Positions 1 to 64,000 of a stretch of 64,000 nt of DNA are shown one piece after another. Both the position numbers and the translations under genes were made by a program. Positions within the stretch are counted from its first letter, which is position 1. Every line of letters starts with the position of its first letter. The notes under the pieces are model-generated. The model ran no database searches and was not told the origin of the DNA. It saw only the letters and a program-made list of their open reading frames with translations. Where the stretch lies: IMG/VR virus record IMGVR_UViG_3300047560_000921, positions 62,001 to 126,000 of that record. The stretch is one strand, 5' to 3'.

Positions 1-796
1 GTCCGCTGTCAATTAACAAGTCATCGCGGATAACTTGGTTTTTCTTTTCGATATTAAGAATACGTGTAAATGAGTTTGTAATCGCCGCAGTGTAGTAAGC
101 AAACGGGTTTTCTGATTTTGATTCGTCAAACTGTAAACCAATTTGACTTAACTGTAGTAATGCTTGACCGCGCATTTCTTCTACGTAAGTGTAACCGCGC
201 CAGTTGCTACGCATACTATAACGTTCGCAAAGTTTGATATACATTTGGGCTAAACCACGTGTAGTTTGTCCATGGTCAACACTAAATGATCCTGTAGCCA
301 AATCGCCCTTCCAGTGACTGCGGGCAACTTCTTCCCATGCACCGTTAATTTTAGCAAAGTGCTTGTATGGTGGGAAATTTACTTTGCTGTGATAGTCAGA
401 TGTAATCTTAGGCTTGTTTTTGCGCCCAGGCTCTTCGGGAATATGCCCAAACGTCATTAGTCTAATAACTAAGTCGTCGGCATTAATAGTTTCTGGATCT
501 ACTTTGTGCTGAATAGCTTTTGGCCTTTCGCCCTTGCTGTTGCGTACTTCTTCCCATTCTTTAAGAGCGGCTTCGTGTGCTTTTACGCTGAGTACACTGG
601 CTCTGTTAGCTTTTGCTTCAGCAATAACGCCGTTAGGGAATTTTTCAGTGGGAGTATCGTTAAAATCATTTAAATCACGTACAATAATGTCATATTGAAA
701 GTATTCTGGGGCTTTGAGCCAGGAGTAAGTCATCTTACTTTTGTGAATTTCTTTAAGCAATTCTTTGTTGCTTAGATATATTTTAGGTGCGGTCAT
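1..796 (-). CDS. T4 gp55-like late-transcription sigma factor (3' end runs off the window)
   Basis: Manual translation from ATG at 796: MTAPKIYLSNKELLKEI...LCERYSMRSNWRGYTYVEEMRGQALLQL...FDESKSENPFAYYTAAITNSFTRILNIEKKNQ, matching gp55 motifs (YxxN, NWxGYTY, NPFAYY). Not in the ORF track because it is truncated. Confidence 0.85.
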   Translation of the reverse strand, partial: MTAPKIYLSNKELLKEIHKSKMTYSWLKAPEYFQYDIIVRDLNDFNDTPTEKFPNGVIAEAKANRASVLSVKAHEAALKEWEEVRNSKGERPKAIQHKVDPETINADDLVIRLMTFGHIPEEPGRKNKPKITSDYHSKVNFPPYKHFAKINGAWEEVARSHWKGDLATGSFSVDHGQTTRGLAQMYIKLCERYSMRSNWRGYTYVEEMRGQALLQLSQIGLQFDESKSENPFAYYTAAITNSFTRILNIEKKNQVIRDDLLIDSG

Positions 797-801
797 AAGG
801 C

Positions 802-832
802 TATTGTAACAGTTATGCAGTACAAGAGTCAA
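802..832 (-). promoter_or_regulatory. sigma70-type promoter for the gp55-like gene; ATG 6 nt after the -10 (probably leaderless)
   Basis: Minus strand reads TTGACT-N18-TACAAT-AGCCTT-ATG. Confidence 0.55.
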
Positions 833-869
833 CTCTTGTCAACGTCAAAAACACCGTTTTTACTTGCCA

Positions 870-875
870 TAAATA
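870..875 (+). promoter_or_regulatory. Late promoter core (TAAATA) for the baseplate operon
   Basis: TAAATA followed by an AAGGA RBS and ATG 895; resembles the T4 late TATAAATA; recurs before other structural genes. Confidence 0.55.
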
Positions 876-894
876 TTAGATAAGGATCCGTAAT

Positions 895-1515
895 ATGAGA
901 TTTAGTCAAATTAGCAAAAACTTTGTAGTAGTATATCCAGGCCGTTTTCAGCCTTTCCACTTAGGGCACAGGGGTGTTTACGACCATTTAGTGCATCAGT
1001 TTGGTGCAAGTGCTGTGAGTATTGCTACCAGCGATAAAGTTGAATTGCCTAAAAGTCCGTTTAGTTTTGCGGAAAAGAAAGCATTAATGATGCTTACTGG
1101 TGTACCGGGCAATGCAATCGTACAGACTAAAAACCCATATCAAGCTCAAGAAATTACAGCACAGCACAATCCTGCAAAAGACGTTCTAGTATTTGCAGTG
1201 AGCCAAAAAGATATGGACGAAGATCCTAGGTTTAAGTTTGGCACTAAAAAGGACGGAAGTCCAAGCTATTTACAGCCTTTTAAGAAAGATTTCGATTTCG
1301 CAACGTTTGACAAGCATGGCTACGTTTATGTTGCGCCTACGGTACAATTTAAGATTCTGGGACAGGAAATTCAAAGCGCCAGTGAGATTAGACGCATGTT
1401 TGCAGAATCAGATACAGAAACAAAAATGAAGTTGTTTACTGAGTTGTTTGGGAAGTTTGACCAGCAGTTGTTTAATATGGTTGATGCTAAACTAGGAGCA
1501 ATCCAGCATGATTGA
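895..1515 (+). CDS. Cytidylyltransferase-like (HIGH-superfamily) nucleotidyltransferase
   Basis: PGRFQPFHLGH (HxGH) motif and C-terminal SASEIR motif. Confidence 0.8.
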   Translation: MRFSQISKNFVVVYPGRFQPFHLGHRGVYDHLVHQFGASAVSIATSDKVELPKSPFSFAEKKALMMLTGVPGNAIVQTKNPYQAQEITAQHNPAKDVLVFAVSQKDMDEDPRFKFGTKKDGSPSYLQPFKKDFDFATFDKHGYVYVAPTVQFKILGQEIQSASEIRRMFAESDTETKMKLFTELFGKFDQQLFNMVDAKLGAIQHD

Positions 1516-2116
1516 TTATACAAAAAGAGTAGCATTGGCCAGCAAGAAAGGTGTTGCTGATCCATTGTTTACTAGTCCTATGCTTGCACCGCTAAAGCAG
1601 TTTGGCGGCGTAATGTTTCCTTACATGCCCGACATTCAATACGATGTGCGAGCAGTATGGGACCCACAGCCGTTAACACATACAAACTACGCACCTAACA
1701 TTTATCAAAGAACAGAAAACCCAAAGATAAGTATTAACAATGCTAAGTTTACAGCCAGTACAAAAGAAGAAGCAGAGTACATGGTTGCAGTTATGCATTT
1801 CTTTAAAACTGTAACTAAGATGCACTTTGGTGTAAACGACAGTTTACGTGGCAGTCCTCCTCCTGTACTAGAGTTTAGTGCGTATGGTCCTGCTATATTC
1901 CAAAGCGTTCCGGTAGTAATCAGTTCTGTAAACTACAGATACCCTAGTGATGTAGACTACACTCCAGTAGATACCCCAATCGGGCAAGTGGTTGTTCCTG
2001 TAGTGCTAGAAATGACTATCGACTTAACAACACAATACAATACTAACCCTATTAAAAACCAGTTTAGTATTAAGGATTTTGCAGACGGCAAGTTAGCTAA
2101 GAAAGGATACATTTAA
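1508..2116 (+). CDS. Baseplate/tail-tube-initiator-like protein
   Basis: FPYMP...GSPPPVLEFSAYG...VPVVI pattern of tube-fold baseplate proteins; lies before gp53-like, hub and gp5 genes. Confidence 0.6.
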   Translation: MIDYTKRVALASKKGVADPLFTSPMLAPLKQFGGVMFPYMPDIQYDVRAVWDPQPLTHTNYAPNIYQRTENPKISINNAKFTASTKEEAEYMVAVMHFFKTVTKMHFGVNDSLRGSPPPVLEFSAYGPAIFQSVPVVISSVNYRYPSDVDYTPVDTPIGQVVVPVVLEMTIDLTTQYNTNPIKNQFSIKDFADGKLAKKGYI

Positions 2117-2412
2117 TGGCATCAACATACGCAACAAGTAGTCCATACGCAAATACTCGCGTTAACAGATTCTATTTGGACTTAGCCAAGTTACCTGCTA
2201 TCGCCCTAGACGGTACAGAAGTAGAAGTAACCATTGAACCAAAGTACAATCACAGGCCAGACTTATTGGCCTACGAAGCCTATGGGTCTAGTAAACTGTG
2301 GTGGATATTTAGAGCAGTGAACCCCGACGAACTAAGTGACCCAGTGTTTGATTTTAAAGCTGGCAAGAAGATTAAATTATTAAGTAAAGACAGAGCAAAG
2401 ACATACTTGTAA
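2116..2412 (+). CDS. Baseplate wedge protein, gp53-like (LysM-like)
   Basis: RPDLLAYEAYGSSKLWWIF..VN motif. Confidence 0.75.
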   Translation: MASTYATSSPYANTRVNRFYLDLAKLPAIALDGTEVEVTIEPKYNHRPDLLAYEAYGSSKLWWIFRAVNPDELSDPVFDFKAGKKIKLLSKDRAKTYL

Positions 2413-2413
2413 T

Positions 2414-4756
2414 ATGGCAGACAAAAAACCCCCAATGAGTTCGGCTGAAACAGCCGCCTATGATGAAGGCAGAGCTAATGCAGCCAATAATATCAACGCA
2501 CGAGTAGAGGCACTAAAGAAGTCCGAAACTATCAAGGATGTAAATCAAGCCGATAAAACAGTAACGCCTATCCAAGTTGATATTGCCAAAAGTGCAGAAG
2601 CTATGGGTAGCTTTAGACCTAACGTATTAAACGATTATCAAAACATTGCTTACTACCTACGCCTAACAATGATTCACCCACAGTTACTACAAGACTGGAA
2701 TCCAGCGCAGGGTGTTGTTATTGCAGAAACTGCAACAACCAGTGATATGGTTATTAGCGAAACTAACATTAAGACTGTTTGTAACTGGGATAGTAAAACT
2801 CAAAACGTAGTAGCAACAACTGGTGAAATGACTATTGTAGAACCACTAGGTGTTCGCTTCTTAGATAAACTAGTACGTACAGCTAACGCATTGCGTATTT
2901 CAAATCATACACAAGCCCAGTATTATCTAGAAATTACATTTAAAGGTACAGATCCTACTAGCGGCGAGGAAGTATTCATTCCTGGCTTGTATTACATTTG
3001 GCCTATTGTATTCCGTAAAGTAGACATGGACATTACTGAACGTGGCGGGCAGTATAAGATTCAATTTGTTCACTTGGAAGTAAGCGCACAAGAACTAGTT
3101 GTCGAAAACTTAAAAGATATTGTTAACGTGTCTAGTACTAGTGTAGGCGAATACTTTGAAGGATTGCAAACGGCGCTTAACAACAAAGAAAAGCAAAAGG
3201 TATACGTTAGTAAAATCATACCTAACGAGTACGAATTTATTGTAGATCCTGAAATTGCCAAATACAAGTTTGCTAACTTTAATCCAGGTAAAATTGCAAC
3301 AACAAAAAGCTCACAAACAAGCCCAGACGGCAAAGGCAAACAAGTATTCCGAGAAGGCTCTGGCATATTAGGTTTGATTAACGTTATCCTTGCTGGTACA
3401 GATGAAATGCAACAAATGCAACGTGTAGAACGTAAAGGTTCGGCTGGCAATGAAAAAGGTTTGCCTAGCAAAGTAACACCAGACGAAGCCGCAGACCCAT
3501 ATAAGTTCTTCCGTGTACAAACTTATACACAGGCAATTGAATTTGATAGTTACACAAAAGACTACGCAAAGAAAATTACTTACAAGATTATGCCATTCAT
3601 CACGCCACAGGTGGTAACACCGGCTGACCAAGATTCACAACAGGGCGGAGATGATGCAGTTAACAAAGAAACAGTTAAGAAGCGTTACGAAAAGTTAAAA
3701 GTTCTTAACATGTTAAACAAGCGTTACGATTATTTTTACACTGGCTTGAACACTGAAGTAAGAAATTTCAAAATTACTTTGAACAATGCGTTCTTCCAAC
3801 CAGTGCCAACTAACGGAACAGCATTTGCCGACACTAGCCAACACGGTCCTAAGATTAAAGGTAGTCCCGAAGGCGAACGTGCAGAAATTGATAAAGCACG
3901 TAAAGAGTGGAAAGATAACGCACAAAAGCTAAAAGACAATAGAGAAGGTAAAGGCTTTTATCTATTCAATAACAGGGAAAAAGAAGAAGCTCGCTTGATG
4001 CAAGAACAGGCAAATAATCCTGTAATGAAAGCTAAACAAGAAGCCGCAACTACATTGCTAGGCCCTATTAAAAGGTTTGGTCAAAATGCACCTAAAGCCG
4101 ATCCACACCAGTTGCGTATATCTGGGTTAACATATCAGGACAGCGACGGTGTTGTTGATGATAACAGTGTTAACGCAGGATGGTTATTGAACCGTTTCTT
4201 AGAAGACGATACTGACAAAGAAAGCACTGAAGGTGTGGAAAGTCCGTTTAGTAACAACCGCGGCAGCTTTGGCTATATCTTCAACCAGCTACGTGCCAGT
4301 GCAGACTTATGTGCTATCGACATTGAGATTGTTGGTGATCCATTTTGGTTCGGTACACCTAACAGTATTTTGTTAGAAAAGCTAGCAGGTAATGCAGATA
4401 TGAAAAACTCTGATATGACGCTAGCAGACTACAACAAAGGCGGAAACTATTTCTACTTAACTGTGCAAACTCCTAGTGACTATGATCCTGCCGATGGCTT
4501 GATGAAGTTCGACCAGAACCAAATGATTTCGGGATTGTATCTAGCAACTACAGTTGAACACACGTTTAAAGGACAATTTGTACAAAAGATTCACGGTGTT
4601 CGTGATGCTAACATTATTGCTAGTTACTTAGGTGTTAGTAAAGAAGCGGTTGAAAAACAACAAGCAGATGCAAAGAAAGCATCGGATGCTACTAAGAGTG
4701 CAGTACAACAACAAGCAGACACGGCAGGAGCCAAAGTACCATCAGCGAAGAAATAA
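2414..4756 (+). CDS. Baseplate hub protein (gp27-like)
   Basis: 780 aa between gp53-like and gp5-like genes; IEIVGDP and SGLY...VEHTF..GQF motifs of hub proteins. Confidence 0.6.
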   Translation: MADKKPPMSSAETAAYDEGRANAANNINARVEALKKSETIKDVNQADKTVTPIQVDIAKSAEAMGSFRPNVLNDYQNIAYYLRLTMIHPQLLQDWNPAQGVVIAETATTSDMVISETNIKTVCNWDSKTQNVVATTGEMTIVEPLGVRFLDKLVRTANALRISNHTQAQYYLEITFKGTDPTSGEEVFIPGLYYIWPIVFRKVDMDITERGGQYKIQFVHLEVSAQELVVENLKDIVNVSSTSVGEYFEGLQTALNNKEKQKVYVSKIIPNEYEFIVDPEIAKYKFANFNPGKIATTKSSQTSPDGKGKQVFREGSGILGLINVILAGTDEMQQMQRVERKGSAGNEKGLPSKVTPDEAADPYKFFRVQTYTQAIEFDSYTKDYAKKITYKIMPFITPQVVTPADQDSQQGGDDAVNKETVKKRYEKLKVLNMLNKRYDYFYTGLNTEVRNFKITLNNAFFQPVPTNGTAFADTSQHGPKIKGSPEGERAEIDKARKEWKDNAQKLKDNREGKGFYLFNNREKEEARLMQEQANNPVMKAKQEAATTLLGPIKRFGQNAPKADPHQLRISGLTYQDSDGVVDDNSVNAGWLLNRFLEDDTDKESTEGVESPFSNNRGSFGYIFNQLRASADLCAIDIEIVGDPFWFGTPNSILLEKLAGNADMKNSDMTLADYNKGGNYFYLTVQTPSDYDPADGLMKFDQNQMISGLYLATTVEHTFKGQFVQKIHGVRDANIIASYLGVSKEAVEKQQADAKKASDATKSAVQQQADTAGAKVPSAKK

Positions 4757-4759
4757 CAA

Positions 4760-6721
4760 ATGGCAATTAGTAACGCGGCCAGTAAAGTAAGGCCACAATC
4801 AAGAGACGATACCGCTAGTAGAATTAATATGCCCATGGGCATATACATAGCCATTGTTAAAGACAATGCTGACGATAAAGGCATGGGTAGACTGCGTGTT
4901 TGGATTCCTGAGTTCAAAAGCGACCCTGCTGACAGTTCGGCATGGACTACAGTAAGTTATGCTAGCCCGTTTGCAGGCGCCAGCGATCCACATGCAACAG
5001 GTTCTAATCCAAAGAGCAGTACAGAAACTCAACGTGCATATGGTATGTGGTTTGTACCGCCTGATGTAAACAACGAAGTTCTAGTATGTTTCCCTAACGG
5101 AGACATTACTAAAGGTGTTTGGTTTGCGTGTTTGTACCAAGAAGCTAATACGTTTACAGTGCCTGGTATACCATTTGGTAAGACTTACGGTGACACTACT
5201 AACGCAGAAACTTATCCTAGTGCAGAAAAGAATAAACGTGACTTAGACAACGATGCTAGCTTACGTCCACGCCATCCTACGCTAGCCGATGCATTAGATG
5301 ACCAAGGTTTAACCACAGACTTCTTGCGTGGTAACAGTACCAGCGGCGCCCAACGTGATGATATTAGTAAAGTATACGGCATTTTAACTCCGGGCCAACA
5401 TCAGTTTGTCATGGACGACGATAGCAAAAATGCTTACATTAGATTACGTACACAAAACGGCGCACAGATTTTTATCAATGATACCTTTGGTATGATTTAC
5501 TTGATCAACCGTGACGGCACAGCGTGGTTCGAGTTAAGTGCAGATGGACACATTGATGCATACGCAGAAGGCGGTATTAACATGCATACCTTAGGCGACA
5601 TTAACTTCCGTGCTGGCAAAGATATTAACTTAGAAGCCGCAGGTAAAATTCAAATGAACAGCGGCTCAGACTTAAAAGTTAGTGTCTCTGGTAATGGTAA
5701 CTTAATTGTAGGCGGCGATTTGCGTATAGGTGCAATGGGCGCAACACACTTAGGCGCCGGTGGCAACCTAGTATTAGGCGGCGCACAGTTGCACTTAAAC
5801 GGCCCAGCACCAGAAAGTCCAGAAGGCCCAGATGAAAACGGCCTGGCAGTTAACACTGGTATTCGTAGCAGTATTGCAAGCCGTGTTCCAGAACATGAAC
5901 CATGGCGCGGCCACGTTAACTTACCTAACCCAGGTTTAACTAGTAAGACTCGTAGCGAACAACAAACTGCCGCCGATGGCGGCCCTGGATTACCTGCAGA
6001 TCCAAACGCTAGCTCTACCCCATTGGACACAACAGGCATTGAACCTAATGCCAACGTAGATACAAAAAATGCAGTGGACGTGGCAGGATTACATTTAAGC
6101 AAGCCTGGAGCAGACTTCATCTTGGGCATGGAACGTTTCAGGCCAGTTGAGTACTGGGACTTTAGAGCGCACAGTATTGGATTCGGACACTTACAAGACG
6201 GAAAGAAATACGACAAGCCTAGTGACTTCGACAATGGTATGACTTACGATGCCGCTTATAATAAGTTCCTGGTTGATGTGCAACAATTTGAAAATTCTAT
6301 CAAGTCAGCTTTCAAAGGATGTAAGATGACCCAGAACCATTTTGATGCATTAGTAAGTTGTGCATATAATATGGGCGCCGGTGGCATGGGCAAGCTAAGT
6401 TACCAAAGTAAGAACATCAAAGACTGGGGTCGAGAAGGTAACTGGGATAACGTTGCTAACTGTATTAGTAGTTGTCCGCACGAAAATGCACGCCGCTTGA
6501 AAGAAGCCCAAGTCATGAAGTCAGGTAACTACCCACAAGGCTTGACGCGAGTACAGTTGGAAAAAGAAGGCTATAAAGTAGCTAAAGGGCAAATAGAAAA
6601 CAGTAAGGCGCAGATTAAAGGCCCTGAACTTGGCCCTGGACGATACAAGCCTATATTTGGTACACCAACAGAAGTACAGAAGCGCCAGTGGGCGGGCGTT
6701 AAAGGCAATGCAGTAACATGA
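4760..6721 (+). CDS. gp5-like baseplate spike with C-terminal GH24 lysozyme
   Basis: N-terminal OB fold (D.KGMGRLRVWIP, GMWFVPPD..NEVLVCF), beta-helix repeats, then E-x8-D..SIGFGH and TQNHFDALVS.AYN.G lysozyme motifs. Confidence 0.85.
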   Translation: MAISNAASKVRPQSRDDTASRINMPMGIYIAIVKDNADDKGMGRLRVWIPEFKSDPADSSAWTTVSYASPFAGASDPHATGSNPKSSTETQRAYGMWFVPPDVNNEVLVCFPNGDITKGVWFACLYQEANTFTVPGIPFGKTYGDTTNAETYPSAEKNKRDLDNDASLRPRHPTLADALDDQGLTTDFLRGNSTSGAQRDDISKVYGILTPGQHQFVMDDDSKNAYIRLRTQNGAQIFINDTFGMIYLINRDGTAWFELSADGHIDAYAEGGINMHTLGDINFRAGKDINLEAAGKIQMNSGSDLKVSVSGNGNLIVGGDLRIGAMGATHLGAGGNLVLGGAQLHLNGPAPESPEGPDENGLAVNTGIRSSIASRVPEHEPWRGHVNLPNPGLTSKTRSEQQTAADGGPGLPADPNASSTPLDTTGIEPNANVDTKNAVDVAGLHLSKPGADFILGMERFRPVEYWDFRAHSIGFGHLQDGKKYDKPSDFDNGMTYDAAYNKFLVDVQQFENSIKSAFKGCKMTQNHFDALVSCAYNMGAGGMGKLSYQSKNIKDWGREGNWDNVANCISSCPHENARRLKEAQVMKSGNYPQGLTRVQLEKEGYKVAKGQIENSKAQIKGPELGPGRYKPIFGTPTEVQKRQWAGVKGNAVT

Positions 6722-7191
6722 TTTACGAACTCAAAGGAATCAGCTTTCCTAATAGATGGAAAGAAGATAATTTAAAGTGGATCAACTGGGACAGGATACA
6801 TATTGCCCAACACAAGAAGTCAGTAACGCCTATCGGCGAGCATAAACAGGAATTTCTACAATGTATTCCTGCTAGTGTAAAAAGCATTGCCATAGAACCA
6901 AGCTATAGTATGTATGGTCCCACACTTCGTGAACACTACGGAAAAAGCATTTGGTTTACTTGCATGATTATGCACTTGCATACAGCAGGCGAGCAATACT
7001 ACTGCACCCAAAACAATGAGCGAGTATTACTTGAACAAGGCAAAGTGTATTTTGTAGATATACAAACTGACCCAATGCTTTGGGATGTGAAAAATACTGG
7101 CATGGTGTATGCCAGTATTAAATTTAAAATACCTACAAGTGAAGTGTTGGAAATACTAAAAGCAGATCCAACAATAGAAGTTATTTCTTAA
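6718..7191 (+). CDS. Hypothetical protein, possibly a degenerate AspH/cupin fold
   Basis: LEQGKVYFVD segment resembles IEQGRVYYVN of the AspH-like protein at 10631; metal ligands not evident. Confidence 0.35.
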   Translation: MIYELKGISFPNRWKEDNLKWINWDRIHIAQHKKSVTPIGEHKQEFLQCIPASVKSIAIEPSYSMYGPTLREHYGKSIWFTCMIMHLHTAGEQYYCTQNNERVLLEQGKVYFVDIQTDPMLWDVKNTGMVYASIKFKIPTSEVLEILKADPTIEVIS

Positions 7192-7420
7192 GATTTTCCA
7201 TGACCATATCTTTTGCTTTGTCTTCGATAGCAGTATCTTCGGCAATAAGCATTTGAGTGGTCATTAGTTTGACAAATTCTTTTACTTCGTGTTCGCCATT
7301 CTCGGTCCACTTACTGTACTCGTGCTGTCGTCCGATATCGCTTTTACGAAAGTATTTGTGGTTGTTGGCTAACTCTTTTAAGCCTCCATATAGCATTGCT
7401 TTTACTGTGTCTGGTGTCAT
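7181..7420 (-). CDS. Hypothetical protein (MTPDTVKAML...)
   Basis: ATG at 7420 with an AAGG RBS just after the ligase stop; the longer track ORF overlaps the ligase. Confidence 0.65.
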   Translation of the reverse strand: MTPDTVKAMLYGGLKELANNHKYFRKSDIGRQHEYSKWTENGEHEVKEFVKLMTTQMLIAEDTAIEDKAKDMVMENLKK

Positions 7421-7430
7421 AATTACCTTA

Positions 7431-8744
7431 TTAGATTTTCTCGCCAGCCTTGAAGCCTCGGAAACGTAAGAACCGTGGAAACCTGAGCGAATAAGAACCA
7501 TCCTGATTCTGTGTGACTGCGTCTGCGCGAACTTCGACAACTTGTCCCAGTAAGCGATTTTTATCAGCCCAATAGTCATCGCGGTTAGCGTCAGTAAAGC
7601 CACTGCCGACATTGACGGTGATAAATTTTCCGTCATCATCACCTTCGCAAATAATTGCACCAAGTCGTCCTTCATTGCGTCCCGTTCCTTCTTCAACCCC
7701 GATTACAGTCAAGCTAACTTCAATAAACGGCTTGAGCTTGAGCCAAGCTACACTGCGTTTACATTCGTATCCAGCCATTGGATCTTTAAGCATGATACCT
7801 TCGTATCCGCCGGCAATGGCTTGTGCATTAATTTCTTTATATCGCTTTTGCCCTTCGGGCTTGTCCAAGTCAACAAGCTCGTGTCCCACAACCTGCACGT
7901 TGGGCAATTCTGCTTGATACTTGTTAATCCATTCTGCTAGATTTTGACTACGGATAAGTTGATAGGTATCGTACTTGCCGCTTTCAAAGTTAGACAACGG
8001 CATCATGTCAAACAGATTAAGGACTGCGTCATTGCTTTGCACATCGCTTTTACGATGCACTTGTTTCATCAAATCTTGGAAGCTAGAGCTCATAATCTCG
8101 CCGTCAAAGACATAGGGCTCCGACAAGTTATGAGCTACCTTGGCAAACTGTTCTGTAACGTGCGGGAAGTTTACCAGCTCTTTACCATTACGACTAAACT
8201 GATCAACGCGACCATCAGGGTAAGCGATAGTAATGACCCGGACACCATCCAGTTTGACTTCGATGAGTTTCTGTCCAACCACTTTGGACTCATGATTAGT
8301 GCTATCGTGAGCAAGCTGACAACTAAAGACAGGAACTGCGTAAGATCCATATTTTTTCCCTACTACGTTATTAATTGTTTTTTCGCTAACGCCGCAACGC
8401 AGGTCCTTAATAAGGATTCGGCGATACCAAAAATTCCATTCGTCTTGCTTTGCGGCACTTAGGCAAAGCTCAATGGCGCTACGTGCATCGTTACCAGTAA
8501 GGGCACGAGTGCGAAGATTTTCTGCAAGCTCGACAAACGCATCCCATGGCAGGCCTTGCCCGTCTGGCCCACCGTGTGTGGGAACTTGCTTGACACCAAA
8601 GGTAACCATGGCGTCTAGCGCCATCCGGCAACCATCAAAGAATACAGTGTTGCCTTCTTTTGCAGTTGCTTCAATGACACCTTCTTTGAACAGTCGGCTA
8701 TTGTCAGATTCTAGTTGTTGGATAATTTCAAAAGGTTGACGCAT
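7431..8744 (-). CDS. lig: ATP-dependent DNA ligase
   Basis: EVKLDGVR (motif I), FDGE, EGIMLK, WLKLK, VGSGF, SLRFPRF. Confidence 0.95.
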   Translation of the reverse strand: MRQPFEIIQQLESDNSRLFKEGVIEATAKEGNTVFFDGCRMALDAMVTFGVKQVPTHGGPDGQGLPWDAFVELAENLRTRALTGNDARSAIELCLSAAKQDEWNFWYRRILIKDLRCGVSEKTINNVVGKKYGSYAVPVFSCQLAHDSTNHESKVVGQKLIEVKLDGVRVITIAYPDGRVDQFSRNGKELVNFPHVTEQFAKVAHNLSEPYVFDGEIMSSSFQDLMKQVHRKSDVQSNDAVLNLFDMMPLSNFESGKYDTYQLIRSQNLAEWINKYQAELPNVQVVGHELVDLDKPEGQKRYKEINAQAIAGGYEGIMLKDPMAGYECKRSVAWLKLKPFIEVSLTVIGVEEGTGRNEGRLGAIICEGDDDGKFITVNVGSGFTDANRDDYWADKNRLLGQVVEVRADAVTQNQDGSYSLRFPRFLRFRGFKAGEKI

Positions 8745-8756
8745 TTATTTTTCCTA

Positions 8757-9179
8757 TTAGGCGACTTGATAAGGCTTGTTCCAAGAACCAATGTTAACAT
8801 CAACGTACCAACCCACATCAAAGTAATCAGTTTGAATGTCCGAGTTGTCGTGATTACCCTTGTTCATAGCGGTCAACACTTCAGTAAGGAATTGTTTTGC
8901 ATCGCCGGAGAAGTGGTCCTGATACCAGTAAGGGTTAACGTCGAGGGTTTTGTTTTTACGGATGTATGCAACTTGGTCGTCTGACATGTACTTAGCATAA
9001 GGCTTTTCCTTGTCAGTTGCAATGAAGTTTTCAATGAAGTCGATGGAACCTGACTTAATGTTCAAAACAAAAGTGCTGTGGTTACGCACAGCCAGCGAAC
9101 CTTTGATGCCGTACTTTTTAAGGATGGCTTTGATAACTGGGGTACGTTCCGCCTTGCGCTCTTGATTGAAATAAGCCAT
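8757..9179 (-). CDS. Conserved phage early hypothetical protein
   Basis: AGGAG RBS and an upstream consensus promoter; DNSDIQTDYFDVGWY motif. Confidence 0.75.
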   Translation of the reverse strand: MAYFNQERKAERTPVIKAILKKYGIKGSLAVRNHSTFVLNIKSGSIDFIENFIATDKEKPYAKYMSDDQVAYIRKNKTLDVNPYWYQDHFSGDAKQFLTEVLTAMNKGNHDNSDIQTDYFDVGWYVDVNIGSWNKPYQVA

Positions 9180-9210
9180 TTAAAACTCCTGTTTTGTTAA
9201 CGTATGCATG

Positions 9211-9240
9211 TATTATACAATTAATTGGATTTATTGTCAA
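9211..9240 (-). promoter_or_regulatory. Early promoter repeat, copy 1
   Basis: TTGACA-ATAAATCCAATTAATTG-TATAAT: perfect -35/17 bp/-10. Confidence 0.9.
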
Positions 9241-9461
9241 CTAATTACTTGCACTTTAAAAGCAGAAATAGAGCCGTTGTCGCCTGGAATGTTAACAGTA
9301 GTAGAAAACTTAACACCTTTTTGTACAGGAATTCGCAGGGTGAGCCAAGTGTTAAGGAAGCCAGGCTTGGCAGTGGGGCCAACTTTAATGTTTTCAATGA
9401 TAGCAGAACGAGTGCCAGCGGCGCTGGTGTAACGAATTTCAGTACCAATTGCGAGTTCCAT
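9237..9461 (-). CDS. Small early hypothetical protein
   Basis: AAGGAG RBS; lies between two promoter repeats. Confidence 0.7.
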   Translation of the reverse strand: MELAIGTEIRYTSAAGTRSAIIENIKVGPTAKPGFLNTWLTLRIPVQKGVKFSTTVNIPGDNGSISAFKVQVIS

Positions 9462-9493
9462 TTAGTGCTCCTTGTTTTGTTGCGCTATGATGT

Positions 9494-9523
9494 TATTATA
9501 CAATTAATTGGATTTATTGTCAA
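9494..9523 (-). promoter_or_regulatory. Early promoter repeat, copy 2
   Basis: Identical 30-mer to 9211-9240. Confidence 0.9.
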
Positions 9524-9803
9524 TTGGAAACTTAACCCTGCCCAAACAGGCCATCATTAGCTGTCCATCAAAATCAGCAGGTAGTACTTCAGTACTACAT
9601 TTTCTGTAGCCCGAACGTTCCTTTTTATCTGCTATCCGCCCAGCGTCCCATGCATTTTCGTGTTGTTTAAATGCAACACTTTTGCCACGTTTGCCCCAGA
9701 AGCTAAAAAGCCCTTGACTAGTTTTTACTAGTCCCCAAATCTTGTCGTGTCCTTCTGTGTTGTTCCACCCTAAGAACAGGAAGTCATCTACAGCAAATTC
9801 CAT
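9504..9803 (-). CDS. WGR-domain-like small protein
   Basis: HDKIW...FWGKRG...K..K.RSGY pattern; GAGG RBS. Confidence 0.6.
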   Translation of the reverse strand: MEFAVDDFLFLGWNNTEGHDKIWGLVKTSQGLFSFWGKRGKSVAFKQHENAWDAGRIADKKERSGYRKCSTEVLPADFDGQLMMACLGRVKFPIDNKSN

Positions 9804-9831
9804 AGCACCTCAAATTTGTTAACTATTTCGC

Positions 9832-9861
9832 TATTATACAATTAATTGGATTTATTGTCAA
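9832..9861 (-). promoter_or_regulatory. Early promoter repeat, copy 3
   Basis: Identical 30-mer to 9211-9240. Confidence 0.9.
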
Positions 9862-10024
9862 TAGCCCATTTCCCTTCAGGGCATCGGGTCTTTTTGAAGC
9901 TGGCTTTAGCAGGCAAGTAGCACCAGCACTTTTTACAAGTCCATGCAGCCTGCACAAAGAACGGACATGCAGTACACACATCCAAACGTCTTTGTTTTTC
10001 GGTAGCAGGGACTCTTTCAAGCAT
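9842..10024 (-). CDS. Small Cys-rich (probably Zn-binding) protein
   Basis: RLDVCTACP...CKKCWC...CPEGKW pattern; preceded by TAAATA. Confidence 0.65.
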   Translation of the reverse strand: MLERVPATEKQRRLDVCTACPFFVQAAWTCKKCWCYLPAKASFKKTRCPEGKWAIDNKSN

Positions 10025-10094
10025 ACACTATTTAATTGCTCGAAATTCATTTCGGTGTTATACTAGCGTTTTGACCACCCGCTTAAATATTACT

Positions 10095-10634
10095 ATGAGC
10101 AACGACACACTTGTATTGAACGCAGACTATCAACCTCTGTGCTTGGTTCCACTGAGCACTGTTGATTGGCAAACTGCTATTAAGGCCGTCTTCTCAGAGA
10201 AGGCTATTGTAATTAAAAACTATGACGACTGGGAAGTGCATAGTCAGCATCTGACGATTCCTGTCCCCAGCATCATTGTGGCTACAAAGTATGTCAACCC
10301 TAGCTTTGGCGTAGCGTTCAACCGTAAAATGGTTTACATGCGTGACGGCTACCGTTGCCAGTACTGCGGCGATGAGTTCCATGCCGACGACCTGACTTTT
10401 GACCACGTGATTCCGCGTAGCCAAGGCGGCGAAACTAACTGGGACAACATTGTAACGGCTTGCCGTACATGTAACTTCGTTAAAGGTACTGACCCAATGG
10501 AACCTTTGGTTGCACCACGTGCGCCAACGTATTGGGAAATGGCTAAACTTGCTCGTAAACAAACAATTTACATCAGGGACGAAGCGTGGAAGGAATACAT
10601 CCACTGGCCTGATGAGCTAGTAAGGGCCGCATGA
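10095..10634 (+). CDS. HNH endonuclease
   Basis: RDGYRCQYC...TFDHVIPRSQGG...WDNIVTACRTCN.VK; LVLNADY N-terminus; probable start ATG 10095. Confidence 0.9.
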   Translation: MSNDTLVLNADYQPLCLVPLSTVDWQTAIKAVFSEKAIVIKNYDDWEVHSQHLTIPVPSIIVATKYVNPSFGVAFNRKMVYMRDGYRCQYCGDEFHADDLTFDHVIPRSQGGETNWDNIVTACRTCNFVKGTDPMEPLVAPRAPTYWEMAKLARKQTIYIRDEAWKEYIHWPDELVRAA

Positions 10635-11335
10635 CAGTAGACGGAAAAGGTATAAGCCATAGTAGGAGTGCAGTAGATCCGGCAATTAGCAATTACGACA
10701 AACTAGTTGCGGAAACTGCGCTTCTTGGTATAGGCGATTTCGAACCGTTAGACTTCTTAGTTAACACTGCCCAGCTTGAACAAGAGCTGGCAGTGTTTTC
10801 TACTGACTGGGTCGATTACTTGCCGCGCACTGATAGGCCAAACAATCGCAAAGGCCTTAGCTTAACTACATTGGACATCGAAGGATGGGATCATCGTAGC
10901 TTGCCCAGCTTGCCTGAAGCCGCACAGGCCTTGGGTCGACCTGTTGGAGACAGTGCATTTACTAAACCCACTGCTCTATATGATGCTTGTGCTAGCTTGC
11001 ACCCATTGTTTGAAGAGTTCGCTCCCATTGGGCGTAGCTTTTTTGTTAAGTGTGGTACTGGTGGCTACTTTGTTCCCCATAGGGATAGCCCGGGATTCCC
11101 ACGTAGAGAATTTAGATTAGTATGCTTTGTTAAGAATGTTGCACCGTTACAGTATGACTGGTTAATGGATGATAGAAAAATTAACATTGAACAAGGCCGT
11201 GTATACTATGTGAACACGAAAAAGACGCATAGAACGATTAGCTGGACAGATGATAGCATCCACTTAATCATGAACATACCATTTACAGTTGCCAACGTCA
11301 ATAAGGTTATTGCCCATTTGCAACACAGACATTAA
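10631..11335 (+). CDS. AspH-like (aspartyl/asparaginyl beta-hydroxylase family) 2OG-Fe(II) oxygenase
   Basis: GGYFVPHRD (HxD)...GRVYYVNTKKTH...IHLI. Confidence 0.7.
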   Translation: MTVDGKGISHSRSAVDPAISNYDKLVAETALLGIGDFEPLDFLVNTAQLEQELAVFSTDWVDYLPRTDRPNNRKGLSLTTLDIEGWDHRSLPSLPEAAQALGRPVGDSAFTKPTALYDACASLHPLFEEFAPIGRSFFVKCGTGGYFVPHRDSPGFPRREFRLVCFVKNVAPLQYDWLMDDRKINIEQGRVYYVNTKKTHRTISWTDDSIHLIMNIPFTVANVNKVIAHLQHRH

Positions 11336-11970
11336 TGCTTATTACATGCGGACCTGCCAACGACCGTAGGACGTTTAATATATACATTCCTGAGTGGCCA
11401 AAGAAGATTGGTGTAACAGTTAGTGGCGGCATGGACAGTGCAATACTGTTATACCTTGTAGCAAAACTAAACAAAGAGTCGGCACACCCTAAGGAATTAA
11501 TTCCTTTTACAGTACCTCGTACGGACGGTGCTTACCGTTACAGTCCTGATATTGTGCAATATGTTAATAGGGTGTTAGATTTAAACTTACCTGCACCTAT
11601 CGCCATCGGCGATCCAACAGTACATCACAGCAAGCAGGTGGAAACAGGTACAGTGGCCATGCTAGACAATGGCATTGTGGATTATATATTTTACGGTAGC
11701 CAACAAACTCCGCCAAAGACTTGGCCCATGCCCGGGCTATATCCAGAACGCCCTACACACAACAAGTATAAACGTGCCCAAGTGCCCTTTGTGGACTTAG
11801 ACAAGCGTCATACTACCGAGTTGTACTATCAGTTCGGGCAAGAAGATTTATTGGAACTTAGTCACAGTTGTACAGAGAAACAAGTGGGCAGATGCGGACA
11901 ATGCTTTCAATGTGCAGAACGTCATTGGGCTTTTACACAATTAACCAAACGAGATCCAGGTATACAGTAA
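11335..11970 (+). CDS. QueC-like PP-loop ATP pyrophosphatase with Zn-binding C-terminus
   Basis: SGGMDS PP-loop; SC-x7-CGQCFQC-AER; lacks the canonical YGQ motif of QueC. Confidence 0.7.
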   Translation: MLITCGPANDRRTFNIYIPEWPKKIGVTVSGGMDSAILLYLVAKLNKESAHPKELIPFTVPRTDGAYRYSPDIVQYVNRVLDLNLPAPIAIGDPTVHHSKQVETGTVAMLDNGIVDYIFYGSQQTPPKTWPMPGLYPERPTHNKYKRAQVPFVDLDKRHTTELYYQFGQEDLLELSHSCTEKQVGRCGQCFQCAERHWAFTQLTKRDPGIQ

Positions 11971-12653
11971 TGGCTTACTTTTTAGAAAATGCTGTAGATT
12001 TATATACTCGCACCCAGTTGCTAATGGAGCACAGGGCCGCAGGATATAAAGAAGAACTAAAAGACTACGACCCTAACAGCTATGCACAGTACAAGGGCAG
12101 GTACTTTAGTAACTTAACACCTAAGGTGCTGGAGATTATCACGCCTATTATTGATAAAGAGTTAGGCGAAGGCACTTGGAAGATAGACAGCGGCAACTTC
12201 TTCGACACTAAAGTGCCGTATAGAATACACACTGACACAGGATTGCCTGATGTAAGTCCATGGAAAACGTTTGTATTCCCACTTAAAGTATTTGCTGGCA
12301 CTGACTATGACCCAAGTAAAAATGCTTTGTACGTACTAAACCAACGTTGGTATGGACCTGCGGCATTCTTTGTTAAAGGTAGCACAGATGTTGAAGAAGA
12401 ATACAACAAAGTGGTAACTGATTACCGGGATGTTGCAGAACTATGTACGGGATTCGACGAAGACTTAGTTGCAGATTGCAGTCACTTGCCTCGTAGTAAC
12501 TTTGAAGGCCTTACAGTCAAACAACGTTTTGATTGGAAACCAGGAAATGTATTAGTGTTTGACCGCAGGCACTTGCATGTTGCTAGTAACTTTTTACGAG
12601 CTGGCGCTCATGGTAAGATTGGGCTCAGCGTGTTTACTAGTGCGATAGAATAA
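11970..12653 (+). CDS. Putative 2OG-Fe(II) oxygenase
   Basis: IHTD (HxD)...WKPGNVLVFDRRHLH...KIGL; start ATG overlaps the previous stop. Confidence 0.6.
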   Translation: MAYFLENAVDLYTRTQLLMEHRAAGYKEELKDYDPNSYAQYKGRYFSNLTPKVLEIITPIIDKELGEGTWKIDSGNFFDTKVPYRIHTDTGLPDVSPWKTFVFPLKVFAGTDYDPSKNALYVLNQRWYGPAAFFVKGSTDVEEEYNKVVTDYRDVAELCTGFDEDLVADCSHLPRSNFEGLTVKQRFDWKPGNVLVFDRRHLHVASNFLRAGAHGKIGLSVFTSAIE

Positions 12654-12655
12654 CA

Positions 12656-13306
12656 TTACTTTAACATTTTGTTAAGTTGCGGAGTGGCACCGACGAGTTC
12701 TTGACATACATTTAGATACGCTATTTCCTGTGGTTTGTGTGTAGTTGACGGCATGTCATATTCTTTGCCACATACCGTTACTTTAACTGTGGTAATTTCG
12801 CACGGCTTTGCCCAAAGGCTAACTTCGGCACCGCCTAATATTGCTTCTCTTAGAGAATCGCGGATAACAACGTCGGTGTCGTCGCGTTGTCCGTTTGGTC
12901 TTGCTTTTCTACCATGCGAAGATAATCGACCAAACCTAGACTCTGTGCCCGTGCCTGGCTGATCATTGAATGCCGTTTGTTTCCTACGAACTCCCAATGG
13001 CTTTTCCGTTTCGCCAATTTTAACAACAGCTCCGTTAACTACAATAAAATACACCCACGATGTATGAGAAGAAAACATTGAATTGAAGTTAATGTTAATA
13101 TATCTCCAAAAGTTTTTAGTTAGATCTTTAATTTTAACATTACAGATATGTTTGAACCCATCTGGAATAAAATAGTCTATGTGTACATTAAGTTTGTTAG
13201 GATTTAGGTATTTCCCGCAAATTGCAGAATCGAGTAATGTAGTAACCGAAGTCACCGCCTCGCTCGGTTCTTTTTCGATAATATCAAATAACCTATTGAA
13301 CGACAT
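12656..13306 (-). CDS. GIY-YIG-like nuclease
   Basis: WVYFI....VVKIGET, a later R and E, and C-terminal PQLN. Confidence 0.5.
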   Translation of the reverse strand: MSFNRLFDIIEKEPSEAVTSVTTLLDSAICGKYLNPNKLNVHIDYFIPDGFKHICNVKIKDLTKNFWRYININFNSMFSSHTSWVYFIVVNGAVVKIGETEKPLGVRRKQTAFNDQPGTGTESRFGRLSSHGRKARPNGQRDDTDVVIRDSLREAILGGAEVSLWAKPCEITTVKVTVCGKEYDMPSTTHKPQEIAYLNVCQELVGATPQLNKMLK

Positions 13307-13307
13307 A

Positions 13308-13709
13308 TTAACCTCTCCGCATACGGCTGATTTCTACAGCCTCTTCATCACTGAACACAGGAACTGCATTGCTCTTGTGCATGGTCGCGATACCTTTAAC
13401 TTTGGTACCGGTATAGACTTTTGGCGCGGCCATAGTAGCTACACCGTTGTCTTGCCCCAAACTTTTGATGTGTTGGGTAGTTTCTCGGCCTGGCGGCGGC
13501 TTGAGTGAATAAGTGCTAGTCAGAGGAGCCGCTTCCATTGCACGTTTGCGCCGTTTATCTTCTGCCGTAATGCCGTAAGACTTTTTAAGTTCGGTCCAGC
13601 TAGCATCAAGTGCTTCTGCTCTGCGCTTGGCTTCTGCGCTTGCAAACTTACGTTTACCTTTTTTCTTGCCAGTGGTACTGAGACTGGGGTGTGCAAGGTG
13701 CATGGTCAT
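13308..13709 (-). CDS. Conserved basic phage protein
   Basis: YTGTKVKGIATMHKSNAVPVF motif typical of T4-like phages; GGAG RBS. Confidence 0.75.
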   Translation of the reverse strand: MTMHLAHPSLSTTGKKKGKRKFASAEAKRRAEALDASWTELKKSYGITAEDKRRKRAMEAAPLTSTYSLKPPPGRETTQHIKSLGQDNGVATMAAPKVYTGTKVKGIATMHKSNAVPVFSDEEAVEISRMRRG

Positions 13710-13740
13710 AAAAATCTCCAGAAAATTGCCAAATAAATAC

Positions 13741-13770
13741 TATTTTACAATAAATCATTATTCATGTCAA
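13741..13770 (-). promoter_or_regulatory. sigma70-type early promoter variant
   Basis: TTGACA-N17-TAAAAT. Confidence 0.7.
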
Positions 13771-14006
13771 CCGATTTAAACAAAGGATATCAATGCGGAC
13801 CCAAGGACTGCGCCATTATTATTAAAGAAAATGGCCAGCTAGATTTTATCTACCCTAGCCTAACAAACAGCATTGAGTTGCCGAAAAATGTAGAGTTCTT
13901 CAAAGAGGTTATTAAGCTAATTAATACCCAAATGCTCAACGACGACAACATTTCGGATTTACTTGACAAGATTGAAGTACAACGAGCAAAGCCTACTTTG
14001 CATTAA
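13764..14006 (+). CDS. Hypothetical protein
   Basis: 80-aa ORF filling the gap; TAAATA upstream. Confidence 0.55.
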   Translation: MSTDLNKGYQCGPKDCAIIIKENGQLDFIYPSLTNSIELPKNVEFFKEVIKLINTQMLNDDNISDLLDKIEVQRAKPTLH

Positions 14007-14038
14007 GTATGTAGTTTATTTTACTGGTAAATATTAGT

Positions 14039-14404
14039 ATGGCAACATTAACATATAAAGGCTTTACAACACAAAATGACGCACTAAAAGCGTATGATGT
14101 TGACCTAGCCAAGCAGGACTTAATGAATCATTTCATGACTCGCAAAGGCGAGCGTGTTATGGCTCCTGAATTTGGTACGAACATTTGGGAACTGTTATTT
14201 GATCCGTTAACTCCAGAATTACAAAACTACATTAAACGTGAGTGCGAAATGATTGTTGCACAGGATATTAGATTTCAGTACATGGGTACAGAAGTAATTC
14301 AAATGCCCAGCGGTTTCACACTAGTAATAAGATTGATATATTTGCCAGATAACTTAGTAACAGATTTACAAGTAGAATTTGATGCTAATTCGGCAATACA
14401 ATAA
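14039..14404 (+). CDS. Baseplate wedge subunit gp25-like
   Basis: T.KGERVM.PEFGT.IW.LLFDP motif. Confidence 0.9.
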   Translation: MATLTYKGFTTQNDALKAYDVDLAKQDLMNHFMTRKGERVMAPEFGTNIWELLFDPLTPELQNYIKRECEMIVAQDIRFQYMGTEVIQMPSGFTLVIRLIYLPDNLVTDLQVEFDANSAIQ

Positions 14405-14413
14405 GGTTAAGCA

Positions 14414-17400
14414 ATGACTCAAACTATCAGACAAGAAAATTTATTTGCCGCAGAGAACTGGCAAAGTGTATATCAGAGTTTTAGAAACGCTGATTTCAAA
14501 GCCTACGATTTCGACACATTGCGTTCGGCAATGATTGATTATATTCGTACCAACTATCCAGAAGATTTCAACGACTGGATCCAGTCCAGCGAATTTGTTG
14601 CCCTTATTGACTTAGTTGCCTTCTTAGGACAAAACTTAGGTTTTCGTATTGACTTAAACAGTCGTGAAAACTTCATCGACACAGCAGAGCGTAAGGAAAA
14701 CGTATTACGTCTTGCTCGTTTCTTAAGCTACAACCCTAAGCGTAACATTGCCGCACAGGGTTTGATGAAAATTAAAGCCATTAAGACTACAGAAAACGTC
14801 TTGGATAACACAGGCAATAACTTAGCTAACAAAACAATTCAATGGGCAGGTGTAAACGACCCTGATAGCTTTGAAAAGTTTATTACTATTATGAATAGTG
14901 CGTTCAGCACTAACCATTTGTTTGGCAATCCCATTAAAGCAGGTACAGTCGGTGGCGTGACTAGCCACTTGTACAGTTTAAACAGTATTCCAGACCAGCA
15001 AGTTGCAATCAGCTACACTGCATCTGTTGCAGGTGTTAGCAGTAACTTTGAAATTTGTAACAGTGACTTTGCCGACTTGGGTTACTATGAAGAAGCAACA
15101 CCAGATCCAATGTCTGCGTTTAACTTGTTGTACCGCAATGACGGAACAGGTAATACTAGCGCCAACACTGGCTTCTTTGTTACATTCAAACAAGGCCAAT
15201 TAAACAAAAACGATTACCAACTTAACGATTACATTGAAAACCGTGTGTTAGACATTGACATTGAAAACATCAATGAGCAAGACGTTTACGTACAAACAAT
15301 TAACGAAGATGGTAGCGTTGTAACTAACTGGAAAAATGTGCCTAACCTAGTAGGCAACAACGTAATTTATAACAGTTACAGTCTTGGTGAGCGTAAGATT
15401 TGTAGCATTATTACTCGCGACAGTGATAAGATTAGTATTAAGTTTGGTGATGGCTACTTCAGTGATGTACCGCGTGGTATTATCCGTGTTTGGAGTCGTA
15501 CTAGCAATGGCTTAACATATACAATTCGTCCCGATGACATGAAAAACATCACTTGGGATATTGCATACTACGACAAAGTTGGTAAGAAGCAGTTCTTGAC
15601 ATTGATTGCTGACTTAGAATATAACGTAAACAATAGCACACCGTCCGAAAGCATTGACAGTGTTCGTGCTAACGCACCTAGTGCATACTACAGCCAGGAC
15701 CGCATGGTCACAGGCCAAGACTATAGCGTATATCCATTAACACAAAGCTCTAACATCTTAAAGATTAAAGCGGTTAATAGGATTCACAGCGGCTTTAGCA
15801 GATATACTAACGTAACTGATCCAACTGGAACTAACCAAAGTTTGGATATCTTCAGCGATGATGGTTATGTTTACAAAGACGAGTTCTATACAACCAATTA
15901 CTATACAGTTAGCAACAATTACTTTTTGCGTAACTTAATCACCGAACACATCTCTGGGGCATTTACACAACCTGAAGTTGTTAACATGTTCTACAGCATC
16001 TTCCCTGCAATCACATACAGTGAAATTACAGGAAGCCCTACTTCTGTGGCATGGAACCGTGCCACAATTAACAGCGGCACAAGTACTGGTTACTTTACGG
16101 GAATCCCACAAAGTGGCACAACTGCCGAAGTTATTAAAGTAGGATCGGCTACTACTGGTCTATTGCGTTTATTGCAACAAGGATCCTTGATAGAGTTTGA
16201 CAGTGCAGGCACAAAAACATGGGCCGCAATTACTAACGTATATGGCAATGGCCTGGGCGAACAGGATTTAAACGGCGTCGACACTGGCAAAAAGCTAGAC
16301 GGCTCAGGCACTGTAGCACTAAGCAAAAACATCAAGTCTGCTAGCACTATTTCTAGAATCATTCCTAGATTTAAGCAAGAGTTCAGTGCAACTGAGTACG
16401 GATTAATCTTCGACTTGCTAGTGGCCAAAAACACTTTTGGTATCCGTTACGATTACCTAACACAAACTTACAAAATTGTAAGCCAAAACAACTTAGGATC
16501 TAGTACATTTTACAGCACTGAGTTTGCCGGAGACACTAGTGAGCTAAACAAAGACAACAGCTGGCTGATTAAAGTAACTTACGAAAACGGACAGTATGTA
16601 GTAGTTAATAAAGCTATTCGTTACATTGTCGGTAGCGAAAACAAAGTACGTTTCTTCAATGAAAACTTTAAGAAGGCACTTAACAACGAAACAACTAAAG
16701 TAGAACGCGACAGTATCTACTTCTTGCAAACAAACACCAATGCTGAAGGCACAGGTATTCTAGGCAAGAAGGCAGAGTTCAAGAGCGACAAGTATTTCAT
16801 TGGCGCAGACAGTTATACAGACAACACCAAGTTGGTAGTAGCAGTGTCTGACGACAACAGTGACTTCTTACCCGACGATCCATATGTATTTGAACGCCTA
16901 GTAGGCTCTAACCAAATTAAAGTTGACTACACAACAGTTAACGGAATTACATTCCAACAAGCATATGGCGACGATTATGAAGACACTGCAACAACACAAT
17001 ATGTAACTGGACGTAAAGACTTGTACATGCAATGGCATCATGTTGCTGAAAGCAATCAGCGTATTGATCCAAGTACAATTAACATTATCGACTTGTTTGT
17101 ACTGACTAGCGACTACGATTTAACATATCGTCGTTGGTTAAAGAACGGCGGCAAAATACAGGACATGCCGCTTCCTCCAACACCGCAGGAATTGTATCAA
17201 AACTTTGCCGCGTTGGAAGAAGTTAAGACTAGTAGCGATACTATTGTATATCGTCCTGCCAAGTACAAGTTGCTATTTGGAAATCATGCAGACAAAGAAC
17301 TAGTTGGCAAATTTAAAGTTATTAAGATGCCAGGTACAGCAATGACAGACAACGAAATAAAGAGTAAAGTACTAACAGCCATTGATGAATTTTTCTCTAT

Positions 17401-17641
17401 TATCAACTGGACATTTGGTGAGACATTTTATTTCACTGAACTTGCGGCTTACATTCACACTAAGCTGGCAGGATCAATTAGCTCTGTGGTATTAGTACCA
17501 CAAGGCACAAGTACAACATTTGGCGACCTGTTCCAAGTTAGCAGTGGCGCAAATGAATTGTTCATAAGTAGTGCAACAGTAGATGACATTGATATTATCA
17601 CTCAACTAACTGATGTTAATTTAAAACAGATTAAGGGTTAA
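14414..17641 (+). CDS. Baseplate wedge subunit gp6-like
   Basis: YDFDTLR, ENFIDTA, IKFGDG, QDRMVTGQDY motifs. Confidence 0.85.
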   Translation: MTQTIRQENLFAAENWQSVYQSFRNADFKAYDFDTLRSAMIDYIRTNYPEDFNDWIQSSEFVALIDLVAFLGQNLGFRIDLNSRENFIDTAERKENVLRLARFLSYNPKRNIAAQGLMKIKAIKTTENVLDNTGNNLANKTIQWAGVNDPDSFEKFITIMNSAFSTNHLFGNPIKAGTVGGVTSHLYSLNSIPDQQVAISYTASVAGVSSNFEICNSDFADLGYYEEATPDPMSAFNLLYRNDGTGNTSANTGFFVTFKQGQLNKNDYQLNDYIENRVLDIDIENINEQDVYVQTINEDGSVVTNWKNVPNLVGNNVIYNSYSLGERKICSIITRDSDKISIKFGDGYFSDVPRGIIRVWSRTSNGLTYTIRPDDMKNITWDIAYYDKVGKKQFLTLIADLEYNVNNSTPSESIDSVRANAPSAYYSQDRMVTGQDYSVYPLTQSSNILKIKAVNRIHSGFSRYTNVTDPTGTNQSLDIFSDDGYVYKDEFYTTNYYTVSNNYFLRNLITEHISGAFTQPEVVNMFYSIFPAITYSEITGSPTSVAWNRATINSGTSTGYFTGIPQSGTTAEVIKVGSATTGLLRLLQQGSLIEFDSAGTKTWAAITNVYGNGLGEQDLNGVDTGKKLDGSGTVALSKNIKSASTISRIIPRFKQEFSATEYGLIFDLLVAKNTFGIRYDYLTQTYKIVSQNNLGSSTFYSTEFAGDTSELNKDNSWLIKVTYENGQYVVVNKAIRYIVGSENKVRFFNENFKKALNNETTKVERDSIYFLQTNTNAEGTGILGKKAEFKSDKYFIGADSYTDNTKLVVAVSDDNSDFLPDDPYVFERLVGSNQIKVDYTTVNGITFQQAYGDDYEDTATTQYVTGRKDLYMQWHHVAESNQRIDPSTINIIDLFVLTSDYDLTYRRWLKNGGKIQDMPLPPTPQELYQNFAALEEVKTSSDTIVYRPAKYKLLFGNHADKELVGKFKVIKMPGTAMTDNEIKSKVLTAIDEFFSIINWTFGETFYFTELAAYIHTKLAGSISSVVLVPQGTSTTFGDLFQVSSGANELFISSATVDDIDIITQLTDVNLKQIKG

Positions 17642-17642
17642 G

Positions 17643-20600
17643 ATGGCAGAAAAAAAGAATTTCTCCGCACAGCCAGTAGTAGCTAGCAAGAACACAGTAC
17701 CTGGGGAAGCATCAGGTAATGAAATATTACAAACAAGTAATTTCTTGCCCGGCTATTTCCGTACGGATACTAACGTAAAGTTTTTATCTACTACACTAGA
17801 CAAGCTAGTAAGCAAAGGCACGCCTGAAGATATTAACTTGTATGTAGGTAAGAAGAGTGGTACAGTATATCGTCCTACTAAAGACTTTTACTTAGAAGAA
17901 AACAGATCCATTAGAGCAGACTATCAGTTAGAGCCAGGTGTTGTGTTTAAAGACATTGACGGCACTATCACTAACGCACTGGCCTATGACGATTTTATGG
18001 ATCAGTTAAAACTTAACTGGTCGAAGACTAAACCCGACTACTTGGACAGCGAGTACTACATTTGGAATCCTCCAATTGATACTGACATGTTTACTAACTT
18101 TACTAGTTACTACTGGTTAAAGTTTGATCCATTACCTATTCAGTTAGAAGGCACAATTAACGTAACTACCGATATCATTGGCAAGTTGCAGTACACTACT
18201 CCTGTACAACCAAACGGAAAAACACTTACATTCCATAACGGCATGAAAGTGTACTTTATTAACAAGAACGCTATCACTAGTTTTAGTGGCCAAAACCCAG
18301 GTACGGGTTACACTAATGGCTACTATGCAGGTGTAACACTAGTTGGACAAACTGAAGATGTCACTGGCGCAGGTGTTAAGGTTAACTTAACAGTTGCAGG
18401 CGGAGCAGTAACCGAAGTTGAATTAGTAGAAGGTGGCCAAGGATATAAAGTTGGCGACATGCTACGTTGTGGCCCAAATATTATAGGTGCAGGAACTAAC
18501 TTCTCTGTAACAGTAACAGCAATTACAGCACCGACAGTGACTCCAAGTGAATATGTTAGCGATCCTGATCCGCTAGCTGATCCAACTTACTTTATTGTTA
18601 GTGGCGTTGGTGACAGCATCAAACTAGTACCTAGCGCACATTTAGATGCACGTACTCCTTATACCATGTTGGCTTATGTACCATGGGATGGAGTAAACTG
18701 GGATCGTAAAAAGTGGGACACTAGCGAGCCAGCACCGATTCAAAAAGAATATATTGTAATGGAACGCGGCGCCAAGGATCAAAACCCATGGAGCAGAACT
18801 AACAAGTGGTATCATGTAGATGCAGTTAAGGCAGTGTGTGAGTTCTTGGATGTTAACAGTGCTGACTACTTAAAGATTGACCAACGTGCTGCCCGCCCTA
18901 TTGTACAATTTAATTGCAACATTGAATTGTTTAACTACGGTAAGAACCCTATTACACCTGTTGACTTAGTTATTGATGGTATTGCACCTAGCACAATTAC
19001 TAGCGAAACCGCATACACTGTTGACGGTATAACTCTTAAGAATGATTACAGAGTGGTGTTTATCAACGGCAACAATACTTACAACAATAAGATTTTCCGT
19101 GTTACTGGTGTAGGTACTGGCATCAGCTTTATTGCAGAACCGGACAACATTCCTAGTGCAGACGACAAAGTATTTGTACTTCGTGGTAGCACATACATCT
19201 ATAGAGAAATGTGGTTTGACGGATTCAATTGGCTATTGGGACAAAACAAAACTAAGCGTGACCAATTCCCGCTATTCACATTGTATGACAAAAATGCTGT
19301 GGGCATTGGCAATACAGCAGAGTATCCAGATAGCGACTTTGCCGGAAATACATTGTTCCAGTATCAAATTGGTACAGTCTACGACAACGAGTTAGGCTTT
19401 AACATTGCCTACGAAAGCACAAACTTTGACATCATTGATAATGCTAGTCCGTTTGCAAAAACATTTACTAACATTGTATTTGACGTAACACAACACAACC
19501 CTATCTATTATAAAGATACATTGGGTTTACGTAGTCAAATTGCTGGCAACTACTACTACCAGTACTGGGATGAAAAATTAGGACGTTACAACCAAAGCAA
19601 TGGTTGGGTTAAGAACAGTGAGCCTCCAAAGACTTACCAACGTATCAGTAAAACAGTTAACAACAAGTTAACAGACAACGTTGTTACAATTCCATTAGAC
19701 AGCACACCTAGCTATAGCTTTATGTTAACACAAGAGTACGGCCAAGCTGTATTTTGGTGCCTAAGTAAAAATGGCGAATGGGAAAGATTCGACCCAGTTA
19801 CTAACACGCTAGTAGTGCCACACATGGACACAGCAACAGTGCTTAACATGTCGGGTCTACCGTTGACATTTGTCGACGACGATAACAATCCTGATTTAAC
19901 TATTGTAACTAACAACGGCGCATCGTCCGGGGTGATTGAAATTACTTGTTTAGATAAAGTCAACTTGCGTTACACATTTAACGGCCAAGTTGGACAAGTA
20001 ATTGTCACTGATACGTATAACGATCCTCGCAGTTTCCTTGTACGTATTAATGGTTACGACAAAACAGTTGGATTTACCTACGATGTAAACAACGGTGCAA
20101 TCGACGTTACGGTTGACAGCACAGTGTTAAAAACCGGCGACATCATCGAGATTTTATTTGAAAGCTCGTTAGAGTGGGGCACGTATGCAGTACACAATAC
20201 TATAGAAGCAAACGCAAACAACGAAACGTTTATGAGCGTGGGCTACAACCAAGTATTCAACCACTTCAAGAGCAAACTACTAAGCACATATGGCTTAGAA
20301 GGGGAAGGCTATGGTAAAAACAACTACTACAACATTCACAAAAATGCTGGCGCTGGTTGGGTAATCCAACAACAAGAAAACAGCTCATTGAAGTTGGCCG
20401 CACTATTGCGCTTGAATGAAACTAACCCTATCAACGTATTGCGTTTTGGTGCAGAACAGTCTAAGATTTTTAGACAAAAGTTCCTACAAAAGATTTCTGT
20501 ATTAGTAACAGAAGTGGACGTTGTTGAGTTAACTACAGCAGAGTTATTAGATAAAGCGTTGACAGATATCAACGTAGGTAAGAGTCACGACTTTACTCAT

Positions 20601-23600
20601 GCATACAGTGACATGTTGTACTATGGTCCAGTAAAGAGTTCAGTTAGCTATGTTATCAATGATTTGGCACCAGCCACTGTGACCTACGCATTACCAATCG
20701 CCGTTGACACTACAGATCCGTACCGTAATCATGTTTACGTTTACGTTGACAATGTAATTAAAACACAAGGTGTGGATTATATCTTAAATGCAACAACAGT
20801 AGAATTCACACAACTAACAGGCCCATGCACAATTAAGATTGTTGTATACGAAACAAAAGATAATTGCTTCGTACCAACATCATTGAGCAAGCTAGGTATG
20901 GCACCTGTATATTGCCCACAAGTTATCGTAGACAGTACTTACCCTACACCAACTAGCTTTATACAATGCCACGATGGTAGCATGATTGTAGCGTACAACG
21001 ATTACCGTGATGCAATCATTTACGAATTTGAAACAAGAATTTACAACAATATTTGCGACAAGTTTAAGGAAAAGCGTTTCCCATGGGCAAACGCTGAGCC
21101 AGGCGTGTTTAGAGCTACCCGTGTTACTAGAGAAGACAAAGCCAATTATCTAGGTGATTTGTTTAGACTATGGAAAACAACTAACGGTGTTAACGATTTA
21201 GATAACAGCCAGTTCTACCAACAACCTAATAAGTTTACATGGAACTACTCTACTGTTAGTAGCGGCCTGGGCGGCAGTTGGAGAAGCATTTATAAAGCGT
21301 TATACGACACTGACCGTCCGCATAGCCATCCATGGGAAATGGTGGGCTACAGTATTAAACCAACTTGGTGGGACACATACTACAGCTGGACCGATCCATA
21401 CAAGCGTCAGCCATTGATTGATGCATTACAAGCAGGTAATGTGGCTTGCCCACCTAGCATGGTAATCGACCATAAATTTGCTCGCCCTACAATGACTTTC
21501 CCTGTGGATTATGCAGGACAGTTGCAAGATCCAGTTACAGCGGGATTGTTGTCCGCACCTACACAAGAAAACGCACAGTTGAATTGGGTTGCAGGTGATA
21601 TTGGTAACCAAGAACTTGCATGGGTTCGCAGTGAAGAATATCCATGGGCAATGGCCCAATGGTACTATACTGTAGCACCTAACAAGTACATCGAAAAGTC
21701 ATGGCAACCAGAATATGCAGGTACTGACTTTTACAATACGCAATACTCTGTTAGCCAATTGCAAAATGCTAGACCAATGGTAGGCGACTACTTGTTCCAT
21801 AGAGAACTATTTGACGGCAACGTTACAGTTCGCTATGGTTTAGAAAACGTTATTGCCGAAAGTTTAATCAGCGATAGCAAAACATTGGCTGATTACTTCT
21901 ACGACCTGATTCGTTATGCAACAGTGCAGAACATCTTTAAGGTTGGCGGTTTTGCTGACAAGCGTAACTTAACGTTCCTTGCAGATAGCTTGAAGACACA
22001 AAGCGGTGGCAACTTCATCCCTGAAGAAAATTACAACTTAACCTTCTACAAAGGTACTCCATACAAAGAGTTCTTCTACAGTGGTGTTAAGGTAGTTTAC
22101 AACGGCACTGGATATGAAGTACAAGGTTATGACTTTGTAAATCCATACTTTACAGTATACAAGCCAAAGAACTCTAGCCGTGTAACAGAATTTACATACG
22201 GTAACATTACAGTTAAAGAAGCACTAGACTGGGAAACAACTGCTAGTACAGTTGACTACGGCACTACATTTAACAGCAGAGAAGGCGTTGTTAACTTCCT
22301 ATTAGGATTACAACGTTGGATCTTGGAACAAGGCGTTGTGTTCACCGATTATGACAGCAACATGAACAGCATTAAAGACTTCCGTCAAAGTGCTCAACAG
22401 TTCTTGTTCTGGAGCGAAACAAAGTGGACAGATGGATACTATATTGCCCTAAGCCCATGTGCCAACAAGTTAGTAATTCAAAACCCACAAGGTTTCGTAG
22501 AAGACTTTAATCAATTAAGCAGAGGCTTTGCTCCTCTAATTGATAAGGACAAAGTGCCATTGGATGTTAGCAACGTTCGTGTAACTCGTGCAGACGACGG
22601 CGTAACAACAGTTACAACAAAGAGCGACCAAACTGGTTTGTTTGGTGTTCGTATCCGTATTATCGACATTGAACATGCTGTAGTATTCGATAACATTACT
22701 GCGTTTAACGACATTGTATACGATCCTATCCTACGACTAAAACAGTACCGCTTGAAGTTTATCGGACAGCGTACTGCTGATTGGATGGGTCGTCCAAGTG
22801 CTCCTGGTTACTTGATTAACGGTAGCACAGTGATTGCTAACTACGATAGAACAATTAGCGATATGGAAACCAGATACTTCAACGTTGAAGGTAGTACATT
22901 GAACACACGTTTAGTTGAAACTGCACGTCACAACTTGGGTATCAACACTACGAGCTACTTAGATAACTTGTTACTGAACCCAAGCGTGGCGTTTGAATTC
23001 CAACGCGGCATGATTCGTCAGCAAGGTACTCCTGCGGTATACAACAAGCTATTGCGTAACACAAACGTTGAAGGCACAATTAGCACATTACAAGAACTTC
23101 AAGTAGATGAAGAATGGATGTTTAAGCTAGGTGAGTTTGGTGCAAACGAAACACAAACGTCGTGGGAATTGCAATTAAGACAACGTGAATTTAAAGACAA
23201 TAAACAGTTGTTTAGATTCCTACCTGACTATGACCCTAATACTGAACGTAGTAATGTTGACAGAAGCACTGATAGAGTTATTGATGTTATGTCGTCCGAC
23301 AATCGTTGGATTGATAGACCTGGTACAAGTAATTTAGAATTCCCTGTTCGTAAGAAAACAGAGATGACCGACGACCAAAACGAAATCGTATTTGATACAG
23401 ACTTGCCTAACGCTGGCTTTATTAACTTTGATGATGTAGACTTTGTAACCAGTGACGCTACTACTGTTGTAGATTTATACGACAGTATAGATGTTTCTAC
23501 TAAGCCTACTATTTGGTTAGGTAACTATAAAGAAGGTAACTGGAGTGTAATTGCACAACAGAATTCATACACTATTGTTGAAATCGTAAAAGCAGATGCT

Positions 23601-26600
23601 AGCCCAACCGGTGCAACAAACGTAGTGTTCGATACAGCTCATAGCTTTGTTGTTGGTGATGTGTTATACATTACTGGTAGCGACAGTAGTGCAATCATTG
23701 ATGGCATAGTAACAGTGGCTAAAGTAGTAGACACCTTAACCGTTCAAATTTCTACTATTATCACTGACGCAGGTACAACGGGTACTGCATACTTGTATGC
23801 TCCGGTGGTATTTGAAACTAAAGCAGAACTTGAAGCTACCCTAGACAATACTCGTTACAATTGGATTGACAACGAACTAGCCTATGTAAAAGAAGACGCA
23901 GGTTACACAGTATATCAGTGGCAAAGCGAATATCGTACTGGCGACGATATCACTATGATTCCTGTACTATATCAAGCGTTTGATCAGTACAGCAAAGAAA
24001 CTCCTTTAGTGGATACTTACAAGATTCACGAAGCTAACATATATGACCACAAGTTAGACAGAATTTTAGTTGACTTAGAACTGTTTGATCCATACAAGGG
24101 CGTTATCCCAAGCGTAGCAGATATTGAAATTGACCACAAAGGCAGTGTAGATCCTGCACAATACGAATTCAGTACTGATGACAATGTTACAGTTAACAGC
24201 GATAGTCCATGGGGCGAACGCCAAGTTGGTACAGTATGGTGGGATACCGGCAACGTCAAGTATGTTGAGTACGAACAAGGTACACTAGACTACAGAAGTA
24301 AAAATTGGGGCAAGTTGTTTACTGGAAGTACTATTGATATATACGAATGGATCGAAACCTCAGTTGATCCAGTGGCATACAATGATGCAGTAAGTAAAGG
24401 TACTCCGGTCGACGGACAAGTTCCTAGCGGAACAGCAAAAGTAACACCAACGGCAGATATTAGCAACACTAGCTATTCTACTAAAGTGTATACTACTGAA
24501 ACGGGTGCAGATGCAACCAAGTATTATTTCTGGGTGAAGAACAAAACTACATTGCCTGGCAATCGTAGAGAACGTCGTATACCTGTAGCTAGCTTGGCTA
24601 GCATAATTACTGACCCAACTAACAACGGTATCAGTTGGTTTGCTCCTATTAGCAAAGACTCGTTCATTGTTGCTAACGTATCACAGTTCTTAAACGACAC
24701 TACGACTAGTTTGCAAATCAAGTTCAAGTCAGATGAAACAAACGTACACAGCCAATGGATGATCCTGCGCGAAAACGATGGCACTGTTGGTATTCCTGAA
24801 TGGCTACACATCAGACTGCGTGACAGTTTAGTTGGTTACGACAGTACGACTTATGTGGCAGACTACACTACATACCAAGCTAATACAGCGTATGTGTTTG
24901 GTTCGATTGTTAAACAAAACAACAGCTTCTATAGAGCTTATAGAACATTCACAGACGATGATGTTACAAAAGCGTTTGGACAACAGCCGTTCTATAAGTT
25001 GTATGAGTACACATTGCTGGCTAACAATACAATTAGAATGCCATTGCCAAATGACGTACCTGATCCAAGATTGAATCAGTTTAATCGTTACGGTAACCGT
25101 ATTCGTCCTACACAACAAAGCTGGATTAGAAACCGTAGTGAAGCTCGCAGAAACTTTGTAGAAGTTGCTAACCAGTTGTTGGCAAAGATTGACCTAGTAA
25201 ACACAGTAGCTAATTGGGATGACCATTTGCATGATTTTACTAAAGGCGAGTACGACTATCAATTGACTAAGTTCTGGGATTACATTGATTATGTAGATCC
25301 TGCTTACGACGATACAATTCCATATAGCTATGAAGTTGAAACTGAACAACAAATTTATCAGTTAACTGCAACGCTAAACAATGGCGACTATGTTTTAGTT
25401 AAGAACGATGCCATTGGTAAGTTTGCAGTATATGAATATGTCGATGAGCAACAAGTTCTTCGTTACAGAAAGAACGGAACCATTGCTTTCAAAGAGATTT
25501 TATTCAATAGTCAAAAGCAACAAGATACATGGGATGCAGGTCCATGGGACTTTAAACAATGGGACCCAGAGCCAAGCCAAGAGTTTTATGAAATCTTAAC
25601 TGCATTGCGCGAAGATATCTTCATCAATCAGTATGCAACATACTATAACAAACTATTCTTTGCTATGGTACGTTATGTATACAGTGAACACAACCGTGTT
25701 GAATGGATTGCAAAGAGTACTTACTTACACGTTGATAACTTGGCGGTAAAAGGCTTGGAGCAAAAGCCATTCTACGAAAAAGATACAGTAGAACAGTTTG
25801 TTGACTATATTGACCAAACTAAGCCGTATCGTAGCAAGTTGCGCGAAGTACTAGATACACGTAACGTAGACGACAGCGGTGACGTAACTGCTGAAGATTA
25901 TGTATACCCGCACGTTACATTGAGATTTAACAGAACAGGACAAGGTCCAAGTTTAGTTAACACAATTAACGCTAACGTAGATGTTGAAGCGGGTATATTA
26001 ACTACCATGGACTTCAACACATACGAGCCAGGACAAAACCGTCGTCCATGGGACTTCCCAGGTGTTGGTTTAGATCCAACCCGCGAACAGTTAGAAGCAT
26101 TATTAGATGCAGTATACAATGGCGGTGATTTTGGTATTTTACCAGAACAGCTACAAATTGCCATCGACGGTGCACCATTCAATATCCAACGTTTGGAACA
26201 AAACCCAGACGAAGAATTGGCTATTTTACGTGCCGGCGACGCATTAGAAATTCTAGTAGAAACACGCTACTTAAAAGATACGCCTCCTGCCCCAGGAGAA
26301 AGCGAATACGAAACTTACAGTTTCCGTATGCTTAAAGCGTTAAATAATGAGTGGTCCTACAGTAGAATTGCTAACGATGCTAAGACAACATTAGTAACAG
26401 CAATAACTCCAGAAAGCGAGTACATTGAAGTTGCAGATGCTACCCGACTAAGCGGCGTTGATATTACGTTTAGACGCCCAGGTATTATATTCATTGGCGG
26501 CGAGCGTATTGAATACTATGAAGCTAACGGAAATGTGCTAGGTAAACTAGTACGTGGAACACTAGGTACAGGTGCTGCCAACCACAGCGCAGGTGCTATT

Positions 26601-26771
26601 GTAATGGATGCAGATCCATTACAAACAATTCCTGTAGAAAGAGAACGTACAGGGGCTATTATTTTCAACAAGCCTACTGTGATTTTCAACGAACTAGGAA
26701 AAACTATGAAAGAAAGCCGCACGTTGGCTACTATTTTCATCACTGAAAAACAGGGTGATTTAAATAGGTAA
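17643..26771 (+). CDS. Giant virion structural protein (baseplate wedge/gp7-like), 3042 aa
   Basis: Follows gp6; N-terminal FLPGYF.T..N.KFL; contains a GTGY beta repeat, a CBM-like YQANTAY..GSIV....FYRA segment and a C-terminal RGTLGT...H..G motif. Confidence 0.7.
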   Translation: MAEKKNFSAQPVVASKNTVPGEASGNEILQTSNFLPGYFRTDTNVKFLSTTLDKLVSKGTPEDINLYVGKKSGTVYRPTKDFYLEENRSIRADYQLEPGVVFKDIDGTITNALAYDDFMDQLKLNWSKTKPDYLDSEYYIWNPPIDTDMFTNFTSYYWLKFDPLPIQLEGTINVTTDIIGKLQYTTPVQPNGKTLTFHNGMKVYFINKNAITSFSGQNPGTGYTNGYYAGVTLVGQTEDVTGAGVKVNLTVAGGAVTEVELVEGGQGYKVGDMLRCGPNIIGAGTNFSVTVTAITAPTVTPSEYVSDPDPLADPTYFIVSGVGDSIKLVPSAHLDARTPYTMLAYVPWDGVNWDRKKWDTSEPAPIQKEYIVMERGAKDQNPWSRTNKWYHVDAVKAVCEFLDVNSADYLKIDQRAARPIVQFNCNIELFNYGKNPITPVDLVIDGIAPSTITSETAYTVDGITLKNDYRVVFINGNNTYNNKIFRVTGVGTGISFIAEPDNIPSADDKVFVLRGSTYIYREMWFDGFNWLLGQNKTKRDQFPLFTLYDKNAVGIGNTAEYPDSDFAGNTLFQYQIGTVYDNELGFNIAYESTNFDIIDNASPFAKTFTNIVFDVTQHNPIYYKDTLGLRSQIAGNYYYQYWDEKLGRYNQSNGWVKNSEPPKTYQRISKTVNNKLTDNVVTIPLDSTPSYSFMLTQEYGQAVFWCLSKNGEWERFDPVTNTLVVPHMDTATVLNMSGLPLTFVDDDNNPDLTIVTNNGASSGVIEITCLDKVNLRYTFNGQVGQVIVTDTYNDPRSFLVRINGYDKTVGFTYDVNNGAIDVTVDSTVLKTGDIIEILFESSLEWGTYAVHNTIEANANNETFMSVGYNQVFNHFKSKLLSTYGLEGEGYGKNNYYNIHKNAGAGWVIQQQENSSLKLAALLRLNETNPINVLRFGAEQSKIFRQKFLQKISVLVTEVDVVELTTAELLDKALTDINVGKSHDFTHAYSDMLYYGPVKSSVSYVINDLAPATVTYALPIAVDTTDPYRNHVYVYVDNVIKTQGVDYILNATTVEFTQLTGPCTIKIVVYETKDNCFVPTSLSKLGMAPVYCPQVIVDSTYPTPTSFIQCHDGSMIVAYNDYRDAIIYEFETRIYNNICDKFKEKRFPWANAEPGVFRATRVTREDKANYLGDLFRLWKTTNGVNDLDNSQFYQQPNKFTWNYSTVSSGLGGSWRSIYKALYDTDRPHSHPWEMVGYSIKPTWWDTYYSWTDPYKRQPLIDALQAGNVACPPSMVIDHKFARPTMTFPVDYAGQLQDPVTAGLLSAPTQENAQLNWVAGDIGNQELAWVRSEEYPWAMAQWYYTVAPNKYIEKSWQPEYAGTDFYNTQYSVSQLQNARPMVGDYLFHRELFDGNVTVRYGLENVIAESLISDSKTLADYFYDLIRYATVQNIFKVGGFADKRNLTFLADSLKTQSGGNFIPEENYNLTFYKGTPYKEFFYSGVKVVYNGTGYEVQGYDFVNPYFTVYKPKNSSRVTEFTYGNITVKEALDWETTASTVDYGTTFNSREGVVNFLLGLQRWILEQGVVFTDYDSNMNSIKDFRQSAQQFLFWSETKWTDGYYIALSPCANKLVIQNPQGFVEDFNQLSRGFAPLIDKDKVPLDVSNVRVTRADDGVTTVTTKSDQTGLFGVRIRIIDIEHAVVFDNITAFNDIVYDPILRLKQYRLKFIGQRTADWMGRPSAPGYLINGSTVIANYDRTISDMETRYFNVEGSTLNTRLVETARHNLGINTTSYLDNLLLNPSVAFEFQRGMIRQQGTPAVYNKLLRNTNVEGTISTLQELQVDEEWMFKLGEFGANETQTSWELQLRQREFKDNKQLFRFLPDYDPNTERSNVDRSTDRVIDVMSSDNRWIDRPGTSNLEFPVRKKTEMTDDQNEIVFDTDLPNAGFINFDDVDFVTSDATTVVDLYDSIDVSTKPTIWLGNYKEGNWSVIAQQNSYTIVEIVKADASPTGATNVVFDTAHSFVVGDVLYITGSDSSAIIDGIVTVAKVVDTLTVQISTIITDAGTTGTAYLYAPVVFETKAELEATLDNTRYNWIDNELAYVKEDAGYTVYQWQSEYRTGDDITMIPVLYQAFDQYSKETPLVDTYKIHEANIYDHKLDRILVDLELFDPYKGVIPSVADIEIDHKGSVDPAQYEFSTDDNVTVNSDSPWGERQVGTVWWDTGNVKYVEYEQGTLDYRSKNWGKLFTGSTIDIYEWIETSVDPVAYNDAVSKGTPVDGQVPSGTAKVTPTADISNTSYSTKVYTTETGADATKYYFWVKNKTTLPGNRRERRIPVASLASIITDPTNNGISWFAPISKDSFIVANVSQFLNDTTTSLQIKFKSDETNVHSQWMILRENDGTVGIPEWLHIRLRDSLVGYDSTTYVADYTTYQANTAYVFGSIVKQNNSFYRAYRTFTDDDVTKAFGQQPFYKLYEYTLLANNTIRMPLPNDVPDPRLNQFNRYGNRIRPTQQSWIRNRSEARRNFVEVANQLLAKIDLVNTVANWDDHLHDFTKGEYDYQLTKFWDYIDYVDPAYDDTIPYSYEVETEQQIYQLTATLNNGDYVLVKNDAIGKFAVYEYVDEQQVLRYRKNGTIAFKEILFNSQKQQDTWDAGPWDFKQWDPEPSQEFYEILTALREDIFINQYATYYNKLFFAMVRYVYSEHNRVEWIAKSTYLHVDNLAVKGLEQKPFYEKDTVEQFVDYIDQTKPYRSKLREVLDTRNVDDSGDVTAEDYVYPHVTLRFNRTGQGPSLVNTINANVDVEAGILTTMDFNTYEPGQNRRPWDFPGVGLDPTREQLEALLDAVYNGGDFGILPEQLQIAIDGAPFNIQRLEQNPDEELAILRAGDALEILVETRYLKDTPPAPGESEYETYSFRMLKALNNEWSYSRIANDAKTTLVTAITPESEYIEVADATRLSGVDITFRRPGIIFIGGERIEYYEANGNVLGKLVRGTLGTGAANHSAGAIVMDADPLQTIPVERERTGAIIFNKPTVIFNELGKTMKESRTLATIFITEKQGDLNR

Positions 26772-26795
26772 ATATGTAAAATAAAAGGCAAAACC

Positions 26796-27443
26796 ATGTT
26801 ACCAAATGAAAATGCAAATCTAAAAATAGAAGGACATTTGAAAGTATTTGACCCAGCAACGGGTCAAGTATTTGTGAATCAGCGCAATGCAATTAACCCA
26901 GAAAACCTGAGTATTGCACTGGCACAGAGCCTAGCTTATGCTCACACAAGTCCAACAACACGAATCGGTCCTATCTTTGAAATGCACTTCGGCAACGGCG
27001 GAACTGTTATTGACTCTATGGGCGTTATTACGTACAAGGGCTCTAATGTTAGCGGCCAAAACGAAGATTTATACAGTCCTACATTTTTTAAAGTAGTTGA
27101 CGGCAACGATACTGTTAATAACACAGATACTACTAGCAATTTTATTACGTTTGAGCACATTAATGGCTTAACTTACAGTGATATTGTTGTTAACTGTGTT
27201 ATTGACTATAACGAACCTGCTGTGGGAGACACTACTTTTAACTTGGCAGGACAGTCGCAAGATGCTTTAGATAATGCTAGTACATTTGATGGCTCATTTG
27301 TATTTGACGAGATTGGCTTAAAAAGCAAAGGAACAACACTGAACGGTGGCTTATTGTTAACTCACGTTACATTCCACCCAGTACAAAAGTCCGCAAATAG
27401 ACTCTTGCAAGTACGTTACACTATACGAATTAGAGTGGCCTAA
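26796..27443 (+). CDS. Virion structural protein (baseplate/fibre-attachment type)
   Basis: FGNGG, FDEIGL and HPVQKSANR motifs; position in the tail module. Confidence 0.6.
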   Translation: MLPNENANLKIEGHLKVFDPATGQVFVNQRNAINPENLSIALAQSLAYAHTSPTTRIGPIFEMHFGNGGTVIDSMGVITYKGSNVSGQNEDLYSPTFFKVVDGNDTVNNTDTTSNFITFEHINGLTYSDIVVNCVIDYNEPAVGDTTFNLAGQSQDALDNASTFDGSFVFDEIGLKSKGTTLNGGLLLTHVTFHPVQKSANRLLQVRYTIRIRVA

Positions 27444-27476
27444 GGTTGGTTAAATATAATATAACGAGGAATTAAG

Positions 27477-28529
27477 ATGGCATATGATGTCAATAAAACA
27501 GATGGTACGCTACTGACAAGTATTGCTGATGGCACCTTGGATGTTAGCACCAGCATTAGGCTAGTAGGTAAAAACTACGCAGGCTATGGCGAAGTAATGG
27601 CTGAAAACCTAGTAGCAATGCTAGAAAACTTTTCATACCCTACGGCTCCTGCTAATCCTGTTGTCGGACAACTTTGGTTCAACAAAGGCAACAAGGCATT
27701 AAGCGTATTTGATACTAGTGGTGCATGGAAAGAAATTGCCAACAGATATATCAGAGATTCTGAGCCAATCGTCGACGGTAACAGAACTGGTGACTTTTGG
27801 TTTAATCCTACTACAAAGACATTGTACGTTTGGGACGGATCTAAGTGGGTAATGTTAGGATTCCCTGACAGTAACACTATTGTATATTCTAGTATTCGTG
27901 ACGTTAACGGTTTATACCATGATGTTATTATTCACTATAATACTGAAAAAGTTCCAGCTGATCCGTTATACCCAACAGTAAACATTACAGCTACTAAGTT
28001 GATTATGGCAATTATGAGTGCAGACGAGTTTACTCCTGCTACTACAGAAACAGCCATTATCGGCGAGTTCCCAACGATCGGCAAAGGTATGAACTTACCA
28101 ATCCGCACAGGAGTTAAGTTCCGCGGTGTTGCTGTACAAGCAGAATTTGCTGACGTTGCAGAATATTATGAATCAGATGTTCCTTATAGTCCAGGAACAG
28201 TGGTTAAATTGGGCGGAGAAAAAGAAGTCACACAAACACAAAGCGAAGCAGACGACCAAGTGTTTGGTGTTGTTTCTACTGACCCAGCGTTTATACTTAA
28301 CGGTGCTGGCTTGCGTAAAGGTGCGGCACTTCCAGTAGCATTAACAGGTCGTGTACCAGTGCAAGTAATTGGCCCAGTATGGAAAGGCGCTAGATTAGTT
28401 TCTAGCCATATCCCAGGCGTTGCAAAAGCAGTTGAGCGACCAGACCCCTACACAGTAATTGGTCGATCACTTGCAAATTCAGATGATCAAGGAATACGAT
28501 CAATCGAGGCTGTTGTAGGAGTACGTTAA
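27477..28529 (+). CDS. Tail fibre-like protein with conserved C-terminal domain
   Basis: LVGKNYAGYGE..AEN...LENF, two GQLW/GDFW fibre repeats, ADVAEYY...GVVSTDP..VALTGRVPV C-terminus. Confidence 0.7.
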   Translation: MAYDVNKTDGTLLTSIADGTLDVSTSIRLVGKNYAGYGEVMAENLVAMLENFSYPTAPANPVVGQLWFNKGNKALSVFDTSGAWKEIANRYIRDSEPIVDGNRTGDFWFNPTTKTLYVWDGSKWVMLGFPDSNTIVYSSIRDVNGLYHDVIIHYNTEKVPADPLYPTVNITATKLIMAIMSADEFTPATTETAIIGEFPTIGKGMNLPIRTGVKFRGVAVQAEFADVAEYYESDVPYSPGTVVKLGGEKEVTQTQSEADDQVFGVVSTDPAFILNGAGLRKGAALPVALTGRVPVQVIGPVWKGARLVSSHIPGVAKAVERPDPYTVIGRSLANSDDQGIRSIEAVVGVR

Positions 28530-28530
28530 A

Positions 28531-29577
28531 GTGTCAGATTTTATCCAAGGTCAAATAATAACAGCGGCTCAGTGGAATGAGCTAGCTCAGGCCGTGAATA
28601 AAATCTGGGGTGACGATATGGCCGGCGGCGGCCCAACCGCTGATCCGGTACTTAAAGAAGCATTAAAGTATGGCTGGGGACAAAGTCCGTTGGCCCAACA
28701 AGCAGTAGCAGGTAATACTATTGATCATACATTATGGAATAGTACAATTGATATTGTTAACATTTCTGCACATAATACAGGCGCCCTGGCATTAGGAACG
28801 AACTTAGCTAGAACAGCAACAGGACAAAAGATTACAGCAGCACAAGCTCAAGTGCTTAACGTCCTTAACTCACTAGTCGATGCAAATCGCAATAATTTAG
28901 TAGCGGCAAGAAAACAATTTGCCACACTAGGAACTAACTCTAGAACTGCTCCATGGAAAAATAAAATTTCCGCTGAAGTACATTATCAATTTGGTAGCTT
29001 TGACAACGCACGTTATTTCTTTAATAGTGGCGGACAGTTACGACTACATATGACGGCTAGCGGCGGATCAACCCGCGGATACCAGTCATGGCAACAAGTA
29101 TACGGAAAGCTAGGTACATTTGTTTTAGATATCAACTCTTGCACTAACACCGGCACTTATGCTGTAAGTGAAAGCAAAGGCTTCTACGAATTGTCGGCCA
29201 CAGAAACATTACTAATGACAGCTACCAGTTCGGGTAGCGGCAGTGGGTATGGCGGCTACGGCGGCTACGGCGGCTATGGGGGATACGGCTGTTATGGCGG
29301 CTACGGTGGCTACGGCGGCTATGGCGGCTACGGCGGATACGGAAGCTACTGTACATTCAGATTGAAAGTATACGGAAGATTGGTTGACAACGGCACAGTT
29401 GCTATTAGATTTGAAATGGATAGTACTGCATTTAGGATCAATGTTGACGGCACACATGTATTAACCGCCAACGTATTATATGCGGCCCCAGATACATACG
29501 GTGATGCACAATTCAATATTCCAGCTCCAAATTATTATTTGGCAGATGGATTTGACACAGCCGGCTTAGACAACTAA
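28531..29577 (+). CDS. Virion/tail-associated protein with a Gly-Tyr-Gly tract
   Basis: G..ITAAQWN collar-like repeats and ARYFFNSGG motif; GYG tract near the C-terminus. Confidence 0.65.
   Translation: MSDFIQGQIITAAQWNELAQAVNKIWGDDMAGGGPTADPVLKEALKYGWGQSPLAQQAVAGNTIDHTLWNSTIDIVNISAHNTGALALGTNLARTATGQKITAAQAQVLNVLNSLVDANRNNLVAARKQFATLGTNSRTAPWKNKISAEVHYQFGSFDNARYFFNSGGQLRLHMTASGGSTRGYQSWQQVYGKLGTFVLDINSCTNTGTYAVSESKGFYELSATETLLMTATSSGSGSGYGGYGGYGGYGGYGCYGGYGGYGGYGGYGGYGSYCTFRLKVYGRLVDNGTVAIRFEMDSTAFRINVDGTHVLTANVLYAAPDTYGDAQFNIPAPNYYLADGFDTAGLDN
29245..29352 (+). repeat. 9-bp tandem coding repeat: (GYG)5-CYG-(GYG)5-SYC
   Basis: ggc-tay-ggn units with synonymous variation; 12 Tyr in 36 codons. 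Confidence 0.95.
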
Positions 29578-29625
29578 AATAATTGCGATAAATAACTGCG
29601 TACTTAATACACAGAGAGAATCGCA

Positions 29626-29979
29626 ATGGATAAACGTCTTCAGGAAGCGTTAGACTTTAGTAACTATAGACTAACGCTATCTAATCAAAAAAACAATCTT
29701 AAACAACGAGCAGAAGTTCAAAAGCTCGTAAACCACAATAATGGAATCTTCACAGCTCGTGTAGAACAAATGGGCTACATAAGCTATTTGATTTCCAGCG
29801 GCGCAGAGCAACAGGTGTTCATGGACAACAACGATATACCTGTGCTAGTTAAAGACTTGCCTGTATTTTTAGAAAAACTTAACAGTGCATACACTATGGC
29901 TATGAATGAGTTCTTTGTGGAAAACGAAAAGCTCAAGCGCCTGCGTAATGTAAAAAGTTTGGTTAACTTAAATGAGTAA
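29626..29979 (+). CDS. Hypothetical protein, possibly a tail-fibre chaperone-like helical protein
   Basis: First gene after TAAATA at 29589; coupled to the glycosyltransferase block. Confidence 0.5.
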   Translation: MDKRLQEALDFSNYRLTLSNQKNNLKQRAEVQKLVNHNNGIFTARVEQMGYISYLISSGAEQQVFMDNNDIPVLVKDLPVFLEKLNSAYTMAMNEFFVENEKLKRLRNVKSLVNLNE

Positions 29980-30856
29980 CGGTGTAGTTCTTTTTGCCTA
30001 CACTAACGATACTATCGATTACACTAAACTAGCTGTAATGACAGCGTTGTCTGTAAAGGCAAATTTAAAAAACAATAATGTAGCATTGCTAACAGATGTA
30101 AAAACACAGGATCATTTGTTGGCAACACATCCTGCTGATTTGATTAGATATTGCTTCGACAAAATTATAGTCGAAGATTTAACACACGATGAGAATACTC
30201 GTGTACACAACGACAGTCCGTGGCATTCTTTTAGAACACAGTTTAGCAACGGTAACAAACATAACGTTTACAATTTGAGTCCATGGGATAAGAGTTTACT
30301 AATAGACGTTGATTACATTGTAAACAGTAACGCACTAGACAGTCTGTTTGATTCTGATTATGAACTTGCACTGTTCAGAAATGCAAGAGGCTTACGATGG
30401 GAATTACCACACCACGAAGAACAACGTTTACATCCTGACGGAATCGACATGTGGTGGAGCACAGTTGTATATTGGCAACGTAGTGAACCTAGTACACAGT
30501 TCTTTAATATGTGGCACCATGTTAAAGAGAACTACGACTATTACAAGTTCCTTTATAAGTTCCCTGGTAAGATGTTTAGAACAGATTATGCGTCCAGCAT
30601 AGCCATACATTTGTTAAACGGACAGCGAGAAGGTAACTGGGTTAAAGAAATTCCGCCTGGCACCATGCGTTACATGGATCAAAAAGATGAAATGGTAAGC
30701 ATCAACGGCAAGAATGATTTTACTTTCCTCAGTAACTTCCATCATGAACCATGGCGAAATTTGCCAGTGAGGCTAGTCAATGAAGATATCCATATGATGA
30801 ACAAGCTGGCGTTACTAAGGCACTATGATAAGTTTGTAAAGGAATACTATGTCTAA
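29972..30856 (+). CDS. Glycosyltransferase-like (GT-A fold)
   Basis: GVVLFA..Y.KLA...ALS, SPWDKSLLIDVDY (DxD), C-terminal HMMNK. Confidence 0.65.
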   Translation: MSNGVVLFAYTNDTIDYTKLAVMTALSVKANLKNNNVALLTDVKTQDHLLATHPADLIRYCFDKIIVEDLTHDENTRVHNDSPWHSFRTQFSNGNKHNVYNLSPWDKSLLIDVDYIVNSNALDSLFDSDYELALFRNARGLRWELPHHEEQRLHPDGIDMWWSTVVYWQRSEPSTQFFNMWHHVKENYDYYKFLYKFPGKMFRTDYASSIAIHLLNGQREGNWVKEIPPGTMRYMDQKDEMVSINGKNDFTFLSNFHHEPWRNLPVRLVNEDIHMMNKLALLRHYDKFVKEYYV

Positions 30857-31664
30857 GGGAATTATAACTTATGCAAACAATGAGCAGTACATCAAGCAAG
30901 CGGTAATACTAGCAGTAACAGCACGTAAAAATAGTAACTTGCCGGTATCGCTAGTCGTTCCTGAATCCGTAGTAGTTGACGATTCATTTAGAAACTACTT
31001 TGATACAGTAATTTCGCTAGAGCTTAGTGTTGGGCCTGACAGGGGCTTATTAGATACTTTGACTAATAGTCCTTACGAAAATACACTGTTCTTGTATAGT
31101 GACTCTTTAGTATTGTCTGATATTAATGATATCTATGCACAGCTAGACTTTTATGACATTGTCATGAATGATCAGTTGCTCGACTTTAAAGGCAGCAACA
31201 TTACTAGACAGTTATATGAGCAACGTAAAATTATAGTCAAGAACAATTTAACTGATGTATGGAGCAATGCTATCTTGTATAAGAAAACGGATAACTTGTT
31301 GGAATGGACCAAGTTGGCACACCGCATTATTACATTTTGGCAATTTTTCAGGGATCAACACTTAACTGAGTACGGTATAGACGATAAGCTACGTTTAAAG
31401 TTTAACACTGCATTATGTCTAGCTATGAAATTAGCAGACACTACTGTGGCCCGAGGATTTCCGCTTACAACATTATCCATGCAAGAAGAAAACACTGCAA
31501 GTTTAGCATGGGCCAACTTGGACTGGTTTGTATTTTTAAATGCATGGATATTAGACAACGGGCAAGTTAAAGTTGAAAACTATGTTCAGTCAGGAATACT
31601 TCATTACGGCAAGAGTTGGATGAACGATGATATTTACAATAGACTACTAAAAGTATATGCATGA
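30849..31664 (+). CDS. Glycosyltransferase-like paralog with degenerate DxD
   Basis: KGIITYA..YIKQA..LA, SPYENTLFLYSDS, LHY.K; collinear with 29972..30856. Confidence 0.55.
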   Translation: MSKGIITYANNEQYIKQAVILAVTARKNSNLPVSLVVPESVVVDDSFRNYFDTVISLELSVGPDRGLLDTLTNSPYENTLFLYSDSLVLSDINDIYAQLDFYDIVMNDQLLDFKGSNITRQLYEQRKIIVKNNLTDVWSNAILYKKTDNLLEWTKLAHRIITFWQFFRDQHLTEYGIDDKLRLKFNTALCLAMKLADTTVARGFPLTTLSMQEENTASLAWANLDWFVFLNAWILDNGQVKVENYVQSGILHYGKSWMNDDIYNRLLKVYA

Positions 31665-32640
31665 TAGTTTAAAACAATTTGCAGAATTTTTTGAAGTAGT
31701 CAAACAGCCGCCGGTACAGTACTACGTTTACTACAATCCAGAAAACGGGTCGATAGATAAAATACAAACACATCAGCAAGCCACCGGTGAGTATATAGTG
31801 TTAGATGACGCAAACAGTTATATACAAAGTATCCTAACTGCGAAGTCTAGTGAAAACGATTACATTGTTGCATTTGACAAGGAACAAGATACAAAAGGTC
31901 TTTTTAAGAAAGACACTTTCCTTAGAAAGCTACATTCTAATAATGACAACCTGTATGGTATACCGTTCAAAGCTGAAGCAGACTTTAAAGATCAAATCAA
32001 TTTAAATTTTCATCTGAGTACACAACGACTGGAAATAGCAGTCAATAGGTCAGCGTTGGAAAACTTATTAAAGGCAGTACACACTGAAAAGATACATTTG
32101 CAGACTTCTGAAAAGATTGTGTTTTATATAACTGACAAATACGATCCAAACCTTATACACGATACGATTGTTTGCGACCCAGATGCATTATTAAATAGTA
32201 GACTAAATTTTAAGTTAGATTGGCTAACAGAAGAAAAGCTAAACAGAATAATAATTTGGACAAAGCGTTTCTTCCATTCGTATTCTTGGAGTTGGCAGGC
32301 AGTTCAATATGTTACCCCAGTGGCCAACGGCGACATATACAGCATCAATAATGGACATTGTTCCGCATCACCTGACTGCCACTTACGGTTGCAATTTACT
32401 AACAATGGTGTTATTATTACTAGTAACCTTAAAGATCCTGCCAACGTTAAATTTTATGATGAACTGGCATGCCATGTTATAAAAGGCAATGACCCTAGTC
32501 AGTACTATGGTACGTTTAGTATACCTCCTGATAAAGTTGCTAACGGCCAAACATACACAATCGATTATGTAAAGCCAATAGATGACTTAGGCATTATTTT
32601 TAATAACACGAATATACGATTACACTGGACAACAGAATGA
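31657..32640 (+). CDS. Hypothetical protein
   Basis: 327-aa ORF translationally coupled within the GT block; two IT/IK..DP repeats. Confidence 0.6.
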   Translation: MHDSLKQFAEFFEVVKQPPVQYYVYYNPENGSIDKIQTHQQATGEYIVLDDANSYIQSILTAKSSENDYIVAFDKEQDTKGLFKKDTFLRKLHSNNDNLYGIPFKAEADFKDQINLNFHLSTQRLEIAVNRSALENLLKAVHTEKIHLQTSEKIVFYITDKYDPNLIHDTIVCDPDALLNSRLNFKLDWLTEEKLNRIIIWTKRFFHSYSWSWQAVQYVTPVANGDIYSINNGHCSASPDCHLRLQFTNNGVIITSNLKDPANVKFYDELACHVIKGNDPSQYYGTFSIPPDKVANGQTYTIDYVKPIDDLGIIFNNTNIRLHWTTE

Positions 32641-33620
32641 TAGTACCTATTACAGAATTTGATGTAGTTTTTATGAGCTACGATGAACCCAATGCAGATG
32701 AAAACTATGCAGACTTGCTAACTAAAATTCCATGGGCACTACGAAGCCACGGTGTTAAAGGTAGCGATGCTTGCCATAAGGCCGCGGCCGCGCTATGCTC
32801 TACAGACAGATTCATTACTATTGACGCTGATAACATTGTTAGAGAAGATTTCATGAACATTCAGATTGACATTAACAAAATTGACCGCAGTGATGTTATT
32901 AGCTGGGCTGGTAAGAATGTAGTTAACGGTTTAGTCTACGGCAACGGTGGGATTAAGTGCTGGCCAAGACATGTGGTAGAGCAAATGAAAAGCCATGAAG
33001 CATCGGATACACCCGAAAGCCAAGTTGATTTTTGCTGGAACATTAATTACATTCAAATGAATAATGTGTATAGCGATGTGCTTAATAACGCAACTCCCTA
33101 TCAGGCATATCGTGCAGGATTCCGTGAAGGTGTAAAGCTAGGATTGGAGCGTGGCGTAACAGTTGATCCTAGAAAATTTAAACAAGCAGTTCACTATAAA
33201 AATTATCAACGTTTGCTAGTATGGGCTAGTGTTGGAGCAGATGTACCCAATGGCGAATGGGCAGTATATGGTACTCGTCTTGGATGTTACTTGACTAACA
33301 TGAAACGAGATGAGTTTGATTTTGTCAATGTCAGAGACTTTGAGTGGCATGACGAATTTTGGGCCAAAGAAGTTGCACCTAAATTCTCTGGCAATGGCAA
33401 AACTTGTCCTCGTAGCGGATACAGCTGGGACCCGCAAGCATTACAACAGGAAACATTAAGACTGGGTGTAATATTAAAACAAGAATTAGGACTAGAGTTA
33501 GCAGACTTAGACGCCGAAGCAAGCAAATTCTTTAAAGCAACCTATGTAAACCCTAATAGGCTCGGACCAATGATTCGAGAGGACTCAGTACTCAAGGGAG
33601 TGGGATCAGACAATGAGTGA
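32637..33620 (+). CDS. Glycosyltransferase-like (GT-A), family B copy 1
   Basis: FDVVFMSYDEPNA, HGVKG..HKAAA, IDAD, NGLVYGNGG.K, GFREGVKL. Confidence 0.7.
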   Translation: MIVPITEFDVVFMSYDEPNADENYADLLTKIPWALRSHGVKGSDACHKAAAALCSTDRFITIDADNIVREDFMNIQIDINKIDRSDVISWAGKNVVNGLVYGNGGIKCWPRHVVEQMKSHEASDTPESQVDFCWNINYIQMNNVYSDVLNNATPYQAYRAGFREGVKLGLERGVTVDPRKFKQAVHYKNYQRLLVWASVGADVPNGEWAVYGTRLGCYLTNMKRDEFDFVNVRDFEWHDEFWAKEVAPKFSGNGKTCPRSGYSWDPQALQQETLRLGVILKQELGLELADLDAEASKFFKATYVNPNRLGPMIREDSVLKGVGSDNE

Positions 33621-35025
33621 TTATAGTTACTTTAATCAAAGATTAGGACACATTAAACAGGTTATCGATAATGTAAGTCCTAGCTTCTGTGCGGCTAAAT
33701 GGACGCAAGTAACTATTCATTTACAAACAGGAATGACGCATAGTTGCCACCATCCTATGCAACATAAGATTCCGTTAGAAGAAATTAAATCTAATCCTAG
33801 CGCCCTGCACAATACTGCGTACAAAAAGAACCAACGTGCTCAAATGTTAAACGGCGAGCGGCCACGTGAGTGTGACTATTGCTGGAGAGTGGAAGATACA
33901 GAAGGTACTCACTTTAGCGACAGGATATTAAAGACTGCCGAAGAGTGGAGCTACCCATACATGCATAAGATTGTCAATGCACCGTGGGACGATAACACTA
34001 TACCAAGCTATGTTGAAGTTAGTTTTGGTAACGGTTGTAATTTTAAATGTGCATATTGCAGTCCTGATATTAGTAGCAAGTGGATGGAGGAGTCCACTAA
34101 GTATGGCCCGTACAATTTGGAACATACTGTATTCAATAACGTTGAGCGTCTTAAAGAGCTGGATAGAATGCCTATACCTGACAGAGAAGACAATCCTTAT
34201 GTAGATGCCTGGTGGGCTTGGTGGCCAGAGTTGTATCCTAACTTACACACATTCCGTATTACGGGCGGTGAGCCACTGATGAATAAAAATACATTTAGGA
34301 CATTGGATTACATAGAAGCTAATCCTAACCCTAATTTGAATTTTGCAATTAACACTAACTTGTGTTTGCCTGACAGCATCATCGATAAGACTATTGCTCA
34401 ATTGAATAGGATTACTTCTAATAAGGCTGTAAAGAAACTACACATCTATACTAGTGCTGACACTTATGGTCCACATGCAGAGTACATTCGCAATGGCATG
34501 GATTATAGACAGTGGTACAAGAACATGCAACGCATTATCAAAGAATGTCCGGATGTAAGCGTTACAATTATGGTTACGTTTAACGTAATGAGCTTGCCTA
34601 TGTTTAAGTATTTCTTAGAAGATGTGGCAGCAATTAAGAACGATACAACAATTTTACGCACAGAAGAACGTAAGCATCCGTTGTACGTAGACTTTCCATA
34701 TTTAAGACATCCTGAGTTTTTAAGTAGTTTGATTGCTAGTGATAGTATGAAGGCCAGCTTTAACGAATGTGTGGATTACATTAAAGAAAACTTAGGGCAC
34801 GGTCACAAGCACCCGGATCACTTTGGGTTCTATCAGCATGAGCTACATGCCGCAGAGCGTATACAGCATTTGTTAGCCAATCATAAACTAAGTGAAGAAC
34901 AATTAAAAAAGAATCGTAGAAGTTTTGCATTGTTTATTGAAGAGCATGACAAGCGCCGCGGCACAAACTTTAAGGTAACGTTCCCAGAGCTTATCCCATT
35001 CCTTAAGGAGTGTAGAAATGCTTGA
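33613..35025 (+). CDS. Radical SAM protein with N-terminal twitch/SPASM-like domain
   Basis: CNFKCAYC, TGGEP, N-terminal C..KW...SC...CDYCW. Confidence 0.9.
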   Translation: MSDYSYFNQRLGHIKQVIDNVSPSFCAAKWTQVTIHLQTGMTHSCHHPMQHKIPLEEIKSNPSALHNTAYKKNQRAQMLNGERPRECDYCWRVEDTEGTHFSDRILKTAEEWSYPYMHKIVNAPWDDNTIPSYVEVSFGNGCNFKCAYCSPDISSKWMEESTKYGPYNLEHTVFNNVERLKELDRMPIPDREDNPYVDAWWAWWPELYPNLHTFRITGGEPLMNKNTFRTLDYIEANPNPNLNFAINTNLCLPDSIIDKTIAQLNRITSNKAVKKLHIYTSADTYGPHAEYIRNGMDYRQWYKNMQRIIKECPDVSVTIMVTFNVMSLPMFKYFLEDVAAIKNDTTILRTEERKHPLYVDFPYLRHPEFLSSLIASDSMKASFNECVDYIKENLGHGHKHPDHFGFYQHELHAAERIQHLLANHKLSEEQLKKNRRSFALFIEEHDKRRGTNFKVTFPELIPFLKECRNA

Positions 35026-35725
35026 TGTTATCTTCTTAAGCTACAACGAACAATATGCAGACCGTAACTATGAACGTCTGCTAGAAATTGCTCCACATGC
35101 AAAGCGAGTACACGGTGTTAAGGGTATATTAAACGCACACCAAGCTGCCGCACGTAAGAGCATGACTAACAACTTTTACATCGTTGATGCAGATGCGTAT
35201 ATAGTTGACGAGTTTGATTTTAGTTACACACCTACACAAAAGGAATTGATATACGGAAGAATCCCGTCAACTGATTGTGTATTCTGCTGGGCAAGCAAAA
35301 ATCCAATCAATGGATTAGAATACGGCTACGGCGGCGTTAAGTTGTTCCGTAAAGATTTATTGTTAGCTGTCACTGACTGGAGAGTTGACTTAGCAACCAG
35401 CATGGGTGCAGAGTTTGTTAGCAAGCCCGAAGTAAGTAACATCACGGCATTTAACACAGACGCTTATAGTACTTGGCGTAGTGCGTTTAGAGAATGTACT
35501 AAACTGGCTAGCGGTATAATTAGTGATGATGCTGTTACTGCTAGTAGACTCGATACGTGGTGCTCAGTAGGAGCAGACGCTCAATGTGGATCGTATGCTA
35601 TTGCAGGTGCAATAGCAGGCAAAGACTACGGAACTTTGAATAAAGATAACGTAGAAGCACTTAAATTAATTAACGACTTTGATTGGTTATATGATAGATT
35701 TAAACAACATTACCCAAACGTCTAA
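35018..35725 (+). CDS. Glycosyltransferase-like (GT-A), family B copy 2
   Basis: DVIFLSYNE, HGVKGI..AH.AAA, VDAD, NGLEYGYGGVKLF, AFRECTKL, INDFDWL. Confidence 0.7.
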   Translation: MLDVIFLSYNEQYADRNYERLLEIAPHAKRVHGVKGILNAHQAAARKSMTNNFYIVDADAYIVDEFDFSYTPTQKELIYGRIPSTDCVFCWASKNPINGLEYGYGGVKLFRKDLLLAVTDWRVDLATSMGAEFVSKPEVSNITAFNTDAYSTWRSAFRECTKLASGIISDDAVTASRLDTWCSVGADAQCGSYAIAGAIAGKDYGTLNKDNVEALKLINDFDWLYDRFKQHYPNV

Positions 35726-37775
35726 GTTCAATGTAATATTTGTTAATCAGCCGTACACAGACATAGAGCTAGCCGAAATGTGTAATGGCAAAACAACATG
35801 GTTTGTTAACGGTGAAATACAAGACGCAGAAGTATTTGACGGATTTGACTGGGGGTTCACACCAGTGGGCTACGAGTCAAAAAACTTGCACATGTGGGTA
35901 TGGCCAGACAGGAGCTTTTGGTTAGCTAAATTGATTCCTGCCAGATGGGACCTAGGTTATGTGCAATATATTACCGAACCAAAACGTAGAGTTACAGTTA
36001 GTACATATTACAACGGTGATGCACAATCTATGCTAGAGTATTTGCCGCCTACATACGATTTGAAATACGAACATGTTTGGTTATTTGACGTTACAACAAC
36101 AGACGGCAATGACATAGAGGCAGTTAGAATATCTTATGTTTCCGAGCCACAAGGCTTAAAAATCGTAGATAAAACTACAAAAAATGTCTTTAATTTAGTT
36201 AAAAATCCTGCCCTGCCTGACAGGGCATACGTAGGCATAGACACCAGCAACAAATTCCACTATAGTCAAGGAAAGTATAGACATGTATGGAACTTGGGCG
36301 GAGATGTTACCCTGCCTAATTATGACGTATGGGCTTATAGTTTAGAACCTGCTACATTTGTGGGTACAGTAGTAGAAGGCAAATTGGAAGTAACTGATTT
36401 TTACAAAGATATGACATGGGAAGTCAATCCGTTATTTGAAAATATTAAGTTTGCCGATTTCAATTTTGACTACAAGCCCTTGGCAGACAAAATGAATCTA
36501 GTACATACGTGGTACCTAGACTCTAGCTACACACCTCCAGGCGAACGTATATGGGCAGTTAGATTAACTCCTACTAACAGTTGCATGGGAGAGCTGGACA
36601 TGGGCCAACTTAGTTTAAACTTAACACCTAAAGTCATAGTGAACCCAGACTTCCAGTTGTATGATTGGAACAACGTTGTTAGCAAGTTCACACCCAGCTA
36701 CGATAGTTTGCAGTTTTTACATGTATGGTATTGCGAAGGAACAGATAAGAAGTACGGCGTTAAGATATCCTTTACAGATACAACAACAGGATACAAAGAG
36801 CATGGCTATGCTCGCCCATTTATGACAGAATGGAGCATGGGCCCGGGCGACACCAAACTGTATTGGCATTTTGATAAAGACTGTTACCCTGTTCCGCAGT
36901 GGAACAGAAAGTTTATGCCAGCTAGAGGTAATGAGTCTAAGGTGCATGTGTTTACGATGACTAATCCCAAGACTGGCCGTGTAACAGATTGGACAGGATG
37001 TTACCTTGTACCTAACGGTGTAGTACTTACAGACAAACTACGTAAGTCAGCAGTTAAGTGCTTTGAGCATGGCTGCACCGAGCAAGAGTTTGATATTGTG
37101 TTTTTAAGCAATGGCGAACCATATGCAGACGCAAACTTTGCCAAGCTAGAAAAGTTAGTACATGATAAGTCTAAGCTACACAGGGTAGATAGAGTTAAAG
37201 GTATCCTGGAAGCACACAAGGCCGCCGCCGATATTGTTACTACGGAAATGTTTTACCTAGTAGATGCAGACTGCGTCATTGAGGGTAGCTTTGCATTTGA
37301 CTTATATCCTAAATCCCATGACCGGGACACTGTATATGTTTGGCATGTACGTAACCCTGTCAACGGTTTAACATATGGATATGGTGGCGTAAAATTATTC
37401 CCCACACAGTTATTAAGAGACACTAAAGAATGGAAAATAGACTTAGCTACAAGCATTGGGGCAAAGTTTAAAGTATTGCCTAGAACAATAGGCTCTACAG
37501 AGTTTAACTGCGATCCGGAAACAGCATGGCGTAGTGGATTTAGAGAAGCAGCTAAACTTGCCAGCAAGATTATTAAAAATCAAGTTGATGCAGAAACAGA
37601 TCGTCGACTTGAAACATGGTGTACAGTTGATTTAGGTGTACCCAACGGAGAACATGCTATGCAAGGAGCACAGTGTGGCCGCACATGGGCACAAAACCAT
37701 CCTAGTTTAATTGATAAAATTAACGACTTCGAATGGTTACACAAACAATGGTTAAATTATGTTACTACAGAGTAA
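35691..37775 (+). CDS. Repeat-containing protein with C-terminal family B glycosyltransferase domain (start uncertain)
   Basis: C-terminal FDIVFLS.GEP, VDAD, NGLTYGYGGVKLF, GFRE..KL, INDFEWL; N-terminal H[VMT]W repeats. Confidence 0.7.
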   Translation: MIDLNNITQTSKFNVIFVNQPYTDIELAEMCNGKTTWFVNGEIQDAEVFDGFDWGFTPVGYESKNLHMWVWPDRSFWLAKLIPARWDLGYVQYITEPKRRVTVSTYYNGDAQSMLEYLPPTYDLKYEHVWLFDVTTTDGNDIEAVRISYVSEPQGLKIVDKTTKNVFNLVKNPALPDRAYVGIDTSNKFHYSQGKYRHVWNLGGDVTLPNYDVWAYSLEPATFVGTVVEGKLEVTDFYKDMTWEVNPLFENIKFADFNFDYKPLADKMNLVHTWYLDSSYTPPGERIWAVRLTPTNSCMGELDMGQLSLNLTPKVIVNPDFQLYDWNNVVSKFTPSYDSLQFLHVWYCEGTDKKYGVKISFTDTTTGYKEHGYARPFMTEWSMGPGDTKLYWHFDKDCYPVPQWNRKFMPARGNESKVHVFTMTNPKTGRVTDWTGCYLVPNGVVLTDKLRKSAVKCFEHGCTEQEFDIVFLSNGEPYADANFAKLEKLVHDKSKLHRVDRVKGILEAHKAAADIVTTEMFYLVDADCVIEGSFAFDLYPKSHDRDTVYVWHVRNPVNGLTYGYGGVKLFPTQLLRDTKEWKIDLATSIGAKFKVLPRTIGSTEFNCDPETAWRSGFREAAKLASKIIKNQVDAETDRRLETWCTVDLGVPNGEHAMQGAQCGRTWAQNHPSLIDKINDFEWLHKQWLNYVTTE

Positions 37776-38583
37776 AGACTTATTATACGGACTAGACGAG
37801 TACATTACAGTACAAACAAATCCTAAGTTGTTCAGAGCAATCTACAACTACATACATCATAAAAGTACAGAAAACAGGAATGCTATAGCAGATGGCGTTC
37901 CGTACATGTTACGCACTAAAACTTTAGCGACCTTGGATAGACTTGATAACAATGATACAGACGTAGACGTACTAATTGATTTGTTTTTAACTTGTCATGC
38001 AGTTGATGCAAAGTTTATTAGTAACCTGCGTACAGCAGTAAAAGAATTTCCAGAAGTTAATTGGCGCGATGGCCTGAGCAGATTCCAAATGCAAAGTAAG
38101 GTATGGGCCGCAAACATCTTAAAGAGCTATGACTTGGGTAATGTATATTTGTGTGGCGGCTGGATAGGGACACTAGCCCGTGTAATATTTGATGTATCTA
38201 AGTCAACTGCTACTATTACTAGCTTTGACATAGACGATGTTGCCAATAAAGCTAGCATGATACTAAATCTAGAATTAGCTAGTTCGGGTAAGTATGCGGC
38301 AGTAAATCAAGACATATACACTTTAGATTACACAGTTCCTGACACAGTAGTAAACACTATCTGTGAACATGTACCAGACTTCCAGCGCTGGCTGGATATG
38401 ATTCCTAGCGGCAAGTTAGTGTTATTGCAAACAAACAATATGTTTGAAATGACAGACCATGTAAATTGTGTAGAAACTTTAGAAGAATTTAAAACGCAAT
38501 GCCAGGACGTTGACATTGCGTATTCGAATACAATCAGTTATGCTGGGTGGCACAGATTTATGATTGTTGGAGTTAAACGTTAA
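37759..38583 (+). CDS. Class I SAM-dependent methyltransferase-like
   Basis: LCGGWIG (motif I-like), SFDID, NTICEH, RFMIVG. Confidence 0.6.
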   Translation: MLLQSKDLLYGLDEYITVQTNPKLFRAIYNYIHHKSTENRNAIADGVPYMLRTKTLATLDRLDNNDTDVDVLIDLFLTCHAVDAKFISNLRTAVKEFPEVNWRDGLSRFQMQSKVWAANILKSYDLGNVYLCGGWIGTLARVIFDVSKSTATITSFDIDDVANKASMILNLELASSGKYAAVNQDIYTLDYTVPDTVVNTICEHVPDFQRWLDMIPSGKLVLLQTNNMFEMTDHVNCVETLEEFKTQCQDVDIAYSNTISYAGWHRFMIVGVKR

Positions 38584-38888
38584 CCAATGTAAACGTCAAA
38601 CTGGCAGTTGTTAGTAGTACACCACTCGTCCATTAACATACCGCGTTGAATCATCAAGTCTTCGTTAACGTTAACAAAGTCTCGCAGGTCGTTGTCATTT
38701 GTAAACTCTAAAGTAACTGTACTAGTTAACCTATCCTCGCTTACTTCAACTCGTGTACCTACGAACCCGTCGTGCTCCATGGCCCGATTACGCATCTGTT
38801 CCATAATGGGATGATCCCTGTATTCTGCGAAAAAGAACTCAACATCTGGACTAGGTCTTTTCATAATAGTAATGATTTTAATGCTCAT
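38580..38888 (-). CDS. Small hypothetical protein (possible ferredoxin-like/ABM-like fold)
   Basis: AGGAG RBS and its own TAAATA at 38907-38912. Confidence 0.65.
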   Translation of the reverse strand: MSIKIITIMKRPSPDVEFFFAEYRDHPIMEQMRNRAMEHDGFVGTRVEVSEDRLTSTVTLEFTNDNDLRDFVNVNEDLMIQRGMLMDEWCTTNNCQFDVYIG

Positions 38889-38909
38889 TGCTGTCTCCTA
38901 ATGTGTTAT

Positions 38910-39536
38910 TTAGTTTATCAAATGTTCGGCATCTTTTAAGACGGATACTTCGGGATCGTGTTCGGACTTTAGTGTGTAGCTTTTTATAATAACTGGGGTA
39001 GGATTTCTGCCCTCTAGAATCCCTAAAATATTACTGCCGAATTCATACTTTGCCCTGCTATACGGTGGTACGATTTCTACAATTTTTACATCGTATAAAT
39101 GATTTCTACTTTCGGGCCCAAGTCGATGTATACCTTTTACTGTACTTTTTGTGTGCTGGTAGTCTCTTGCCATGTAGCATACCTTCCGTCCAAAGTTATT
39201 TGCACTGTCCAGGAATACTGGAGTTAGAAACTCGTTAATTACATGCAAGTTTTCTTTTAGCATAGAAAACTTATGCCTGTCGGCAAACACATTGCCTATA
39301 GTAGCGTAAGGCATACTAGACCAATGAGACCTGGTAACAAACATAGACATTTCTTCCTGCTCATTAAACCAACCCCATGCGCTATGTCCCAGCTCATTAT
39401 TAGCACTGATGTTAAATGATTTTCTAAAGTATTGGTCAATAGCAGTAGTAATCTTAACTTTCATGTTAGACCCGTGCGCTTGATATATTTCAAGCATACG
39501 TGGCAAGTCGGCACTAGTGAGTTTGCGTACACTCAT
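38910..39536 (-). CDS. GNAT-like protein, paralog A
   Basis: VRKLTSADL..MLEI start; collinear with 43558..44175. Confidence 0.5.
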   Translation of the reverse strand: MSVRKLTSADLPRMLEIYQAHGSNMKVKITTAIDQYFRKSFNISANNELGHSAWGWFNEQEEMSMFVTRSHWSSMPYATIGNVFADRHKFSMLKENLHVINEFLTPVFLDSANNFGRKVCYMARDYQHTKSTVKGIHRLGPESRNHLYDVKIVEIVPPYSRAKYEFGSNILGILEGRNPTPVIIKSYTLKSEHDPEVSVLKDAEHLIN

Positions 39537-40603
39537 AGATAGTCGGTGATGTTAATATTGTCAACAAATTCAAACTTGTCAGTAATAAAGTTATGGACAC
39601 GGCGATATCTAAACACACCTGGCAAGCTAGGGAATTTAGTCTTACGTGCAAGATAGTCTTCGTCTTTAGACAATTTGTAAATTAGTTCTTTAGCAGGGAA
39701 TTTGTAACTAACCCATGTATCTTTGATTTTACTATTGGGATTGTTCAAACTCCATTGTTGCCATTCTTCGCCTGCCCAAAAGTGACATACATGCCTATCC
39801 ATCCATGCATCGTCAATATTCTGCGAATCGTTCTTGTGACTTAAAATACGGAACTCTACTGCCTGCCACTTCATTGCAAAGTTCTGATACCACAAGTAGT
39901 CACTCCATGTTTTAATTTCCCAGGGGCAGTTTTTAATGAGCAGTTCCATTTGATCCAAGAACCACTTAGTGCGCTCTTCGTTACCAATCCTGGCATTAAA
40001 GAAATCAAAGGCAAACACTTTATAGTTGCTGTTGATTACAGATTCTGTGCCAAAGAAGTCGATGCTAGACTTTAATGTTAAGCTACCAAATACGTTATCT
40101 GCAAACTCACCAGTGATAACATAGTTGAAGCTGTTGAAGTAATTCTCAAAGCTATTGGAACTTTCTGTCTTGTAGTTACGCTTAATAACAGTTTCGTACA
40201 AGGTAGGATTTTCCTGTATACTATTGCTGTTTAAGATAATTAGCAATCGTTCTTTGAATTCTTTACTAGCATAGGTATGCATTATGTTTACAATTAGCGT
40301 ACTATCGATGCCCCCGCTATACATAATAACAGGTCTTAGATGTGTAGTCCTAACGTGTTGTTCAATCTTTTGCCATGTTAAGTAACATAGTTCTTCGAAC
40401 GTGTGCGTAAACGTTCTTACTTGAGGCATGGGATGCCTGTTAACTAGGTTAACAGGAAACTTAATAGTATTAGTTCTATCTACTAAGCTGATGCCACTGT
40501 TAAATGCTTTACTGAATACACTGTACTTGTCTAAAGCAGGGTATTGTTTACACCATTCTGGCTTGTATAAATCTAACTGGTTGTAATAAAGTAGTGCGCT
40601 CAT
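39533..40603 (-). CDS. Asparagine-synthetase C-terminal-like adenylating enzyme (no glutaminase domain)
   Basis: MYSGGIDST PP-loop and ITGEFADNVFG (AsnB GEGADE.FG motif); K..AK..I motif. Confidence 0.75.
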   Translation of the reverse strand: MSALLYYNQLDLYKPEWCKQYPALDKYSVFSKAFNSGISLVDRTNTIKFPVNLVNRHPMPQVRTFTHTFEELCYLTWQKIEQHVRTTHLRPVIMYSGGIDSTLIVNIMHTYASKEFKERLLIILNSNSIQENPTLYETVIKRNYKTESSNSFENYFNSFNYVITGEFADNVFGSLTLKSSIDFFGTESVINSNYKVFAFDFFNARIGNEERTKWFLDQMELLIKNCPWEIKTWSDYLWYQNFAMKWQAVEFRILSHKNDSQNIDDAWMDRHVCHFWAGEEWQQWSLNNPNSKIKDTWVSYKFPAKELIYKLSKDEDYLARKTKFPSLPGVFRYRRVHNFITDKFEFVDNINITDYL

Positions 40604-41220
40604 AGTAAAATATTCAAAAATGTCTCTTTGTGTAAGTTATCCATAACTTGTTTAACTTCGTTGGCAGTAGTTGCAGCCTTTAACAGTCTTAGGTATTTGA
40701 TTCTAAACCATTCAGTCTTTGTCATCATTTCCAAGTGCATGGTATACTGTAAAATGATTTGGTCAGCCGCTTGCTCTGCGGTGCAGTTGTCTAGCTCTGC
40801 ATAGTCTAATACTAATTGTACATTACTCAAGCCGACTAAGTTTGCATCATAGCCGTGTGTCCTGAGTAGTACAGCCTGGTCGTATTTCATTTTGTATACT
40901 TCGTCTTGGCCGGCACATACTTCTATTTCCTTAACTCTAGCTAGATTAATCTTAGTAAGGATATCATAGTAGCTCCATTGCTTGTACTCGACGAACTTGC
41001 GATATTCGTCGATGTTTTCGCCCGGACTGTATACTATTTTAGATCCACGTAAAATAAAATCACTAGGGTTAGATTTAAATTGCTGTTCTAGTGACTTATC
41101 TAAGTCTCCTGTATATACGTGCGTATCAAAGAAACATTCGTTAACAAAATATAAATGTTTCTTCTCTGGTGTAGAAAGCAAAACCCGATTAAGGCTGTTA
41201 GTTAATATGTGTACCCACAT
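40600..41220 (-). CDS. Hypothetical helical protein, weakly like tail-fibre assembly proteins
   Basis: GQDEVY..KY.QA...YA......EQAADQI...R......AATT.NEV pattern. Confidence 0.45.
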   Translation of the reverse strand: MWVHILTNSLNRVLLSTPEKKHLYFVNECFFDTHVYTGDLDKSLEQQFKSNPSDFILRGSKIVYSPGENIDEYRKFVEYKQWSYYDILTKINLARVKEIEVCAGQDEVYKMKYDQAVLLRTHGYDANLVGLSNVQLVLDYAELDNCTAEQAADQIILQYTMHLEMMTKTEWFRIKYLRLLKAATTANEVKQVMDNLHKETFLNILL

Positions 41221-41231
41221 GTCTGTCTCTC

Positions 41232-42779
41232 TTATAAATTTAAAAGTCTGTTTTTATAAAGCTGGAACCATTCTGCTTTTTTGTCTTTAAGGAAGTCTGC
41301 ACTAACGTTTTTAACGCTCACGCCTGCTAAGTCGTCGGCAGTAAGTCCAGTACCGTTCATCCACATAAACTGGAAGAACCCTGCAGGCTTAATACGACCG
41401 CTACGATATCCGCGCATAATATATTCGTCTGCAATAGCCCATGCCTTAGGTAAAGTCATATGCGGATTGCTCCACATGCTCCATCTAAAGAAGCTGTTGT
41501 TAGCAACACCTTTGTTGACGATGTTATATCCGTAAGATTCGGGATCAGCTTCGAACTTGCTAGGCCAGATTTTCTTTTCGTTAATGTTGAAGCCCAAAGG
41601 TTCAACTGTATATCCGTCTAGTGGACAGTTTTCGTCTTCGACCCACTTCATCCATTCGCGGAATGTTTCTTCCGTTTCGTGCGGCAAGCCTACAATAAAC
41701 CCACTGCTCATTGTAATGTCTTTGCCCCATGCTTCGTCTCGCAACCAGTGTAATAGTTCTTTGCTTTTCTCTGGGTGCAGTCCTTTGCCAATGGCTAACG
41801 CACTCTTATGGTTTAAACTTTCTAATCCAAATACACAGGTTTTAAGTCCGCTTTCTTTTAGCAGGGGTGCCATGTCCCTATTAGCATGGATTAAATCATG
41901 TCTTAGGTATGCACTAAACTGTATCTTAAAAGGAAGTTGTGAAAAGACTTCGTTGTATAGCTTTTCTACTTTATAGATGCTGTCGTTGTATGTATCGTCT
42001 GCAAAGATATAGTTAGTAATGCCCCACTTTTCGTAGTTACGAATGAACTCTTCTTTTAACGGCGCACTATCCTTGATGTAGTCGAACTTGTCTTTGCCGT
42101 TCATAGGAAAACTACAAAAGTCGCATCTAAAGATACATCCACGACTAATTTCAATGGGCAACACTTCGTTTTCGTAGATTAAGTCATTGTCTTCCCATAG
42201 TACTTGACTGGTTTGAAAATTCCACTCAGGGTCTTTAATCCAATCGACTTCAACTTGATGCTCGTTGATAGGAACCATTTTAAGTACAGTTTCGTCGTAA
42301 GGCTTACCTGCCAAGAAGTTAGCGTACTCTACTGTAGTATGGTCAGCATAGCCATGAATGAAGCAGTCTACTAGTTTACTGTTCTTGTATTGGCTACGTT
42401 GCCCGCCTAGTACAATTTTTGTCTTGGGATTTACTTGTTTGATATGATTAATAAACGCATAACTGACTTCAGGCTTAAACGGAAAGTCTTCAGTATATCT
42501 TAATTCGCGCCTATAGTGGTTAGGCCTACTTTTATCGCTTAGTGCTTGGTCTCTGATAGCATACAAGGTGCTACTGAATCCAACGAATAATGTGTTAGGA
42601 CCTACAAACTTGTCTACAATTTGTTTAAGCTCGTCCAAGCTCCATTCGGTTAAGTAGTCGACAACTTGTACTGTATAACCGTTCTTTCTTAATTCCGTAG
42701 CAATGCGATAAGCACCTAGTAGGCGCTGAAAAACCGTAGTGCTAGTGAACTCCGTAAAAATTACAATGTCTGCTGTCAT
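41232..42779 (-). CDS. Cobalamin-binding-domain radical SAM enzyme
   Basis: LGAYRIAT.LR.NGY.VQVVD, VGFS, IVLGG (B12 domain); EISRGCIFRCDFC; FADDT; FGLES; FIVGLPHET. Confidence 0.9.
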   Translation of the reverse strand: MTADIVIFTEFTSTTVFQRLLGAYRIATELRKNGYTVQVVDYLTEWSLDELKQIVDKFVGPNTLFVGFSSTLYAIRDQALSDKSRPNHYRRELRYTEDFPFKPEVSYAFINHIKQVNPKTKIVLGGQRSQYKNSKLVDCFIHGYADHTTVEYANFLAGKPYDETVLKMVPINEHQVEVDWIKDPEWNFQTSQVLWEDNDLIYENEVLPIEISRGCIFRCDFCSFPMNGKDKFDYIKDSAPLKEEFIRNYEKWGITNYIFADDTYNDSIYKVEKLYNEVFSQLPFKIQFSAYLRHDLIHANRDMAPLLKESGLKTCVFGLESLNHKSALAIGKGLHPEKSKELLHWLRDEAWGKDITMSSGFIVGLPHETEETFREWMKWVEDENCPLDGYTVEPLGFNINEKKIWPSKFEADPESYGYNIVNKGVANNSFFRWSMWSNPHMTLPKAWAIADEYIMRGYRSGRIKPAGFFQFMWMNGTGLTADDLAGVSVKNVSADFLKDKKAEWFQLYKNRLLNL

Positions 42780-43546
42780 TAAAGTCTTTTAAGTATAGGT
42801 AAGAAAATCATACACGGATCTAGTTCCCACCATTTTTCACCGAAGTTATAGTTAGCAGGATGCTTGTGATGGTTATTGTGCCAACCTTGTCCCCAAGCAA
42901 AGTATCCTAATAGCGGCACGTTGCGGCTATTATCGTCGATTTCATGATTCCTATATCCAAAGCCTTTAAGGTGGCAGAATAAGTTGATGCAAGCCTCTTG
43001 GTGTATGCCAGTAATCATGGGCAACAAGATTAAGCCAACTGCAAGTTGCCAGTTGAGTAATGCTGTAGCAATGATGATACCCCATACTATCTTATAGTAG
43101 TTAGTATGTACCCATACTTGGAATTTGTCACGTAATAAGTCTACGGCATATTTCAAGTTAACATCGGTTGGTGCAATTTTCCAACTCCAGCTAAGGTAAG
43201 CATGGAACTTGCCATGAATAGGACTGTGTATGTCTCTTGGTTTGTCAGAATGACTATGATGATATCCTCTGTGTAAAGCTACCCAGAAAATAGGACTGCC
43301 TTGTCCAGCCATGCATCCAAGTATAGTAATAACTTTTCTTGTAAACGCACTCATCTCTGGAATACACTTGTGACTAAGCACACGGTGTAATCCAATGGCA
43401 CTACCTAAACCACTAATTAAAACCCAGCCAACGGGCCAAAACCATAGGTACGACAAATCGCCCCATAGTACTAGTGCTGTTGCACCTAGCAAGGCCGCTA
43501 AGTGTACAGGCCAAAATAATTTAATGCTGTGTCCGGTAGTTTTCAT
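42779..43546 (-). CDS. Membrane acyl (delta-9-type) desaturase
   Basis: Three His boxes HRVLSH, HRGYHH, WHNNHH; DIHSP; hydrophobic segments. Confidence 0.9.
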   Translation of the reverse strand: MKTTGHSIKLFWPVHLAALLGATALVLWGDLSYLWFWPVGWVLISGLGSAIGLHRVLSHKCIPEMSAFTRKVITILGCMAGQGSPIFWVALHRGYHHSHSDKPRDIHSPIHGKFHAYLSWSWKIAPTDVNLKYAVDLLRDKFQVWVHTNYYKIVWGIIIATALLNWQLAVGLILLPMITGIHQEACINLFCHLKGFGYRNHEIDDNSRNVPLLGYFAWGQGWHNNHHKHPANYNFGEKWWELDPCMIFLPILKRL

Positions 43547-43551
43547 ATGCG

Positions 43552-43557
43552 TATTTA
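43552..43557 (-). promoter_or_regulatory. Late promoter TAAATA 5 nt before the desaturase ATG
   Basis: TAAATA-CGCAT-ATG; same spacing as at 10084 and 14028. Confidence 0.55.
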
Positions 43558-44175
43558 TTATTCTATCTCTTTGCGAAACTCTGGCTTTAAGTACTGCATA
43601 GTAACAACTAAGTCAGTGGGCCATAGTGCGCTGTTCATTAACCACATCCATTGGTCCAGGAACGGCGGCCTTGTGTTAGCGGGAATTACATTCATTACTA
43701 CGCTATCATAACGTTCCTGGCGTTGCTTAACATACTTGGGCCAAATGCGTTTGTGTGCAAGGTAGTAACGCTTAGGGTATGCCATAATGTACTGAAAGCA
43801 ATCACGCTTTTCTGCAAAGTCAATGGCGTGTTGCATTACTTCTACGAGTCCATTACGGTTACCTAAACTGGGCACACGTTCTGTTCTGCGAGTAATAGCT
43901 TTTTGTATGTACCACATGTTAACGTCAGGATTGAAGTACTGGGTCATGGCCGCATACAATTTGTTATCGTTAGTTTCGTCTACATATCCCCACATCATGA
44001 ACTGGGGATTATCTTCGCCTAAATATAAATTGGCAAGATTATTGTGCTTGTTCATGGACATGTCTGCCCTATAATAAGGAACACTGCTTACGTCAACACC
44101 AGCAAAGGTATTGTAGTCTCGCTGTATCTCATCGATTTGGTCAAAGTAACTAAGGTCAAGTTTTACGATTTTCAT
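43558..44175 (-). CDS. GNAT-like protein, paralog B
   Basis: IVKLD...I.EI, WGY.DE, AI.FAE, YD..V..VIPANTRP...LKPE. Confidence 0.5.
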   Translation of the reverse strand: MKIVKLDLSYFDQIDEIQRDYNTFAGVDVSSVPYYRADMSMNKHNNLANLYLGEDNPQFMMWGYVDETNDNKLYAAMTQYFNPDVNMWYIQKAITRRTERVPSLGNRNGLVEVMQHAIDFAEKRDCFQYIMAYPKRYYLAHKRIWPKYVKQRQERYDSVVMNVIPANTRPPFLDQWMWLMNSALWPTDLVVTMQYLKPEFRKEIE

Positions 44176-45107
44176 TCTAGTGTCTTAATAAAGTCTGTGG
44201 CTAACATTTCAAACCTATGGTCGTTATAAGGTATGTACTGTAGCATTTCTTGCTGAGCCTGTACGTTTAACAACTTCAATGTTTCGTACCCATGATACTT
44301 CTTTCTAGGTTTCAAGAAGAAGTACTTATTATATATGGAATACTTGCTACTTGCAATACTTAATTTACCAACTAGTTTATCTGCTAGCAAATCTTGTACA
44401 ATCGAATCGTTAACATAGGCTTTCATAATCTCAGGGGTGTAACTAAAGAACTCACTGATAACAGGGCGTTGGTTGAGTACACTGTACTTTGGTACACTCA
44501 AGTCATTATTTTCCCTAACATAATAAACCCAATTGTATTCTTGCTTTGGTTCATCAGCTAGCCACGATTTCCAGTTGAATACTTTTTCAAAGAATACTTC
44601 GCCTGTGCCTAGTACGGGAATATCGTCTTGGATTTTGTCTAGTGCCCACAAACATTGTATTTGTGCAAGTTGAATACTTTGATACTTCATACCAATTGGT
44701 ATGTACTCTTTACTACGATAAAACTCAACAATGTCTATCTCTAGGATTTTGTATTCTACGTTGTAGTAGTTACAAAAGTCTATGGCATACTTAATGTCGT
44801 GGTCATTGTATCCGTCCTTGAACCGAATAATAGTGGCACGAACACGTCGCTTTAGTCCTGCCCAAATAAATGCTTGAAGTACAAGTTCGCTGTCAATGCC
44901 GCCACTGAAGAATACATTAAACTTTTGCCCAGGGTATTTGTCTGCAAGCATTTTGCATACGTTAAGGCTTTCTTGTTTAAAATCTCCAACGGGACGGCTT
45001 GGTTTGCCCCAATGCATTTTAAATGTGCTGTAAGGATTCTTACGTAATGCAAAAGGAACGTTGTCGTAAGTCCAATGGAAGTGGTTGTTTTCTGTGTACT
45101 GGATCAT
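44172..45107 (-). CDS. PP-loop (asparagine-synthetase-like) adenylating enzyme
   Basis: FFSGGIDSE, YA..FC, VLGTGE, R.KYHGYE. Confidence 0.7.
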   Translation of the reverse strand: MIQYTENNHFHWTYDNVPFALRKNPYSTFKMHWGKPSRPVGDFKQESLNVCKMLADKYPGQKFNVFFSGGIDSELVLQAFIWAGLKRRVRATIIRFKDGYNDHDIKYAIDFCNYYNVEYKILEIDIVEFYRSKEYIPIGMKYQSIQLAQIQCLWALDKIQDDIPVLGTGEVFFEKVFNWKSWLADEPKQEYNWVYYVRENNDLSVPKYSVLNQRPVISEFFSYTPEIMKAYVNDSIVQDLLADKLVGKLSIASSKYSIYNKYFFLKPRKKYHGYETLKLLNVQAQQEMLQYIPYNDHRFEMLATDFIKTLE

Positions 45108-45970
45108 TGTGTAAATGGAGGCATCTTATCAAATTCGTGGTCAATGCTGATACGTATAAAACTTCTACGCCCTTCACTGCCTTCTAAGATTTCCATATCT
45201 CCGCGTCTGTGTATTGTAGCCCAATTGTCAAATACTAGCACGTCATTGATTTCCCATTTGTGTTCTAGGAAGTCAGTTGCTTCGATTTGACTAGTGCTTA
45301 ACTCTCTCATGAATTCGTTTGAAAGGCGTAGTTCGCCTTCTTCTTTGTCTATGACTGTTCGTAAGATCCATGCGCCGTCATTGCCAAATGCATTATAACG
45401 TATAAACTCTTCGCCTGTCCATGGATGCTTGTCTAGTGCCGGATACCATTTTTGATTAGTAAAGTTTTTCTGCCAGCTATTGTACAAGAACTTTAAGTTG
45501 TCCAAGTTAATGTTATGCTTGTCCTTTTCAGTCCATTCTCGTCTAATGATACCTAAGTCTGCAACATCAGTGCTACCGCCAGTCATGTTAGTAGGTAAAT
45601 CCTTACAGTACAACAATCGGAATGGGAACGGCTCCAGGCCACGCTCATTGGCAATGTCACAGTGCCATGTAAGGCTCTTGTATAGTCTAGGATAGCTTTT
45701 ATCATCGTATTCTGTATATGCGACACCGTTGCTGGCAACCTTAAAATGTTCTTTAGTATGATTCTGATACATATCCGCAGTCCATGGGCGCCCGAACTTC
45801 TTACTAAATGCAGCCATTTCATCTGCACTTACATCTATGTTTTTAAACACTAAAGCCTTACGACGGTAAATTAATTCACGCAGTTCGATGTCGTCAAAAG
45901 CCATAATCTCGTCGAAGGTACCTTCTACAATGCTACCAACATCTTTTGTTATAGGAGTATGTTTAATCAT
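45104..45970 (-). CDS. TauD/TfdA-family dioxygenase
   Basis: LVFKN, WHCD, GGSTDVAD, HPWTG, HKWEINDVLVFDNWATIHRR; probable start ATG 45970. Confidence 0.85.
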   Translation of the reverse strand: MIKHTPITKDVGSIVEGTFDEIMAFDDIELRELIYRRKALVFKNIDVSADEMAAFSKKFGRPWTADMYQNHTKEHFKVASNGVAYTEYDDKSYPRLYKSLTWHCDIANERGLEPFPFRLLYCKDLPTNMTGGSTDVADLGIIRREWTEKDKHNINLDNLKFLYNSWQKNFTNQKWYPALDKHPWTGEEFIRYNAFGNDGAWILRTVIDKEEGELRLSNEFMRELSTSQIEATDFLEHKWEINDVLVFDNWATIHRRGDMEILEGSEGRRSFIRISIDHEFDKMPPFTQ

Positions 45971-45971
45971 A

Positions 45972-46565
45972 TTAGTAATCGTAAAATCTAGGGTTGTGGG
46001 CAACGTCGAAAATAATGTGCAGTCTATCCGTAGTGCCATTATTTCCACCCCAGTGTTTAGCTCTATTGTTAAAGCGCCACAGTTCGCCAGGTTTACATTT
46101 AATGCTTTCAGTTTCGGTTATGAACTCAACATCAGGATTAGTAGCCAGCACAATATGATACCTATTATGAATAGCAAAATACAGTCCGGGATCAACGTGC
46201 GGGTATATCTTACCGCCAGGCACTAGCTTTGAAACGTATGCTCTACCCAAATGGCCAGCTGGTATTAAAGTCATTGCATGTTCAATTAATTTTCTAACTT
46301 CGGGCAATTGCGTATAGTGTTCTGAGTCTACGATACTAATTGCATGTTGGTCTGCTAGGTCTTTTGCATCCCAGTGTTCCCCTTGATTCCTGCTTAAAAT
46401 TTCCGCAGGAGGATGAATACGCAAATGAATACTTTCGACTTCCTCTAACGCAGGGCTAATGGCTTTCACTTTGGTATGACTAGCAAACCAATCACTGTGT
46501 GCTAATACTTCTTCTAGCGCGGCTGTAACATCTATGTTAGATGCAATGTGGTCAAAATATATCAT
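45972..46565 (-). CDS. AspH-like hydroxylase
   Basis: LGRAYVSKLVPGGKIYPHVD...RYHIVL.TN...GELWRFNN...H...N....RLHIIFD. Confidence 0.85.
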   Translation of the reverse strand: MIYFDHIASNIDVTAALEEVLAHSDWFASHTKVKAISPALEEVESIHLRIHPPAEILSRNQGEHWDAKDLADQHAISIVDSEHYTQLPEVRKLIEHAMTLIPAGHLGRAYVSKLVPGGKIYPHVDPGLYFAIHNRYHIVLATNPDVEFITETESIKCKPGELWRFNNRAKHWGGNNGTTDRLHIIFDVAHNPRFYDY

Positions 46566-47116
46566 TTGTTGTAAGTAGAAAACACAAGATGCACTCTAGG
46601 TTTGAAACTGGCATTCAATGCAGTGTGCCAAACAGTGCTTACTAATGTATATAGTCTACCTTCCTCTTCCATTCTGTACAAGCCCTTCTCCGTGGCTATA
46701 AAATTATTAGGATTGGTGCTAATAGGGATATGATACCTAACTGCATCGCTGTCCTTGTGCCAACTATAACAAGTCTTTGGCCTTAATAACATAAGCCTAA
46801 TCCTACCAAGTGGCAACGGACTAACTTCTTGTACCTTGTTAATTACTTCTTCCCAATATCTTCCTTTTACATAAGAAGATATGTGAGTATAGTTTTCTTC
46901 TTGGTCTAGCTCTATGTTATTTTGTCTATCGTATAAGCTGCCAACACCGTCATACATTTGTTCTTTTATGGTATCAAATTTGCCGCTGTGACTTAAGGCA
47001 ATTTGATTAGCATCCTTGTGGAAAGGATATTGACGATACAGCACGTCTAGTTCTAGTTTTAACCGTATAGGGTCGAATTTAACGTCTAACTTTTGTACGT
47101 CTAGTGTATCGCTCAT
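46562..47116 (-). CDS. AspH-like hydroxylase
   Basis: GRIRLMLL.P..CYSWHKD...RYHIPI.TN...HTALN....RVHLV. Confidence 0.85.
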   Translation of the reverse strand: MSDTLDVQKLDVKFDPIRLKLELDVLYRQYPFHKDANQIALSHSGKFDTIKEQMYDGVGSLYDRQNNIELDQEENYTHISSYVKGRYWEEVINKVQEVSPLPLGRIRLMLLRPKTCYSWHKDSDAVRYHIPISTNPNNFIATEKGLYRMEEEGRLYTLVSTVWHTALNASFKPRVHLVFSTYNK

Positions 47117-47709
47117 ATAGTACTCGTATCGCCTTTGTATGTTACATTACTTATGTAACTCTTCTCATCGGCGATGTCCACCGCAAAAGCAATTACTTTA
47201 ACTAATTGACTTACAGACATAATACTGTTAGGCTGTCTAATTTGTGCGTAGGTATAAGTGCTAGTGTCTGTCAAGAAATCTGTTTTAACGTGTCCTGGCT
47301 TTACATTAATGATTTTACACTTGCAGCCAGCAGCCATATTCATTTGATAGCCTGCATCGTCTAATGCTTTCTTGTGTAGTCCGTAAGGGTATACTTTGCC
47401 CATGTGCATACATGCATCTCCTGCTAGACTACTGACATTGACAATCATGTAGTTGGGTTTCTTTTGATGAAAGCCGTACCAACGTTGTAGCAAGTCTACT
47501 TGTGCATACCTAAAGTACGCATTGTTGATAAACAAGTCGCAGTCCAGAGTTTCGTTTATAATACGCTCTTGGTCGTCACCCTTACTGATATCATAGCCAT
47601 TGGATCTACTGAACCCAATAACTTCAATACCTAGGCCTGTATAGTAGTCATATAGCGCCTTACCGATGCCTTTTGTGTGTCCCGTTATTGCTATCTTATT
47701 TGGAGTCAT
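47113..47709 (-). CDS. Short-chain dehydrogenase/reductase
   Basis: ITGHTKGIG, FINNA, NVSS, YGLHK (YxxxK), PG.VKT. Confidence 0.85.
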   Translation of the reverse strand: MTPNKIAITGHTKGIGKALYDYYTGLGIEVIGFSRSNGYDISKGDDQERIINETLDCDLFINNAYFRYAQVDLLQRWYGFHQKKPNYMIVNVSSLAGDACMHMGKVYPYGLHKKALDDAGYQMNMAAGCKCKIINVKPGHVKTDFLTDTSTYTYAQIRQPNSIMSVSQLVKVIAFAVDIADEKSYISNVTYKGDTSTI

Positions 47710-48313
47710 TGCATTGCTCGCATGTTATTTCTTTTAAGTATCCGATAAAGTCTAAATCGGAACCAGGTTTGAGTGGCATAGTTGCAACCCATTGGCAACA
47801 TTCTTGTGGCATATATCCGGGCGGCAATGGCCCGCATACACCTAACTTAGTGTCGTGCATTTTAAAGTTGTAGCCACCGTTGGCATTAACTAAGTCTATA
47901 AACTTACTGAAACTTCTTTGTTTGTCTTCCCTGCTAATGAACACGCAATCTAAATTTAAACTGCGGGCAACAGCTATTTGTCTAGGAATCAAATACGCAC
48001 TATTAACGTATCTGTCACTAGGTTCGAACTTCTGTAAATGTGTATGACGATACTTTGGTGGGATGTAAAATCTAGCACTAACTCTAGCTTTACCTGGACC
48101 CCATCTGTCCTGTTGAATTTGCATACCGCTAAAAGCTAAAACCTCACTACCGCGCAAGGCAACAGTGAGGCTGGCAAAGTCTTTAGGCTGGATTCCAACG
48201 TAATTGGCTTTTAGTTCATCATCTCCCAGTTGAATTTCTTCTACTACTTGATTGAACAATGCCAAATACGTTGTGTCTCTGCATAAGTCAGTTACAATTA
48301 CTTGTTCAGCCAT
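47696..48313 (-). CDS. GNAT-like acyltransferase
   Basis: LAFSG, ARVSARFYIPPKYR, Q..VAR.L..DCVFISRE. Confidence 0.55.
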   Translation of the reverse strand: MAEQVIVTDLCRDTTYLALFNQVVEEIQLGDDELKANYVGIQPKDFASLTVALRGSEVLAFSGMQIQQDRWGPGKARVSARFYIPPKYRHTHLQKFEPSDRYVNSAYLIPRQIAVARSLNLDCVFISREDKQRSFSKFIDLVNANGGYNFKMHDTKLGVCGPLPPGYMPQECCQWVATMPLKPGSDLDFIGYLKEITCEQCNDSK

Positions 48314-49185
48314 TTCTCAGTGAACTCTCGAATCTCTCGTTGACCCATACCGTACTGCTTGGCAATACCGTTAACATCACGGAAGTCTTCTAGTAGGTTC
48401 AGCCACTTTTCTTCGCTAAGTAGACGTTTAATCAAATCAACCTCCATGCGACTGCATGTTACACTGTGTTGTTCGTAATCTTCGAAGGCCTCGCACACTT
48501 GAGGGAATAGTGCCTTAACCAAGTTGTACATAGCATTGGCAAGTTCTCTAATCTCCCATTGGGCATGAGGATCAGCACGTAGGCGAACCATATGCAAGAA
48601 GTTCTTCATGTTAGCTTTCCAGTATAGCTCGGTATATCCGCCAACTGGTAATACCATACGACTAAGTTCACGGGCAACACCGTCACCGTCTTTACCTAGT
48701 AGGTATTCGTAGTCCTTGAAGCTATTGTTGTAAGCTCTCATGAACGCATGTTGATAGTCCTGACGTTGTGCTGTGTCCCACCCGTCGAACTCTTCGCGTC
48801 CTTGCTTGTTTAATGTGCTTTGTGGTGCAATTTGATTAAGTTCGGGAATGTAAAACTCATCGGTCATTACGCTGTAACGTGCGCTGTATTCGTTAATACT
48901 AGCAGTACGATGACGTACAAGTTGGCGCATAACAAAGATAGGTACCTTAATGTGGAATTTAACTTCGCACATTTCAAACGGTGTAGTGTGCTTGTGACGC
49001 ATCAAGTAACGAATCAAGTTTCTATCATCGCTTACTTGCTTAGTGCCTTCGCCGTAACTTACTCGTGCGGCTTGTACTACTGCCGCATCGTTGCCCATAT
49101 GGTCAACAAGTCCTACAAAGCCATGGTCCAATAAAGGAACATACGTTTTGTCATTTTCAAAATCAATATCACTTCTTAGTGTCAT
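48298..49185 (-). CDS. thyX: Flavin-dependent thymidylate synthase ThyX
   Basis: AARVSY, H.TPFE, RHRTASINEYSARY signature, HAQWEIR; probable start ATG 49185. Confidence 0.95.
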   Translation of the reverse strand: MTLRSDIDFENDKTYVPLLDHGFVGLVDHMGNDAAVVQAARVSYGEGTKQVSDDRNLIRYLMRHKHTTPFEMCEVKFHIKVPIFVMRQLVRHRTASINEYSARYSVMTDEFYIPELNQIAPQSTLNKQGREEFDGWDTAQRQDYQHAFMRAYNNSFKDYEYLLGKDGDGVARELSRMVLPVGGYTELYWKANMKNFLHMVRLRADPHAQWEIRELANAMYNLVKALFPQVCEAFEDYEQHSVTCSRMEVDLIKRLLSEEKWLNLLEDFRDVNGIAKQYGMGQREIREFTEKWLNK

Positions 49186-49495
49186 CTGTGTCTCCGCCGC
49201 CTTCAAAATGTTTTGCTAGCAATGTGCTAACATACTTTTTCATGTGTTTCTTAATCCTAGTCAAGTCCATGGTAATCTCTACGTCGGTAACCATGTCCTT
49301 GGTCTCGATAAGACCTTCTTCTTGTAGTTTGTCTGGTAAGCTGTCTAGCTTTGCTATTTCTTTTCCAGTGAACCTAATAGTTTGTCCAGTAACTAAGTGA
49401 ACTAGCACTTCTTCGATGTACTCGGCAGGTACATGATTCATAACAACATCATCTAGGATGTCGTCAAAGCCACGATCTTTTCTTCTAATAGCCAT
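49169..49495 (-). CDS. Hypothetical protein
   Basis: 108-aa ORF packed within the operon. Confidence 0.65.
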   Translation of the reverse strand: MAIRRKDRGFDDILDDVVMNHVPAEYIEEVLVHLVTGQTIRFTGKEIAKLDSLPDKLQEEGLIETKDMVTDVEITMDLTRIKKHMKKYVSTLLAKHFEGGGDTDDTKK

Positions 49496-49496
49496 G

Positions 49497-49763
49497 TTAT
49501 TCTTTTATGTGACCTTTTCGAACTAGGTTCTCTTCATACTCTAGTGCCGCTACAATTACTGCCGCCGCTTTTACTAAACTACTGTGAAAATCTTGTCTTG
49601 TAGGTTTAATACCTTTGCGAGTACAGTCTTGTGTTAAGTAATGACTGGCTATTGTCAACCAGTCATTAACCCCATTAACAAGATCATATTCGCTACCTGG
49701 CAAATCTATTTGCCGTTGTCGCTCTATTTTAACTTCTTCTAAAATTTTGTCAAGCAACGACAT
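49497..49763 (-). CDS. MazG-like small helical protein
   Basis: ERQRQ...DW...LVKAAAVIVAALE pattern. Confidence 0.45.
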   Translation of the reverse strand: MSLLDKILEEVKIERQRQIDLPGSEYDLVNGVNDWLTIASHYLTQDCTRKGIKPTRQDFHSSLVKAAAVIVAALEYEENLVRKGHIKE

Positions 49764-50277
49764 TAGATTTTTTAGATGCTTTTTTAGCTTTAGGTGGATC
49801 TAACTCATCCGCCTGTTTGCGTAACTCGCTGGCTTGTTGGTCAAACATATCTGCTTGCCGGCGCAAGTCAGATGCTAGCTTGCCATTATCAAGAACGCCT
49901 TCTGAAGTTACAGGCTCGTCTCCGTTCATTGCGGAAATTTGATTGTTAAGGTCTAACAAACTAATTTCAATGTCTGGGCGTGGTCGCATAACAACTGCAT
50001 CAGTTTTAACTTTCATCATCCAACCTTTTTGGTGCATGGTTGTTAGCATGTTAGTGCCATCGCTAAAGAACTGACGGTTAGCATATTCATAAAAATCCAA
50101 TGCTTCCTGGGCTGTAATAGTTTCAACTGCATCCATTAAGTCGTCGTGGTACTTGTCAGGTAATGCGTCTGTGTCAACGACCAAACAGTTAGTTGGTTCG
50201 TTTGGGATTTGTCTAAAAACAACAAGTGCGCGATGTCCTGTTGCTTTTAATACTCCCACGTGTCTGAGAAATTTCAT
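49750..50277 (-). CDS. Conserved phage hypothetical protein
   Basis: GGAG RBS; KFLRHVG...VVFR..P....CLVV. Confidence 0.7.
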   Translation of the reverse strand: MKFLRHVGVLKATGHRALVVFRQIPNEPTNCLVVDTDALPDKYHDDLMDAVETITAQEALDFYEYANRQFFSDGTNMLTTMHQKGWMMKVKTDAVVMRPRPDIEISLLDLNNQISAMNGDEPVTSEGVLDNGKLASDLRRQADMFDQQASELRKQADELDPPKAKKASKKSNVVA

Positions 50278-50289
50278 AGTGGTCTCCGT

Positions 50290-50526
50290 TTATTGCACTT
50301 TGGCATCTGCTGGGACTTCGCCTTGCGATGCTTCTGCTTGTCCAGCGGCCTCTGCTTCAGCGGCCTTTTGTGCTTCTTGTTGTTTAGCTACTTCGCCCAA
50401 GAAAGCGTTAATCTTTTCAAAGCACTCGCCAACGGCTTTTGCTTCTGCGGCACGGAAAGCGCCACGTTGTACAGCCAAATCAATGATTTGAGCCGCTACT
50501 TGAATGTCGGAAATTTGAAGTTCCAT
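50290..50526 (-). CDS. Small conserved hypothetical protein
   Basis: IIDLAVQRGAFRAAE...VG; AAGGAG RBS. Confidence 0.7.
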   Translation of the reverse strand: MELQISDIQVAAQIIDLAVQRGAFRAAEAKAVGECFEKINAFLGEVAKQQEAQKAAEAEAAGQAEASQGEVPADAKVQ

Positions 50527-50539
50527 TTGTTTCTCCTTG

Positions 50540-50800
50540 TTAGTGTGTCTTGCTATTAAAGCTAGCTATAATATTTAGCTCTGATGGAGGCTGTGTCGAT
50601 TGTTCTAACAATTCGCTCCATGCGCTAAGTTGCAGTAAGAAGCTGTCTTCAGCTTCCTGTAGTTCAATTACTGCTTTTCCGTTCAACACAAAAACGGAAA
50701 AAGGCCCTGTGGCATTCAGGGCCAGATAGTCTTTAGCGATCCAGACTATATTGCTGAGATGGTTCTCATCGTGAGCACTTATCGTAAAGCGCCAGCTCAT
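50540..50800 (-). CDS. Hypothetical protein
   Basis: Start overlaps the stop of the vWA gene. Confidence 0.55.
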   Translation of the reverse strand: MSWRFTISAHDENHLSNIVWIAKDYLALNATGPFSVFVLNGKAVIELQEAEDSFLLQLSAWSELLEQSTQPPSELNIIASFNSKTH

Positions 50801-52044
50801 TAACCATGTTCATACTGTACCGTTACTCCGAACGGCGCAGTGATGTCTCTGCCAGAATTGATAACCCAAAGGGTATCACAGAAGTCCTTGTCGCCCCATT
50901 CACCGTAGGGATAACCGTCAGTGAACACGACAAGTTGTTTGGGTTCCATGTCTTCTTGTTTCATGTATTCCCAATTGACCATAAAGTCAGTACCACCACC
51001 GCCACCTGGTTGGTATGTACGGATATCGTCACCTTGGTCAGAACTAAAGTTAGCGTCTGCGTGGATAGCAGTGTCGAAACACCACACTCGAATATTCCAA
51101 GCATCGTAATTGTCCATAATGCCCTTAACTTCGCTAAGGAATTCACGAACCATTGCTTCGCTAATAGAACCCGAAGTGTCAATTGCAACGTGTACGTTAA
51201 CTTCTTCACCAGGCAACATGCCGGGCAGTACTGCACCAGTATGCCATGCCTTACGGCTAGGACGAGTAAACGAATAGTCGTTACGGATCATACTTTCCAG
51301 TTGGATACGCAACAGGTCTTTCCAGTTCAACTTAGGTGCAGTAAGTTCTTGGATCATACGTGCAACAGCGGCCGGAACTTTACCAGCACCTGCGGCTTGT
51401 GCCGCTTGCAAAACAGCGTTTTTAATTTCGTCTTGCAAAGCCTTGCGTTCTTCTTCAGACATTTTGCCGCCGCCTGGGACAAGAACTTCAACACCTTGAC
51501 CTTCGCCATCGCCGTCACTATCACCGGAACCAGTCAAGTCCATGTGAACGTCCAAAGGCATTTTAATAGTAACAGCATCTTCCATGAGCTGGTCATAGAC
51601 TTGCTCGGTAGTCATGTCTGCAAACTTACGGTCCAACAGGATGTCAACTTTCTTAATGACATCGCCGATGCGGTCACGTTCCAGTAACAGGTTAATAACG
51701 TAGTCACCTGCCATGTTCCACACTTGAGGATTTCTGTCACCGCGGCGCAACATGTGTTCAAAGACGCAGTGCATAACTTCGTGGCCGATAAGGAACATTA
51801 GTTCGCCATCAGACAGTGCATGAACAAAGTCTCGGTTAATAAACAAGTTGCGACCATCTACAGCCGCAGTGGGCAGTCGGTCAGTGGCATCGATAATCTT
51901 CAGACGAGTTGCAAGGTTGCCGAAGAAAGGATGTTGGAGCAAGAGTTTGACACGTGCCTTGGTAACACGGTCCTTAATTTTTTCCCAAGGAAGATTGCAC
52001 TTAGGAAAAGTTTGCGATGTTTTGTGCTCTGATTGTGTAGCCAT
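50800..52044 (-). CDS. Metallopeptidase-like (HExxH) plus vWA domain protein (DUF2201 type)
   Basis: HEVMH; DTSGS MIDAS; GGGGTDF; FTDG. Confidence 0.85.
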   Translation of the reverse strand: MATQSEHKTSQTFPKCNLPWEKIKDRVTKARVKLLLQHPFFGNLATRLKIIDATDRLPTAAVDGRNLFINRDFVHALSDGELMFLIGHEVMHCVFEHMLRRGDRNPQVWNMAGDYVINLLLERDRIGDVIKKVDILLDRKFADMTTEQVYDQLMEDAVTIKMPLDVHMDLTGSGDSDGDGEGQGVEVLVPGGGKMSEEERKALQDEIKNAVLQAAQAAGAGKVPAAVARMIQELTAPKLNWKDLLRIQLESMIRNDYSFTRPSRKAWHTGAVLPGMLPGEEVNVHVAIDTSGSISEAMVREFLSEVKGIMDNYDAWNIRVWCFDTAIHADANFSSDQGDDIRTYQPGGGGGTDFMVNWEYMKQEDMEPKQLVVFTDGYPYGEWGDKDFCDTLWVINSGRDITAPFGVTVQYEHG

Positions 52045-52072
52045 TGTATAGTGCTCCTAACTATTTAATATG

Positions 52073-52102
52073 TATTATACACTAATTCTGAATTAATGTC
52101 AA
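52073..52102 (-). promoter_or_regulatory. sigma70-type early promoter
   Basis: TTGACA-N17-TATAAT. Confidence 0.85.
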
Positions 52103-52107
52103 TATCG

Positions 52108-52139
52108 AAAAAAAGGACGGGCACCGAAGTGCCACGTCC
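52108..52139 (-). terminator. Intrinsic terminator with cUUCGg tetraloop
   Basis: GGACG(T)GGCAC-TTCG-GTGCCCGTCC-TTTTTTT just after the MoxR stop. Confidence 0.85.
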
Positions 52140-52150
52140 AGGAGCAACCA

Positions 52151-53230
52151 TTAGTTACCGATATCGATAACAAGGTGTGCATACTTCTTGAAGAACTCTG
52201 GGAAGTTCTTCAGCTTCTTGTGCTCGAAAGGCAGTGCATGTGTCTTCAGAGCAGTATGAGCACCCATAATAACCATTTCAGGTTCGAAGTTATCCATCAT
52301 GTATTGGATAAAGTTTTCGCACATTGGATGCCAGTTAGTCAGGTCACCTGCCTTCTTAGCATTTTGGTATGCGTCGACCAGTTCGTAGCACAAGCTGGCA
52401 GTCAGCGAGTACATTGCGGACACTTCTTTGACCTTCAAGTCCTTGACCTTACCTGCAAGAATGTCAGTAGGGTTAGGCAGTTTGCTGGCAATCTTACGAT
52501 GTGCCATAAACTTAATTGCAAGGCCTTCACCAACGCAACCTGCAACGATGTCAGTTTGCGTAGATTCGCTCAGTGAGCTATCCAGCAAGTCGCTAACAAA
52601 CGCCCAAGAACGAGGAGTTGCAAAACTACGGTCATGCTGTGCAGGATCGAAGTTGTACAGGTCGCCTTTAGCAAAGCTCAGGTAACCAACCACGTCGGAG
52701 TCGATGCGGTTTGCAAGTGCCCACTTTTGCCAATCTTCAAAGTCCACACGGAGTTCCAAGTGAACAAAACGGTTAGCCAGTGGGCTAGGCATACGATAAG
52801 TAACACCCTTGTCAGACATGCGGTTACCTGCGGCAACGATGCCAACACCCTTAGGCAAGTTGTAAGTACCAACCTTCTTGTTCAGCACAAGTTGATAAGC
52901 GGCGGCTTGAACAGCAGGCGCGGCGCTAACAAGTTCGTCCAAGAACAGAATGTTGTCTGCATCTTCGTTAACAGGCAGTTCAGCAGGCGGAGCCCACTTC
53001 ATAGTGTTTTCGGTGGAGTTGTAGTAAGGGATACCTTTAATGTCAGTAGGTTCCCACAGGTTAAGACGAACGTCAGTAACAGGACGGTTGTCTTCAGTTG
53101 CAAGTTCCGCAATCAGGTCGGACTTACCGATACCGGGCGGACCCCAAACCATAACGGGGCGACCCTTCTGAAGGGCTTTGCGAATGATAACTTTAGCTTC
53201 GCTAATCTTAACTGTGCGGGACTCTGCCAT
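52151..53230 (-). CDS. MoxR-like AAA+ ATPase
   Basis: GPPGIGKS Walker A, LFLDE Walker B, AAGNR, LANRF; adjacent to the vWA gene. Confidence 0.9.
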   Translation of the reverse strand: MAESRTVKISEAKVIIRKALQKGRPVMVWGPPGIGKSDLIAELATEDNRPVTDVRLNLWEPTDIKGIPYYNSTENTMKWAPPAELPVNEDADNILFLDELVSAAPAVQAAAYQLVLNKKVGTYNLPKGVGIVAAGNRMSDKGVTYRMPSPLANRFVHLELRVDFEDWQKWALANRIDSDVVGYLSFAKGDLYNFDPAQHDRSFATPRSWAFVSDLLDSSLSESTQTDIVAGCVGEGLAIKFMAHRKIASKLPNPTDILAGKVKDLKVKEVSAMYSLTASLCYELVDAYQNAKKAGDLTNWHPMCENFIQYMMDNFEPEMVIMGAHTALKTHALPFEHKKLKNFPEFFKKYAHLVIDIGN

Positions 53231-53276
53231 TTGTTGCTCCTAAAAATTGCAGTTGAAAAGTGTTTGTTGAAGTGTT

Positions 53277-53306
53277 TATTATACAATAAATTGTATTTTC
53301 TGTCAA
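53277..53306 (-). promoter_or_regulatory. sigma70-type early promoter
   Basis: TTGACA-N17-TATAAT. Confidence 0.85.
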
Positions 53307-53330
53307 TTCATTTTTTGCGTAAACTGACAG

Positions 53331-53358
53331 AAAATACAAGGGCATTGCGCCCTTGTAT
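53331..53358 (-). terminator. Intrinsic terminator
   Basis: ATACAAGGGC-GCAAT-GCCCTTGTAT-TTT immediately after the stop at 53360. Confidence 0.7.
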
Positions 53359-53359
53359 G

Positions 53360-53593
53360 TTAGGCGCTAGCCGCGTCTTTTTCTGCCTCGGTTGCATTAG
53401 GCATGACCTTGTCGAGGTGGCCCTCGGCGCGGATTTCTGCTTTGGTCATTGCACGGGGCAACTCAACAAAGTTAACATCCGTATGGCCGTTCTTCATAAG
53501 AACTTTGATGCGAGTTGCATCATTAGTAAAGCGAGCCTTTACCTTGCCTTTAAGAGTTGAAACACCAACGTAAGTAAAAGTTTTATCAGACAT
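53360..53593 (-). CDS. Small conserved phage protein
   Basis: AGGAG RBS; GVS...G.VK.RF.ND..R.K.L.K.GH.D. Confidence 0.75.
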   Translation of the reverse strand: MSDKTFTYVGVSTLKGKVKARFTNDATRIKVLMKNGHTDVNFVELPRAMTKAEIRAEGHLDKVMPNATEAEKDAASA

Positions 53594-53725
53594 ACATGAC
53601 TCCTGTCATTAGTTTAAAAAATGTAGCACTGCGCTACAGCCATTATGTTACTACGAATTCGAATTCTTGTCAATATGTTTTGGAAGAATTGAATTTGCGA
53701 TAACATAAATTCCCTACTAAGCCAT

Positions 53726-53755
53726 TATTATACAATAAATGGATTTAATTGTCAA
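53726..53755 (-). promoter_or_regulatory. Early promoter repeat variant
   Basis: TTGACA-ATTAAATCCATTTATTG-TATAAT. Confidence 0.85.
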
Positions 53756-53858
53756 CCAAAAAACAAGCCCTACGACAGCCCATTCTACAAGAGTAAAATT
53801 AGTACTAATGTACGCATTGTACACTGTACGCAGGAGCTTGTTTTTATACCACATGATG

Positions 53859-53888
53859 TATTATACAATAAATTGGATTTATTGTCAA
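53859..53888 (-). promoter_or_regulatory. Early promoter repeat
   Basis: TTGACA-ATAAATCCAATTTATTG-TATAAT; one mismatch to the copies at 9.2-9.9 kb. Confidence 0.9.
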
Positions 53889-54161
53889 TCAGATGGCCAT
53901 TTGGACCATCATTGCGTCTTCGGCGTAGCACCCAATCCAGTAAGGTCTAGACATACCACTTGGCGCATGTCCGAACTTAGTAGTCCACCGACCTTGCTGA
54001 CGACTGGTACACCAATTGTCTCTACTGTACTGAGATCCAATTACACGTTCGAACGCACGACTTACGTCTTGTGCTTCCTTACCGTAACTGTTAAACCGAA
54101 ACGCATGTGAGTATCCTTGATGATATAGGCTATGTGTCTTGTTCAGCTTCACTAGCCTCAT
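53889..54161 (-). CDS. Hypothetical protein
   Basis: MRLVKLNKT...; stop abuts the next -35 box. Confidence 0.55.
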   Translation of the reverse strand: MRLVKLNKTHSLYHQGYSHAFRFNSYGKEAQDVSRAFERVIGSQYSRDNWCTSRQQGRWTTKFGHAPSGMSRPYWIGCYAEDAMMVQMAI

Positions 54162-54618
54162 TGAACTTTTTTGCACCTAAATAATCCTTGTTCTTCATAG
54201 TTTTAATTCTATGGCATCTGCAACACCTAGTAACAATATTACCTTTTGTGTCACTGCCGCCATCGCTTTTTAAATGTTGATGGTCGCCTTCAAGTGTGGC
54301 TCGCATACATGCAAGTTTATGAAACGGGTCTTCAATGTCATCAAATGCAGAATCTGTCCTAGGATCATATCCGCAGTCGTTGCAAACCCAATCACGATAA
54401 AATGTATGCGGACGATCCGCCTTACCCATGCCACCATATTCCGTAAGCATCAATTGATGTTCGCGGCAGTAACTATCACTACCTGGTCCTTCAAAATCAG
54501 TTAACGCAAGGTCGCAATCTTCTAATCGACACACGGGAACATACCGCACTTGACTCTTCAGAAGGCTAAAACTCTTACGCTTGTCCTTTATGGGATCACG
54601 CAGTTTAGACATTACCAC
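54130..54618 (-). CDS. Zn-binding HNH-like nuclease
   Basis: CNDCG...GDHQH...GG.D...NIVTRCCRCHRIKT. Confidence 0.65.
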   Translation of the reverse strand: MVMSKLRDPIKDKRKSFSLLKSQVRYVPVCRLEDCDLALTDFEGPGSDSYCREHQLMLTEYGGMGKADRPHTFYRDWVCNDCGYDPRTDSAFDDIEDPFHKLACMRATLEGDHQHLKSDGGSDTKGNIVTRCCRCHRIKTMKNKDYLGAKKFNEASEAEQDT

Positions 54619-55766
54619 AGTTCCTTCTTAGAAGGAACAAACTCGCCATCGCTATCTACAGCAGGCACTTTGAGTTTGGTGCTTTTACGCAGTTGCGCTA
54701 GCAGAAACGGACCACCGCACTTCCACTCCTTATTAAAGCCTTTAACTTTAATTTCGCCTTCGTCGTCTCGTTCGGCGTCAGGATTGTTAGCATTAGCCGC
54801 GCGGTACCACGCACTATAGACCATCTTACACTTACTCCAAAACGGCCCGCTTGGGCTAAAGTCTGCATCAAAATAGTCCAACGTAAACTGTGCAAATACC
54901 TTAAGGTATTCTGAATCTACTTCAATACCTGCTTTGTAGCAAGCATCGAAAAACTCAAACAATTGGCGTGCTTCCTTGCCTGCTACTGGACGTTGTTGAT
55001 TAATCAATACCCAATATTCGGCAAACATCCTTGTGACTTCGGGATCTTTGATATTCGTTTCGCTCTTACTCATGATAGTATCAGCCAGCAAAGTAAACGC
55101 ACCTACTTCATTTTCGTCTCCGAACTTTTCGTGTGTAACAAAAATACCTGCGGACTCGAGATAACTTTGCTTGAGTTCTGTAGAAATCCAAAGCGGATCA
55201 TCTGCACCATCGACTCGTACGCCCGACACCATTTGACGCCACAAGTCAATAAAGTCCAATGGCTCTTTAGCGTCGCCGTTGAGCAAAATAAAGTTACGAC
55301 GAATTTCTGCTTTTTGCTTGACGTTGTACACTACAACCGGCACCATCAATTCGGCAATGCGTTCTCCAAATGCCTTAGTTGCAAGTGCATAGAGCACAAT
55401 CGCAGTATGTTGTCCGTCCCATGCAATGTAATAGCCAGGCTTCTCGGGGTCTTTGTAGACCTGAATAGCCATAACCATCGTTTCCTTAAAGTAAGAAATA
55501 ATATTAAGGATATGATTCAAGTTGACTTGTCGTTGCATAGTGGTGTCAATAAGGATCTTGTCCATTGGCACTTGAATGGCTTGACAAAGTTGCATATCCG
55601 CAAACTTCTTCCATTCTTTATGTCGACGCTTAAATTCTTCAATCATTCGATCCAGCAAAGGTTCGAAAGAGTCGCCGAGGCTTTCTACAAGGCGTTCCCG
55701 CAAAGAAACAAAATGACTTTCTTTTTGATTATAAAAATTGTTTACCTTTGTTGCGTAAGCACTCAT
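54612..55766 (-). CDS. ParB/Srx-like (DGQH) domain protein
   Basis: IDTTMQR...AWDGQHT...VPV....E...F..LN. Confidence 0.6.
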   Translation of the reverse strand: MSAYATKVNNFYNQKESHFVSLRERLVESLGDSFEPLLDRMIEEFKRRHKEWKKFADMQLCQAIQVPMDKILIDTTMQRQVNLNHILNIISYFKETMVMAIQVYKDPEKPGYYIAWDGQHTAIVLYALATKAFGERIAELMVPVVVYNVKQKAEIRRNFILLNGDAKEPLDFIDLWRQMVSGVRVDGADDPLWISTELKQSYLESAGIFVTHEKFGDENEVGAFTLLADTIMSKSETNIKDPEVTRMFAEYWVLINQQRPVAGKEARQLFEFFDACYKAGIEVDSEYLKVFAQFTLDYFDADFSPSGPFWSKCKMVYSAWYRAANANNPDAERDDEGEIKVKGFNKEWKCGGPFLLAQLRKSTKLKVPAVDSDGEFVPSKKELW

Positions 55767-55951
55767 ACGACTTCCTTTTCATTTTCCAAAATAATGTTAC
55801 TAATTGTATTCAGCACAACCATCATGCCAGTGTATGCATGGGGGTTGCCCATCATAAGTTCCATGGCATAATTGTATGCTTCGTTGAGGTCAGTGCCACG
55901 GTCAGCAAACATGCCATTTCGAATACCCTTAGCCAGTTCAATGTTAGTCAT
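55763..55951 (-). CDS. Small hypothetical protein
   Basis: Coupled on both sides; AAGGAG RBS. Confidence 0.6.
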   Translation of the reverse strand: MTNIELAKGIRNGMFADRGTDLNEAYNYAMELMMGNPHAYTGMMVVLNTISNIILENEKEVV

Positions 55952-56400
55952 TATACAGTCTCCTTAACAGCTTCTAATGCTTCGGACAATACAACCAGTT
56001 TCTTGTAAAACTTAGTATCACGTTGATATACGTTGCCCACATACCACACACCATCCTTCATGATGTAGTACCATTCGCCACAGCAGTCTTCAACACGCTC
56101 AACGAACGCTTCGAAGGTACCGTCAGTTTTGAACTCGCCGTCACTCTCGCCACGATCCCGTCCGTAAAACACAGTGATGCCTTCGGCGGGCTTTTCAAAC
56201 GAGTGTTCAACACCGTCGGGGATTTCAATTTTGGTTCCCAGGCTAGACATGTCGCCTAGTGCTACAAGATGATTGGCTTTGGCGCTGTCGTAATTCTCTT
56301 GCAGAATACGACCATTGTGCTCCAGATAGCCATCCCAATGGCAATAAACAGATTTACAGTTGTCACCGTGCATGACAGCAATGCGTGAACGAGTACCCAT
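55951..56400 (-). CDS. Conserved phage early protein
   Basis: MGTRS.I...YCHWDGY motif; AGGAG RBS. Confidence 0.75.
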   Translation of the reverse strand: MGTRSRIAVMHGDNCKSVYCHWDGYLEHNGRILQENYDSAKANHLVALGDMSSLGTKIEIPDGVEHSFEKPAEGITVFYGRDRGESDGEFKTDGTFEAFVERVEDCCGEWYYIMKDGVWYVGNVYQRDTKFYKKLVVLSEALEAVKETV

Positions 56401-56422
56401 GTTAACTCCTAGTTGAATTCGT

Positions 56423-56452
56423 TATTATACAATAAAATGATTTTTGGATCAA
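56423..56452 (-). promoter_or_regulatory. Early promoter variant
   Basis: TTGATC-N17-TATAAT. Confidence 0.7.
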
Positions 56453-56622
56453 CCCTCGACGTCGAACTGGTCAGCATCCATAACTTTTGCAAGACGCTGT
56501 GCCAGTAGCATAGCATGAGAATAGTCGTCGGACTCGATTTCGTAGGTCATCTTTGCTTGGAAGTCAGTGTACAAACTGTTATCCAAGTTTGTAAACAGAA
56601 GTGTTACTTGATATTTGTGCAT
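56449..56622 (-). CDS. 57-aa hypothetical protein (not in ORF track)
   Basis: MHKYQVTLLF...DQFDVEG*; fills the gap exactly; stop overlaps the -35 box. Confidence 0.6.
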   Translation of the reverse strand: MHKYQVTLLFTNLDNSLYTDFQAKMTYEIESDDYSHAMLLAQRLAKVMDADQFDVEG

Positions 56623-56624
56623 AA

Positions 56625-56852
56625 TTAAGCAGCCTGCTTGGCTTCCATCATTTCGGACAGGATGAACTTAGCGATGTTGATTTGTTTACGAGCGGCTTCG
56701 GTGCGACCCATAGCCATCAGTTCTTGTGCATCGGACAGTACACCCATTGCAACCATTTCCAGGCCTGTGAACTTAGCTGTAATGCTTTCCATGTACTGTT
56801 CGCGGATATCCGATGCAGACATACCGTAGCAGTTAGTTTCGAATTCAGTCAT
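56625..56852 (-). CDS. Small early hypothetical protein
   Basis: AGGAG RBS after the promoter at 56883. Confidence 0.7.
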   Translation of the reverse strand: MTEFETNCYGMSASDIREQYMESITAKFTGLEMVAMGVLSDAQELMAMGRTEAARKQINIAKFILSEMMEAKQAA

Positions 56853-56882
56853 TTAATTCTCCTGTTTGCGTTACAATACAAG

Positions 56883-56912
56883 TATTATACAATAAATTGG
56901 ATTTATTGTCAA
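56883..56912 (-). promoter_or_regulatory. Early promoter repeat
   Basis: Identical to 53859-53888. Confidence 0.9.
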
Positions 56913-56917
56913 TCCAA

Positions 56918-57106
56918 TTAACGGGTTGCAAGCCTTGTCAGTACAGCCATCATTTCTGGAGTTTCCAGACGTTCTTTAAGACTTTCCAGGGCCAAACTCT
57001 GTTGTGTAAAAACAACACCGCCGTATGCTTGCTGATACGTGTCTGCGAGCGCTTTGATGTAGAATGTGTAAACTTTGCCTTTTTTGGTAATCAGTGTGTA
57101 CTGCAT
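56918..57106 (-). CDS. Small early hypothetical protein
   Basis: MQYTLITKKG...; AGGA RBS. Confidence 0.65.
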   Translation of the reverse strand: MQYTLITKKGKVYTFYIKALADTYQQAYGGVVFTQQSLALESLKERLETPEMMAVLTRLATR

Positions 57107-57136
57107 TCTATGTCCTGTTTTGCTTGCTATGAAATA

Positions 57137-57165
57137 ATTATACAATAAATTGGATTTCTAGTCAA
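57137..57165 (-). promoter_or_regulatory. Early promoter repeat variant
   Basis: TTGACT-AGAAATCCAATTTATTG-TATAAT. Confidence 0.8.
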
Positions 57166-57180
57166 CCAAAATTTGTAGTA

Positions 57181-57798
57181 CTATTGTTTAAGTCTTGCGT
57201 TCTTAAAACCTTGCATGGTAAATGCAAGCCGTTCTAATTGAATTACATGCTTGGGACAAATAAATCGATATATTACATATAAACTGGCAAACTCTTTAGT
57301 AATAATATCAACAGGATATACAGACGGAACTAGATACGGTTGGTTAATATCCAAAGATAAAATAGTATCGCCGATTAATTCCTTTTTAAATGAATATGTT
57401 TTATCGTTGATAATGTTATCGGGATATTGCTTAAAATTAATAGTAACTTGACCGCTGATAGGAACAATAATAGAATATGGTGCTACTATTTTGTTTCCTG
57501 CTTCGGTGGTTTTAAGGAACTCATTAAAGTCATCCCAATTAGTTTGTTGTTCTGTACCTATTAACAATTCTGTGCCCCACGTAGTATGTCTTTGTTGGCC
57601 TACTAAATCAACGACATTGGGCGCAATATTATTTTCTAAACAGAATATTGTTGAATAATAATTTTCATTAGGAGGTAATCCTAATACATTAACTGACTTG
57701 TTGGATTTAATTGTTTTGTCCAACCATGCAGAAGTACAATACTGTTTAAAGTCAGAATAGTTATTATCAAAACTTAATTCAAAAACAGGTACATGCAT
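57181..57798 (-). CDS. Hypothetical protein (AT-rich)
   Basis: 205-aa ORF coupled to the upstream gene. Confidence 0.6.
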   Translation of the reverse strand: MHVPVFELSFDNNYSDFKQYCTSAWLDKTIKSNKSVNVLGLPPNENYYSTIFCLENNIAPNVVDLVGQQRHTTWGTELLIGTEQQTNWDDFNEFLKTTEAGNKIVAPYSIIVPISGQVTINFKQYPDNIINDKTYSFKKELIGDTILSLDINQPYLVPSVYPVDIITKEFASLYVIYRFICPKHVIQLERLAFTMQGFKNARLKQ

Positions 57799-58202
57799 TA
57801 TACTATGTATACTTGCTCTAGGAATACCTTAAGTAAATCAGCAGGCATGTTGTTTTCATTTTTCCATGCCAGTCTGTTTTTCATTGCCGTAAACCAGAAC
57901 ATACTATTATTAGATTCACCGTCTAGTTTTCTATTATAAAAGTAATCGTCGGTCCATTTGTCGCTAGGACGCATCACCTCAGGTAAATGTTCTCGTATTC
58001 TTTGATACTCGTTATATAGAATATCTGTGCTATTAGTGCCAACACTTGCCCCCGAGAACTTGCCAACTAATGCCAATGCAGTAGTATAAGTCATGGCAAT
58101 ATCATGCCATACTACCCACTTGTCATTTACTTGTACAGGCCGTTTAGATAATGTGCTTATCAGTTTAGCCTGATTAAAATCGTCAATATGTAGCACTTTC
58201 AT
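57798..58202 (-). CDS. Hypothetical protein
   Basis: 134-aa coupled ORF. Confidence 0.6.
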   Translation of the reverse strand: MKVLHIDDFNQAKLISTLSKRPVQVNDKWVVWHDIAMTYTTALALVGKFSGASVGTNSTDILYNEYQRIREHLPEVMRPSDKWTDDYFYNRKLDGESNNSMFWFTAMKNRLAWKNENNMPADLLKVFLEQVYIV

Positions 58203-58839
58203 CTTTAACAGTCCAGTCGAGGTCGGGTTGATTTAGGAAAGAATGAAGTTCTTCCGCAGGCATTTTATATCCGTAGATATTATACTTGATAAAGCGAGTG
58301 ATAAATCCCTCTGCTAGGTATTTTGTACAGCGCAAACGTCCGTGAGCTAAATCTTCTAGGGCTTGGTCGCCGAAAATAAATGTACCTTGTCCGTCAGTGG
58401 CAATTTTGCAAACACTAAAATCAAAGTCATTAAAAATTTCTGTTAATGAAGAATAAAACTTCTTGCGGATTAACTGTACTTTGTATTCAGAGCTTTGTTT
58501 ACTACTCTTACTGAACATTGATAGTTCGAGTTTATCAATTAAACCGGGCTCTTTATACACACCTGTAGTTGTTTCTGGTTCCCAGTCTACATTAATATTA
58601 ACTGTAACAGCATTATCAGTTGTATACGGGCTAGATATTCTGTGTTGGTTAACTCTGTTGGATGCTTCGGACCATTTACCAACATTACTGTACCACACAT
58701 CGACGTCATTGAGTGGACTGCCTAGGAATAAACACCTTGCGGCACCACCGGCAATCCATGCACCGTCACCAATGCCACAGGCTGATAATAGTTTTGGCGG
58801 CAAATGTTTTGATTTATCGGAAATAAAGATAGTTTGCAT
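58183..58839 (-). CDS. Nucleotidyltransferase (CCA-adding/poly(A) polymerase head-like)
   Basis: WIAGGAAR...NDVDVW (GG..R, DxD) and FDFSVCK. Confidence 0.7.
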   Translation of the reverse strand: MQTIFISDKSKHLPPKLLSACGIGDGAWIAGGAARCLFLGSPLNDVDVWYSNVGKWSEASNRVNQHRISSPYTTDNAVTVNINVDWEPETTTGVYKEPGLIDKLELSMFSKSSKQSSEYKVQLIRKKFYSSLTEIFNDFDFSVCKIATDGQGTFIFGDQALEDLAHGRLRCTKYLAEGFITRFIKYNIYGYKMPAEELHSFLNQPDLDWTVKDESATY

Positions 58840-58854
58840 AATGCAAGTATAGCA

Positions 58855-59214
58855 TTATTGTTCATTATCGTCAAGGTTGACTCCAACCGTTTGTCCTAAA
58901 TGCTCAATGTCGCCACCATTTAACTTGAGCATAAAGGCATCCTGTTCACTGAATAGCCAAATAGCACTGCCAGTTATGTAATATGGAAAGGTCATTGCTC
59001 TTTCCAATATAATTAAGTGCTTGTTTCGTATTCTATGTTCTTTGTCTAATTGGATTTTGTAACTAGTGAATATAGGTTGGAGTAACATAAACCCTTGTTT
59101 GGTTAGTCTAGTACCACTACCTTTATTGTAGTTGTAAAAGACATGCCATGGATTTACTTTATCTAGTTTGTGGAACTTTTTAATCTCTTCGGTGATGACT
59201 TCACTTAGATTCAT
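58855..59214 (-). CDS. Conserved hypothetical protein
   Basis: RLTKQG...PYY motif; in operon. Confidence 0.65.
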   Translation of the reverse strand: MNLSEVITEEIKKFHKLDKVNPWHVFYNYNKGSGTRLTKQGFMLLQPIFTSYKIQLDKEHRIRNKHLIILERAMTFPYYITGSAIWLFSEQDAFMLKLNGGDIEHLGQTVGVNLDDNEQ

Positions 59215-59497
59215 CTGATAGAGGCTTACCTTGTGTTAACTCAAACACTTGGAATTTATCAGTTTTAAAAAGTTTATTAAGTCTTTCAGCTAGGTTAAAT
59301 GCGTGTCCGCTATTGCTGAATGAAACTTTCTTGTACTTAGGGCCAGGATAGTTAACTAGACTGTTTAGTGTGCGAAGATTAATCGGATTACCGTCGTAGA
59401 ATACTGCAAAGATGGCATCTGCTTCTAGGATTTGTTCGCTTTTGTATGTTTTAGGGTTAGTGTAATCTAACAGTATCTGTGGTTTAGGTCTCGCCAT
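59201..59497 (-). CDS. Conserved hypothetical protein
   Basis: MARPKP...PGPKYKKVSFSN.GHA.NLA; TAAATA at 59518-59523 and an AAGGA RBS. Confidence 0.7.
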   Translation of the reverse strand: MARPKPQILLDYTNPKTYKSEQILEADAIFAVFYDGNPINLRTLNSLVNYPGPKYKKVSFSNSGHAFNLAERLNKLFKTDKFQVFELTQGKPLSDESK

Positions 59498-59554
59498 CGT
59501 AACTTCCTTTGTATGGATATTTATCCATTAAAGTAAGTTTTTATTGGCTTTAGA

Positions 59555-59758
59555 TTACTTAAAAGAGCCGCCGTCTGTAACTTGTGGCTTGTGTATTACC
59601 TGTGGTTTTTCTATAGCTTTTACGCTTAGATTAGTAATAACTGCAAGTAAAGATACAGCATCGGCGGTAGAAAGGCGTACTTCTTTGCTATGTGTGCGTG
59701 TAGCAGTCTCAACAATGTCGCTGAGCTTTTTTACTACTGCAAAGTTAATTTCTTTCAT
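59555..59758 (-). CDS. Small hypothetical protein
   Basis: MKEINF...DGGSFK. Confidence 0.55.
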   Translation of the reverse strand: MKEINFAVVKKLSDIVETATRTHSKEVRLSTADAVSLLAVITNLSVKAIEKPQVIHKPQVTDGGSFK

Positions 59759-60212
59759 TTTTCTTTCTTTGAATGGCCAGCAACATGTCTTCTTGTGTTT
59801 TAAACGGACCAATATATGTGTAGCCTTTGAGCGTTGTTAGCCTTGGGCAAAAGCTAGTAGTCCAGCCATTGGGGAATTGAATTCCATAATAGCCTGCGGC
59901 ATGAAAGCTCTTGGACTTTTCTGTCTTAGTAAAGATAGGCAATCCGTCTTCTTCTTGCTTGTTAAAGATTTGTGGCCATGCGGTAGGATAATCTAGGACA
60001 AAGTCGTTGCTATTTTTGATACTAACTTCTTGGGCACTGGCACCTAGGCTAATTTCCAATTCGTCTTCTAATACTTTAACATCAGTGTAACGTCTCATTC
60101 CGCCTTTAAAGCTCAAAGTAAAGACGTTATCACCGTTATGTATAGTACCAATCTTCTGCCCGCTTTCTTCTAGGATCCAAAACTTACCGGGCATAATAGT
60201 TTTGGCTAACAT
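59745..60212 (-). CDS. Conserved hypothetical protein
   Basis: FTKTEKSKS..AAGYY....FCP.......GPFKT. Confidence 0.7.
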   Translation of the reverse strand: MLAKTIMPGKFWILEESGQKIGTIHNGDNVFTLSFKGGMRRYTDVKVLEDELEISLGASAQEVSIKNSNDFVLDYPTAWPQIFNKQEEDGLPIFTKTEKSKSFHAAGYYGIQFPNGWTTSFCPRLTTLKGYTYIGPFKTQEDMLLAIQRKKNERN

Positions 60213-60213
60213 T

Positions 60214-61194
60214 TTAGTACTTTGCATTCAAATAACTCACATGGTCGTCGGGTCGCTTGGCAATTTCTTGCAAGTCCCACTTACCACAAAATCGCAAGAA
60301 TTCCACACCTACTTGCTTCTTGGGTTCCTTTTGCAGATTATCTGCAATGGTTGTGTCTAGCGCAAGTTTAATATCATCAGGCTGTTGTGTCAAGTCAATG
60401 ATATGTTTATTTTCTTCGTACCTGTCACGTACTCTGTGTTCAACTCCATCGTGGTCAGTCCAACGTTGAAGCATGAGATTGTTCCAAGAATATCCTTTGT
60501 CATTTCTATCAGCAAAGGCTTCTTGCAAACCTACTTTATTCTTAGTGCCTTTGGTACGAACACCCGGATAAGCACTGAAGACGTTATCGCTAGTATCGCC
60601 ACGCATACATTTCTCAAACAGTAGCCATTGTGGATCAGGGACAACCTTAGGCAGTTTAGTTTTCTTATCAATAACTGGCTTGCCCTTGTCGTCAAAGATA
60701 CCTGTAGTGGTAATTGTTTCTTTAGTAATACCGTTGTACTGTTTCACATTAGCGCCGAGCAATTGGTAAAAGTCGCTGTCGCTTGAAACAATTACATGCT
60801 CCGACTCTGGATGTGTTTGAATCCAACGTGCAATGAAGTCATCTGCTTCGCAACGTTCATGTCGCAGTGTAGTACAGTTAGTCTTGTTAGTAAGGAATTC
60901 TTTGAAATAATCAAATGCCTCCCAAAACATCTTGTCTTCTTCTGCTTCTTTCTCAGTAAGTGCGGCACGTGCCGCGGCACGATTAGCTTTATACGGAGGG
61001 TAAACATCTTTGCGCCAGCTACGACCTTCGAAACAGAAGATTACGTGCTTGCCCTGAAAGTCACGCCACACCTTGTTGATACTGTTAAACATAATGTGGT
61101 AAGCCATACCCACTTTAGTTTCCGCATCGTCGCCACGAACAACGTGACGAGCACGGAAAAACATATTACTTGCATCAACTAGAATATAACTCAT
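60214..61194 (-). CDS. rnh: T4-type RNase H / 5'-3' exonuclease
   Basis: ILVD..N, SWRK..YP.YK.NR, EADD, SSDSDF.QL, GD.SDN. Confidence 0.9.
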   Translation of the reverse strand: MSYILVDASNMFFRARHVVRGDDAETKVGMAYHIMFNSINKVWRDFQGKHVIFCFEGRSWRKDVYPPYKANRAAARAALTEKEAEEDKMFWEAFDYFKEFLTNKTNCTTLRHERCEADDFIARWIQTHPESEHVIVSSDSDFYQLLGANVKQYNGITKETITTTGIFDDKGKPVIDKKTKLPKVVPDPQWLLFEKCMRGDTSDNVFSAYPGVRTKGTKNKVGLQEAFADRNDKGYSWNNLMLQRWTDHDGVEHRVRDRYEENKHIIDLTQQPDDIKLALDTTIADNLQKEPKKQVGVEFLRFCGKWDLQEIAKRPDDHVSYLNAKY

Positions 61195-61196
61195 TA

Positions 61197-61523
61197 TTAA
61201 CCTTTGCGTTTTTGCAGAACATCTGCGTCAGCGATAAATTTCTCTTCTTCAATTTGACTACGAGCAATGCTATTGCACAAGTCATTGAACCATTGGTCTA
61301 CGATTGCATCTGGTGTGCCACCTTGATAACCTGCACGACTTAGCATAGTTACAAAGTGGTCATTCCAGTCTAGCTCAAAGTAACCTTGATTAGGACTTTC
61401 TGGATCTACATCTACTTTAACTACTTTGACCCATGGCTCACCGTTTAGTGTAGCTTGGTCCTTTTCGCTTTTTGTTTCTTCTTTCTTTTTAAAGAAACGT
61501 TTAATTTTATCAATGAATGCCAT
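61197..61523 (-). CDS. Conserved hypothetical protein
   Basis: EPWV...G.FELDWN..F...L...GY; GAAGGA RBS. Confidence 0.7.
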   Translation of the reverse strand: MAFIDKIKRFFKKKEETKSEKDQATLNGEPWVKVVKVDVDPESPNQGYFELDWNDHFVTMLSRAGYQGGTPDAIVDQWFNDLCNSIARSQIEEEKFIADADVLQKRKG

Positions 61524-61564
61524 TTTTAATCCTTCCGTAATTGTAACATAAAGAACATATTGTG

Positions 61565-61747
61565 TCAAACATGTTCTTTACCCCATTCGATTTTAAGCCA
61601 AACTCTTTCCATAACATAATGGATAAGGGTAAGAATGATATGGATAACAATAGCAGTGCCCAAACCTGTAATAAGGGCAGTGATCAGTGTTGCAACAATC
61701 CTATAGGAAATTGCCCTAGCTAATGTTCTGCTATGTGTTTCTGTCAT
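61565..61747 (-). CDS. DUF2061-like small membrane protein
   Basis: ETH.RTLA.AISYR...Y..ERVW..I.WG. Confidence 0.7.
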   Translation of the reverse strand: MTETHSRTLARAISYRIVATLITALITGLGTAIVIHIILTLIHYVMERVWLKIEWGKEHV

Positions 61748-62616
61748 TTGCCCCATCCATTGCCCCACAAGTCTACGTGTAGACGCGGGCTATAGTTCCA
61801 ACCTTGCTCTGCACAGATGTTTGCAATTCGAACCTTATTAGCATCGTAAGGAGCAACAACGCCGCCCTGTGGCATCAAGTATACAGAGCCCTTAAAGCCA
61901 CCGGCTCTAAACTCTGCAACTGCACGTCGAGCCTCTTCAATGTGTTCATCTGTTTCTACAACAAACTTCAAGTAGGTATGTCCAACTTCTTGATAGCTAG
62001 CAACAATGTCTGGACAAATAGCTTCTTCCCATTTCTCGCCACTAGCACTTAGTTTAGCACTAACACTGAATGTCACAAAGCGACTTTGCTTTTCGCCTAG
62101 TGCAGGTTGTTGCCAAGCATTTAAGAAGTCGCGGAATCCTGGCTGTAGCTTTTGAGTGCCGTTAGTTTCAAAAGTAATGTTTCTAAGATTGTGCATCTTA
62201 GGATTGCTAATTAGTTCTTCGTACGCACGTTGCCAACCTAGTAACGGTTCGCCACCTGTAATAACTAGATGCACATCATTGCCGTTGTCCTGTAGCCAAT
62301 CGCCACTAGGGCAAATTGCTCGCATAGAATCAACTAGCTCTTCTGTAGTGTATGTTGGACTTAGTTCTTTAAATGCAGGATGCCAACTTGCATAACTGTC
62401 ACAACCAGTATTAACTAGTGGTAGCTCTTCAAATGTGTTGTACATGTGTACGACTTGTGCTACATCGTCTGCTTCGGTACTCTTCTCGCCTGGCTTGCAT
62501 CCAAACCCTGCACAAGTAAAGTTACAACCAAATGTACGCAAGAACACACTAGGTACACCAACAAAGCGACCCTCGCCTTGCAAACTATAAAATTTCTCAG
62601 ATACCTTGATCTTCAT
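61744..62616 (-). CDS. queE: QueE-like 7-carboxy-7-deazaguanine synthase (radical SAM)
   Basis: E.FYSLQGEG..G.PSVFLR..GCNFTC...CDS (long insert before the third Cys), ITGGEP, ETNGT, PRLHV.LWG. Confidence 0.85.
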   Translation of the reverse strand: MKIKVSEKFYSLQGEGRFVGVPSVFLRTFGCNFTCAGFGCKPGEKSTEADDVAQVVHMYNTFEELPLVNTGCDSYASWHPAFKELSPTYTTEELVDSMRAICPSGDWLQDNGNDVHLVITGGEPLLGWQRAYEELISNPKMHNLRNITFETNGTQKLQPGFRDFLNAWQQPALGEKQSRFVTFSVSAKLSASGEKWEEAICPDIVASYQEVGHTYLKFVVETDEHIEEARRAVAEFRAGGFKGSVYLMPQGGVVAPYDANKVRIANICAEQGWNYSPRLHVDLWGNGWGK

Positions 62617-62998
62617 AATACTTCCATTTCCATCCTAATCGTTTCAAATCGTTTTCGATTTCTTCTTTAACTTGACCTTCGTTGGCAAACGTTCTGCCTT
62701 CGTCGCCCATTTCGTCGCCGTCATGATCCGCATCACGAATGCCACTACAGTAATAGTCTAAGTAGTCTTCGTCGCGCTTGCCCAGACCCGCAACAAAGCC
62801 ACCTGCCCAACGCCAACTGCAACTCCATTCGTTGTTACCAGTTAATACAGGCAGGAATTCTGTTTCTTTGTACCAAATAATGTTGCACAATGCCGCATAT
62901 AAGTTTTGTGCATATATCCTGTCGTGAATTATTTTACCAACAACAACGGGGTCGTTGGTAATGTCGTCGCTTAAACTAACGTGTTCTTCAAGGTCCAT
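62597..62998 (-). CDS. Conserved phage hypothetical protein
   Basis: YAQNLYAALCN...WSCSWR.AGG..A....DYLDYYCSG. Confidence 0.75.
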   Translation of the reverse strand: MDLEEHVSLSDDITNDPVVVGKIIHDRIYAQNLYAALCNIIWYKETEFLPVLTGNNEWSCSWRWAGGFVAGLGKRDEDYLDYYCSGIRDADHDGDEMGDEGRTFANEGQVKEEIENDLKRLGWKWKYYEDQGI

Positions 62999-63002
62999 GT
63001 CG

Positions 63003-63032
63003 TATTATAACTTATAATGTCTTTTGCGTCAA
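63003..63032 (-). promoter_or_regulatory. sigma70-type promoter; ATG 5 nt after the -10
   Basis: TTGACG-N17-TATAAT-ACGAC-ATG. Confidence 0.75.
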
Positions 63033-63604
63033 GTCCACATTTTCTTACAAGCATCGATGATTTGTTGGTTCCGGATAAAAGCCCTATCCACTAATCCAAT
63101 TTGTTTATCAAACCATTCTGCGCCAACACTAGCACTAGTAGGCGTAGGAATACTGATTTTGGCAGTACTGTCGGGACCTTCTCTTACGATACCAATGTTA
63201 TGCTTGTGCAATAGCCTGACCATTTTGTCGTTGTAGCTCAAGCAATGCATATAGACCCAATTGTAATTTCTATTCTGGCACCAGCGTAAAGCAAACAGTA
63301 ACAAGTCACTGCCAGCGCCGTGTCGCTGATACTTCTTATCGATGCTTAGGCCAATCTCGGCTTCTTCGTCGTTGTTAATTGCAATGTGACAAATACCAGC
63401 AATGTTGCCTTCAATGTCTTTAACTGCAATAATTGTGTCAACGTCTTTGGCCGCCCACTCATCAATCATTTTGTCAATCATGTATTCGGTAGCATGGTAA
63501 CTAAAGCGACATGTTAGACTATCTGGATCTAAGCTCTTTAAATGCTTGCGATAAATTTCCCACTTGTCTGTTGTTAAGACAAATGGGTGTGTTAAGTTAG
63601 GCAT
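63029..63604 (-). CDS. GNAT acetyltransferase
   Basis: AEIGLSI...YQRHGAGSDLL (acetyl-CoA motif A), N..M..L. Confidence 0.85.
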   Translation of the reverse strand: MPNLTHPFVLTTDKWEIYRKHLKSLDPDSLTCRFSYHATEYMIDKMIDEWAAKDVDTIIAVKDIEGNIAGICHIAINNDEEAEIGLSIDKKYQRHGAGSDLLLFALRWCQNRNYNWVYMHCLSYNDKMVRLLHKHNIGIVREGPDSTAKISIPTPTSASVGAEWFDKQIGLVDRAFIRNQQIIDACKKMWT

Positions 63605-63824
63605 TGGCTAGTACCGAGGCAACTGACTTCATTTCTTCTGGGTTTAGAAAAAACTCGTAAGTGCTTTCGTTGATTTGTTCGCCTTTGTCGTTAAACTCTT
63701 CGCGAACAAAGTAAACAGCTTTAAGGTTAGATGGACGTAGTACGTCATTGACCTTAACAGTCATTTTGAAACTAGGTGTGTCAGTAATAACTGCTTGTCT
63801 TGTGTTTAGGTTAAAAGTTGTCAT
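63597..63824 (-). CDS. Small hypothetical protein
   Basis: Coupled on both sides. Confidence 0.6.
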   Translation of the reverse strand: MTTFNLNTRQAVITDTPSFKMTVKVNDVLRPSNLKAVYFVREEFNDKGEQINESTYEFFLNPEEMKSVASVLANA

Positions 63825-64000
63825 TTCTCTGCCTTCTTGTAATTTCCTTTTGACGGGATTACATGTCTAACGCCGCCAGTAGGATCCTCCATATCACCGT
63901 GATATCTAGGAATAAGGTGTACGTGAGGCCAATCAACAGTTTGGCCCGCCGCCTTACCGTAGTTAAGTCCAATGTTAAAGCCGTCCCATTCGCCGTTCTT
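63821..64000 (-). CDS. HIT-family hydrolase (5' end outside the window)
   Basis: Manual translation: GFNIGLNYGKAAGQTVDWPHVHLIPRY.GD..DPTGGVR. Confidence 0.85.
   Translation of the reverse strand, partial: KNGEWDGFNIGLNYGKAAGQTVDWPHVHLIPRYHGDMEDPTGGVRHVIPSKGNYKKAEK

What the first reader, a model, noticed from the sequence alone, without database searches (positions are those of the whole stretch)
10631..12653. Satellite modification triplet: AspH-like, non-canonical QueC-like, 2OG oxygenase
Seen: three coupled genes behind a late-type promoter and an HNH gene. The QueC-like protein has the PP-loop and four Cys but lacks YGQ, and it lies 50 kb from queE. Known: QueC homologues have been repurposed in defence systems (QatC, CBASS Cap9). 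Inference: it may not be the preQ0 synthase but a third adenylating enzyme of the modification system. The window holds three PP-loop enzymes and at least five Fe/2OG oxygenases.
Basis: partly seen in the sequence, partly recalled or inferred. Interest (0 to 1): 0.6.

Follow-up and report, generated by a model that had tools for sequence, protein, structure and literature searches.

The report
Phage QueC-like ligase with oxygenase partners
A freshwater giant phage carries a tightly coupled four-gene operon centred on a virus-only offshoot of the QueC enzyme family that has lost the residues that recognise 7-deazaguanine and usually travels with small iron/2-oxoglutarate oxygenases, so it is probably not a queuosine-pathway enzyme but an ATP-driven amide-forming enzyme whose substrate is still unknown.

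Summary
The genes are real. HNH (10071-10634), A (10631-11335), B (11335-11970) and C (11970-12653) overlap by ATGA/TAATG. No late-type promoter lies upstream.

B folds as a QueC-family PP-loop enzyme with a Cys4 zinc ribbon (Cap9 Z 14.8, QueC 13.8, QatC 12.3). It lacks the canonical YxQxHxxE, VPxRN and YPDC substrate motifs and scores 26 bits against a 150-bit QueC equivalog cut-off.

C is a DSBH Fe/2OG oxygenase. A is a remote AspH-like cupin. Both have an invariant HxD...H.

B belongs to a large family that looks virus-only (1759 50%-identity clusters). In 84 related loci an A homolog is adjacent to B in 38, in either gene order. In cultured Ralstonia phage RsoM2USA the B homolog is coupled to another AspH-like gene.

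B-family genes occur in complete or near-complete phage genomes without FolE or QueE. A cyanophage has a QueE-PRT-QueD-FolE set with no QueC-family gene.

B is therefore most likely not the preQ0 synthase. It is probably an ATP-dependent carboxylate-activating, amide-forming enzyme that works with oxygenases on another substrate.

Caveat: this record is about 65% complete, has FolE, QueD and QueE, and shows no canonical QueC.

The parts
10071..10634 (+). HNH-motif protein (187 aa from TTG 10071; an ATG at 10095 is an alternative start). It is the first gene of the coupled unit.
   Evidence: Pfam HNH E 8e-17 and HNH_5 E 1.5e-16. phrog_16726 E 3.5e-40 over the full length. ATGA overlap with A. 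Homologs lie within 6 genes of B in 10 of 84 loci, and an HNH-cluster gene is present in 25 loci.
10631..11335 (+). A: remote AspH-like cupin Fe/2OG oxygenase, 234 aa.
   Evidence: No Pfam hit of its own. H150-R-D152...H200 is invariant in 26 homologs. 30% identical (E 4e-18) to a Pelagibacter phage Mosig protein annotated as an Asp_Arg_Hydrox domain. hhalign to locus cluster c23: 92%, 160 columns; c23 in turn matches the window's Pfam-positive AspH-like gene at 99.6%. 23 of 30 Atlas look-alike clusters carry PF05118. Adjacent to B in 38 of 84 loci.
11335..11970 (+). B: virus-specific QueC-family PP-loop ATP pyrophosphatase with a C-terminal Cys4 zinc ribbon, 211 aa.
   Evidence: Pfam QueC matches residues 148-202 only, E 1.3e-8. 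TIGR00364 scores 26.1 bits against a 150.3-bit cut-off. AF2 pLDDT 92.9. VIA Z: Cap9 14.8, QueC 13.8 and 13.1, QatC 12.3, next TilS 11.7. Family alignment A1 gives the invariant residues. The family has 1759 representative clusters. All listed Atlas clusters are 97-100% viral.
11970..12653 (+). C: Fe(II)/2-oxoglutarate oxygenase with a double-stranded beta-helix fold, 227 aa.
   Evidence: AF2 pLDDT 88.7. Foldseek top hits AsqJ, PHD2 and FtmOx1, E about 2e-6. VIA Z 12.5-14.1 to SnoN, prolyl and leucine hydroxylases and others. H87-x-D89...H203 and K216 are invariant in 28 homologs. Within 6 genes of B in 33 of 84 loci.
41232..47709 (-). Associated genes, not part of the operon: B12-binding radical SAM 41232-42779, FA-desaturase-like 42779-43546, 311-aa PP-loop 44172-45107, TauD 45104-46048, AspH-like 45972-46565 and 46562-47116, SDR-like 47113-47709.
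   Evidence: Pfam. Their homologs (clusters c7, c30, c56, c23, c29) lie within 10 kb of B homologs in 20, 10, 5, 14 and 9 other phage loci.
61744..62616 (-). QueE-like radical SAM protein (290 aa). It is listed because the finding refers to it and is probably not part of the module.
   Evidence: NCBIfam QueE models give E 8e-13 to 2e-9, all far under their cut-offs. tblastn finds 195 phage records annotated QueE; the best is Synechococcus phage BUCT-ZZ01 at 46%.

Best explanation
HNH-A-B-C is one coupled expression unit whose core is an enzyme pair conserved in giant freshwater and marine phages: a QueC-family PP-loop enzyme (B) and an AspH-like Fe/2OG oxygenase (A). In this lineage a second Fe/2OG oxygenase (C) joins them.

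Inferred mechanism:
- B binds ATP at SGGMDS and adenylates a carboxylate on its substrate, releasing PPi.
- The acyl-adenylate is then resolved by ammonia or an amine to give an amide. This is the chemistry shown for QueC and Cap9 and proposed for QatC.
- A and C hydroxylate or otherwise oxidise the same substrate before or after that step.
- The substrate is not 7-carboxy-7-deazaguanine read in the canonical way. It is more likely an amino-acid-like or other small carboxylate handled by the phage's large set of oxygenases, radical SAM and PP-loop enzymes.

B is therefore not the preQ0 synthase of the phage's FolE/QueD/QueE genes.

Shown here: gene coupling, folds, motif presence and absence, family size and viral restriction, neighbourhood conservation, and independence from FolE/QueE.

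Inferred only: the chemistry, the joint action of A, B and C, and the class of substrate.
For: Fold and cofactor sites of B:
- pLDDT 92.9. The four best structural matches are Cap9, two QueC structures and QatC (Z 14.8 to 12.3). They stand only slightly above generic PP-loop enzymes at Z 11.7 or less.
- The PP-loop, PF(x)4K and Cys4 ribbon are invariant in the family.

Substrate site remodelled:
- The motifs that a 2026 mutational study (PMC13329287) found essential in QueC are absent. B has PRxDG in place of YxQxHxxE and HHSxQ in place of VPxRN.
- There is no conserved Tyr-x-Asp. The candidate segment is either deleted in many members or reads YPxRP with a variable x.
- In Cap9 and QueC that Tyr stacks on the base and that Asp reads its Watson-Crick edge (PMC13279940).

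Distribution:
- B-family genes occur without FolE and without QueE in RsoM2USA (complete, 343.8 kb), G020 (100% complete) and G013 (92% complete).
- Conversely, cyanophage BUCT-ZZ01 (complete) has QueE-XGPRT-QueD-FolE and no PF06508 gene.
- Control: the same search finds the full-length canonical QueC of Vibrio phage nt-1 at E 5.7e-54.

Partner conservation:
- A is adjacent to B in 38 of 84 loci, as A>B or B>A.
- RsoM2USA gp134 (B homolog, 36% identity) overlaps gp135, an AspH-like protein (hhalign to c11 99.8%, c23 95%, A 74%).
- C lies within 6 genes of B in 33 loci, and a radical SAM gene within 3 genes in 32.

Context points to small-molecule enzymes:
- FA-desaturase-like, SDR, TauD, AKR, P450, RPE65, Rieske, AMP-binding, BKACE, and TctC/DctP binding proteins.
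Against: - No substrate is identified, and the chemistry is inferred from family membership only.
- B is the only QueC-family gene in a 231-kb record that does encode FolE, QueD and QueE.
- None of the other FolE- or QueE-bearing records with a B gene shows a canonical QueC. All of those records are incomplete.
- QatC also lacks the canonical motifs yet is thought to use a deazaguanine, so motif loss alone does not exclude CDG.
- Neighbourhood counts include related phages and are not independent.
- Gene islands of auxiliary genes can keep synteny without shared function.
- A was not folded.
- The A-B complex prediction gave no verdict.
Confidence: 0.58

Rival explanations
1. B is a very divergent but functional QueC. 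It converts the CDG made by the phage's FolE/QueD/QueE into ADG or preQ0 for a DNA or nucleotide modification.
For: B is the only PF06508 hit in the 231-kb record, which has FolE (C1:127409-127942), QueD (C1:200290-200703) and a QueE-like gene. No canonical QueC was found in any of the 23 B-bearing records, including the four with QueE. The zinc ribbon, PP-loop and PF(x)4K are retained.
Against: - YxQxHxxE, VPxRN and the Tyr/Asp of YPDC are missing. Single alanine changes at Y35, R99 and Y131 abolish E. coli QueC activity (PMC13329287).
- TIGR00364 scores 26 bits against a 150-bit cut-off.
- B is 49.8 kb from QueE and is instead fused into an operon with oxygenases.
- B homologs occur in complete genomes without FolE or QueE.
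- The same QueE-PRT-FolE gene set works without any QueC-family gene in BUCT-ZZ01.
- No DpdA was detected, although that search is insensitive.
Confidence: 0.12
2. B is a Cap9/QatC-like protein-nucleobase ligase. It attaches CDG, from the phage's QueE or from the host, to the amino terminus of a phage or host protein, for instance as a counter-measure to host immunity.
For: Cap9 is the best match both by profile (E 8.7e-5) and by structure (Z 14.8, rmsd 2.5 over 154 residues). B shares Cap9's C-x7-C-x2-C-x2-C spacing. The phage can apparently make CDG and shows no detected QueC or DpdA to use it. A-family proteins have an invariant Gly7/Ser9 in an otherwise variable N-terminal tail.
Against: - Cap9 keeps the ancestral Y/FxQ(x)5E, RN and H(x)4YxDC motifs. 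B has none of them.
- No CD-NTase, Cap10/TGT, QatA, QatB or QatD partner lies next to B.
- PADLOC gives only a C-terminal QueC hit at E 1.9e-6.
- No conserved N-terminal glycine at position 2 was seen in A or C.
- The complex prediction gave no verdict.
Confidence: 0.1
3. The module modifies a nucleobase in phage DNA, in a nucleotide or in tRNA. One route would be oxidation of a methyl group to a carboxyl by the oxygenases, followed by ATP-dependent amidation by B. The HNH protein would then act on unmodified DNA.
For: PP-loop enzymes of this fold class commonly activate nucleobase positions; TilS, TtuA, MnmA and NcsA are among the structural neighbours. An HNH gene is translationally coupled and recurs nearby in other loci. 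ThyX and nucleotide-metabolism genes are in the window. A weak NT5C-like and a SprT-like gene lie upstream of A-B in many loci.
Against: - No nucleic-acid-binding domain was detected in A, B or C.
- A and C resemble amino-acid, prolyl and small-molecule hydroxylases, not TET/JBP or AlkB.
- The recurrent neighbours are typical small-molecule enzymes.
- HNH genes are frequent mobile insertions in large phages.
Confidence: 0.14

Closest known systems
[quoted passage not shown]
   Same: Rossmann-type PP-loop fold with SGGxDS, PF(x)4K and a C-terminal Cys4 zinc ribbon, at a similar size (211 aa against about 220 aa). Structural Z 13.8 and 13.1. hhalign to Vibrio phage nt-1 QueC 91%, E 1e-7.
   Different: - Lacks YxQxHxxE, VPxRN and YPDC.
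- The zinc ribbon has x7 spacing where the published QueC motif has x8.
- Has an extra N-terminal beta-hairpin, residues 1-20.
- Not linked to queD or queE.
- The family looks restricted to viruses.
Cap9, QueC-like enzyme of type IV CBASS (PDB 9nto)
   Same: Best sequence-profile and structural match. Minimal size. Same C-x7-C-x2-C-x2-C spacing.
   Different: Cap9 retains the ancestral CDG-binding residues and sits next to a CD-NTase and Cap10. B has neither those residues nor those neighbours.
QatC of QatABCD (PDB 9y01)
   Same: A QueC-family enzyme whose canonical substrate motifs have been replaced while the PP-loop and zinc site are kept. Z 12.3.
   Different: QatC is about 400 aa with N- and C-terminal extensions, has its own motif set, and is encoded with qatA, qatB and qatD. 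No QatC model matches B in PADLOC.
Asp/Asn beta-hydroxylase-like cupins (PF05118) and other Fe/2OG oxygenases (SnoN, GriE, prolyl hydroxylases, AsqJ)
   Same: HxD...H iron triad in both A and C. DSBH fold for C. Remote homology of A to PF05118 proteins.
   Different: Neither A nor C reaches a Pfam cut-off. C's structural ranking is flat across subfamilies, so no substrate class can be read from it.
Pairs of an ATP-dependent PP-loop amide-forming enzyme with Fe/2OG oxygenases in carbapenem and clavam biosynthesis (CarA/CarC, beta-lactam synthetase/clavaminate synthase). Recalled from general knowledge as a functional analogy, not tested.
   Same: A carboxylate-adenylating PP-loop enzyme working in one pathway with 2OG oxygenases. 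In thienamycin clusters B12-radical-SAM enzymes take part as well.
   Different: Those PP-loop enzymes are AsnB-like, not QueC-like. No homology beyond the shared PP-loop fold: carbapenam synthetase is only a weak Foldseek hit.

Membership tests
Canonical QueC (preQ0 synthase) | SGGxDS pyrophosphate loop | tested here: met
   SGGMDS at residues 30-35; S30, G31, G32, D34 and S35 are invariant in 30 homologs.
Canonical QueC (preQ0 synthase) | C(x)8CxxCxxC zinc motif | tested here: met
   C179-x7-C187-x2-C190-x2-C193, all invariant. The spacing is x7, as in Cap9, where the published QueC motif has x8.
Canonical QueC (preQ0 synthase) | YxQxHxxE motif (Y35 essential in E. coli QueC) | tested here: not met
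   The strand after helix 1 reads PFTVPRTDG; the family consensus is FTVPRxDG. Motif definition from PMC13329287.
Canonical QueC (preQ0 synthase) | VPxRN motif (R99 essential) | tested here: not met
   The aligned segment is the nearly invariant HHSxQ.
Canonical QueC (preQ0 synthase) | YPDC motif: Tyr stacks on the deazaguanine and Asp reads N1/N2 | tested here: not met
   The hhalign-equivalent segment is variable or deleted across the family. The nearby YPxRP has a variable third residue (E, A, G, K, N, S, V and others). No residue-level structural superposition was available.
Canonical QueC (preQ0 synthase) | Score above the equivalog cut-off, and a full-length Pfam match | tested here: not met
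   TIGR00364 scores 26.1 bits against 150.3. PF06508 matches only model positions 154-208. The nt-1 control matches positions 1-208 at E 5.7e-54.
Canonical QueC (preQ0 synthase) | Gene linkage or co-occurrence with queD and queE | tested here: not met
   B is 49.8 kb from the QueE-like gene and about 127 kb from QueD. B homologs are present in three complete or near-complete genomes without FolE or QueE.
Canonical QueC (preQ0 synthase) | Converts CDG to preQ0 and complements a queC deletion | not testable with these tools
   Needs a bench assay.
Cap9 (type IV CBASS) | Encoded beside a CD-NTase and Cap10 (TGT-like) | tested here: not met
   The neighbours are HNH, A, C and phage structural genes. 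No PF01702 hit in the record.
Cap9 (type IV CBASS) | Retained Y/FxQ(x)5E, RN and H(x)4YxDC motifs | tested here: not met
   Absent from alignment A1. Motifs from PMC13329287.
QatC (QatABCD) | About 400 aa with extensions, its own motif set, and qatA/B/D neighbours | tested here: not met
   B is 211 aa. PADLOC gives no QatC hit. No such neighbours.
QueC superfamily (PF06508 fold) | PP-loop Rossmann core plus C-terminal zinc ribbon, closest in structure to QueC, Cap9 and QatC | tested here: met
   Z 14.8, 13.8, 13.1 and 12.3 for the four QueC-family structures, then 11.7 or less. Pfam QueC E 1.3e-8, above the 22-bit cut-off.
Fe(II)/2OG oxygenase (gene C) | DSBH fold with an HxD/E...H iron triad | tested here: met
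   H87, D89 and H203 are invariant.
AspH-like cupin, PF05118 (gene A) | Match to the family model, and an HxD...H triad | tested here: inconclusive
   No Pfam hit. The triad H150, D152, H200 is invariant. Homology is remote only: tblastn to an annotated Asp_Arg_Hydrox protein E 4e-18; hhalign through cluster c23; Atlas look-alikes. The fold was not predicted.

The most novel reading that the evidence does not exclude
The QueC-like/AspH-like pair is a virus-specific two-enzyme system that carries out a conjugation chemistry not yet described. It would be an ATP-dependent ligation of a hydroxylated or nucleobase-like carboxylate onto a protein, metabolite or nucleic acid during infection. One possibility is a phage counterpart or antagonist of the bacterial deazaguanylation used by CBASS type IV and Qat.
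Probability: 0.12. Interest if true: 0.85.

Novelty: new variant of a known kind. Interest (0 to 1): 0.55.

Why it matters
The QueC scaffold is currently known in three roles: preQ0 synthesis, and protein deazaguanylation in two bacterial immune systems. The 2026 survey of PF06508 read here describes no viral clade.

This finding defines a large family that looks virus-only: 1759 clusters at 50% identity. Its members keep the ATP and zinc sites but have a rebuilt substrate site and a recurrent oxygenase partner.

Practical consequences:
- Automatic annotations that call these genes "QueC / queuosine biosynthesis" are probably wrong. They would inflate counts of 7-deazaguanine pathways in viromes.
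- A cultured phage, Ralstonia phage RsoM2USA gp134/gp135, carries the pair, so the function can be tested directly.

Tried and rejected
- Megablast of 10000-13800 against GenBank phages gave no match.
- Direct BLASTP of A against C, and of either against RsoM2USA gp135, gave nothing. Direct hhalign of A against the window's AspH-like genes was also negative, at 2.8% or less. The link appears only through intermediate clusters.
- The profile of A against PDB sequences gave nothing significant.
- PF01702 (TGT) searches were negative everywhere. They also miss the experimentally proven DpdA2 of Vibrio phage nt-1, so I do not use them as evidence of absence. Querying with the nt-1 464-aa ORF (VPFG_00171) that I took as the DpdA2 candidate, with ArcS and with QueC found nothing in the record.
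- The complete 348.6-kb relative could not be searched because the record is not held.
- Complex prediction of B with A returned no verdict: score 0.32 against a control of 0.14. This is not evidence either way.
- P0222, a 417-aa fusion of a B domain with an unknown C-terminal half, gave no Pfam hit and no match to any locus.
- A RiPP-precursor reading of the alternating 111-aa/336-aa gene pairs around one distant B homolog was dropped. The small ORFs look like split N-terminal twitch domains of radical SAM enzymes.
- The late-promoter claim was tested and not found.
- Reads: only contigs were available. Three short identical contigs in a library labelled metatranscriptomic, but flagged as probably DNA, do not show expression.
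Full report
**Where the window lies.** The window is bases 62001-126000 of a 231,384-bp IMG/VR virus record that CheckV rates about 65% complete. Near-identical DNA occurs in freshwater metagenomes. A 348,611-bp NCBI metagenomic contig carries the same locus at about 90% protein identity, so this is a giant phage of roughly 350 kb. The only cultured phage with a B homolog is Ralstonia phage RsoM2USA, 343.8 kb.

**The observation.**
- Four same-strand ORFs are translationally coupled. HNH 10071-10634 and A 10631-11335 share ATGA. A and B (11335-11970) share TAATG. B and C (11970-12653) share TAATG.
- Homolog N-termini support the ATG at 11970 as the start of C rather than the upstream TTG.
- B has SGGMDS and four cysteines (C179, C187, C190, C193) and no YGQ.
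- A QueE-like gene lies 49.8 kb away at 61744-62616(-). It is divergent: NCBIfam QueE hits of E about 1e-12 are far under their cut-offs. It is nevertheless 46% identical to an annotated cyanophage QueE and matches 195 phage records.
- The window holds three SGGxDS ORFs.
- It holds at least five Fe/2OG-type oxygenases: A, C, one TauD and two Pfam-positive AspH-like genes.
- The claimed late-type promoter is not there. The 8-mers enriched upstream of genes in this genome are (A/G)ATAAATA, and no TATAAATA-like site with up to one mismatch lies between 9800 and 10100.

**What B is.**
- Pfam QueC matches only the C-terminal 55 residues (E 1.3e-8), plus weak PP-loop hits at the N-terminus. The QueC equivalog model scores 26 bits against a cut-off of 150.
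- A 30-member family alignment gave a confident model, pLDDT 92.9.
- The model's best structural matches are the four QueC-family structures: Cap9 Z 14.8 (rmsd 2.5, 154 residues), B. subtilis QueC 13.8, Erwinia QueC 13.1 and QatC 12.3. They sit just above generic PP-loop enzymes such as TilS 11.7, NcsA 11.3 and LarE 10.8.
- Cap9 is also the best sequence-profile hit in the PDB, at E 8.7e-5.

**How B compares with the published QueC signature.** A 2026 study defines canonical QueC by SGGxDS, YxQxHxxE, VPxRN, YPDC, a conserved Lys and C(x)8CxxCxxC. It shows that Y35A, R99A and Y131A are inactive (PMC13329287).
- The B family keeps the PP-loop, PF(x)4K and the zinc ribbon, the last with Cap9's x7 spacing.
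- It has FTVPRxDG where YxQxHxxE should be, and HHSxQ where VPxRN should be.
- It has no conserved Tyr-x-Asp. The segment that hhalign places opposite YPDC of Vibrio phage nt-1 QueC is variable or deleted, and the nearby YPxRP has a variable third residue.
- In Cap9 and QueC that Tyr stacks on the deazaguanine and that Asp reads its Watson-Crick edge. QatC replaces both and is suspected of using another substrate (PMC13279940).
- B is therefore a member of the QueC superfamily, but not of the QueC, Cap9 or QatC families.

**What A and C are.**
- C has no Pfam hit. Its model (pLDDT 88.7) is a double-stranded beta-helix. It matches Fe/2OG oxygenases only: Foldseek E about 2e-6, and Z 12.5-14.1 to SnoN, a Burkholderia 2OG oxygenase, a viral prolyl hydroxylase, GriE, AsqJ and proline hydroxylases. 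H87-x-D89...H203 and K216 are invariant. The structural ranking is flat, so it gives no substrate.
- A also has no Pfam hit, but H150-R-D152...H200 is invariant. A is 30% identical to a Pelagibacter phage protein annotated as an Asp_Arg_Hydrox domain. It aligns at 92% hhalign probability to a locus cluster (c23) that matches the window's own Pfam-positive AspH-like gene at 99.6%. Most of its Atlas look-alike clusters carry PF05118.
- I did not fold A, because the structure jobs were exhausted.

**The family and its company.**
- An exhaustive profile search finds 1759 representative clusters (50% identity) at E up to 1e-3 and 889 at up to 1e-10. Nearly all of the 150 best listed are 180-240 aa and match full-length.
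- All listed Atlas look-alike clusters are 97-100% viral.
- The 2026 PF06508 survey describes ten clusters and none is viral.
- I fetched 84 loci with B relatives of 23-90% identity, clustered their ORFs and read the gene order. An A homolog is directly adjacent to B in 38 loci and within three genes in 42, as A>B in most and B>A in others. C is within six genes in 33. A radical SAM gene is within three genes in 32. These counts include related phages and are not independent. A and C accompany mainly B proteins of at least about 40% identity.
- At greater distance the partner changes subfamily but not kind. In RsoM2USA the B homolog gp134 overlaps gp135, which hhalign assigns to AspH-like clusters (c11 99.8%, c23 95%, A 74%).
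- In the close 348.6-kb relative a 500-aa radical SAM gene precedes HNH-A-B-C.
- Genes that flank B elsewhere are homologs of the window's large enzyme cluster: B12-binding radical SAM 41232-42779, desaturase-like 42779-43546, 311-aa PP-loop 44172-45107, AspH-like 46562-47116 and SDR-like 47113-47709.
- Other B or A neighbourhoods hold P450, RPE65, PhyH, aldo-keto reductase, AMP-binding ligase, BKACE, Rieske oxygenase and TctC/DctP binding proteins. This is a small-molecule flavour rather than a nucleic-acid one.

**Is B the phage's QueC?**
- For: the 231-kb record has FolE, QueD and a QueE-like gene, and B is its only PF06508 hit. None of 23 larger B-bearing records has a full-length QueC match.
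- Against, from B's distribution: among those records FolE occurs in 5 and QueE in 4, all of them incomplete. RsoM2USA (complete), G020 (100% complete) and G013 (92% complete) carry B without either gene.
- Against, from the pathway's distribution: the closest QueE is in Synechococcus phage BUCT-ZZ01 (complete). It sits in QueE-XGPRT-hyp-QueD-FolE with no QueC-family gene in the genome. The present phage likewise has a phosphoribosyltransferase between QueE and FolE.
- The search method does detect a canonical phage QueC: nt-1 at E 5.7e-54.
- I therefore rate the QueC reading at about 0.12. The unseen third of the genome keeps it alive.
- Absence of DpdA cannot be claimed. PF01702 misses the proven DpdA2 of nt-1, and nt-1 protein queries found only FolE.

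**Most likely mechanism.** The fold and the invariant ATP and zinc sites are shown. From them I infer that B adenylates a carboxylate and passes the acyl group to ammonia or an amine. The coupled oxygenases A and C would act on the same substrate. That substrate is not CDG bound in the canonical way. Its identity is open. I lean towards an amino-acid-like or other small carboxylate, with a nucleobase or a protein terminus as the alternatives. A complex prediction for A with B gave no verdict and is not used.

**Verdict.**
- The feature is a new variant of a known kind: a large, apparently virus-only QueC-superfamily clade with a remodelled substrate site and an oxygenase partner.
- It is testable in a cultured phage.

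Noticed in passing
window 61744-62616(-); record C1:126391-126888, C1:127379-128074 and C1:200251-200754 (loci L015, L016): QueE-like, phosphoribosyltransferase and FolE genes lie within 4.5 kb of each other, with QueD far away. No canonical QueC or DpdA was detected. Synechococcus phage BUCT-ZZ01 has QueE-XGPRT-hyp-QueD-FolE and no QueC-family gene. This suggests a nucleotide-level 7-deazapurine route that needs neither QueC nor a transglycosylase. The QueE-like protein reads CNFTCAGFGC where CX3CX2C is expected.
   Followed up: partly
record C1:139063-148222 (outside the window) and window 33613-35025, 41232-42779: The record has at least ten radical SAM genes. Seven lie in a head-to-tail array, and several are of the N-terminal-twitch type. 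Homologous arrays flank distant B homologs in other phage contigs (for example L083, L084, L088, L091).
   Followed up: partly
record C1:54929-57108, window 39533-40603 and 44172-45107, C1:173159-174256, C1:186354-187274: The 231-kb record has seven ORFs with an SGGxDS PP-loop. This is an unusual number of ATP pyrophosphatases for one phage. Only B hits the QueC model.
   Followed up: no
window 12656-13306(-): A 216-aa singleton gene (weak endonuclease PHROG hit, E 1.4e-5) sits between C and the conserved 133-aa gene. It is absent from the close relatives L011, L014 and L017-L019, so it is probably a recent mobile insertion.
   Followed up: partly
L014:6577-8079 versus window 9823-10050: The 348.6-kb relative has a 500-aa radical SAM gene directly upstream of HNH-A-B-C. 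Its family is that of window 41232-42779. The window has only a short Cys-rich ORF on the opposite strand at that place.
   Followed up: no
window 9861-9833(-), 9523-9495(-), 13770-13742(-): There are two perfect sigma-70 consensus promoters (TTGACA-17-TATAAT) and one 11-of-12 match (TTGACA-17-TAAAAT). All three read away from or towards the module on the minus strand. By contrast, (A/G)ATAAATA marks other gene starts, for example at 13732, 29587 and 43552.
   Followed up: partly
L103 and L104 (contigs of 107 and 77 kb): 58%-identical A homologs and short QueC-like genes (185-196 aa) lie among AMP-binding ligase, FA-desaturase-like, TctC and DctP solute-binding proteins, BKACE, SDR, Rieske and 2OG oxygenase genes. 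This is a dense island of small-molecule metabolism on what look like phage contigs.
   Followed up: no
P0222 (417 aa, metagenomic): One B-family member is fused to a C-terminal half of about 215 aa that has no Pfam hit and no match in the fetched loci. It could be a Rosetta-stone partner or a missed stop codon.
   Followed up: partly
window 10293-10585, 12235-12446, 13321-13508: Three short contigs identical to the window occur in a freshwater library labelled metatranscriptomic, which the tool flags as probably DNA. This is compatible with transcription but is no proof of it.
   Followed up: partly
window 17643-26771(+): A 3042-aa ORF lies directly after a 1075-aa ORF (14414-17641) and a 121-aa ORF (14039-14404). 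The counterparts of those two in relative L014 carry Pfam DUF8360 and GPW_gp25. Nothing more was examined.
   Followed up: no

What the first reader, a model, noticed from the sequence alone, without database searches (positions are those of the whole stretch)
29245..29352. Symmetric (GYG)5-CYG-(GYG)5-SYC insert in a structural protein
Seen: the third codon positions vary (tat/tac, ggc/ggt/gga/ggg), so the peptide repeat is probably selected rather than a recent slippage product. Two equal blocks are punctuated by Cys and preceded by an SGSGS linker. Inference: an exposed flexible loop serving as a multivalent acceptor (glycosylation, hydroxylation to DOPA, radical-SAM or dityrosine cross-links), or a low-complexity adhesive segment, possibly closed by a disulfide.
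Basis: partly seen in the sequence, partly recalled or inferred. Interest (0 to 1): 0.7.

Follow-up and report, generated by a model that had tools for sequence, protein, structure and literature searches.

The report
Variable glycine-tyrosine loop, phage tail protein
The Gly-Tyr repeat is real: it is an unusually long version of a fast-changing, selection-maintained, probably floppy surface loop found at one fixed spot in a large uncharacterised family of tail/baseplate-module proteins of uncultured aquatic giant phages, most likely a sticky host-contact loop, though no experiment has tested this.

Summary
Residues 239-274 of a 348-aa ORF (28531..29577, +) read (GYG)5-CYG-(GYG)5-SYC, after an SSGSGS leader.

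- **Where it sits.** It is the only low-confidence part of a confident AF2 model. It is inserted at a hairpin between two strands of a C-terminal beta-sandwich.
- **Family.** The protein belongs to a large unnamed phage family (2,140 representatives at E<=1e-10) in a conserved tail-gene block. A tract-less homologue, PA5oct gp360, is flagged as detected in virions by mass spectrometry.
- **Variation.** The same turn carries ([G/S/A]1-2 Y)n with 0-22 Tyr. The period differs by clade: GGY, GY, GGYS.
- **Dynamics.** Proteins identical or 99% identical outside the tract differ by 1-5 repeats.
- **Selection.** The window's tract has 12 synonymous and 3 nonsynonymous changes (P~2e-5). Only S, C and A interrupt the tracts.

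My best reading is an exposed, flexible, Tyr-studded adhesive or recognition loop of tunable length. This function is inferred.

The radical-SAM idea is disfavoured: the enzyme is commoner where tracts are short. Two GT8 (glycogenin-fold) glycosyltransferases lie just downstream, but at least one is present whatever the tract length, so Tyr-glycosylation stays open. DNA shows no two-block duplication behind the 5+5 "symmetry".

The parts
28531..29577 (+). Gene for the 348-aa Gly-Tyr-loop protein (GTG start, directly after the stop of the upstream fibre gene). It has an N-terminal helical part (residues 1-123) and a C-terminal beta-sandwich (about 128-348).
   Evidence: ORF and translation. AF2 model: pLDDT 87.8, pTM 0.87. 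The sandwich is galectin/Csp-jellyroll-like only at Z 5-7.6. No Pfam, PHROG or NCBIfam family. Family of 2,140 representatives at E<=1e-10.
29011..29034 (+). Family signature motif RYFFNSGG (residues 161-168). The Gly-Tyr tract begins about 72-80 residues after it in most tract-bearing relatives.
   Evidence: Invariant R161, F163, F164, N165 in alignment A1. The pattern retrieved at least 514 relatives in IMG/VR. Tract offsets.
29227..29244 (+). SSGSGS leader (residues 233-238), the small-residue lead-in to the tract. Relatives have SGSGGGG, SGGGG or AGGGG here.
29245..29352 (+). The Gly-Tyr tract, residues 239-274: 12 Tyr at period 3, with C254 in a Gly position, S272 in a Gly position and C274 in the post-tract A/S position. 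Predicted disordered insertion at a beta-hairpin turn.
   Evidence: Sequence. TRF. pLDDT below 50 for residues 237-272. Synonymous excess. Homologous tracts.
27477..28529 (+). Upstream neighbour: a 350-aa fibre-like protein whose C-terminal part resembles the auto-cleaving intramolecular chaperone domain of tail fibres and spikes. Part of the conserved gene block.
   Evidence: Pfam Peptidase_G2 E 1.9e-5 (24.6 bits, just under the cut-off of 25). PHROG 19602 'tail fiber protein' and phrog_6427. Found directly upstream in nearly all loci whose upstream flank is held.
26796..27443 (+). 215-aa protein of the conserved block (phrog_11259, function unknown).
   Evidence: E 1.6e-63. Synteny. The gene at the equivalent position in PA5oct (gp357) carries the ESI-MS/MS virion note.
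17643..26771 (+). Giant 3042-aa protein that heads the conserved block. The PA5oct counterpart gp355 is annotated as a virion structural protein.
14414..17641 (+). Baseplate wedge subunit. It places the block in the baseplate/tail region of a jumbo myovirus.
   Evidence: phrog_10646 E 0, 1090 bits. Distant DNA matches to baseplate wedge genes of PA5oct-like and RaK2-like jumbo phages.
29626..29979 (+). Conserved 117-aa protein immediately downstream (function unknown). Preceded by a sigma-70-like promoter match at 29552-29580.
   Evidence: Synteny in nearly all loci with a held downstream flank. Promoter match 11 of 12. No family hit.
29972..30856 (+). GT8-fold (glycogenin-like) retaining glycosyltransferase, a candidate modifier. 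A link to the tract is unproven.
   Evidence: AF2 pLDDT 93.3. Foldseek PDB top hits are glycogenin, UGGT, GlyE and LgtC at E~1e-6. VIA Z 15.5 to human glycogenin-1 over 220 residues. Invariant D112-x-D114 and H213. Present in 46/46 loci.
30849..31664 (+). Second GT8 / nucleotide-diphospho-sugar-transferase-like protein.
   Evidence: Atlas features 0.97 and structure TM 0.61-0.67 to GT8/Nucleotid_trans clusters. Pfam Mannosyl_trans3 only E 0.33.
33613..35025 (+). Twitch-domain radical SAM protein. Considered as a modifier of the tract and disfavoured.
   Evidence: NCBIfam NF033640 E 1.7e-95. Pfam Radical_SAM. Inverse association with tract length.

Best explanation
The tract is an expansion of a conserved tyrosine-bearing beta-hairpin turn in the C-terminal beta-sandwich of a baseplate/tail-fibre-module virion protein. 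The phage is an uncultured freshwater jumbo myovirus.

**Shown here**
- The loop is a family-wide feature of the form ([Gly/Ser/Ala]1-2-Tyr)n at one fixed position.
- It is predicted to be unstructured, and it sits at a hairpin turn, so it is presumably solvent-exposed.
- Its length changes faster than the rest of the protein.
- Its composition (Tyr plus small uncharged residues) is held by purifying selection.

**Inferred**
- The loop works as a flexible, multivalent, tyrosine-studded contact element for the host surface, most plausibly glycans. Tyr side chains would make many weak contacts, and Gly would give reach and freedom.
- Gain and loss of repeats would tune reach and avidity, or track changes in the host.
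- The mid-tract Cys and the 5+5 layout would be mutational accidents tolerated because Cys is small.
For: **Position and disorder**
- Only residues 237-272 fall below pLDDT 50 in a model with mean pLDDT 87.8. They lie between strands 226-232 and 277-285.

**Family-wide, fixed site**
- The tract starts about 72-80 residues after RYFFNSGG in most tract-bearing relatives.
- Short-loop members carry small-small-Y-[A/S]-[E/N]-N at this turn.
- Among 152 representatives the Tyr counts are: 0 in 40, 1-2 in 55, 3-4 in 33, 5-8 in 21, 9-14 in 3. IMG/VR relatives reach 22 Tyr.

**Deep retention**
- All 28 rows of the window's clade keep a (GGY)n-type tract, although the window's closest relative shares only 41% identity.
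- Another clade has (GY)n, and one isolated expansion occurs in the short-loop clade.

**Fast length change**
- Flanks 100% identical carry 17 vs 18 Tyr. Flanks 99.3% identical carry 17/18 vs 22 Tyr.

**Selection on the peptide**
- The window's tract has 12 synonymous and 3 nonsynonymous changes, P 2e-5 to 8e-5.
- All long tracts use mixed synonymous codons.
- In 975 tract residues from 31 tracts, the only residues other than G and Y are S 28, C 11, A 8, E 1, Q 1. R, D, V, H, N and F never occur, although they are equally one mutation away.

**Virion and host-contact context**
- The gene sits in a conserved block: giant protein, p215, fibre with chaperone-like C-terminus, then this gene, next to the baseplate wedge.
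- Homologue PA5oct gp360 (hhalign 99.8%) is flagged as virion-detected.
- In other phages the module is fused to a subtilase, to five Ig-like domains, or to BP74_N or Calx-beta-like parts.

**From established knowledge, not tested here**
- Tyr/Ser/Gly-only loops suffice for tight, specific binding in minimalist synthetic antibodies.
- Aromatic residues stack on sugars in lectins and carbohydrate-binding modules.
Against: - No binding data exist, and no cultured phage carries a tract.
- Many family members, including PA5oct gp360, do without it, so it is not essential to the fold or to the core role of the protein.
- AF2 disorder may hide an ordered state that forms only in an oligomer or in the virion.
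- The sandwich's likeness to galectins is weak (Z 5-7.6) and shows no sugar-binding site.
- Length variation and compositional purity could also arise if the loop only has to stay soluble and harmless.
Confidence: 0.45

Rival explanations
1. Glycan acceptor. The Tyr (or leader Ser) residues of the loop are O-glycosylated by the phage's own GT8-fold glycosyltransferases encoded just downstream. This would put a sugar brush on the baseplate protein, with glycogenin-style Tyr priming.
For: - p294 has a GT8 fold with glycogenin as top match: VIA Z 15.5 over 220 residues, Foldseek E~1e-6. It has an invariant DxD plus His.
- p271 is also GT8-like.
- p294 lies in conserved synteny, starting about 0.4 kb after the gene, in 46/46 loci.
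- PA5oct lacks both the tract and the downstream cluster.
- From established knowledge: glycogenin glucosylates its own Tyr, and some mycobacteriophages glycosylate virion proteins with phage-encoded glycosyltransferases.
Against: - p294 is present whatever the tract length, and loci with no tract still keep downstream transferase genes.
- p271 is actually commoner where tracts are short: median 2 Tyr where present vs 8 where absent.
- A strong promoter-like site separates the cluster from the structural gene.
- GT8 enzymes have many acceptor types (LPS, glycans, Ser).
- Glycogenin leads the other GT8-clan matches only marginally (Z 15.5 vs 14-15).
- The cluster could equally serve DNA or host-envelope modification.
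Confidence: 0.2
2. Tolerated low-complexity expansion. Replication slippage keeps inflating and deflating a surface turn. Selection only removes variants that are charged, bulky or aggregation-prone, and the loop has no positive function.
For: - Repeat number differs between near-identical proteins.
- Many members have no tract.
- Period and motif differ between clades.
- Interruptions are the mutationally nearest small residues.
Against: - The whole GGY clade (28 rows) keeps a tract, even though the window's closest relative shares only 41% identity.
- The synonymous excess and codon scrambling show long persistence under peptide-level constraint.
- Tyr itself is almost never replaced.
- At least two or three separate lineages converge on the Tyr-plus-small-residue composition.
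Confidence: 0.2
3. Ordered structural element. Eleven G-x-Y triplets form a collagen-like or polyglycine-II helix (a Tyr ladder) within an oligomer. The Tyr might be cross-linked (dityrosine) or the loop pinned by a C254-C274 disulfide, to stiffen or lock baseplate parts.
For: - The residue after each of the first 11 Tyr is Gly.
- Cys recurs within tracts of several lineages.
- From established knowledge: phage fibres are usually trimers, and Gly-rich PGII sandwiches exist in T-even gp38 adhesins (literature found).
Against: - Homologous tracts have period 2, 4 or 7 as well as 3. No single helical geometry is conserved.
- Length varies by single repeats between near-identical proteins.
- There is no Pro or charged residue of the kind collagen-like phage repeats carry.
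- AF2 gives no ordered state.
- Cys positions are not conserved.
Confidence: 0.12
4. Radical-SAM substrate. The neighbouring twitch-domain radical SAM enzyme cross-links or otherwise modifies the repeated Tyr/Cys motif, as in RiPP-type repeat maturation.
For: - An N_Twi_rSAM family enzyme lies 4 kb downstream on the same strand.
- A second, B12-binding radical SAM lies at 41235-42779.
Against: - The twitch rSAM is found in 4/15 loci with >=9 Tyr and in 11/16 loci with <=2 Tyr. Most of the longest tracts (L024, L025, L042, L043, L045) have none within the roughly 10 kb held downstream.
- There is no leader-peptide architecture. The tract sits inside a folded 348-aa protein.
Confidence: 0.03

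Closest known systems
Pseudomonas phage PA5oct gp360 (YP_010678854.1) and its copies in Callisto and other Wroclawvirus phages
   Same: A true homologue (hhalign probability 99.8%, E 3.5e-28 over 260 columns). It occupies the same place at the end of the block giant protein, ~200-aa protein, fibre/gp10-like genes. Its record carries the ESI-MS/MS note used for virion-linked proteins.
   Different: It has no Gly-Tyr tract; the two strands are joined directly. It has an extra ~130-aa C-terminal part and no downstream glycosyltransferase cluster. Identity is only about 23-27%.
Glycine-rich motifs and hypervariable segments of T-even/S16 gp38 tail-fibre adhesins (polyglycine-II sandwich)
   Same: A Gly-rich, aromatic-bearing, rapidly evolving element on a receptor-recognition protein of a myovirus tail (literature located; structural details from established knowledge).
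   Different: No sequence or fold relation was found. In gp38 the Gly motifs are conserved and ordered and the loops between them vary. Here the repeat itself varies in number and is predicted disordered.
Collagen-like Gly-X-Y repeats of phage tail fibres
   Same: Gly at every third residue over 11 triplets, and a copy number that varies between relatives.
   Different: The X/Y positions are Gly/Tyr rather than Pro/Thr/charged residues. Relatives use periods 2, 4 and 7. The tract is a loop inside a globular domain, not a shaft segment.
Tyr/Ser/Gly-rich antigen-binding loops (natural CDR-H3; minimalist Tyr/Ser synthetic antibodies)
   Same: Works like: a loop on a beta-sandwich built almost only of Tyr plus small residues, where Tyr supplies the contacts and Gly/Ser the flexibility (established knowledge). 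The composition here is G 573, Y 353, S 28, C 11, A 8 of 975 residues.
   Different: No homology. Binding is not shown here. The phage loop is a regular repeat and is up to 74 residues long.
Eukaryotic Gly/Tyr-rich low-complexity proteins (insect cuticle GGY-repeat proteins, high-Gly-Tyr keratin-associated proteins, plant glycine-rich proteins, FUS-type [G/S]Y[G/S] regions)
   Same: The same repeat chemistry; the literature uses the name 'GGY repeats'. These proteins are known for self-association and material properties.
   Different: Unrelated proteins and biology. No phage example turned up in the literature searches.
Glycogenin (GT8) and its self-glucosylated tyrosine
   Same: The neighbouring p294 has the GT8 fold, glycogenin is its best structural match, and it keeps DxD plus His. 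The tract offers many Tyr hydroxyls.
   Different: The acceptor would be a separate protein. There is no evidence of modification. Other GT8-clan enzymes score almost as well, and p294 is present whether or not a tract exists.

Membership tests
Unnamed phage family typified by PA5oct gp360 (RYFFNSGG-motif tail-module protein) | Significant full-length sequence similarity, including the RYFFNSGG motif | tested here: met
   48 hits, the best 38 or so being full-length relatives (the last few are low-complexity DnaJ-type hits). R161, F163, F164 and N165 are invariant. 2,140 representatives at E<=1e-10. hhalign 99.8% to the PA5oct-type protein.
Unnamed phage family typified by PA5oct gp360 (RYFFNSGG-motif tail-module protein) | Same fold: N-terminal helical part plus C-terminal beta-sandwich | tested here: met
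   Predicted models of viral relatives superpose at TM 0.64-0.83. AFDB clusters match at TM 0.71.
Unnamed phage family typified by PA5oct gp360 (RYFFNSGG-motif tail-module protein) | Conserved position in the baseplate/tail-fibre gene block | tested here: met
   The same gene order is seen in the 80 IMG/VR loci and 6 assembly loci as far as their flanks reach, and in PA5oct-type phages.
Unnamed phage family typified by PA5oct gp360 (RYFFNSGG-motif tail-module protein) | Presence in the virion | not testable with these tools
   Known only for the distant homologue PA5oct gp360, from the ESI-MS/MS note in its record and the paper PMC7318152. No proteome exists for this uncultured phage.
Collagen-like triple helix | Gly at every third residue over a long run | tested here: met
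   Eleven consecutive G-x-Y triplets.
Collagen-like triple helix | Period 3 conserved in homologues; imino- or polar-rich X/Y positions | tested here: not met
   Relatives carry (GY)n, (GGYS)n, (GYGYGSG)n, (YS)n and (AY)n at the same site. X/Y here are only G, C, S and Y.
Polyglycine-II sandwich (gp38-type adhesin) | Sequence or fold similarity to gp38 / an ordered PGII array | tested here: not met
   No family hit. No such PDB match. The tract is modelled with pLDDT below 50. A monomer model cannot exclude order in an assembly.
Radical-SAM-matured repeat peptides (RiPP-like) | Co-occurrence of the substrate repeat with its radical SAM maturase | tested here: not met
   The rSAM is present in 4/15 long-tract loci and 11/16 short-tract loci.
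Substrate of a GT8 (glycogenin-like) protein glycosyltransferase | A GT8-fold enzyme with intact metal/nucleotide-sugar motif encoded nearby | tested here: met
   p294: Z 15.5 to glycogenin-1, invariant DxD and His. p271 is GT8-like.
Substrate of a GT8 (glycogenin-like) protein glycosyltransferase | Enzyme presence tracks the acceptor tract, or the enzyme and the tract protein are predicted to bind | tested here: inconclusive
   p294 is present in 46/46 loci regardless of tract length. The complex prediction gave no answer.
Substrate of a GT8 (glycogenin-like) protein glycosyltransferase | Sugar attached to Tyr or Ser of the tract | not testable with these tools
   This needs mass spectrometry of the protein.

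The most novel reading that the evidence does not exclude
The loop is a poly-tyrosine glycosylation scaffold. The phage's own glycogenin-fold GT8 enzymes, with the further transferase-like genes downstream, would build glycan chains on up to 12-22 tyrosines of a baseplate protein. Repeat number would set the size of a virion-borne sugar brush used for adhesion or camouflage. This would be the first phage tyrosine-O-glycosylation system, and a viral counterpart of glycogenin priming.
Probability: 0.1. Interest if true: 0.85.

Novelty: new variant of a known kind. Interest (0 to 1): 0.5.

Why it matters
Host-contact proteins of uncultured aquatic jumbo phages are almost entirely unannotated. This work defines a large family (over 2,000 representatives at 50% identity) with a signature motif, a confident fold and a fixed place in the tail gene block.

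It also pinpoints the one loop that evolves by rapid repeat gain and loss while its Tyr-plus-small-residue chemistry is conserved. Such a loop is a natural candidate for a host-range or adsorption determinant, and a handle for tracking strains in metagenomes.

If the loop binds through tyrosines alone, it would be a natural counterpart of the minimalist Tyr/Ser/Gly binding loops made in antibody engineering. If instead it is glycosylated on tyrosine by the adjacent glycogenin-fold enzymes, that would be a new kind of virion modification.

In either case the finding yields concrete experiments that need only recombinant protein.

Tried and rejected
- **Family libraries.** Pfam, PHROGs and NCBIfam gave no family for the protein.
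- **Fold searches.** Foldseek against PDB gave nothing below E 0.02. VIA-align wide gave only generic beta-sandwich matches: Csp jellyroll Z 7.6, galectins Z 5-6. AFDB clusters, BFVD and the ESM Atlas returned only unnamed or mis-named viral relatives.
- **Atlas lead.** One Atlas row carries a 'twitch rSAM target Cxxx repeat' family, but at TM 0.32 only. A scan of the 231-kb record found no convincing Cxxx-repeat gene. I dropped this lead.
- **Complex prediction.** p294 (GT8-like) with the Gly-Tyr protein gave no answer (score 0.00). This is evidence neither for nor against binding.
- **Sequence profiles against PDB.** The p294 profile reached glycogenin only at E 0.7. The p327b profile gave only a spurious transporter hit. 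The fold route was needed for p294.
- **Read-level length variation.** Only assembled contigs were available for the runs that hold this phage. They show one form, identical to the window. Rare length variants cannot be excluded. The low-depth partial matches are other organisms' Gly-Tyr-coding DNA at 85-90% likeness.
- **Cultured phages with a tract.** tblastn with three different family members found only the tract-less PA5oct-type phages and one Ralstonia jumbo phage.
- **Literature.** No paper on Gly-Tyr repeats in phage proteins was found.
- **Two-block duplication behind the 5+5 symmetry.** Rejected, because self-identity at offset 54 does not stand out.
- **Radical-SAM linkage.** Disfavoured on co-occurrence.
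Full report
**1. The observation**

Window 29245-29352 lies in frame in an ORF at 28531..29577 on the + strand (348 aa, GTG start one base after the stop of the upstream gene). Residues 233-238 are SSGSGS.

Tandem Repeats Finder gives period 9, 10.2 copies and 80% matches. Tyr occurs 12 times at period 3, and the residue after each of the first 11 Tyr is Gly. The array is therefore eleven G-x-Y triplets, with Cys and Ser in x positions.

The tract is not an assembly artefact. Contigs from the two runs of the source freshwater sample cross it unchanged at depths 129 and 247, and a contig from another sample matches its second half exactly. It is the only such tract in the 231-kb viral record, which has 41.4% G+C. 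CheckV rates that record 65% complete, so this is a jumbo phage.

**2. The protein**

No Pfam, PHROG or NCBIfam family matches. With 33 homologues as alignment, AF2 gives a confident model (pLDDT 87.8, pTM 0.87). It has a helical N-terminal part (residues 1-123) and a C-terminal beta-sandwich.

The only segment below pLDDT 50 is residues 237-272, which is the tract. It links strand 226-232 to strand 277-285. The sandwich resembles galectins and the jellyroll of Csp subtilases only at Z 5-7.6, which is a common arrangement and not a diagnosis. Predicted-structure libraries return only unnamed viral relatives.

**3. A large family with a variable loop at one fixed site**

- The word-index search gave 48 hits, the best 38 or so of them full-length relatives.
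- An exhaustive profile search found 2,623 cluster representatives at E<=1e-3, 2,140 at E<=1e-10 and 909 at E<=1e-30.

The invariant signature is RYFFNSGG (residues 161-168). In most tract-bearing relatives a Tyr-plus-small-residue tract starts 72-80 residues after it. Its length runs from nothing to 74 residues and 22 Tyr.

Short-loop members have a turn of the type small-small-Y-[A/S]-[E/N]-N. Long tracts end in the same Y-A-S-S-type motif. The tract is thus an expansion of a conserved Tyr-bearing hairpin turn, and the window's last Cys (C274) sits in the post-tract A/S position rather than in the repeat.

Among 152 representatives the loop holds 0 Tyr in 40, 1-2 in 55, 3-4 in 33, 5-8 in 21 and 9-14 in 3. 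The window's 12 Tyr are near the top of that range.

The repeat unit differs between lineages: GGY, GY, GGYS, GYGYGSG, YS, AY, SAY. On a tree of the flanking sequence:
- all 28 rows of the window's clade carry (GGY)n-type tracts, although the window's closest relative shares only 41% identity;
- a second clade carries (GY)n;
- the third clade is short-looped, with one isolated 41-residue expansion (the tool flags long branches).

**4. Dynamics and selection**

Proteins whose flanks are 100% identical differ by one repeat (17 vs 18 Tyr). Flanks 99.3% identical carry 17/18 vs 22 Tyr. Pairs 91-95% identical differ by 1-2 repeats. Repeat number therefore changes faster than the rest of the protein.

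The peptide is nevertheless constrained:
- Against a perfect GGC-TAC-GGC array, the window's tract has 12 synonymous and 3 nonsynonymous changes, where 26-30% synonymous is expected (P 2e-5 to 8e-5).
- Every long tract in relatives uses mixed synonymous codons. Exact period-9 self-matches reach only 14-44 nt.
- Over 975 tract residues from 31 distinct tracts, the only residues besides G (573) and Y (353) are S 28, C 11, A 8, E 1 and Q 1. R, D, V, H, N and F never appear, although all are one mutation away from GGY or TAY codons.

Cys (TGY) is the single-step neighbour of both Gly (GGY) and Tyr (TAY) codons, and it turns up at varied positions in several lineages. DNA self-identity at offset 54 (0.78) is no higher than at other multiples of nine (0.75-0.83). 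I therefore read the 5+5 layout as one Gly-to-Cys change near the middle of an array, not as a designed two-block unit.

**5. Context**

The gene ends a conserved late-gene block:
- baseplate wedge (phrog_10646, E 0);
- a giant 3042-aa protein;
- a 215-aa protein (phrog_11259);
- a 350-aa fibre-like protein with a chaperone-type C-terminus;
- then this gene.

The order is the same in the six assembly loci and the 80 IMG/VR loci, as far as their flanks reach. It recurs in Pseudomonas jumbo phage PA5oct and its kin.

PA5oct gp360 is a genuine but distant homologue (hhalign 99.8%) and lacks the tract. Its record carries the ESI-MS/MS note, and the PA5oct paper uses ESI-MS/MS to identify 93 gene products linked to virion particles (PMC7318152). 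That is the basis for calling this a structural protein. It is an inference from homology.

In other phages the module is fused to a subtilase (Peptidase_S8, E 4e-29), to five Ig-like domains (Big_3_5), to BP74_N or to a weak Calx-beta match. This is company typical of exposed virion proteins. No cultured phage with a tract was found.

**6.

*Radical SAM.* A twitch-domain radical SAM gene (NF033640, E 1.7e-95) lies 4 kb downstream. Across 46 distinct loci with enough flank, it occurs in 4/15 loci with >=9 Tyr and in 11/16 with <=2 Tyr. Most of the longest tracts have none within the roughly 10 kb held downstream. The enzyme is not tied to the tract.

*Glycosylation.* The second gene downstream (p294) folds with pLDDT 93 into a GT8-type GT-A enzyme. 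Glycogenin is its best match (Foldseek E~1e-6; VIA Z 15.5 over 220 residues), followed closely by UGGT, GlyE, LARGE1 and LgtC. It has an invariant D112-x-D114 and H213. The next gene (p271) is also GT8-like, and further downstream genes give only weak transferase hints.

A glycogenin-fold enzyme beside a poly-Tyr loop is suggestive. But p294 is present in all 46 loci whatever the tract length, p271 is commoner where tracts are short, and a strong promoter-like site (11 of 12) sits between the two units. The complex prediction gave no answer. The idea stays open at low probability.

*Hydroxylation or cross-links.* The window also holds two Asp/Asn-hydroxylase-family genes, a TauD dioxygenase, a B12 radical SAM and a desaturase at 39-47 kb on the other strand. 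Nothing links them to the tract.

**7. Mechanism**

*Shown:* a selection-maintained, Tyr-plus-small-residue loop of rapidly changing length, predicted disordered, at a hairpin turn of a beta-sandwich in a tail-module protein.

*Inferred, and my best reading (about 0.45):* a flexible, multivalent contact loop for the host surface. Tyr side chains would provide many weak contacts, plausibly to glycans. Gly would provide reach. Repeat gain and loss would tune avidity or follow host change. This parallels what Tyr/Ser/Gly loops achieve in antibody paratopes, and it fits the conservation of composition but not of period.

*Rivals:*
- glycan acceptor for the GT8 enzymes (0.2);
- merely tolerated slippage with compositional filtering (0.2);
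- an ordered collagen/PGII-like or cross-linked element (0.12), weakened by the varying period and single-repeat polymorphism;
- radical-SAM substrate (0.03).

**8. Comparison and novelty**

By membership, this is a new, long-loop member of the unnamed PA5oct-gp360-like family. By mode of action, it is nearest to variable Gly-rich or repeat elements of phage receptor-binding proteins (gp38 Gly-rich motifs, collagen-like fibre repeats). It fails their defining tests: no homology, no conserved period and no ordered model.

The repeat chemistry matches eukaryotic GGY-type low-complexity proteins, but there is no relation. No paper describing such a tract in a phage protein was found.

I rate it a new variant of a known kind, namely hypervariable low-complexity loops on phage host-contact proteins. 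Interest is moderate, and it would rise sharply if tyrosine glycosylation were shown.

Noticed in passing
window 29972-31664 (+): Two consecutive GT8-fold glycosyltransferase genes directly after the tail-module genes. The first (p294) has glycogenin as its best structural match (Z 15.5) and was found in all 46 related loci tested. Their acceptor is unknown.
   Followed up: partly
window 32637-38583 (+): The operon-like run continues with p327b (invariant D63-x-D65; weak GT2/GT92 leads), a twitch-domain radical SAM (33613-35025, NF033640 E 1.7e-95), and p235 and p698. tblastn hits suggest that p235 and p698 share a domain with p327b; p698 also has Glycos_transf_2 at E 0.055. A 274-aa protein follows. 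The role of the twitch rSAM family in phages is unclear.
   Followed up: partly
window 38913-47709 (-): A modification or metabolic island: a B12-binding radical SAM (41235-42779), a fatty-acid-desaturase-like protein, a TauD-family dioxygenase, two Asp/Asn beta-hydroxylase-family proteins and an SDR/epimerase-like protein. Related loci also show FA_desaturase and Asp_Arg_Hydrox genes downstream.
   Followed up: no
window 29552-29580 (+): A near-consensus sigma-70-like promoter (TTGACA, 17-nt spacer, TAAAAT; 11 of 12) overlaps the stop codon of the Gly-Tyr gene, just upstream of the conserved 117-aa gene. The transferase cluster may therefore be a separate transcription unit.
   Followed up: no
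L024:7643-11059, L025, L042, L043, L032 (IMG/VR loci): In one subclade the Gly-Tyr module is the C-terminal part of a protein of about 1,100-1,240 aa whose N-terminus is a subtilase (Peptidase_S8, E 3.8e-29) with a propeptide-like start. This would be a virion-borne protease fused to the module. Other fusions are 5x Big_3_5 (L068), BP74_N (L030), and a 2,568-aa protein with a weak Calx-beta match (L074).
   Followed up: partly
window 27477-28529 (+): The upstream 350-aa fibre-like protein has a C-terminal match to the auto-cleaving intramolecular chaperone domain (Peptidase_G2, 24.6 bits against a cut-off of 25). Its stop is one base before the GTG start of the Gly-Tyr gene, which suggests translational coupling.
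   Followed up: no
window 17643-26771 (+): A 3042-aa ORF conserved as the head of the block (2,975-3,407 aa in relatives; 3,857 aa in PA5oct, where it is a virion protein; one relative and a PA5oct-like record hint at a chitin-binding-type domain). No family was assigned here.
   Followed up: no
window 11335-11970 (+) and 48301-49206 (-): A QueC-like PP-loop protein (E 1.3e-8), which hints at 7-deazaguanine DNA modification, and a ThyX thymidylate synthase (E 4.6e-59).
   Followed up: no
window 50803-53230 (-): A DUF2201 metallopeptidase/VWA-like protein next to an AAA (MoxR-like) ATPase, a pair of unknown role in this phage.
   Followed up: no
window 29245-29352, runs X1, X2, X4: The freshwater and sediment metagenomes contain many short low-depth contigs from other organisms that encode similar Gly-Tyr repeats (85-90% alike). 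Such tracts are therefore common in these communities.
   Followed up: no

Follow-up and report, generated by a model that had tools for sequence, protein, structure and literature searches.

In order to evaluate whether the run of glycosyltransferase-like genes located directly behind the last tail-fiber gene of a jumbo phage could serve to decorate that fiber with a modified glycan, a window of 64,000 nucleotides (positions 62,001 to 126,000 of the IMG/VR record IMGVR_UViG_3300047560_000921) was analyzed by profile, structure and synteny comparisons. The initial annotation, based on sequence alone, had described a Tyr-repeat protein followed by a translationally coupled run of glycosyltransferase (GT)-like, radical SAM and methyltransferase genes, and had proposed a late operon building a modified glycan on tail or fiber proteins rather than on DNA. 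The observation was confirmed, as all the open reading frames were found where they had been placed, while the interpretation was only partly supported: the module represents a widespread and previously undescribed putative glycosylation system, for which a virion-fiber target is plausible but unproven, and linkage to Tyr is speculative.

Gene content and organization of the locus

The features of the locus are summarized in Table 1. The Gly-Tyr-Gly tract of GYG348 holds 12 Tyr and one internal Cys. In a close relative (locus L002, 83% amino acid identity) the tract has three more units, resulting in 15 Tyr and a 27-bp length difference. The identification of GYG348 as the last tail gene rests on homology: the family HMM matched the PA5oct protein EST35_0123, annotated as detected in virions by ESI-MS/MS, with a score of 137.5 bits, and in RsoM2USA the same domain is fused to a tail-fiber N-terminal domain. 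The family is large (2841 cluster representatives). The preceding gene showed PHROG hits including phrog_19602 (tail fiber protein), and its homologs precede the Tyr-loop family gene in related loci. Further upstream, baseplate wedge and giant virion protein genes were found, placing the operon at the end of the baseplate/fiber module.

Table 1. Features of the locus, with positions within the 64,000-nucleotide window.
Position	Strand	Feature	Description
27477..28529	+	Tail-fiber-like protein	350 aa; generic fiber N-terminal domain plus a C-terminal domain matching tail-fiber PHROGs
28531..29577	+	GYG348	348 aa, GTG start; distal tail-fiber family protein carrying the (G-Y-G)n tract; candidate glycan acceptor
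29251..29342	+	Tandem repeat	In-frame 9-bp repeat (GGCGGCTAC x10.2, TRF) encoding the Tyr tract; copy number varies between relatives
29589..29594	+	TAAATA motif	Putative late-type promoter core in the 48-nt gap before the operon
29626..29979	+	p117	117 aa; small protein without family hits, first gene after the fiber gene
29972..30856	+	GTa	GT8-like glycosyltransferase with an intact D-V-D motif
30849..31664	+	GTb	GT8 (glycogenin-like) paralog; first Asp of DxD replaced by Tyr, may be inactive or altered
31657..32640	+	u327	Virus-only protein without family hits, weak beta-sandwich hints
32637..33620	+	D1	Member of a new GT-A (GT2-like) family
33613..35025	+	Radical SAM enzyme	N-terminal-twitch family; putative glycan-tailoring enzyme
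35018..35725	+	D2	235 aa; core member of the new GT-A family
35691..37775	+	D3	About six ~70-aa repeats (F.F.P...H-V/M/T-W) followed by a D2-type GT-A domain
37759..38583	+	MT274	Predicted class I SAM-dependent methyltransferase fold with an N-terminal helical domain, like small-molecule and sugar methyltransferases
38910..47709	-	Possible extension of the pathway	B12-binding radical SAM, fatty-acid-desaturase-like, TauD, two Asp/Arg-hydroxylase-like cupins, and an SDR

The TAAATA motif is located 37 nt before the ATG of the first operon gene, and its distribution exceeded chance expectations. Of 22 occurrences on both strands, nine fell in the 3.4% of the window that is intergenic, each 10-35 nt upstream of a start codon, including those of structural genes at 13764, 14039 and 27477. 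However, the motif also precedes non-structural minus-strand genes, and late expression is only inferred. The full T4 late consensus (TATAAATA) was absent, and although a sigma-70-like TTGACA-17-TAAAAT was found at 29552-29580, such sites were not above chance in the region. Nine genes follow, with overlaps of 4-35 nt at every junction from p117 to the methyltransferase. The initial annotation had omitted the first of these genes (p117), and the open reading frame of D3, taken as 698 aa, more likely starts at the ATG at 35691, as called in L002 (694 aa).

Enzyme families encoded in the operon

Folds and profiles supported the enzyme assignments. The GTb family profile matched glycogenin-1 (E 5e-12), its best solved-structure match, in an alignment of only about 105 residues across the nucleotide-sugar/DxD half. 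Within this family the motif column reads Y-S-D in the window and in L002, and D-x-D in most relatives. GTa is its paralog (hhalign against the GTb family, probability 99.8%, E 2e-29), with a weak glycogenin hit (E 0.011) and invariant D112 and D114.

D1, D2 and D3 belong to a new GT-A family without a Pfam model: none of 4376 homologs of D2 carried a Pfam domain or a functional name. The AF2 model of D2 (pLDDT 93.9) was compared by Foldseek, retrieving GT-A/GT2 enzymes such as SunS, PcManGT, RmlT, GtrB, ppGalNAcT and PBCV-1 A64R (E ~1e-4, TM up to 0.44), and D57-A58-D59 was invariant. D1 is 32% identical to D2 (E 6e-30) and retains the DAD motif, while the C-terminal 230 aa of D3 are 43% identical to D2 (E 7e-56), with a weak PF00535 hit below cut-off.

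The radical SAM enzyme matched NCBIfam NF033640 (320.5 bits, cut-off 170) and Pfam Radical_SAM (E 1.2e-10), and shows the CxxxCxxC motif. Its homologs were found in 68 of 85 clustered sources (84 loci retrieved with the D family plus the window), totaling 202 copies, most of these sources lacking any fiber gene or tract. For MT274, the AF2 model (pLDDT 93.3) gave 1084 PDB hits in Foldseek (E<=1e-3), the top ones being the natural-product methyltransferases SgvM, DnrK, BchU, NodS (Nod-factor N-methyltransferase) and RebM (E 2e-9 to 1e-7), while no Pfam hit was found in 20 members of the family. In most loci this gene follows D2. Searches with u327 gave no family hits, and ESM Atlas returned only viral clusters and low-confidence Ig/CBM-like structural neighbors (stored model with pTM 0.32). 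No transmembrane segment was predicted in any of the nine operon proteins, no lipid-carrier transferase or exporter was found in the operon, and no flippase, polymerase or oligosaccharyltransferase domain was found in the window. The opposite-strand genes were assigned by Pfam, and homologs of several of them lie beside D2-methyltransferase-radical SAM genes in other loci (L011, L012, L050 and L091), although their link to the pathway is inferred.

Synteny and distribution

In more than 100 metagenomic phage loci, the fiber family was always followed by p117, GT8, GT8, (u327) and D1. Among 80 loci selected by the fiber family alone, every one showed this order, preceded by the tail-fiber-like gene, as far as the contig reached. 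Among 84 loci selected by the D family alone, GT8 and the fiber family co-occurred in 23 of 23 loci where the upstream sequence was present, and neither occurred in 50. Three more distant lineages showed the same order. The fiber-proximal half of the operon was thus inseparable from the fiber gene family in every locus sampled, yet all fiber-linked loci may descend from a single phage clade, in which case perfect synteny could reflect inheritance rather than functional coupling, and the end of a structural module is also a common insertion point for accessory genes.

By contrast, the D2/methyltransferase/radical SAM part also occurred in many loci without fiber genes nearby, where its acceptor must be something else, including bacterial chromosomes. 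The D1 type was found only in fiber-linked loci and in bacterial D1-D2 pairs; in a Bacteriovoracaceae chromosome, such pairs lie among GT2 genes and a PMT_2-like gene, in an envelope-glycan context. A Streptomyces homolog is located with a GT4-like gene and a zeta-toxin-like kinase. Frequent partners in bacterial genomes and AMG-like contexts were carbamoyltransferase, NDP-sugar epimerase/dehydratase and UDP-Glc dehydrogenase.

In order to test the proposed relationship between the tract and the GT genes, as the initial annotation had suggested, both were compared across relatives. GT gene number did not scale with tract length, and most relatives lacked the tract yet kept the GT set, which, taken literally, is the refutation criterion named in the initial annotation. 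The idea survives in modified form, however, since the tract replaces a loop whose Tyr is present in 149 of the 150 best cluster representatives of the fiber family, the remaining one being truncated. None of these 150 carried the tract, which is restricted to a small sub-clade, although it was kept (9-15 Tyr, with a Cys embedded in every variant) in homologs only 31-34% identical. PA5oct lacks both the loop Tyr and the module. On the other hand, RsoM2USA keeps the operon but lacks that Tyr, and an invariant Tyr may simply be structural.

Putative target of the pathway

The reading that best accounts for these results, to which we assign a probability of roughly 0.45, is that of a soluble, membrane-independent glycosylation pathway, probably expressed late, belonging to the tail-fiber module of a Rak2/RsoM2USA-like jumbo myophage. 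In this view, a fiber-linked layer (p117, the two GT8 transferases, u327 and D1), found only next to the Tyr-loop fiber family, would start a glycan directly on the fiber protein encoded immediately upstream, despite the degenerate DxD of GTb in this phage. A second, portable layer (D2, D3, the methyltransferase and the radical SAM enzyme), which may extend to the oxygenases and the B12 radical SAM enzyme on the other strand and also occurs in bacterial surface-glycan loci, would extend the glycan and then methylate or otherwise tailor the sugars. The acceptor most consistent with the anatomy is the loop holding the nearly invariant Tyr in the C-terminal domain of the fiber, which in this phage lineage has been multiplied into a variable tract of 9-15 Tyr. 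While gene order, folds, motifs, family distribution and synteny were established by the analysis, the late timing, a protein (rather than DNA or lipid) as acceptor, the fiber as that protein and Tyr as the modified residue are inferred, without experimental evidence of glycosylated virion proteins in this lineage; the paper describing RsoM2USA reports no glycan analysis.

Other readings appeared less likely. It is possible, though doubtful, that the glycan is placed on virion proteins but on Ser/Thr or on another protein (other fibers, u327 or the giant protein), the tract being instead a structural, adhesive or cross-linking element of the fiber tip; Gly/Tyr-rich repeats are structural or cross-linking motifs in other proteins. 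The absence of the loop Tyr in RsoM2USA, the independence of GT number from tract length and the narrow distribution of the tract favor this possibility, whereas the glycogenin-like nature of the GT8 pair, its strict co-occurrence with the Tyr-loop family and the retention of the tract across distant homologs, which argues for selection on it, speak against it. Somewhat less likely, the product may not be attached to the virion, and could remodel host LPS or capsule during the long infection (e.g. to stop progeny adsorbing to infected cells or debris), or be a free modified sugar or natural-product-like compound. GT8 enzymes are classical LPS-core transferases, twitch and B12 radical SAM enzymes and carbamoyltransferases are typical of aminoglycoside-type pathways, and the bacterial contexts and partners of the second layer, as well as the neighborhood of the Streptomyces homolog, are in line with this view, yet the lack of membrane proteins, lipid-carrier transferases, flippases or exporters in the operon, the strict linkage of the first layer to a fiber gene, and the motif and orientation shared with structural genes do not favor it.

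Hypermodification of phage DNA through glycosylation of hydroxylated or hydroxymethylated bases was considered very unlikely. Multi-GT clusters building di- and trisaccharides on phage DNA exist, a ThyX gene and several 2OG oxygenases lie within 10 kb on the other strand, and the related PA5oct has modified DNA, proposed to be a 7-deazaguanine. However, in the described systems reviewed here the GTs are located with a ThyA-like hydroxymethylase or a C5-MT plus TET-like dioxygenase, and often with a dCTPase or nucleotide kinase, none of which was found in or next to this operon. Moreover, ThyX is a strong ordinary Thy1 match, the oxygenases are of the TauD and Asp/Arg-hydroxylase types, RsoM2USA is annotated with an ordinary Td thymidylate synthase (E 3e-167) and no hydroxymethylase, the operon is joined to the fiber module, in a setting that looks late and structural, and a bacterial D homolog lies in an envelope-glycan context. 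The least likely alternative was that the radical SAM enzyme acts on the Tyr/Cys tract itself, in a RiPP-like thioether or aryl cross-link, with the transferases being secondary. Twitch/SPASM radical SAM enzymes often cross-link peptides, the tract contains a Cys, and weak NCBIfam hits to peptide maturases were obtained, but the family occurs mostly without any fiber gene or tract, and no radical SAM homolog was detected (BLASTP, E<=1e-8) in the sequence available downstream of the operon in the tract-bearing loci L260-L263.

Comparison with known systems

In mycobacteriophage virion O-glycosylation (Che8-type; Freeman et al. 2023, as summarized in PMC12619734), phage-encoded GT-A glycosyltransferases lie beside structural genes and decorate virion proteins, and the Che8 glycosyltransferase was among the structural neighbors of D2 (E 3e-4). 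There, glycans reportedly sit on C-terminal extensions of capsid and tail-tube subunits, while the candidate acceptor here, inferred from sequence, is an internal loop of a distal fiber protein, the GT families are different (a GT8 pair and a family without a Pfam model), and a radical SAM enzyme and a methyltransferase are also present. Chloroviruses and giant viruses (PBCV-1 A64R and partners) carry out soluble, virus-encoded, host-independent multi-enzyme glycan assembly on a structural protein, including sugar methylation, and A64R appeared among the fold neighbors of D2; those are, however, eukaryotic viruses with N-linked atypical glycans and no radical SAM arrays, without sequence relationship beyond the GT-A fold. 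Glycogenin makes a Tyr-O-glycosidic bond, and a nearly invariant Tyr lies in the fiber family encoded next to the GT8 pair, but glycogenin modifies itself rather than a separate protein, the match to the GTb family is partial, the GTb of the window lacks the first Asp of DxD, and Tyr linkage remains a conjecture here.

In phage DNA glycosylation systems (T4 alpha/beta-GT; 5hmC and 5-hydroxycytosine glycan pathways) several GTs also act in series to build oligosaccharides, although those clusters contain the base-hydroxylating or hydroxymethylating enzyme and nucleotide-pool enzymes and sit among replication or nucleotide-metabolism genes, whereas the operon described here has none of these and sits in the fiber module. 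Finally, the bacterial surface-glycan islands with NF033640-type radical SAM enzymes found here in Bdellovibrionia and marine MAG loci share the D1-D2 pair, the methyltransferase and tandem radical SAM paralogs, but are cellular, are not linked to a fiber-family gene, and lack p117, the GT8 pair and u327.

Gene organization of the region

The predicted ORF map agreed with the arrangement described in the initial annotation, whose observation of a glycosyltransferase-rich gene run behind a Tyr-repeat tail protein was thus confirmed. The open reading frames of the plus-strand run, together with the other features located in the window, are listed below. Every junction from p117 onward overlapped by 4-35 nt, and none of these proteins showed a predicted membrane segment. 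The tract of GYG348 comprised 12 Tyr in Gly-Tyr-Gly units and was encoded by an in-frame 9-bp tandem repeat.

Features located in the window and in two related loci (coordinates refer to the window unless a locus is named).
Feature	Coordinates	Strand	Size
Baseplate hub/lysozyme	4760-6721		
HNH endonuclease gene inside the baseplate module, and neighbouring protein with a QueC-like C-terminal match	10071-10634 and 11335-11970		211 aa (neighbouring protein)
Baseplate wedge	14414-17641		
Virion protein	17643-26771		3042 aa
fib350, fibre-like protein	27477-28529	+	350 aa
GYG348, fibre-family protein with the Tyr tract	28531-29577	+	348 aa
9-bp tandem repeat encoding the Tyr tract	29251-29342		
Gap between GYG348 and p117			48 nt
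p117	29626-29979	+	117 aa
GTa	29972-30856	+	294 aa
GTb	30849-31664	+	271 aa
u327	31657-32640	+	327 aa
D1	32637-33620	+	327 aa
rSAM, radical SAM enzyme	33613-35025	+	470 aa
D2	35018-35725	+	235 aa
D3	35691 (or TTG 35679)-37775	+	694 aa
MT274, predicted methyltransferase	37759-38583	+	274 aa
Intergenic TAAATA motifs	870, 13734, 14028, 27451, 29589; 38907, 43552, 52062, 59518	both	
Cluster of tailoring-type enzymes	38910-49206	-	
DUF2201 metallopeptidase/VWA protein plus MoxR-type AAA ATPase; bpMoxR + DUF58 pair	50800-53230 (window); 6579-8887 (locus L250)	- (window)	
Five-gene operon with a GT-A family homologue (locus L168, Streptomyces sp. CA-146814 chromosome)	6847-11376		

The TAAATA motif preceding p117 was one of 9 intergenic copies among 22 in the window, although intergenic DNA represented only 3.4% of it, and these copies were located 10-35 nt before start codons, including those of structural genes. 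The motif was therefore considered a candidate phage promoter core resembling the T4 late element, although late timing is an inference, and a T4-type late promoter as such was rejected since the full consensus TATAAATA was absent.

Based on PHROG assignments, a baseplate hub/lysozyme, a baseplate wedge, the 3042-aa virion protein and a fibre-like protein were identified upstream of the operon. Megablast of the 10-kb region against 50,697 phage records retrieved no match, and tblastn searches with D2, GTa and the radical SAM enzyme retrieved, among cultured phages, essentially only the 344-kb Ralstonia jumbo phage RsoM2USA, whose ORF346-354 are syntenic and all annotated as hypothetical. This phage belongs with XacN1 and the Rak2-like jumbo phages.

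On the minus strand, the cluster following the operon included a B12-binding radical SAM enzyme, a fatty-acid-desaturase-like protein, TauD, two Asp/Arg-hydroxylase-like cupins, an SDR and ThyX. Homologues of several of them were found beside D2, methyltransferase and radical SAM genes in unrelated loci (L011, L012, L050 and L091), suggesting that the glycan pathway may extend beyond the end of the run delimited in the initial annotation. Also on the minus strand, the DUF2201 metallopeptidase/VWA protein plus MoxR-type AAA ATPase was conserved in related phage loci (L024, L049, L059 and L083). A bpMoxR + DUF58 pair also abutted the D1-D2 pair in a Bdellovibrionia contig, although this may be coincidence.

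Predicted identity of the operon proteins

Searches with single sequences against Pfam, PHROGs and NCBIfam gave nothing for 8 of 10 proteins, and searches of the ESM Atlas with D2, u327 and the D3 repeats returned only unnamed viral clusters, with u327 showing weak beta-sandwich hints. In order to detect more distant relationships, family profiles and structural models were used. The profile of the GTb family matched glycogenin-1 and -2 (E 5e-12 to 3e-8), the alignment with glycogenin extending through the nucleotide-sugar site and the DxD motif, while GTa was linked to GTb as a paralogue by hhalign (99.8%). Both proteins are thus members of GT8 (Pfam Glyco_transf_8), yet remote ones, as single-sequence Pfam searches found nothing at E<=0.1. 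An invariant D-V-D was present in GTa, whereas GTb read Y-S-D both in the window and in L002, the closest relative (a 348,611-bp NCBI metagenome contig), where most relatives read D-x-D. In locus L011 more had been lost (D-P-V, with the downstream His replaced). GTb may therefore be catalytically impaired in this phage, possibly as a pseudo-enzyme partner of GTa.

D1, D2 and the C-terminus of D3 are paralogues of a family with 4376 database homologues, and none of the 120 homologues listed carried a Pfam domain or a functional name. The AF2 model of D2 (pLDDT 93.9) showed a GT-A fold, with 24 PDB hits at E<=1e-3, of which the 21 best were all glycosyltransferases and the other three were HddC, ArnC and B4GALNT1, although TM values were only ~0.4. 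Neighbours at E about 1e-4 were GT2-type enzymes, namely SunS, PcManGT, RmlT, GtrB, ppGalNAc-transferases and PBCV-1 A64R. Among viral models, D2 matched two true family members and, further off, the Che8 glycosyltransferase. D57-A58-D59, corresponding to the DxD motif after beta-4, and E11, in the N-terminal strand motif (YNE/YDE), were invariant in 37 sequences, and D1, D2 and D3 all read D-A-D. Only D3 matched PF00535, with a score (13.8 bits) below the gathering threshold (23.3), and the group was consequently treated as a separate, unnamed family. The N-terminus of D3 contained about six repeats of ~70 aa.

The radical SAM enzyme was a full-length member of NCBIfam NF033640 (N-terminal twitch; residues 22-463, 320.5 bits against a cut-off of 170) and contained the CxxxCxxC motif. 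No Pfam model matched MT274 in any of 20 family members, yet its AF2 model (pLDDT 93.3) was an unambiguous class I methyltransferase with an N-terminal helical domain. Foldseek returned 1084 hits at E<=1e-3, all of the top 50 being SAM-dependent methyltransferase-fold enzymes, and the closest were natural-product methyltransferases, among them the Nod-factor N-methyltransferase NodS and RebM. Alignment with thermospermine synthase covered the G-G-x-x-G loop, D-I-D and the beta-4 Asp.

The fibre protein and its tyrosine loop

The family of GYG348 was large, with 2841 representatives at 50% clustering. Its HMM matched the PA5oct protein EST35_0123 (137.5 bits), which is annotated as detected by ESI-MS/MS and lies at the end of the baseplate/fibre module, and in RsoM2USA the same domain was fused to the generic tail-fibre N-terminal domain. 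The description of GYG348 as the last tail gene in the initial annotation was therefore justified.

In the family alignment, the tract occupied a loop that in nearly all relatives reads S-[ST]-P-Y-[SG]-x-N. The Tyr was present in 149 of the 150 best representatives, the remaining one being truncated, yet it was absent from RsoM2USA. Comparison with loci L002 and L254-L263 showed that the copy number of the 9-bp repeat differed between close relatives (12, 13 and 15 Tyr; three more units in L002 than in the window), and that tracts of 9-15 Tyr, always with one embedded Cys, recurred in homologues only 31-34% identical, indicating that the tract is a maintained feature of a sub-clade and not a one-off slip. 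Covariation of glycosyltransferase gene number with tract length, which had been proposed beforehand as a check, was not seen. The idea that the radical SAM enzyme is tied to the tract was also rejected, as no homologue was detected in the available sequence of the tract-bearing loci L260-L263.

Conservation and linkage of the operon in other loci

In order to evaluate the linkage between the operon and the fibre genes, loci were selected independently by each family. Eighty-four IMG/VR loci were selected by the D family (D1-D3) alone and clustered together with the window (85 sources). The radical SAM family was found in 68 of them (202 copies) and the methyltransferase in 58, while the GT8 pair, p117, u327 and the fibre family occurred in only about a third. 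In those loci, GT8 and the fibre family co-occurred in 23 of 23 cases where the upstream DNA was present, and fifty loci had neither. Eighty loci selected by the fibre family alone, using a subset of its alignment, all showed the order fib, GYG family (one or two copies), p117, GT8, GT8, u327, D1, D2 and (rSAM), as far as each contig reached, and the same order was observed in three more distant lineages reached through the PA5oct protein. The glycosyltransferase genes were thus co-located and co-oriented with structural genes.

Bacterial D1-D2 pairs apart, D1-type proteins occurred only in these fibre-linked loci, while D2-type proteins occurred everywhere. The operon therefore has two layers, one fibre-bound (layer A: p117, the two GT8 proteins, u327 and D1) and one portable (layer B: D2, the methyltransferase and the radical SAM enzymes). 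Frequent partners of layer B were a NodU/TobZ-type carbamoyltransferase, an NDP-sugar epimerase/dehydratase, UDP-Glc/GDP-Man dehydrogenase, a second radical SAM family, PP-loop ATPases and cupin hydroxylases. Some of these IMG/VR loci looked bacterial, with ClpP-, NfuA-, ExbBD- and TctA-like neighbours. In GTDB genomes the family was found in Bdellovibrionia and Bacteriovoracaceae chromosomes, in one case among GT2 genes and a PMT_2-like gene next to cbb3 oxidase genes, and in others with up to eight radical SAM genes. Tandem arrays of up to eight NF033640-type paralogues next to a single D2-methyltransferase pair, an unusual expansion, were found in both phage-like and Bdellovibrionia contigs (L058, L068 and L166). 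The family also occurred as a single gene in Streptomyces and Kitasatospora. These actinomycete homologues were part of a conserved five-gene operon (GT4-like, D, 411 aa, 303 aa and an AAA_33/zeta-toxin-like kinase), with a large HD-CE/wHTH-HSP90-associated protein next to it. Neither this context nor that of an alphaproteobacterial D1-D2 pair, which lay in a mobile island, was informative about the acceptor. Layer B is sugar chemistry borrowed from cellular glycan pathways.

Putative acceptor of the glycan

The interpretation put forward in the initial annotation, namely a late operon building a modified glycan on tail or fibre proteins rather than on DNA, was supported only in part. Gene order, predicted folds, motifs, family distribution and synteny result directly from the analysis, whereas late expression, glycosylation of a virion protein, the fibre as that protein and Tyr as the linked residue are inferred. 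The fibre protein is the simplest acceptor, given the invariable adjacency, shared orientation and shared motif, yet virion-protein glycosylation remains tentative (probability about 0.45), with no glycoprotein staining or MS of virions reported for RsoM2USA, and all the positive cases may be one clade. DNA is an unlikely target. The described phage DNA-glycosyltransferase clusters consulted carry a base hydroxymethylase or a C5-MT/TET pair, and usually nucleotide-pool enzymes, while no such domain (ThyA-like, or C5-MT plus 5mYOX, or nucleotide-pool) was found within 28.5-38.6 kb, in the neighbours scanned or in the syntenic loci, a search that did not cover the rest of the roughly 231-kb genome. 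The nearest candidates were an ordinary ThyX and TauD- or cupin-type oxygenases, all on the other strand, and RsoM2USA is annotated with an ordinary thymidylate synthase. A lipid-linked or exported product is not favoured either, as nothing in the operon is predicted to be membrane-bound.

The glycogenin-like nature of the GT8 pair, together with a nearly invariant Tyr amplified in this lineage, makes Tyr-O-glycosylation an attractive conjecture, although an unlikely one on present evidence. RsoM2USA keeps the operon without that Tyr, and glycosyltransferase number does not follow tract length. PA5oct lacks both the Tyr and the module, but it is a single lineage. In this view, the GT8 enzymes would prime the Tyr in the tip domain of a tail fibre, and the new GT-A family, the methyltransferase and radical SAM enzymes would then build a tailored glycan on it. 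In one lineage the acceptor loop would have become an in-frame 9-bp VNTR encoding 9-15 Gly-Tyr-Gly units, giving a length-variable 'glycan brush' on the fibre that could tune adsorption or shield the receptor-binding tip.

Significance and comparison with known systems

The module is real and widespread. The D-family pattern scan matched at least 600 IMG/VR stretches, of which 597 encode a relative, and the combination of five transferases from two families, a methyltransferase and radical SAM enzymes appears to be a fixed part of the tail-fibre cassette of a widespread group of environmental jumbo phages, with one cultured member, RsoM2USA, that makes it testable. If the fibre is the acceptor, glycans on receptor-binding proteins would become a factor in host range, in resistance to proteases or antibodies, and in phage engineering. 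The results also delimit an unnamed GT-A family shared by phages, Bdellovibrionia and actinomycetes, and show that NF033640 radical SAM enzymes travel in tandem arrays with that family, which gives a handle on the chemistry of a large uncharacterised enzyme family.

Literature searches on jumbo phages with radical SAM enzymes and glycosyltransferases, on NF033640 and on Tyr O-glycosylation found no description of this system. Virion glycosylation in tailed phages is not known to have been shown beyond a few mycobacteriophages. The nearest known systems are mycobacteriophage virion glycosylation (as summarised in PMC12619734) and self-encoded glycosylation in giant viruses, from which the present module, much larger and chemically richer than that shown in mycobacteriophages, differs in its enzyme families, its putative radical SAM and methyltransferase tailoring, its position in the fibre cassette and its candidate acceptor.
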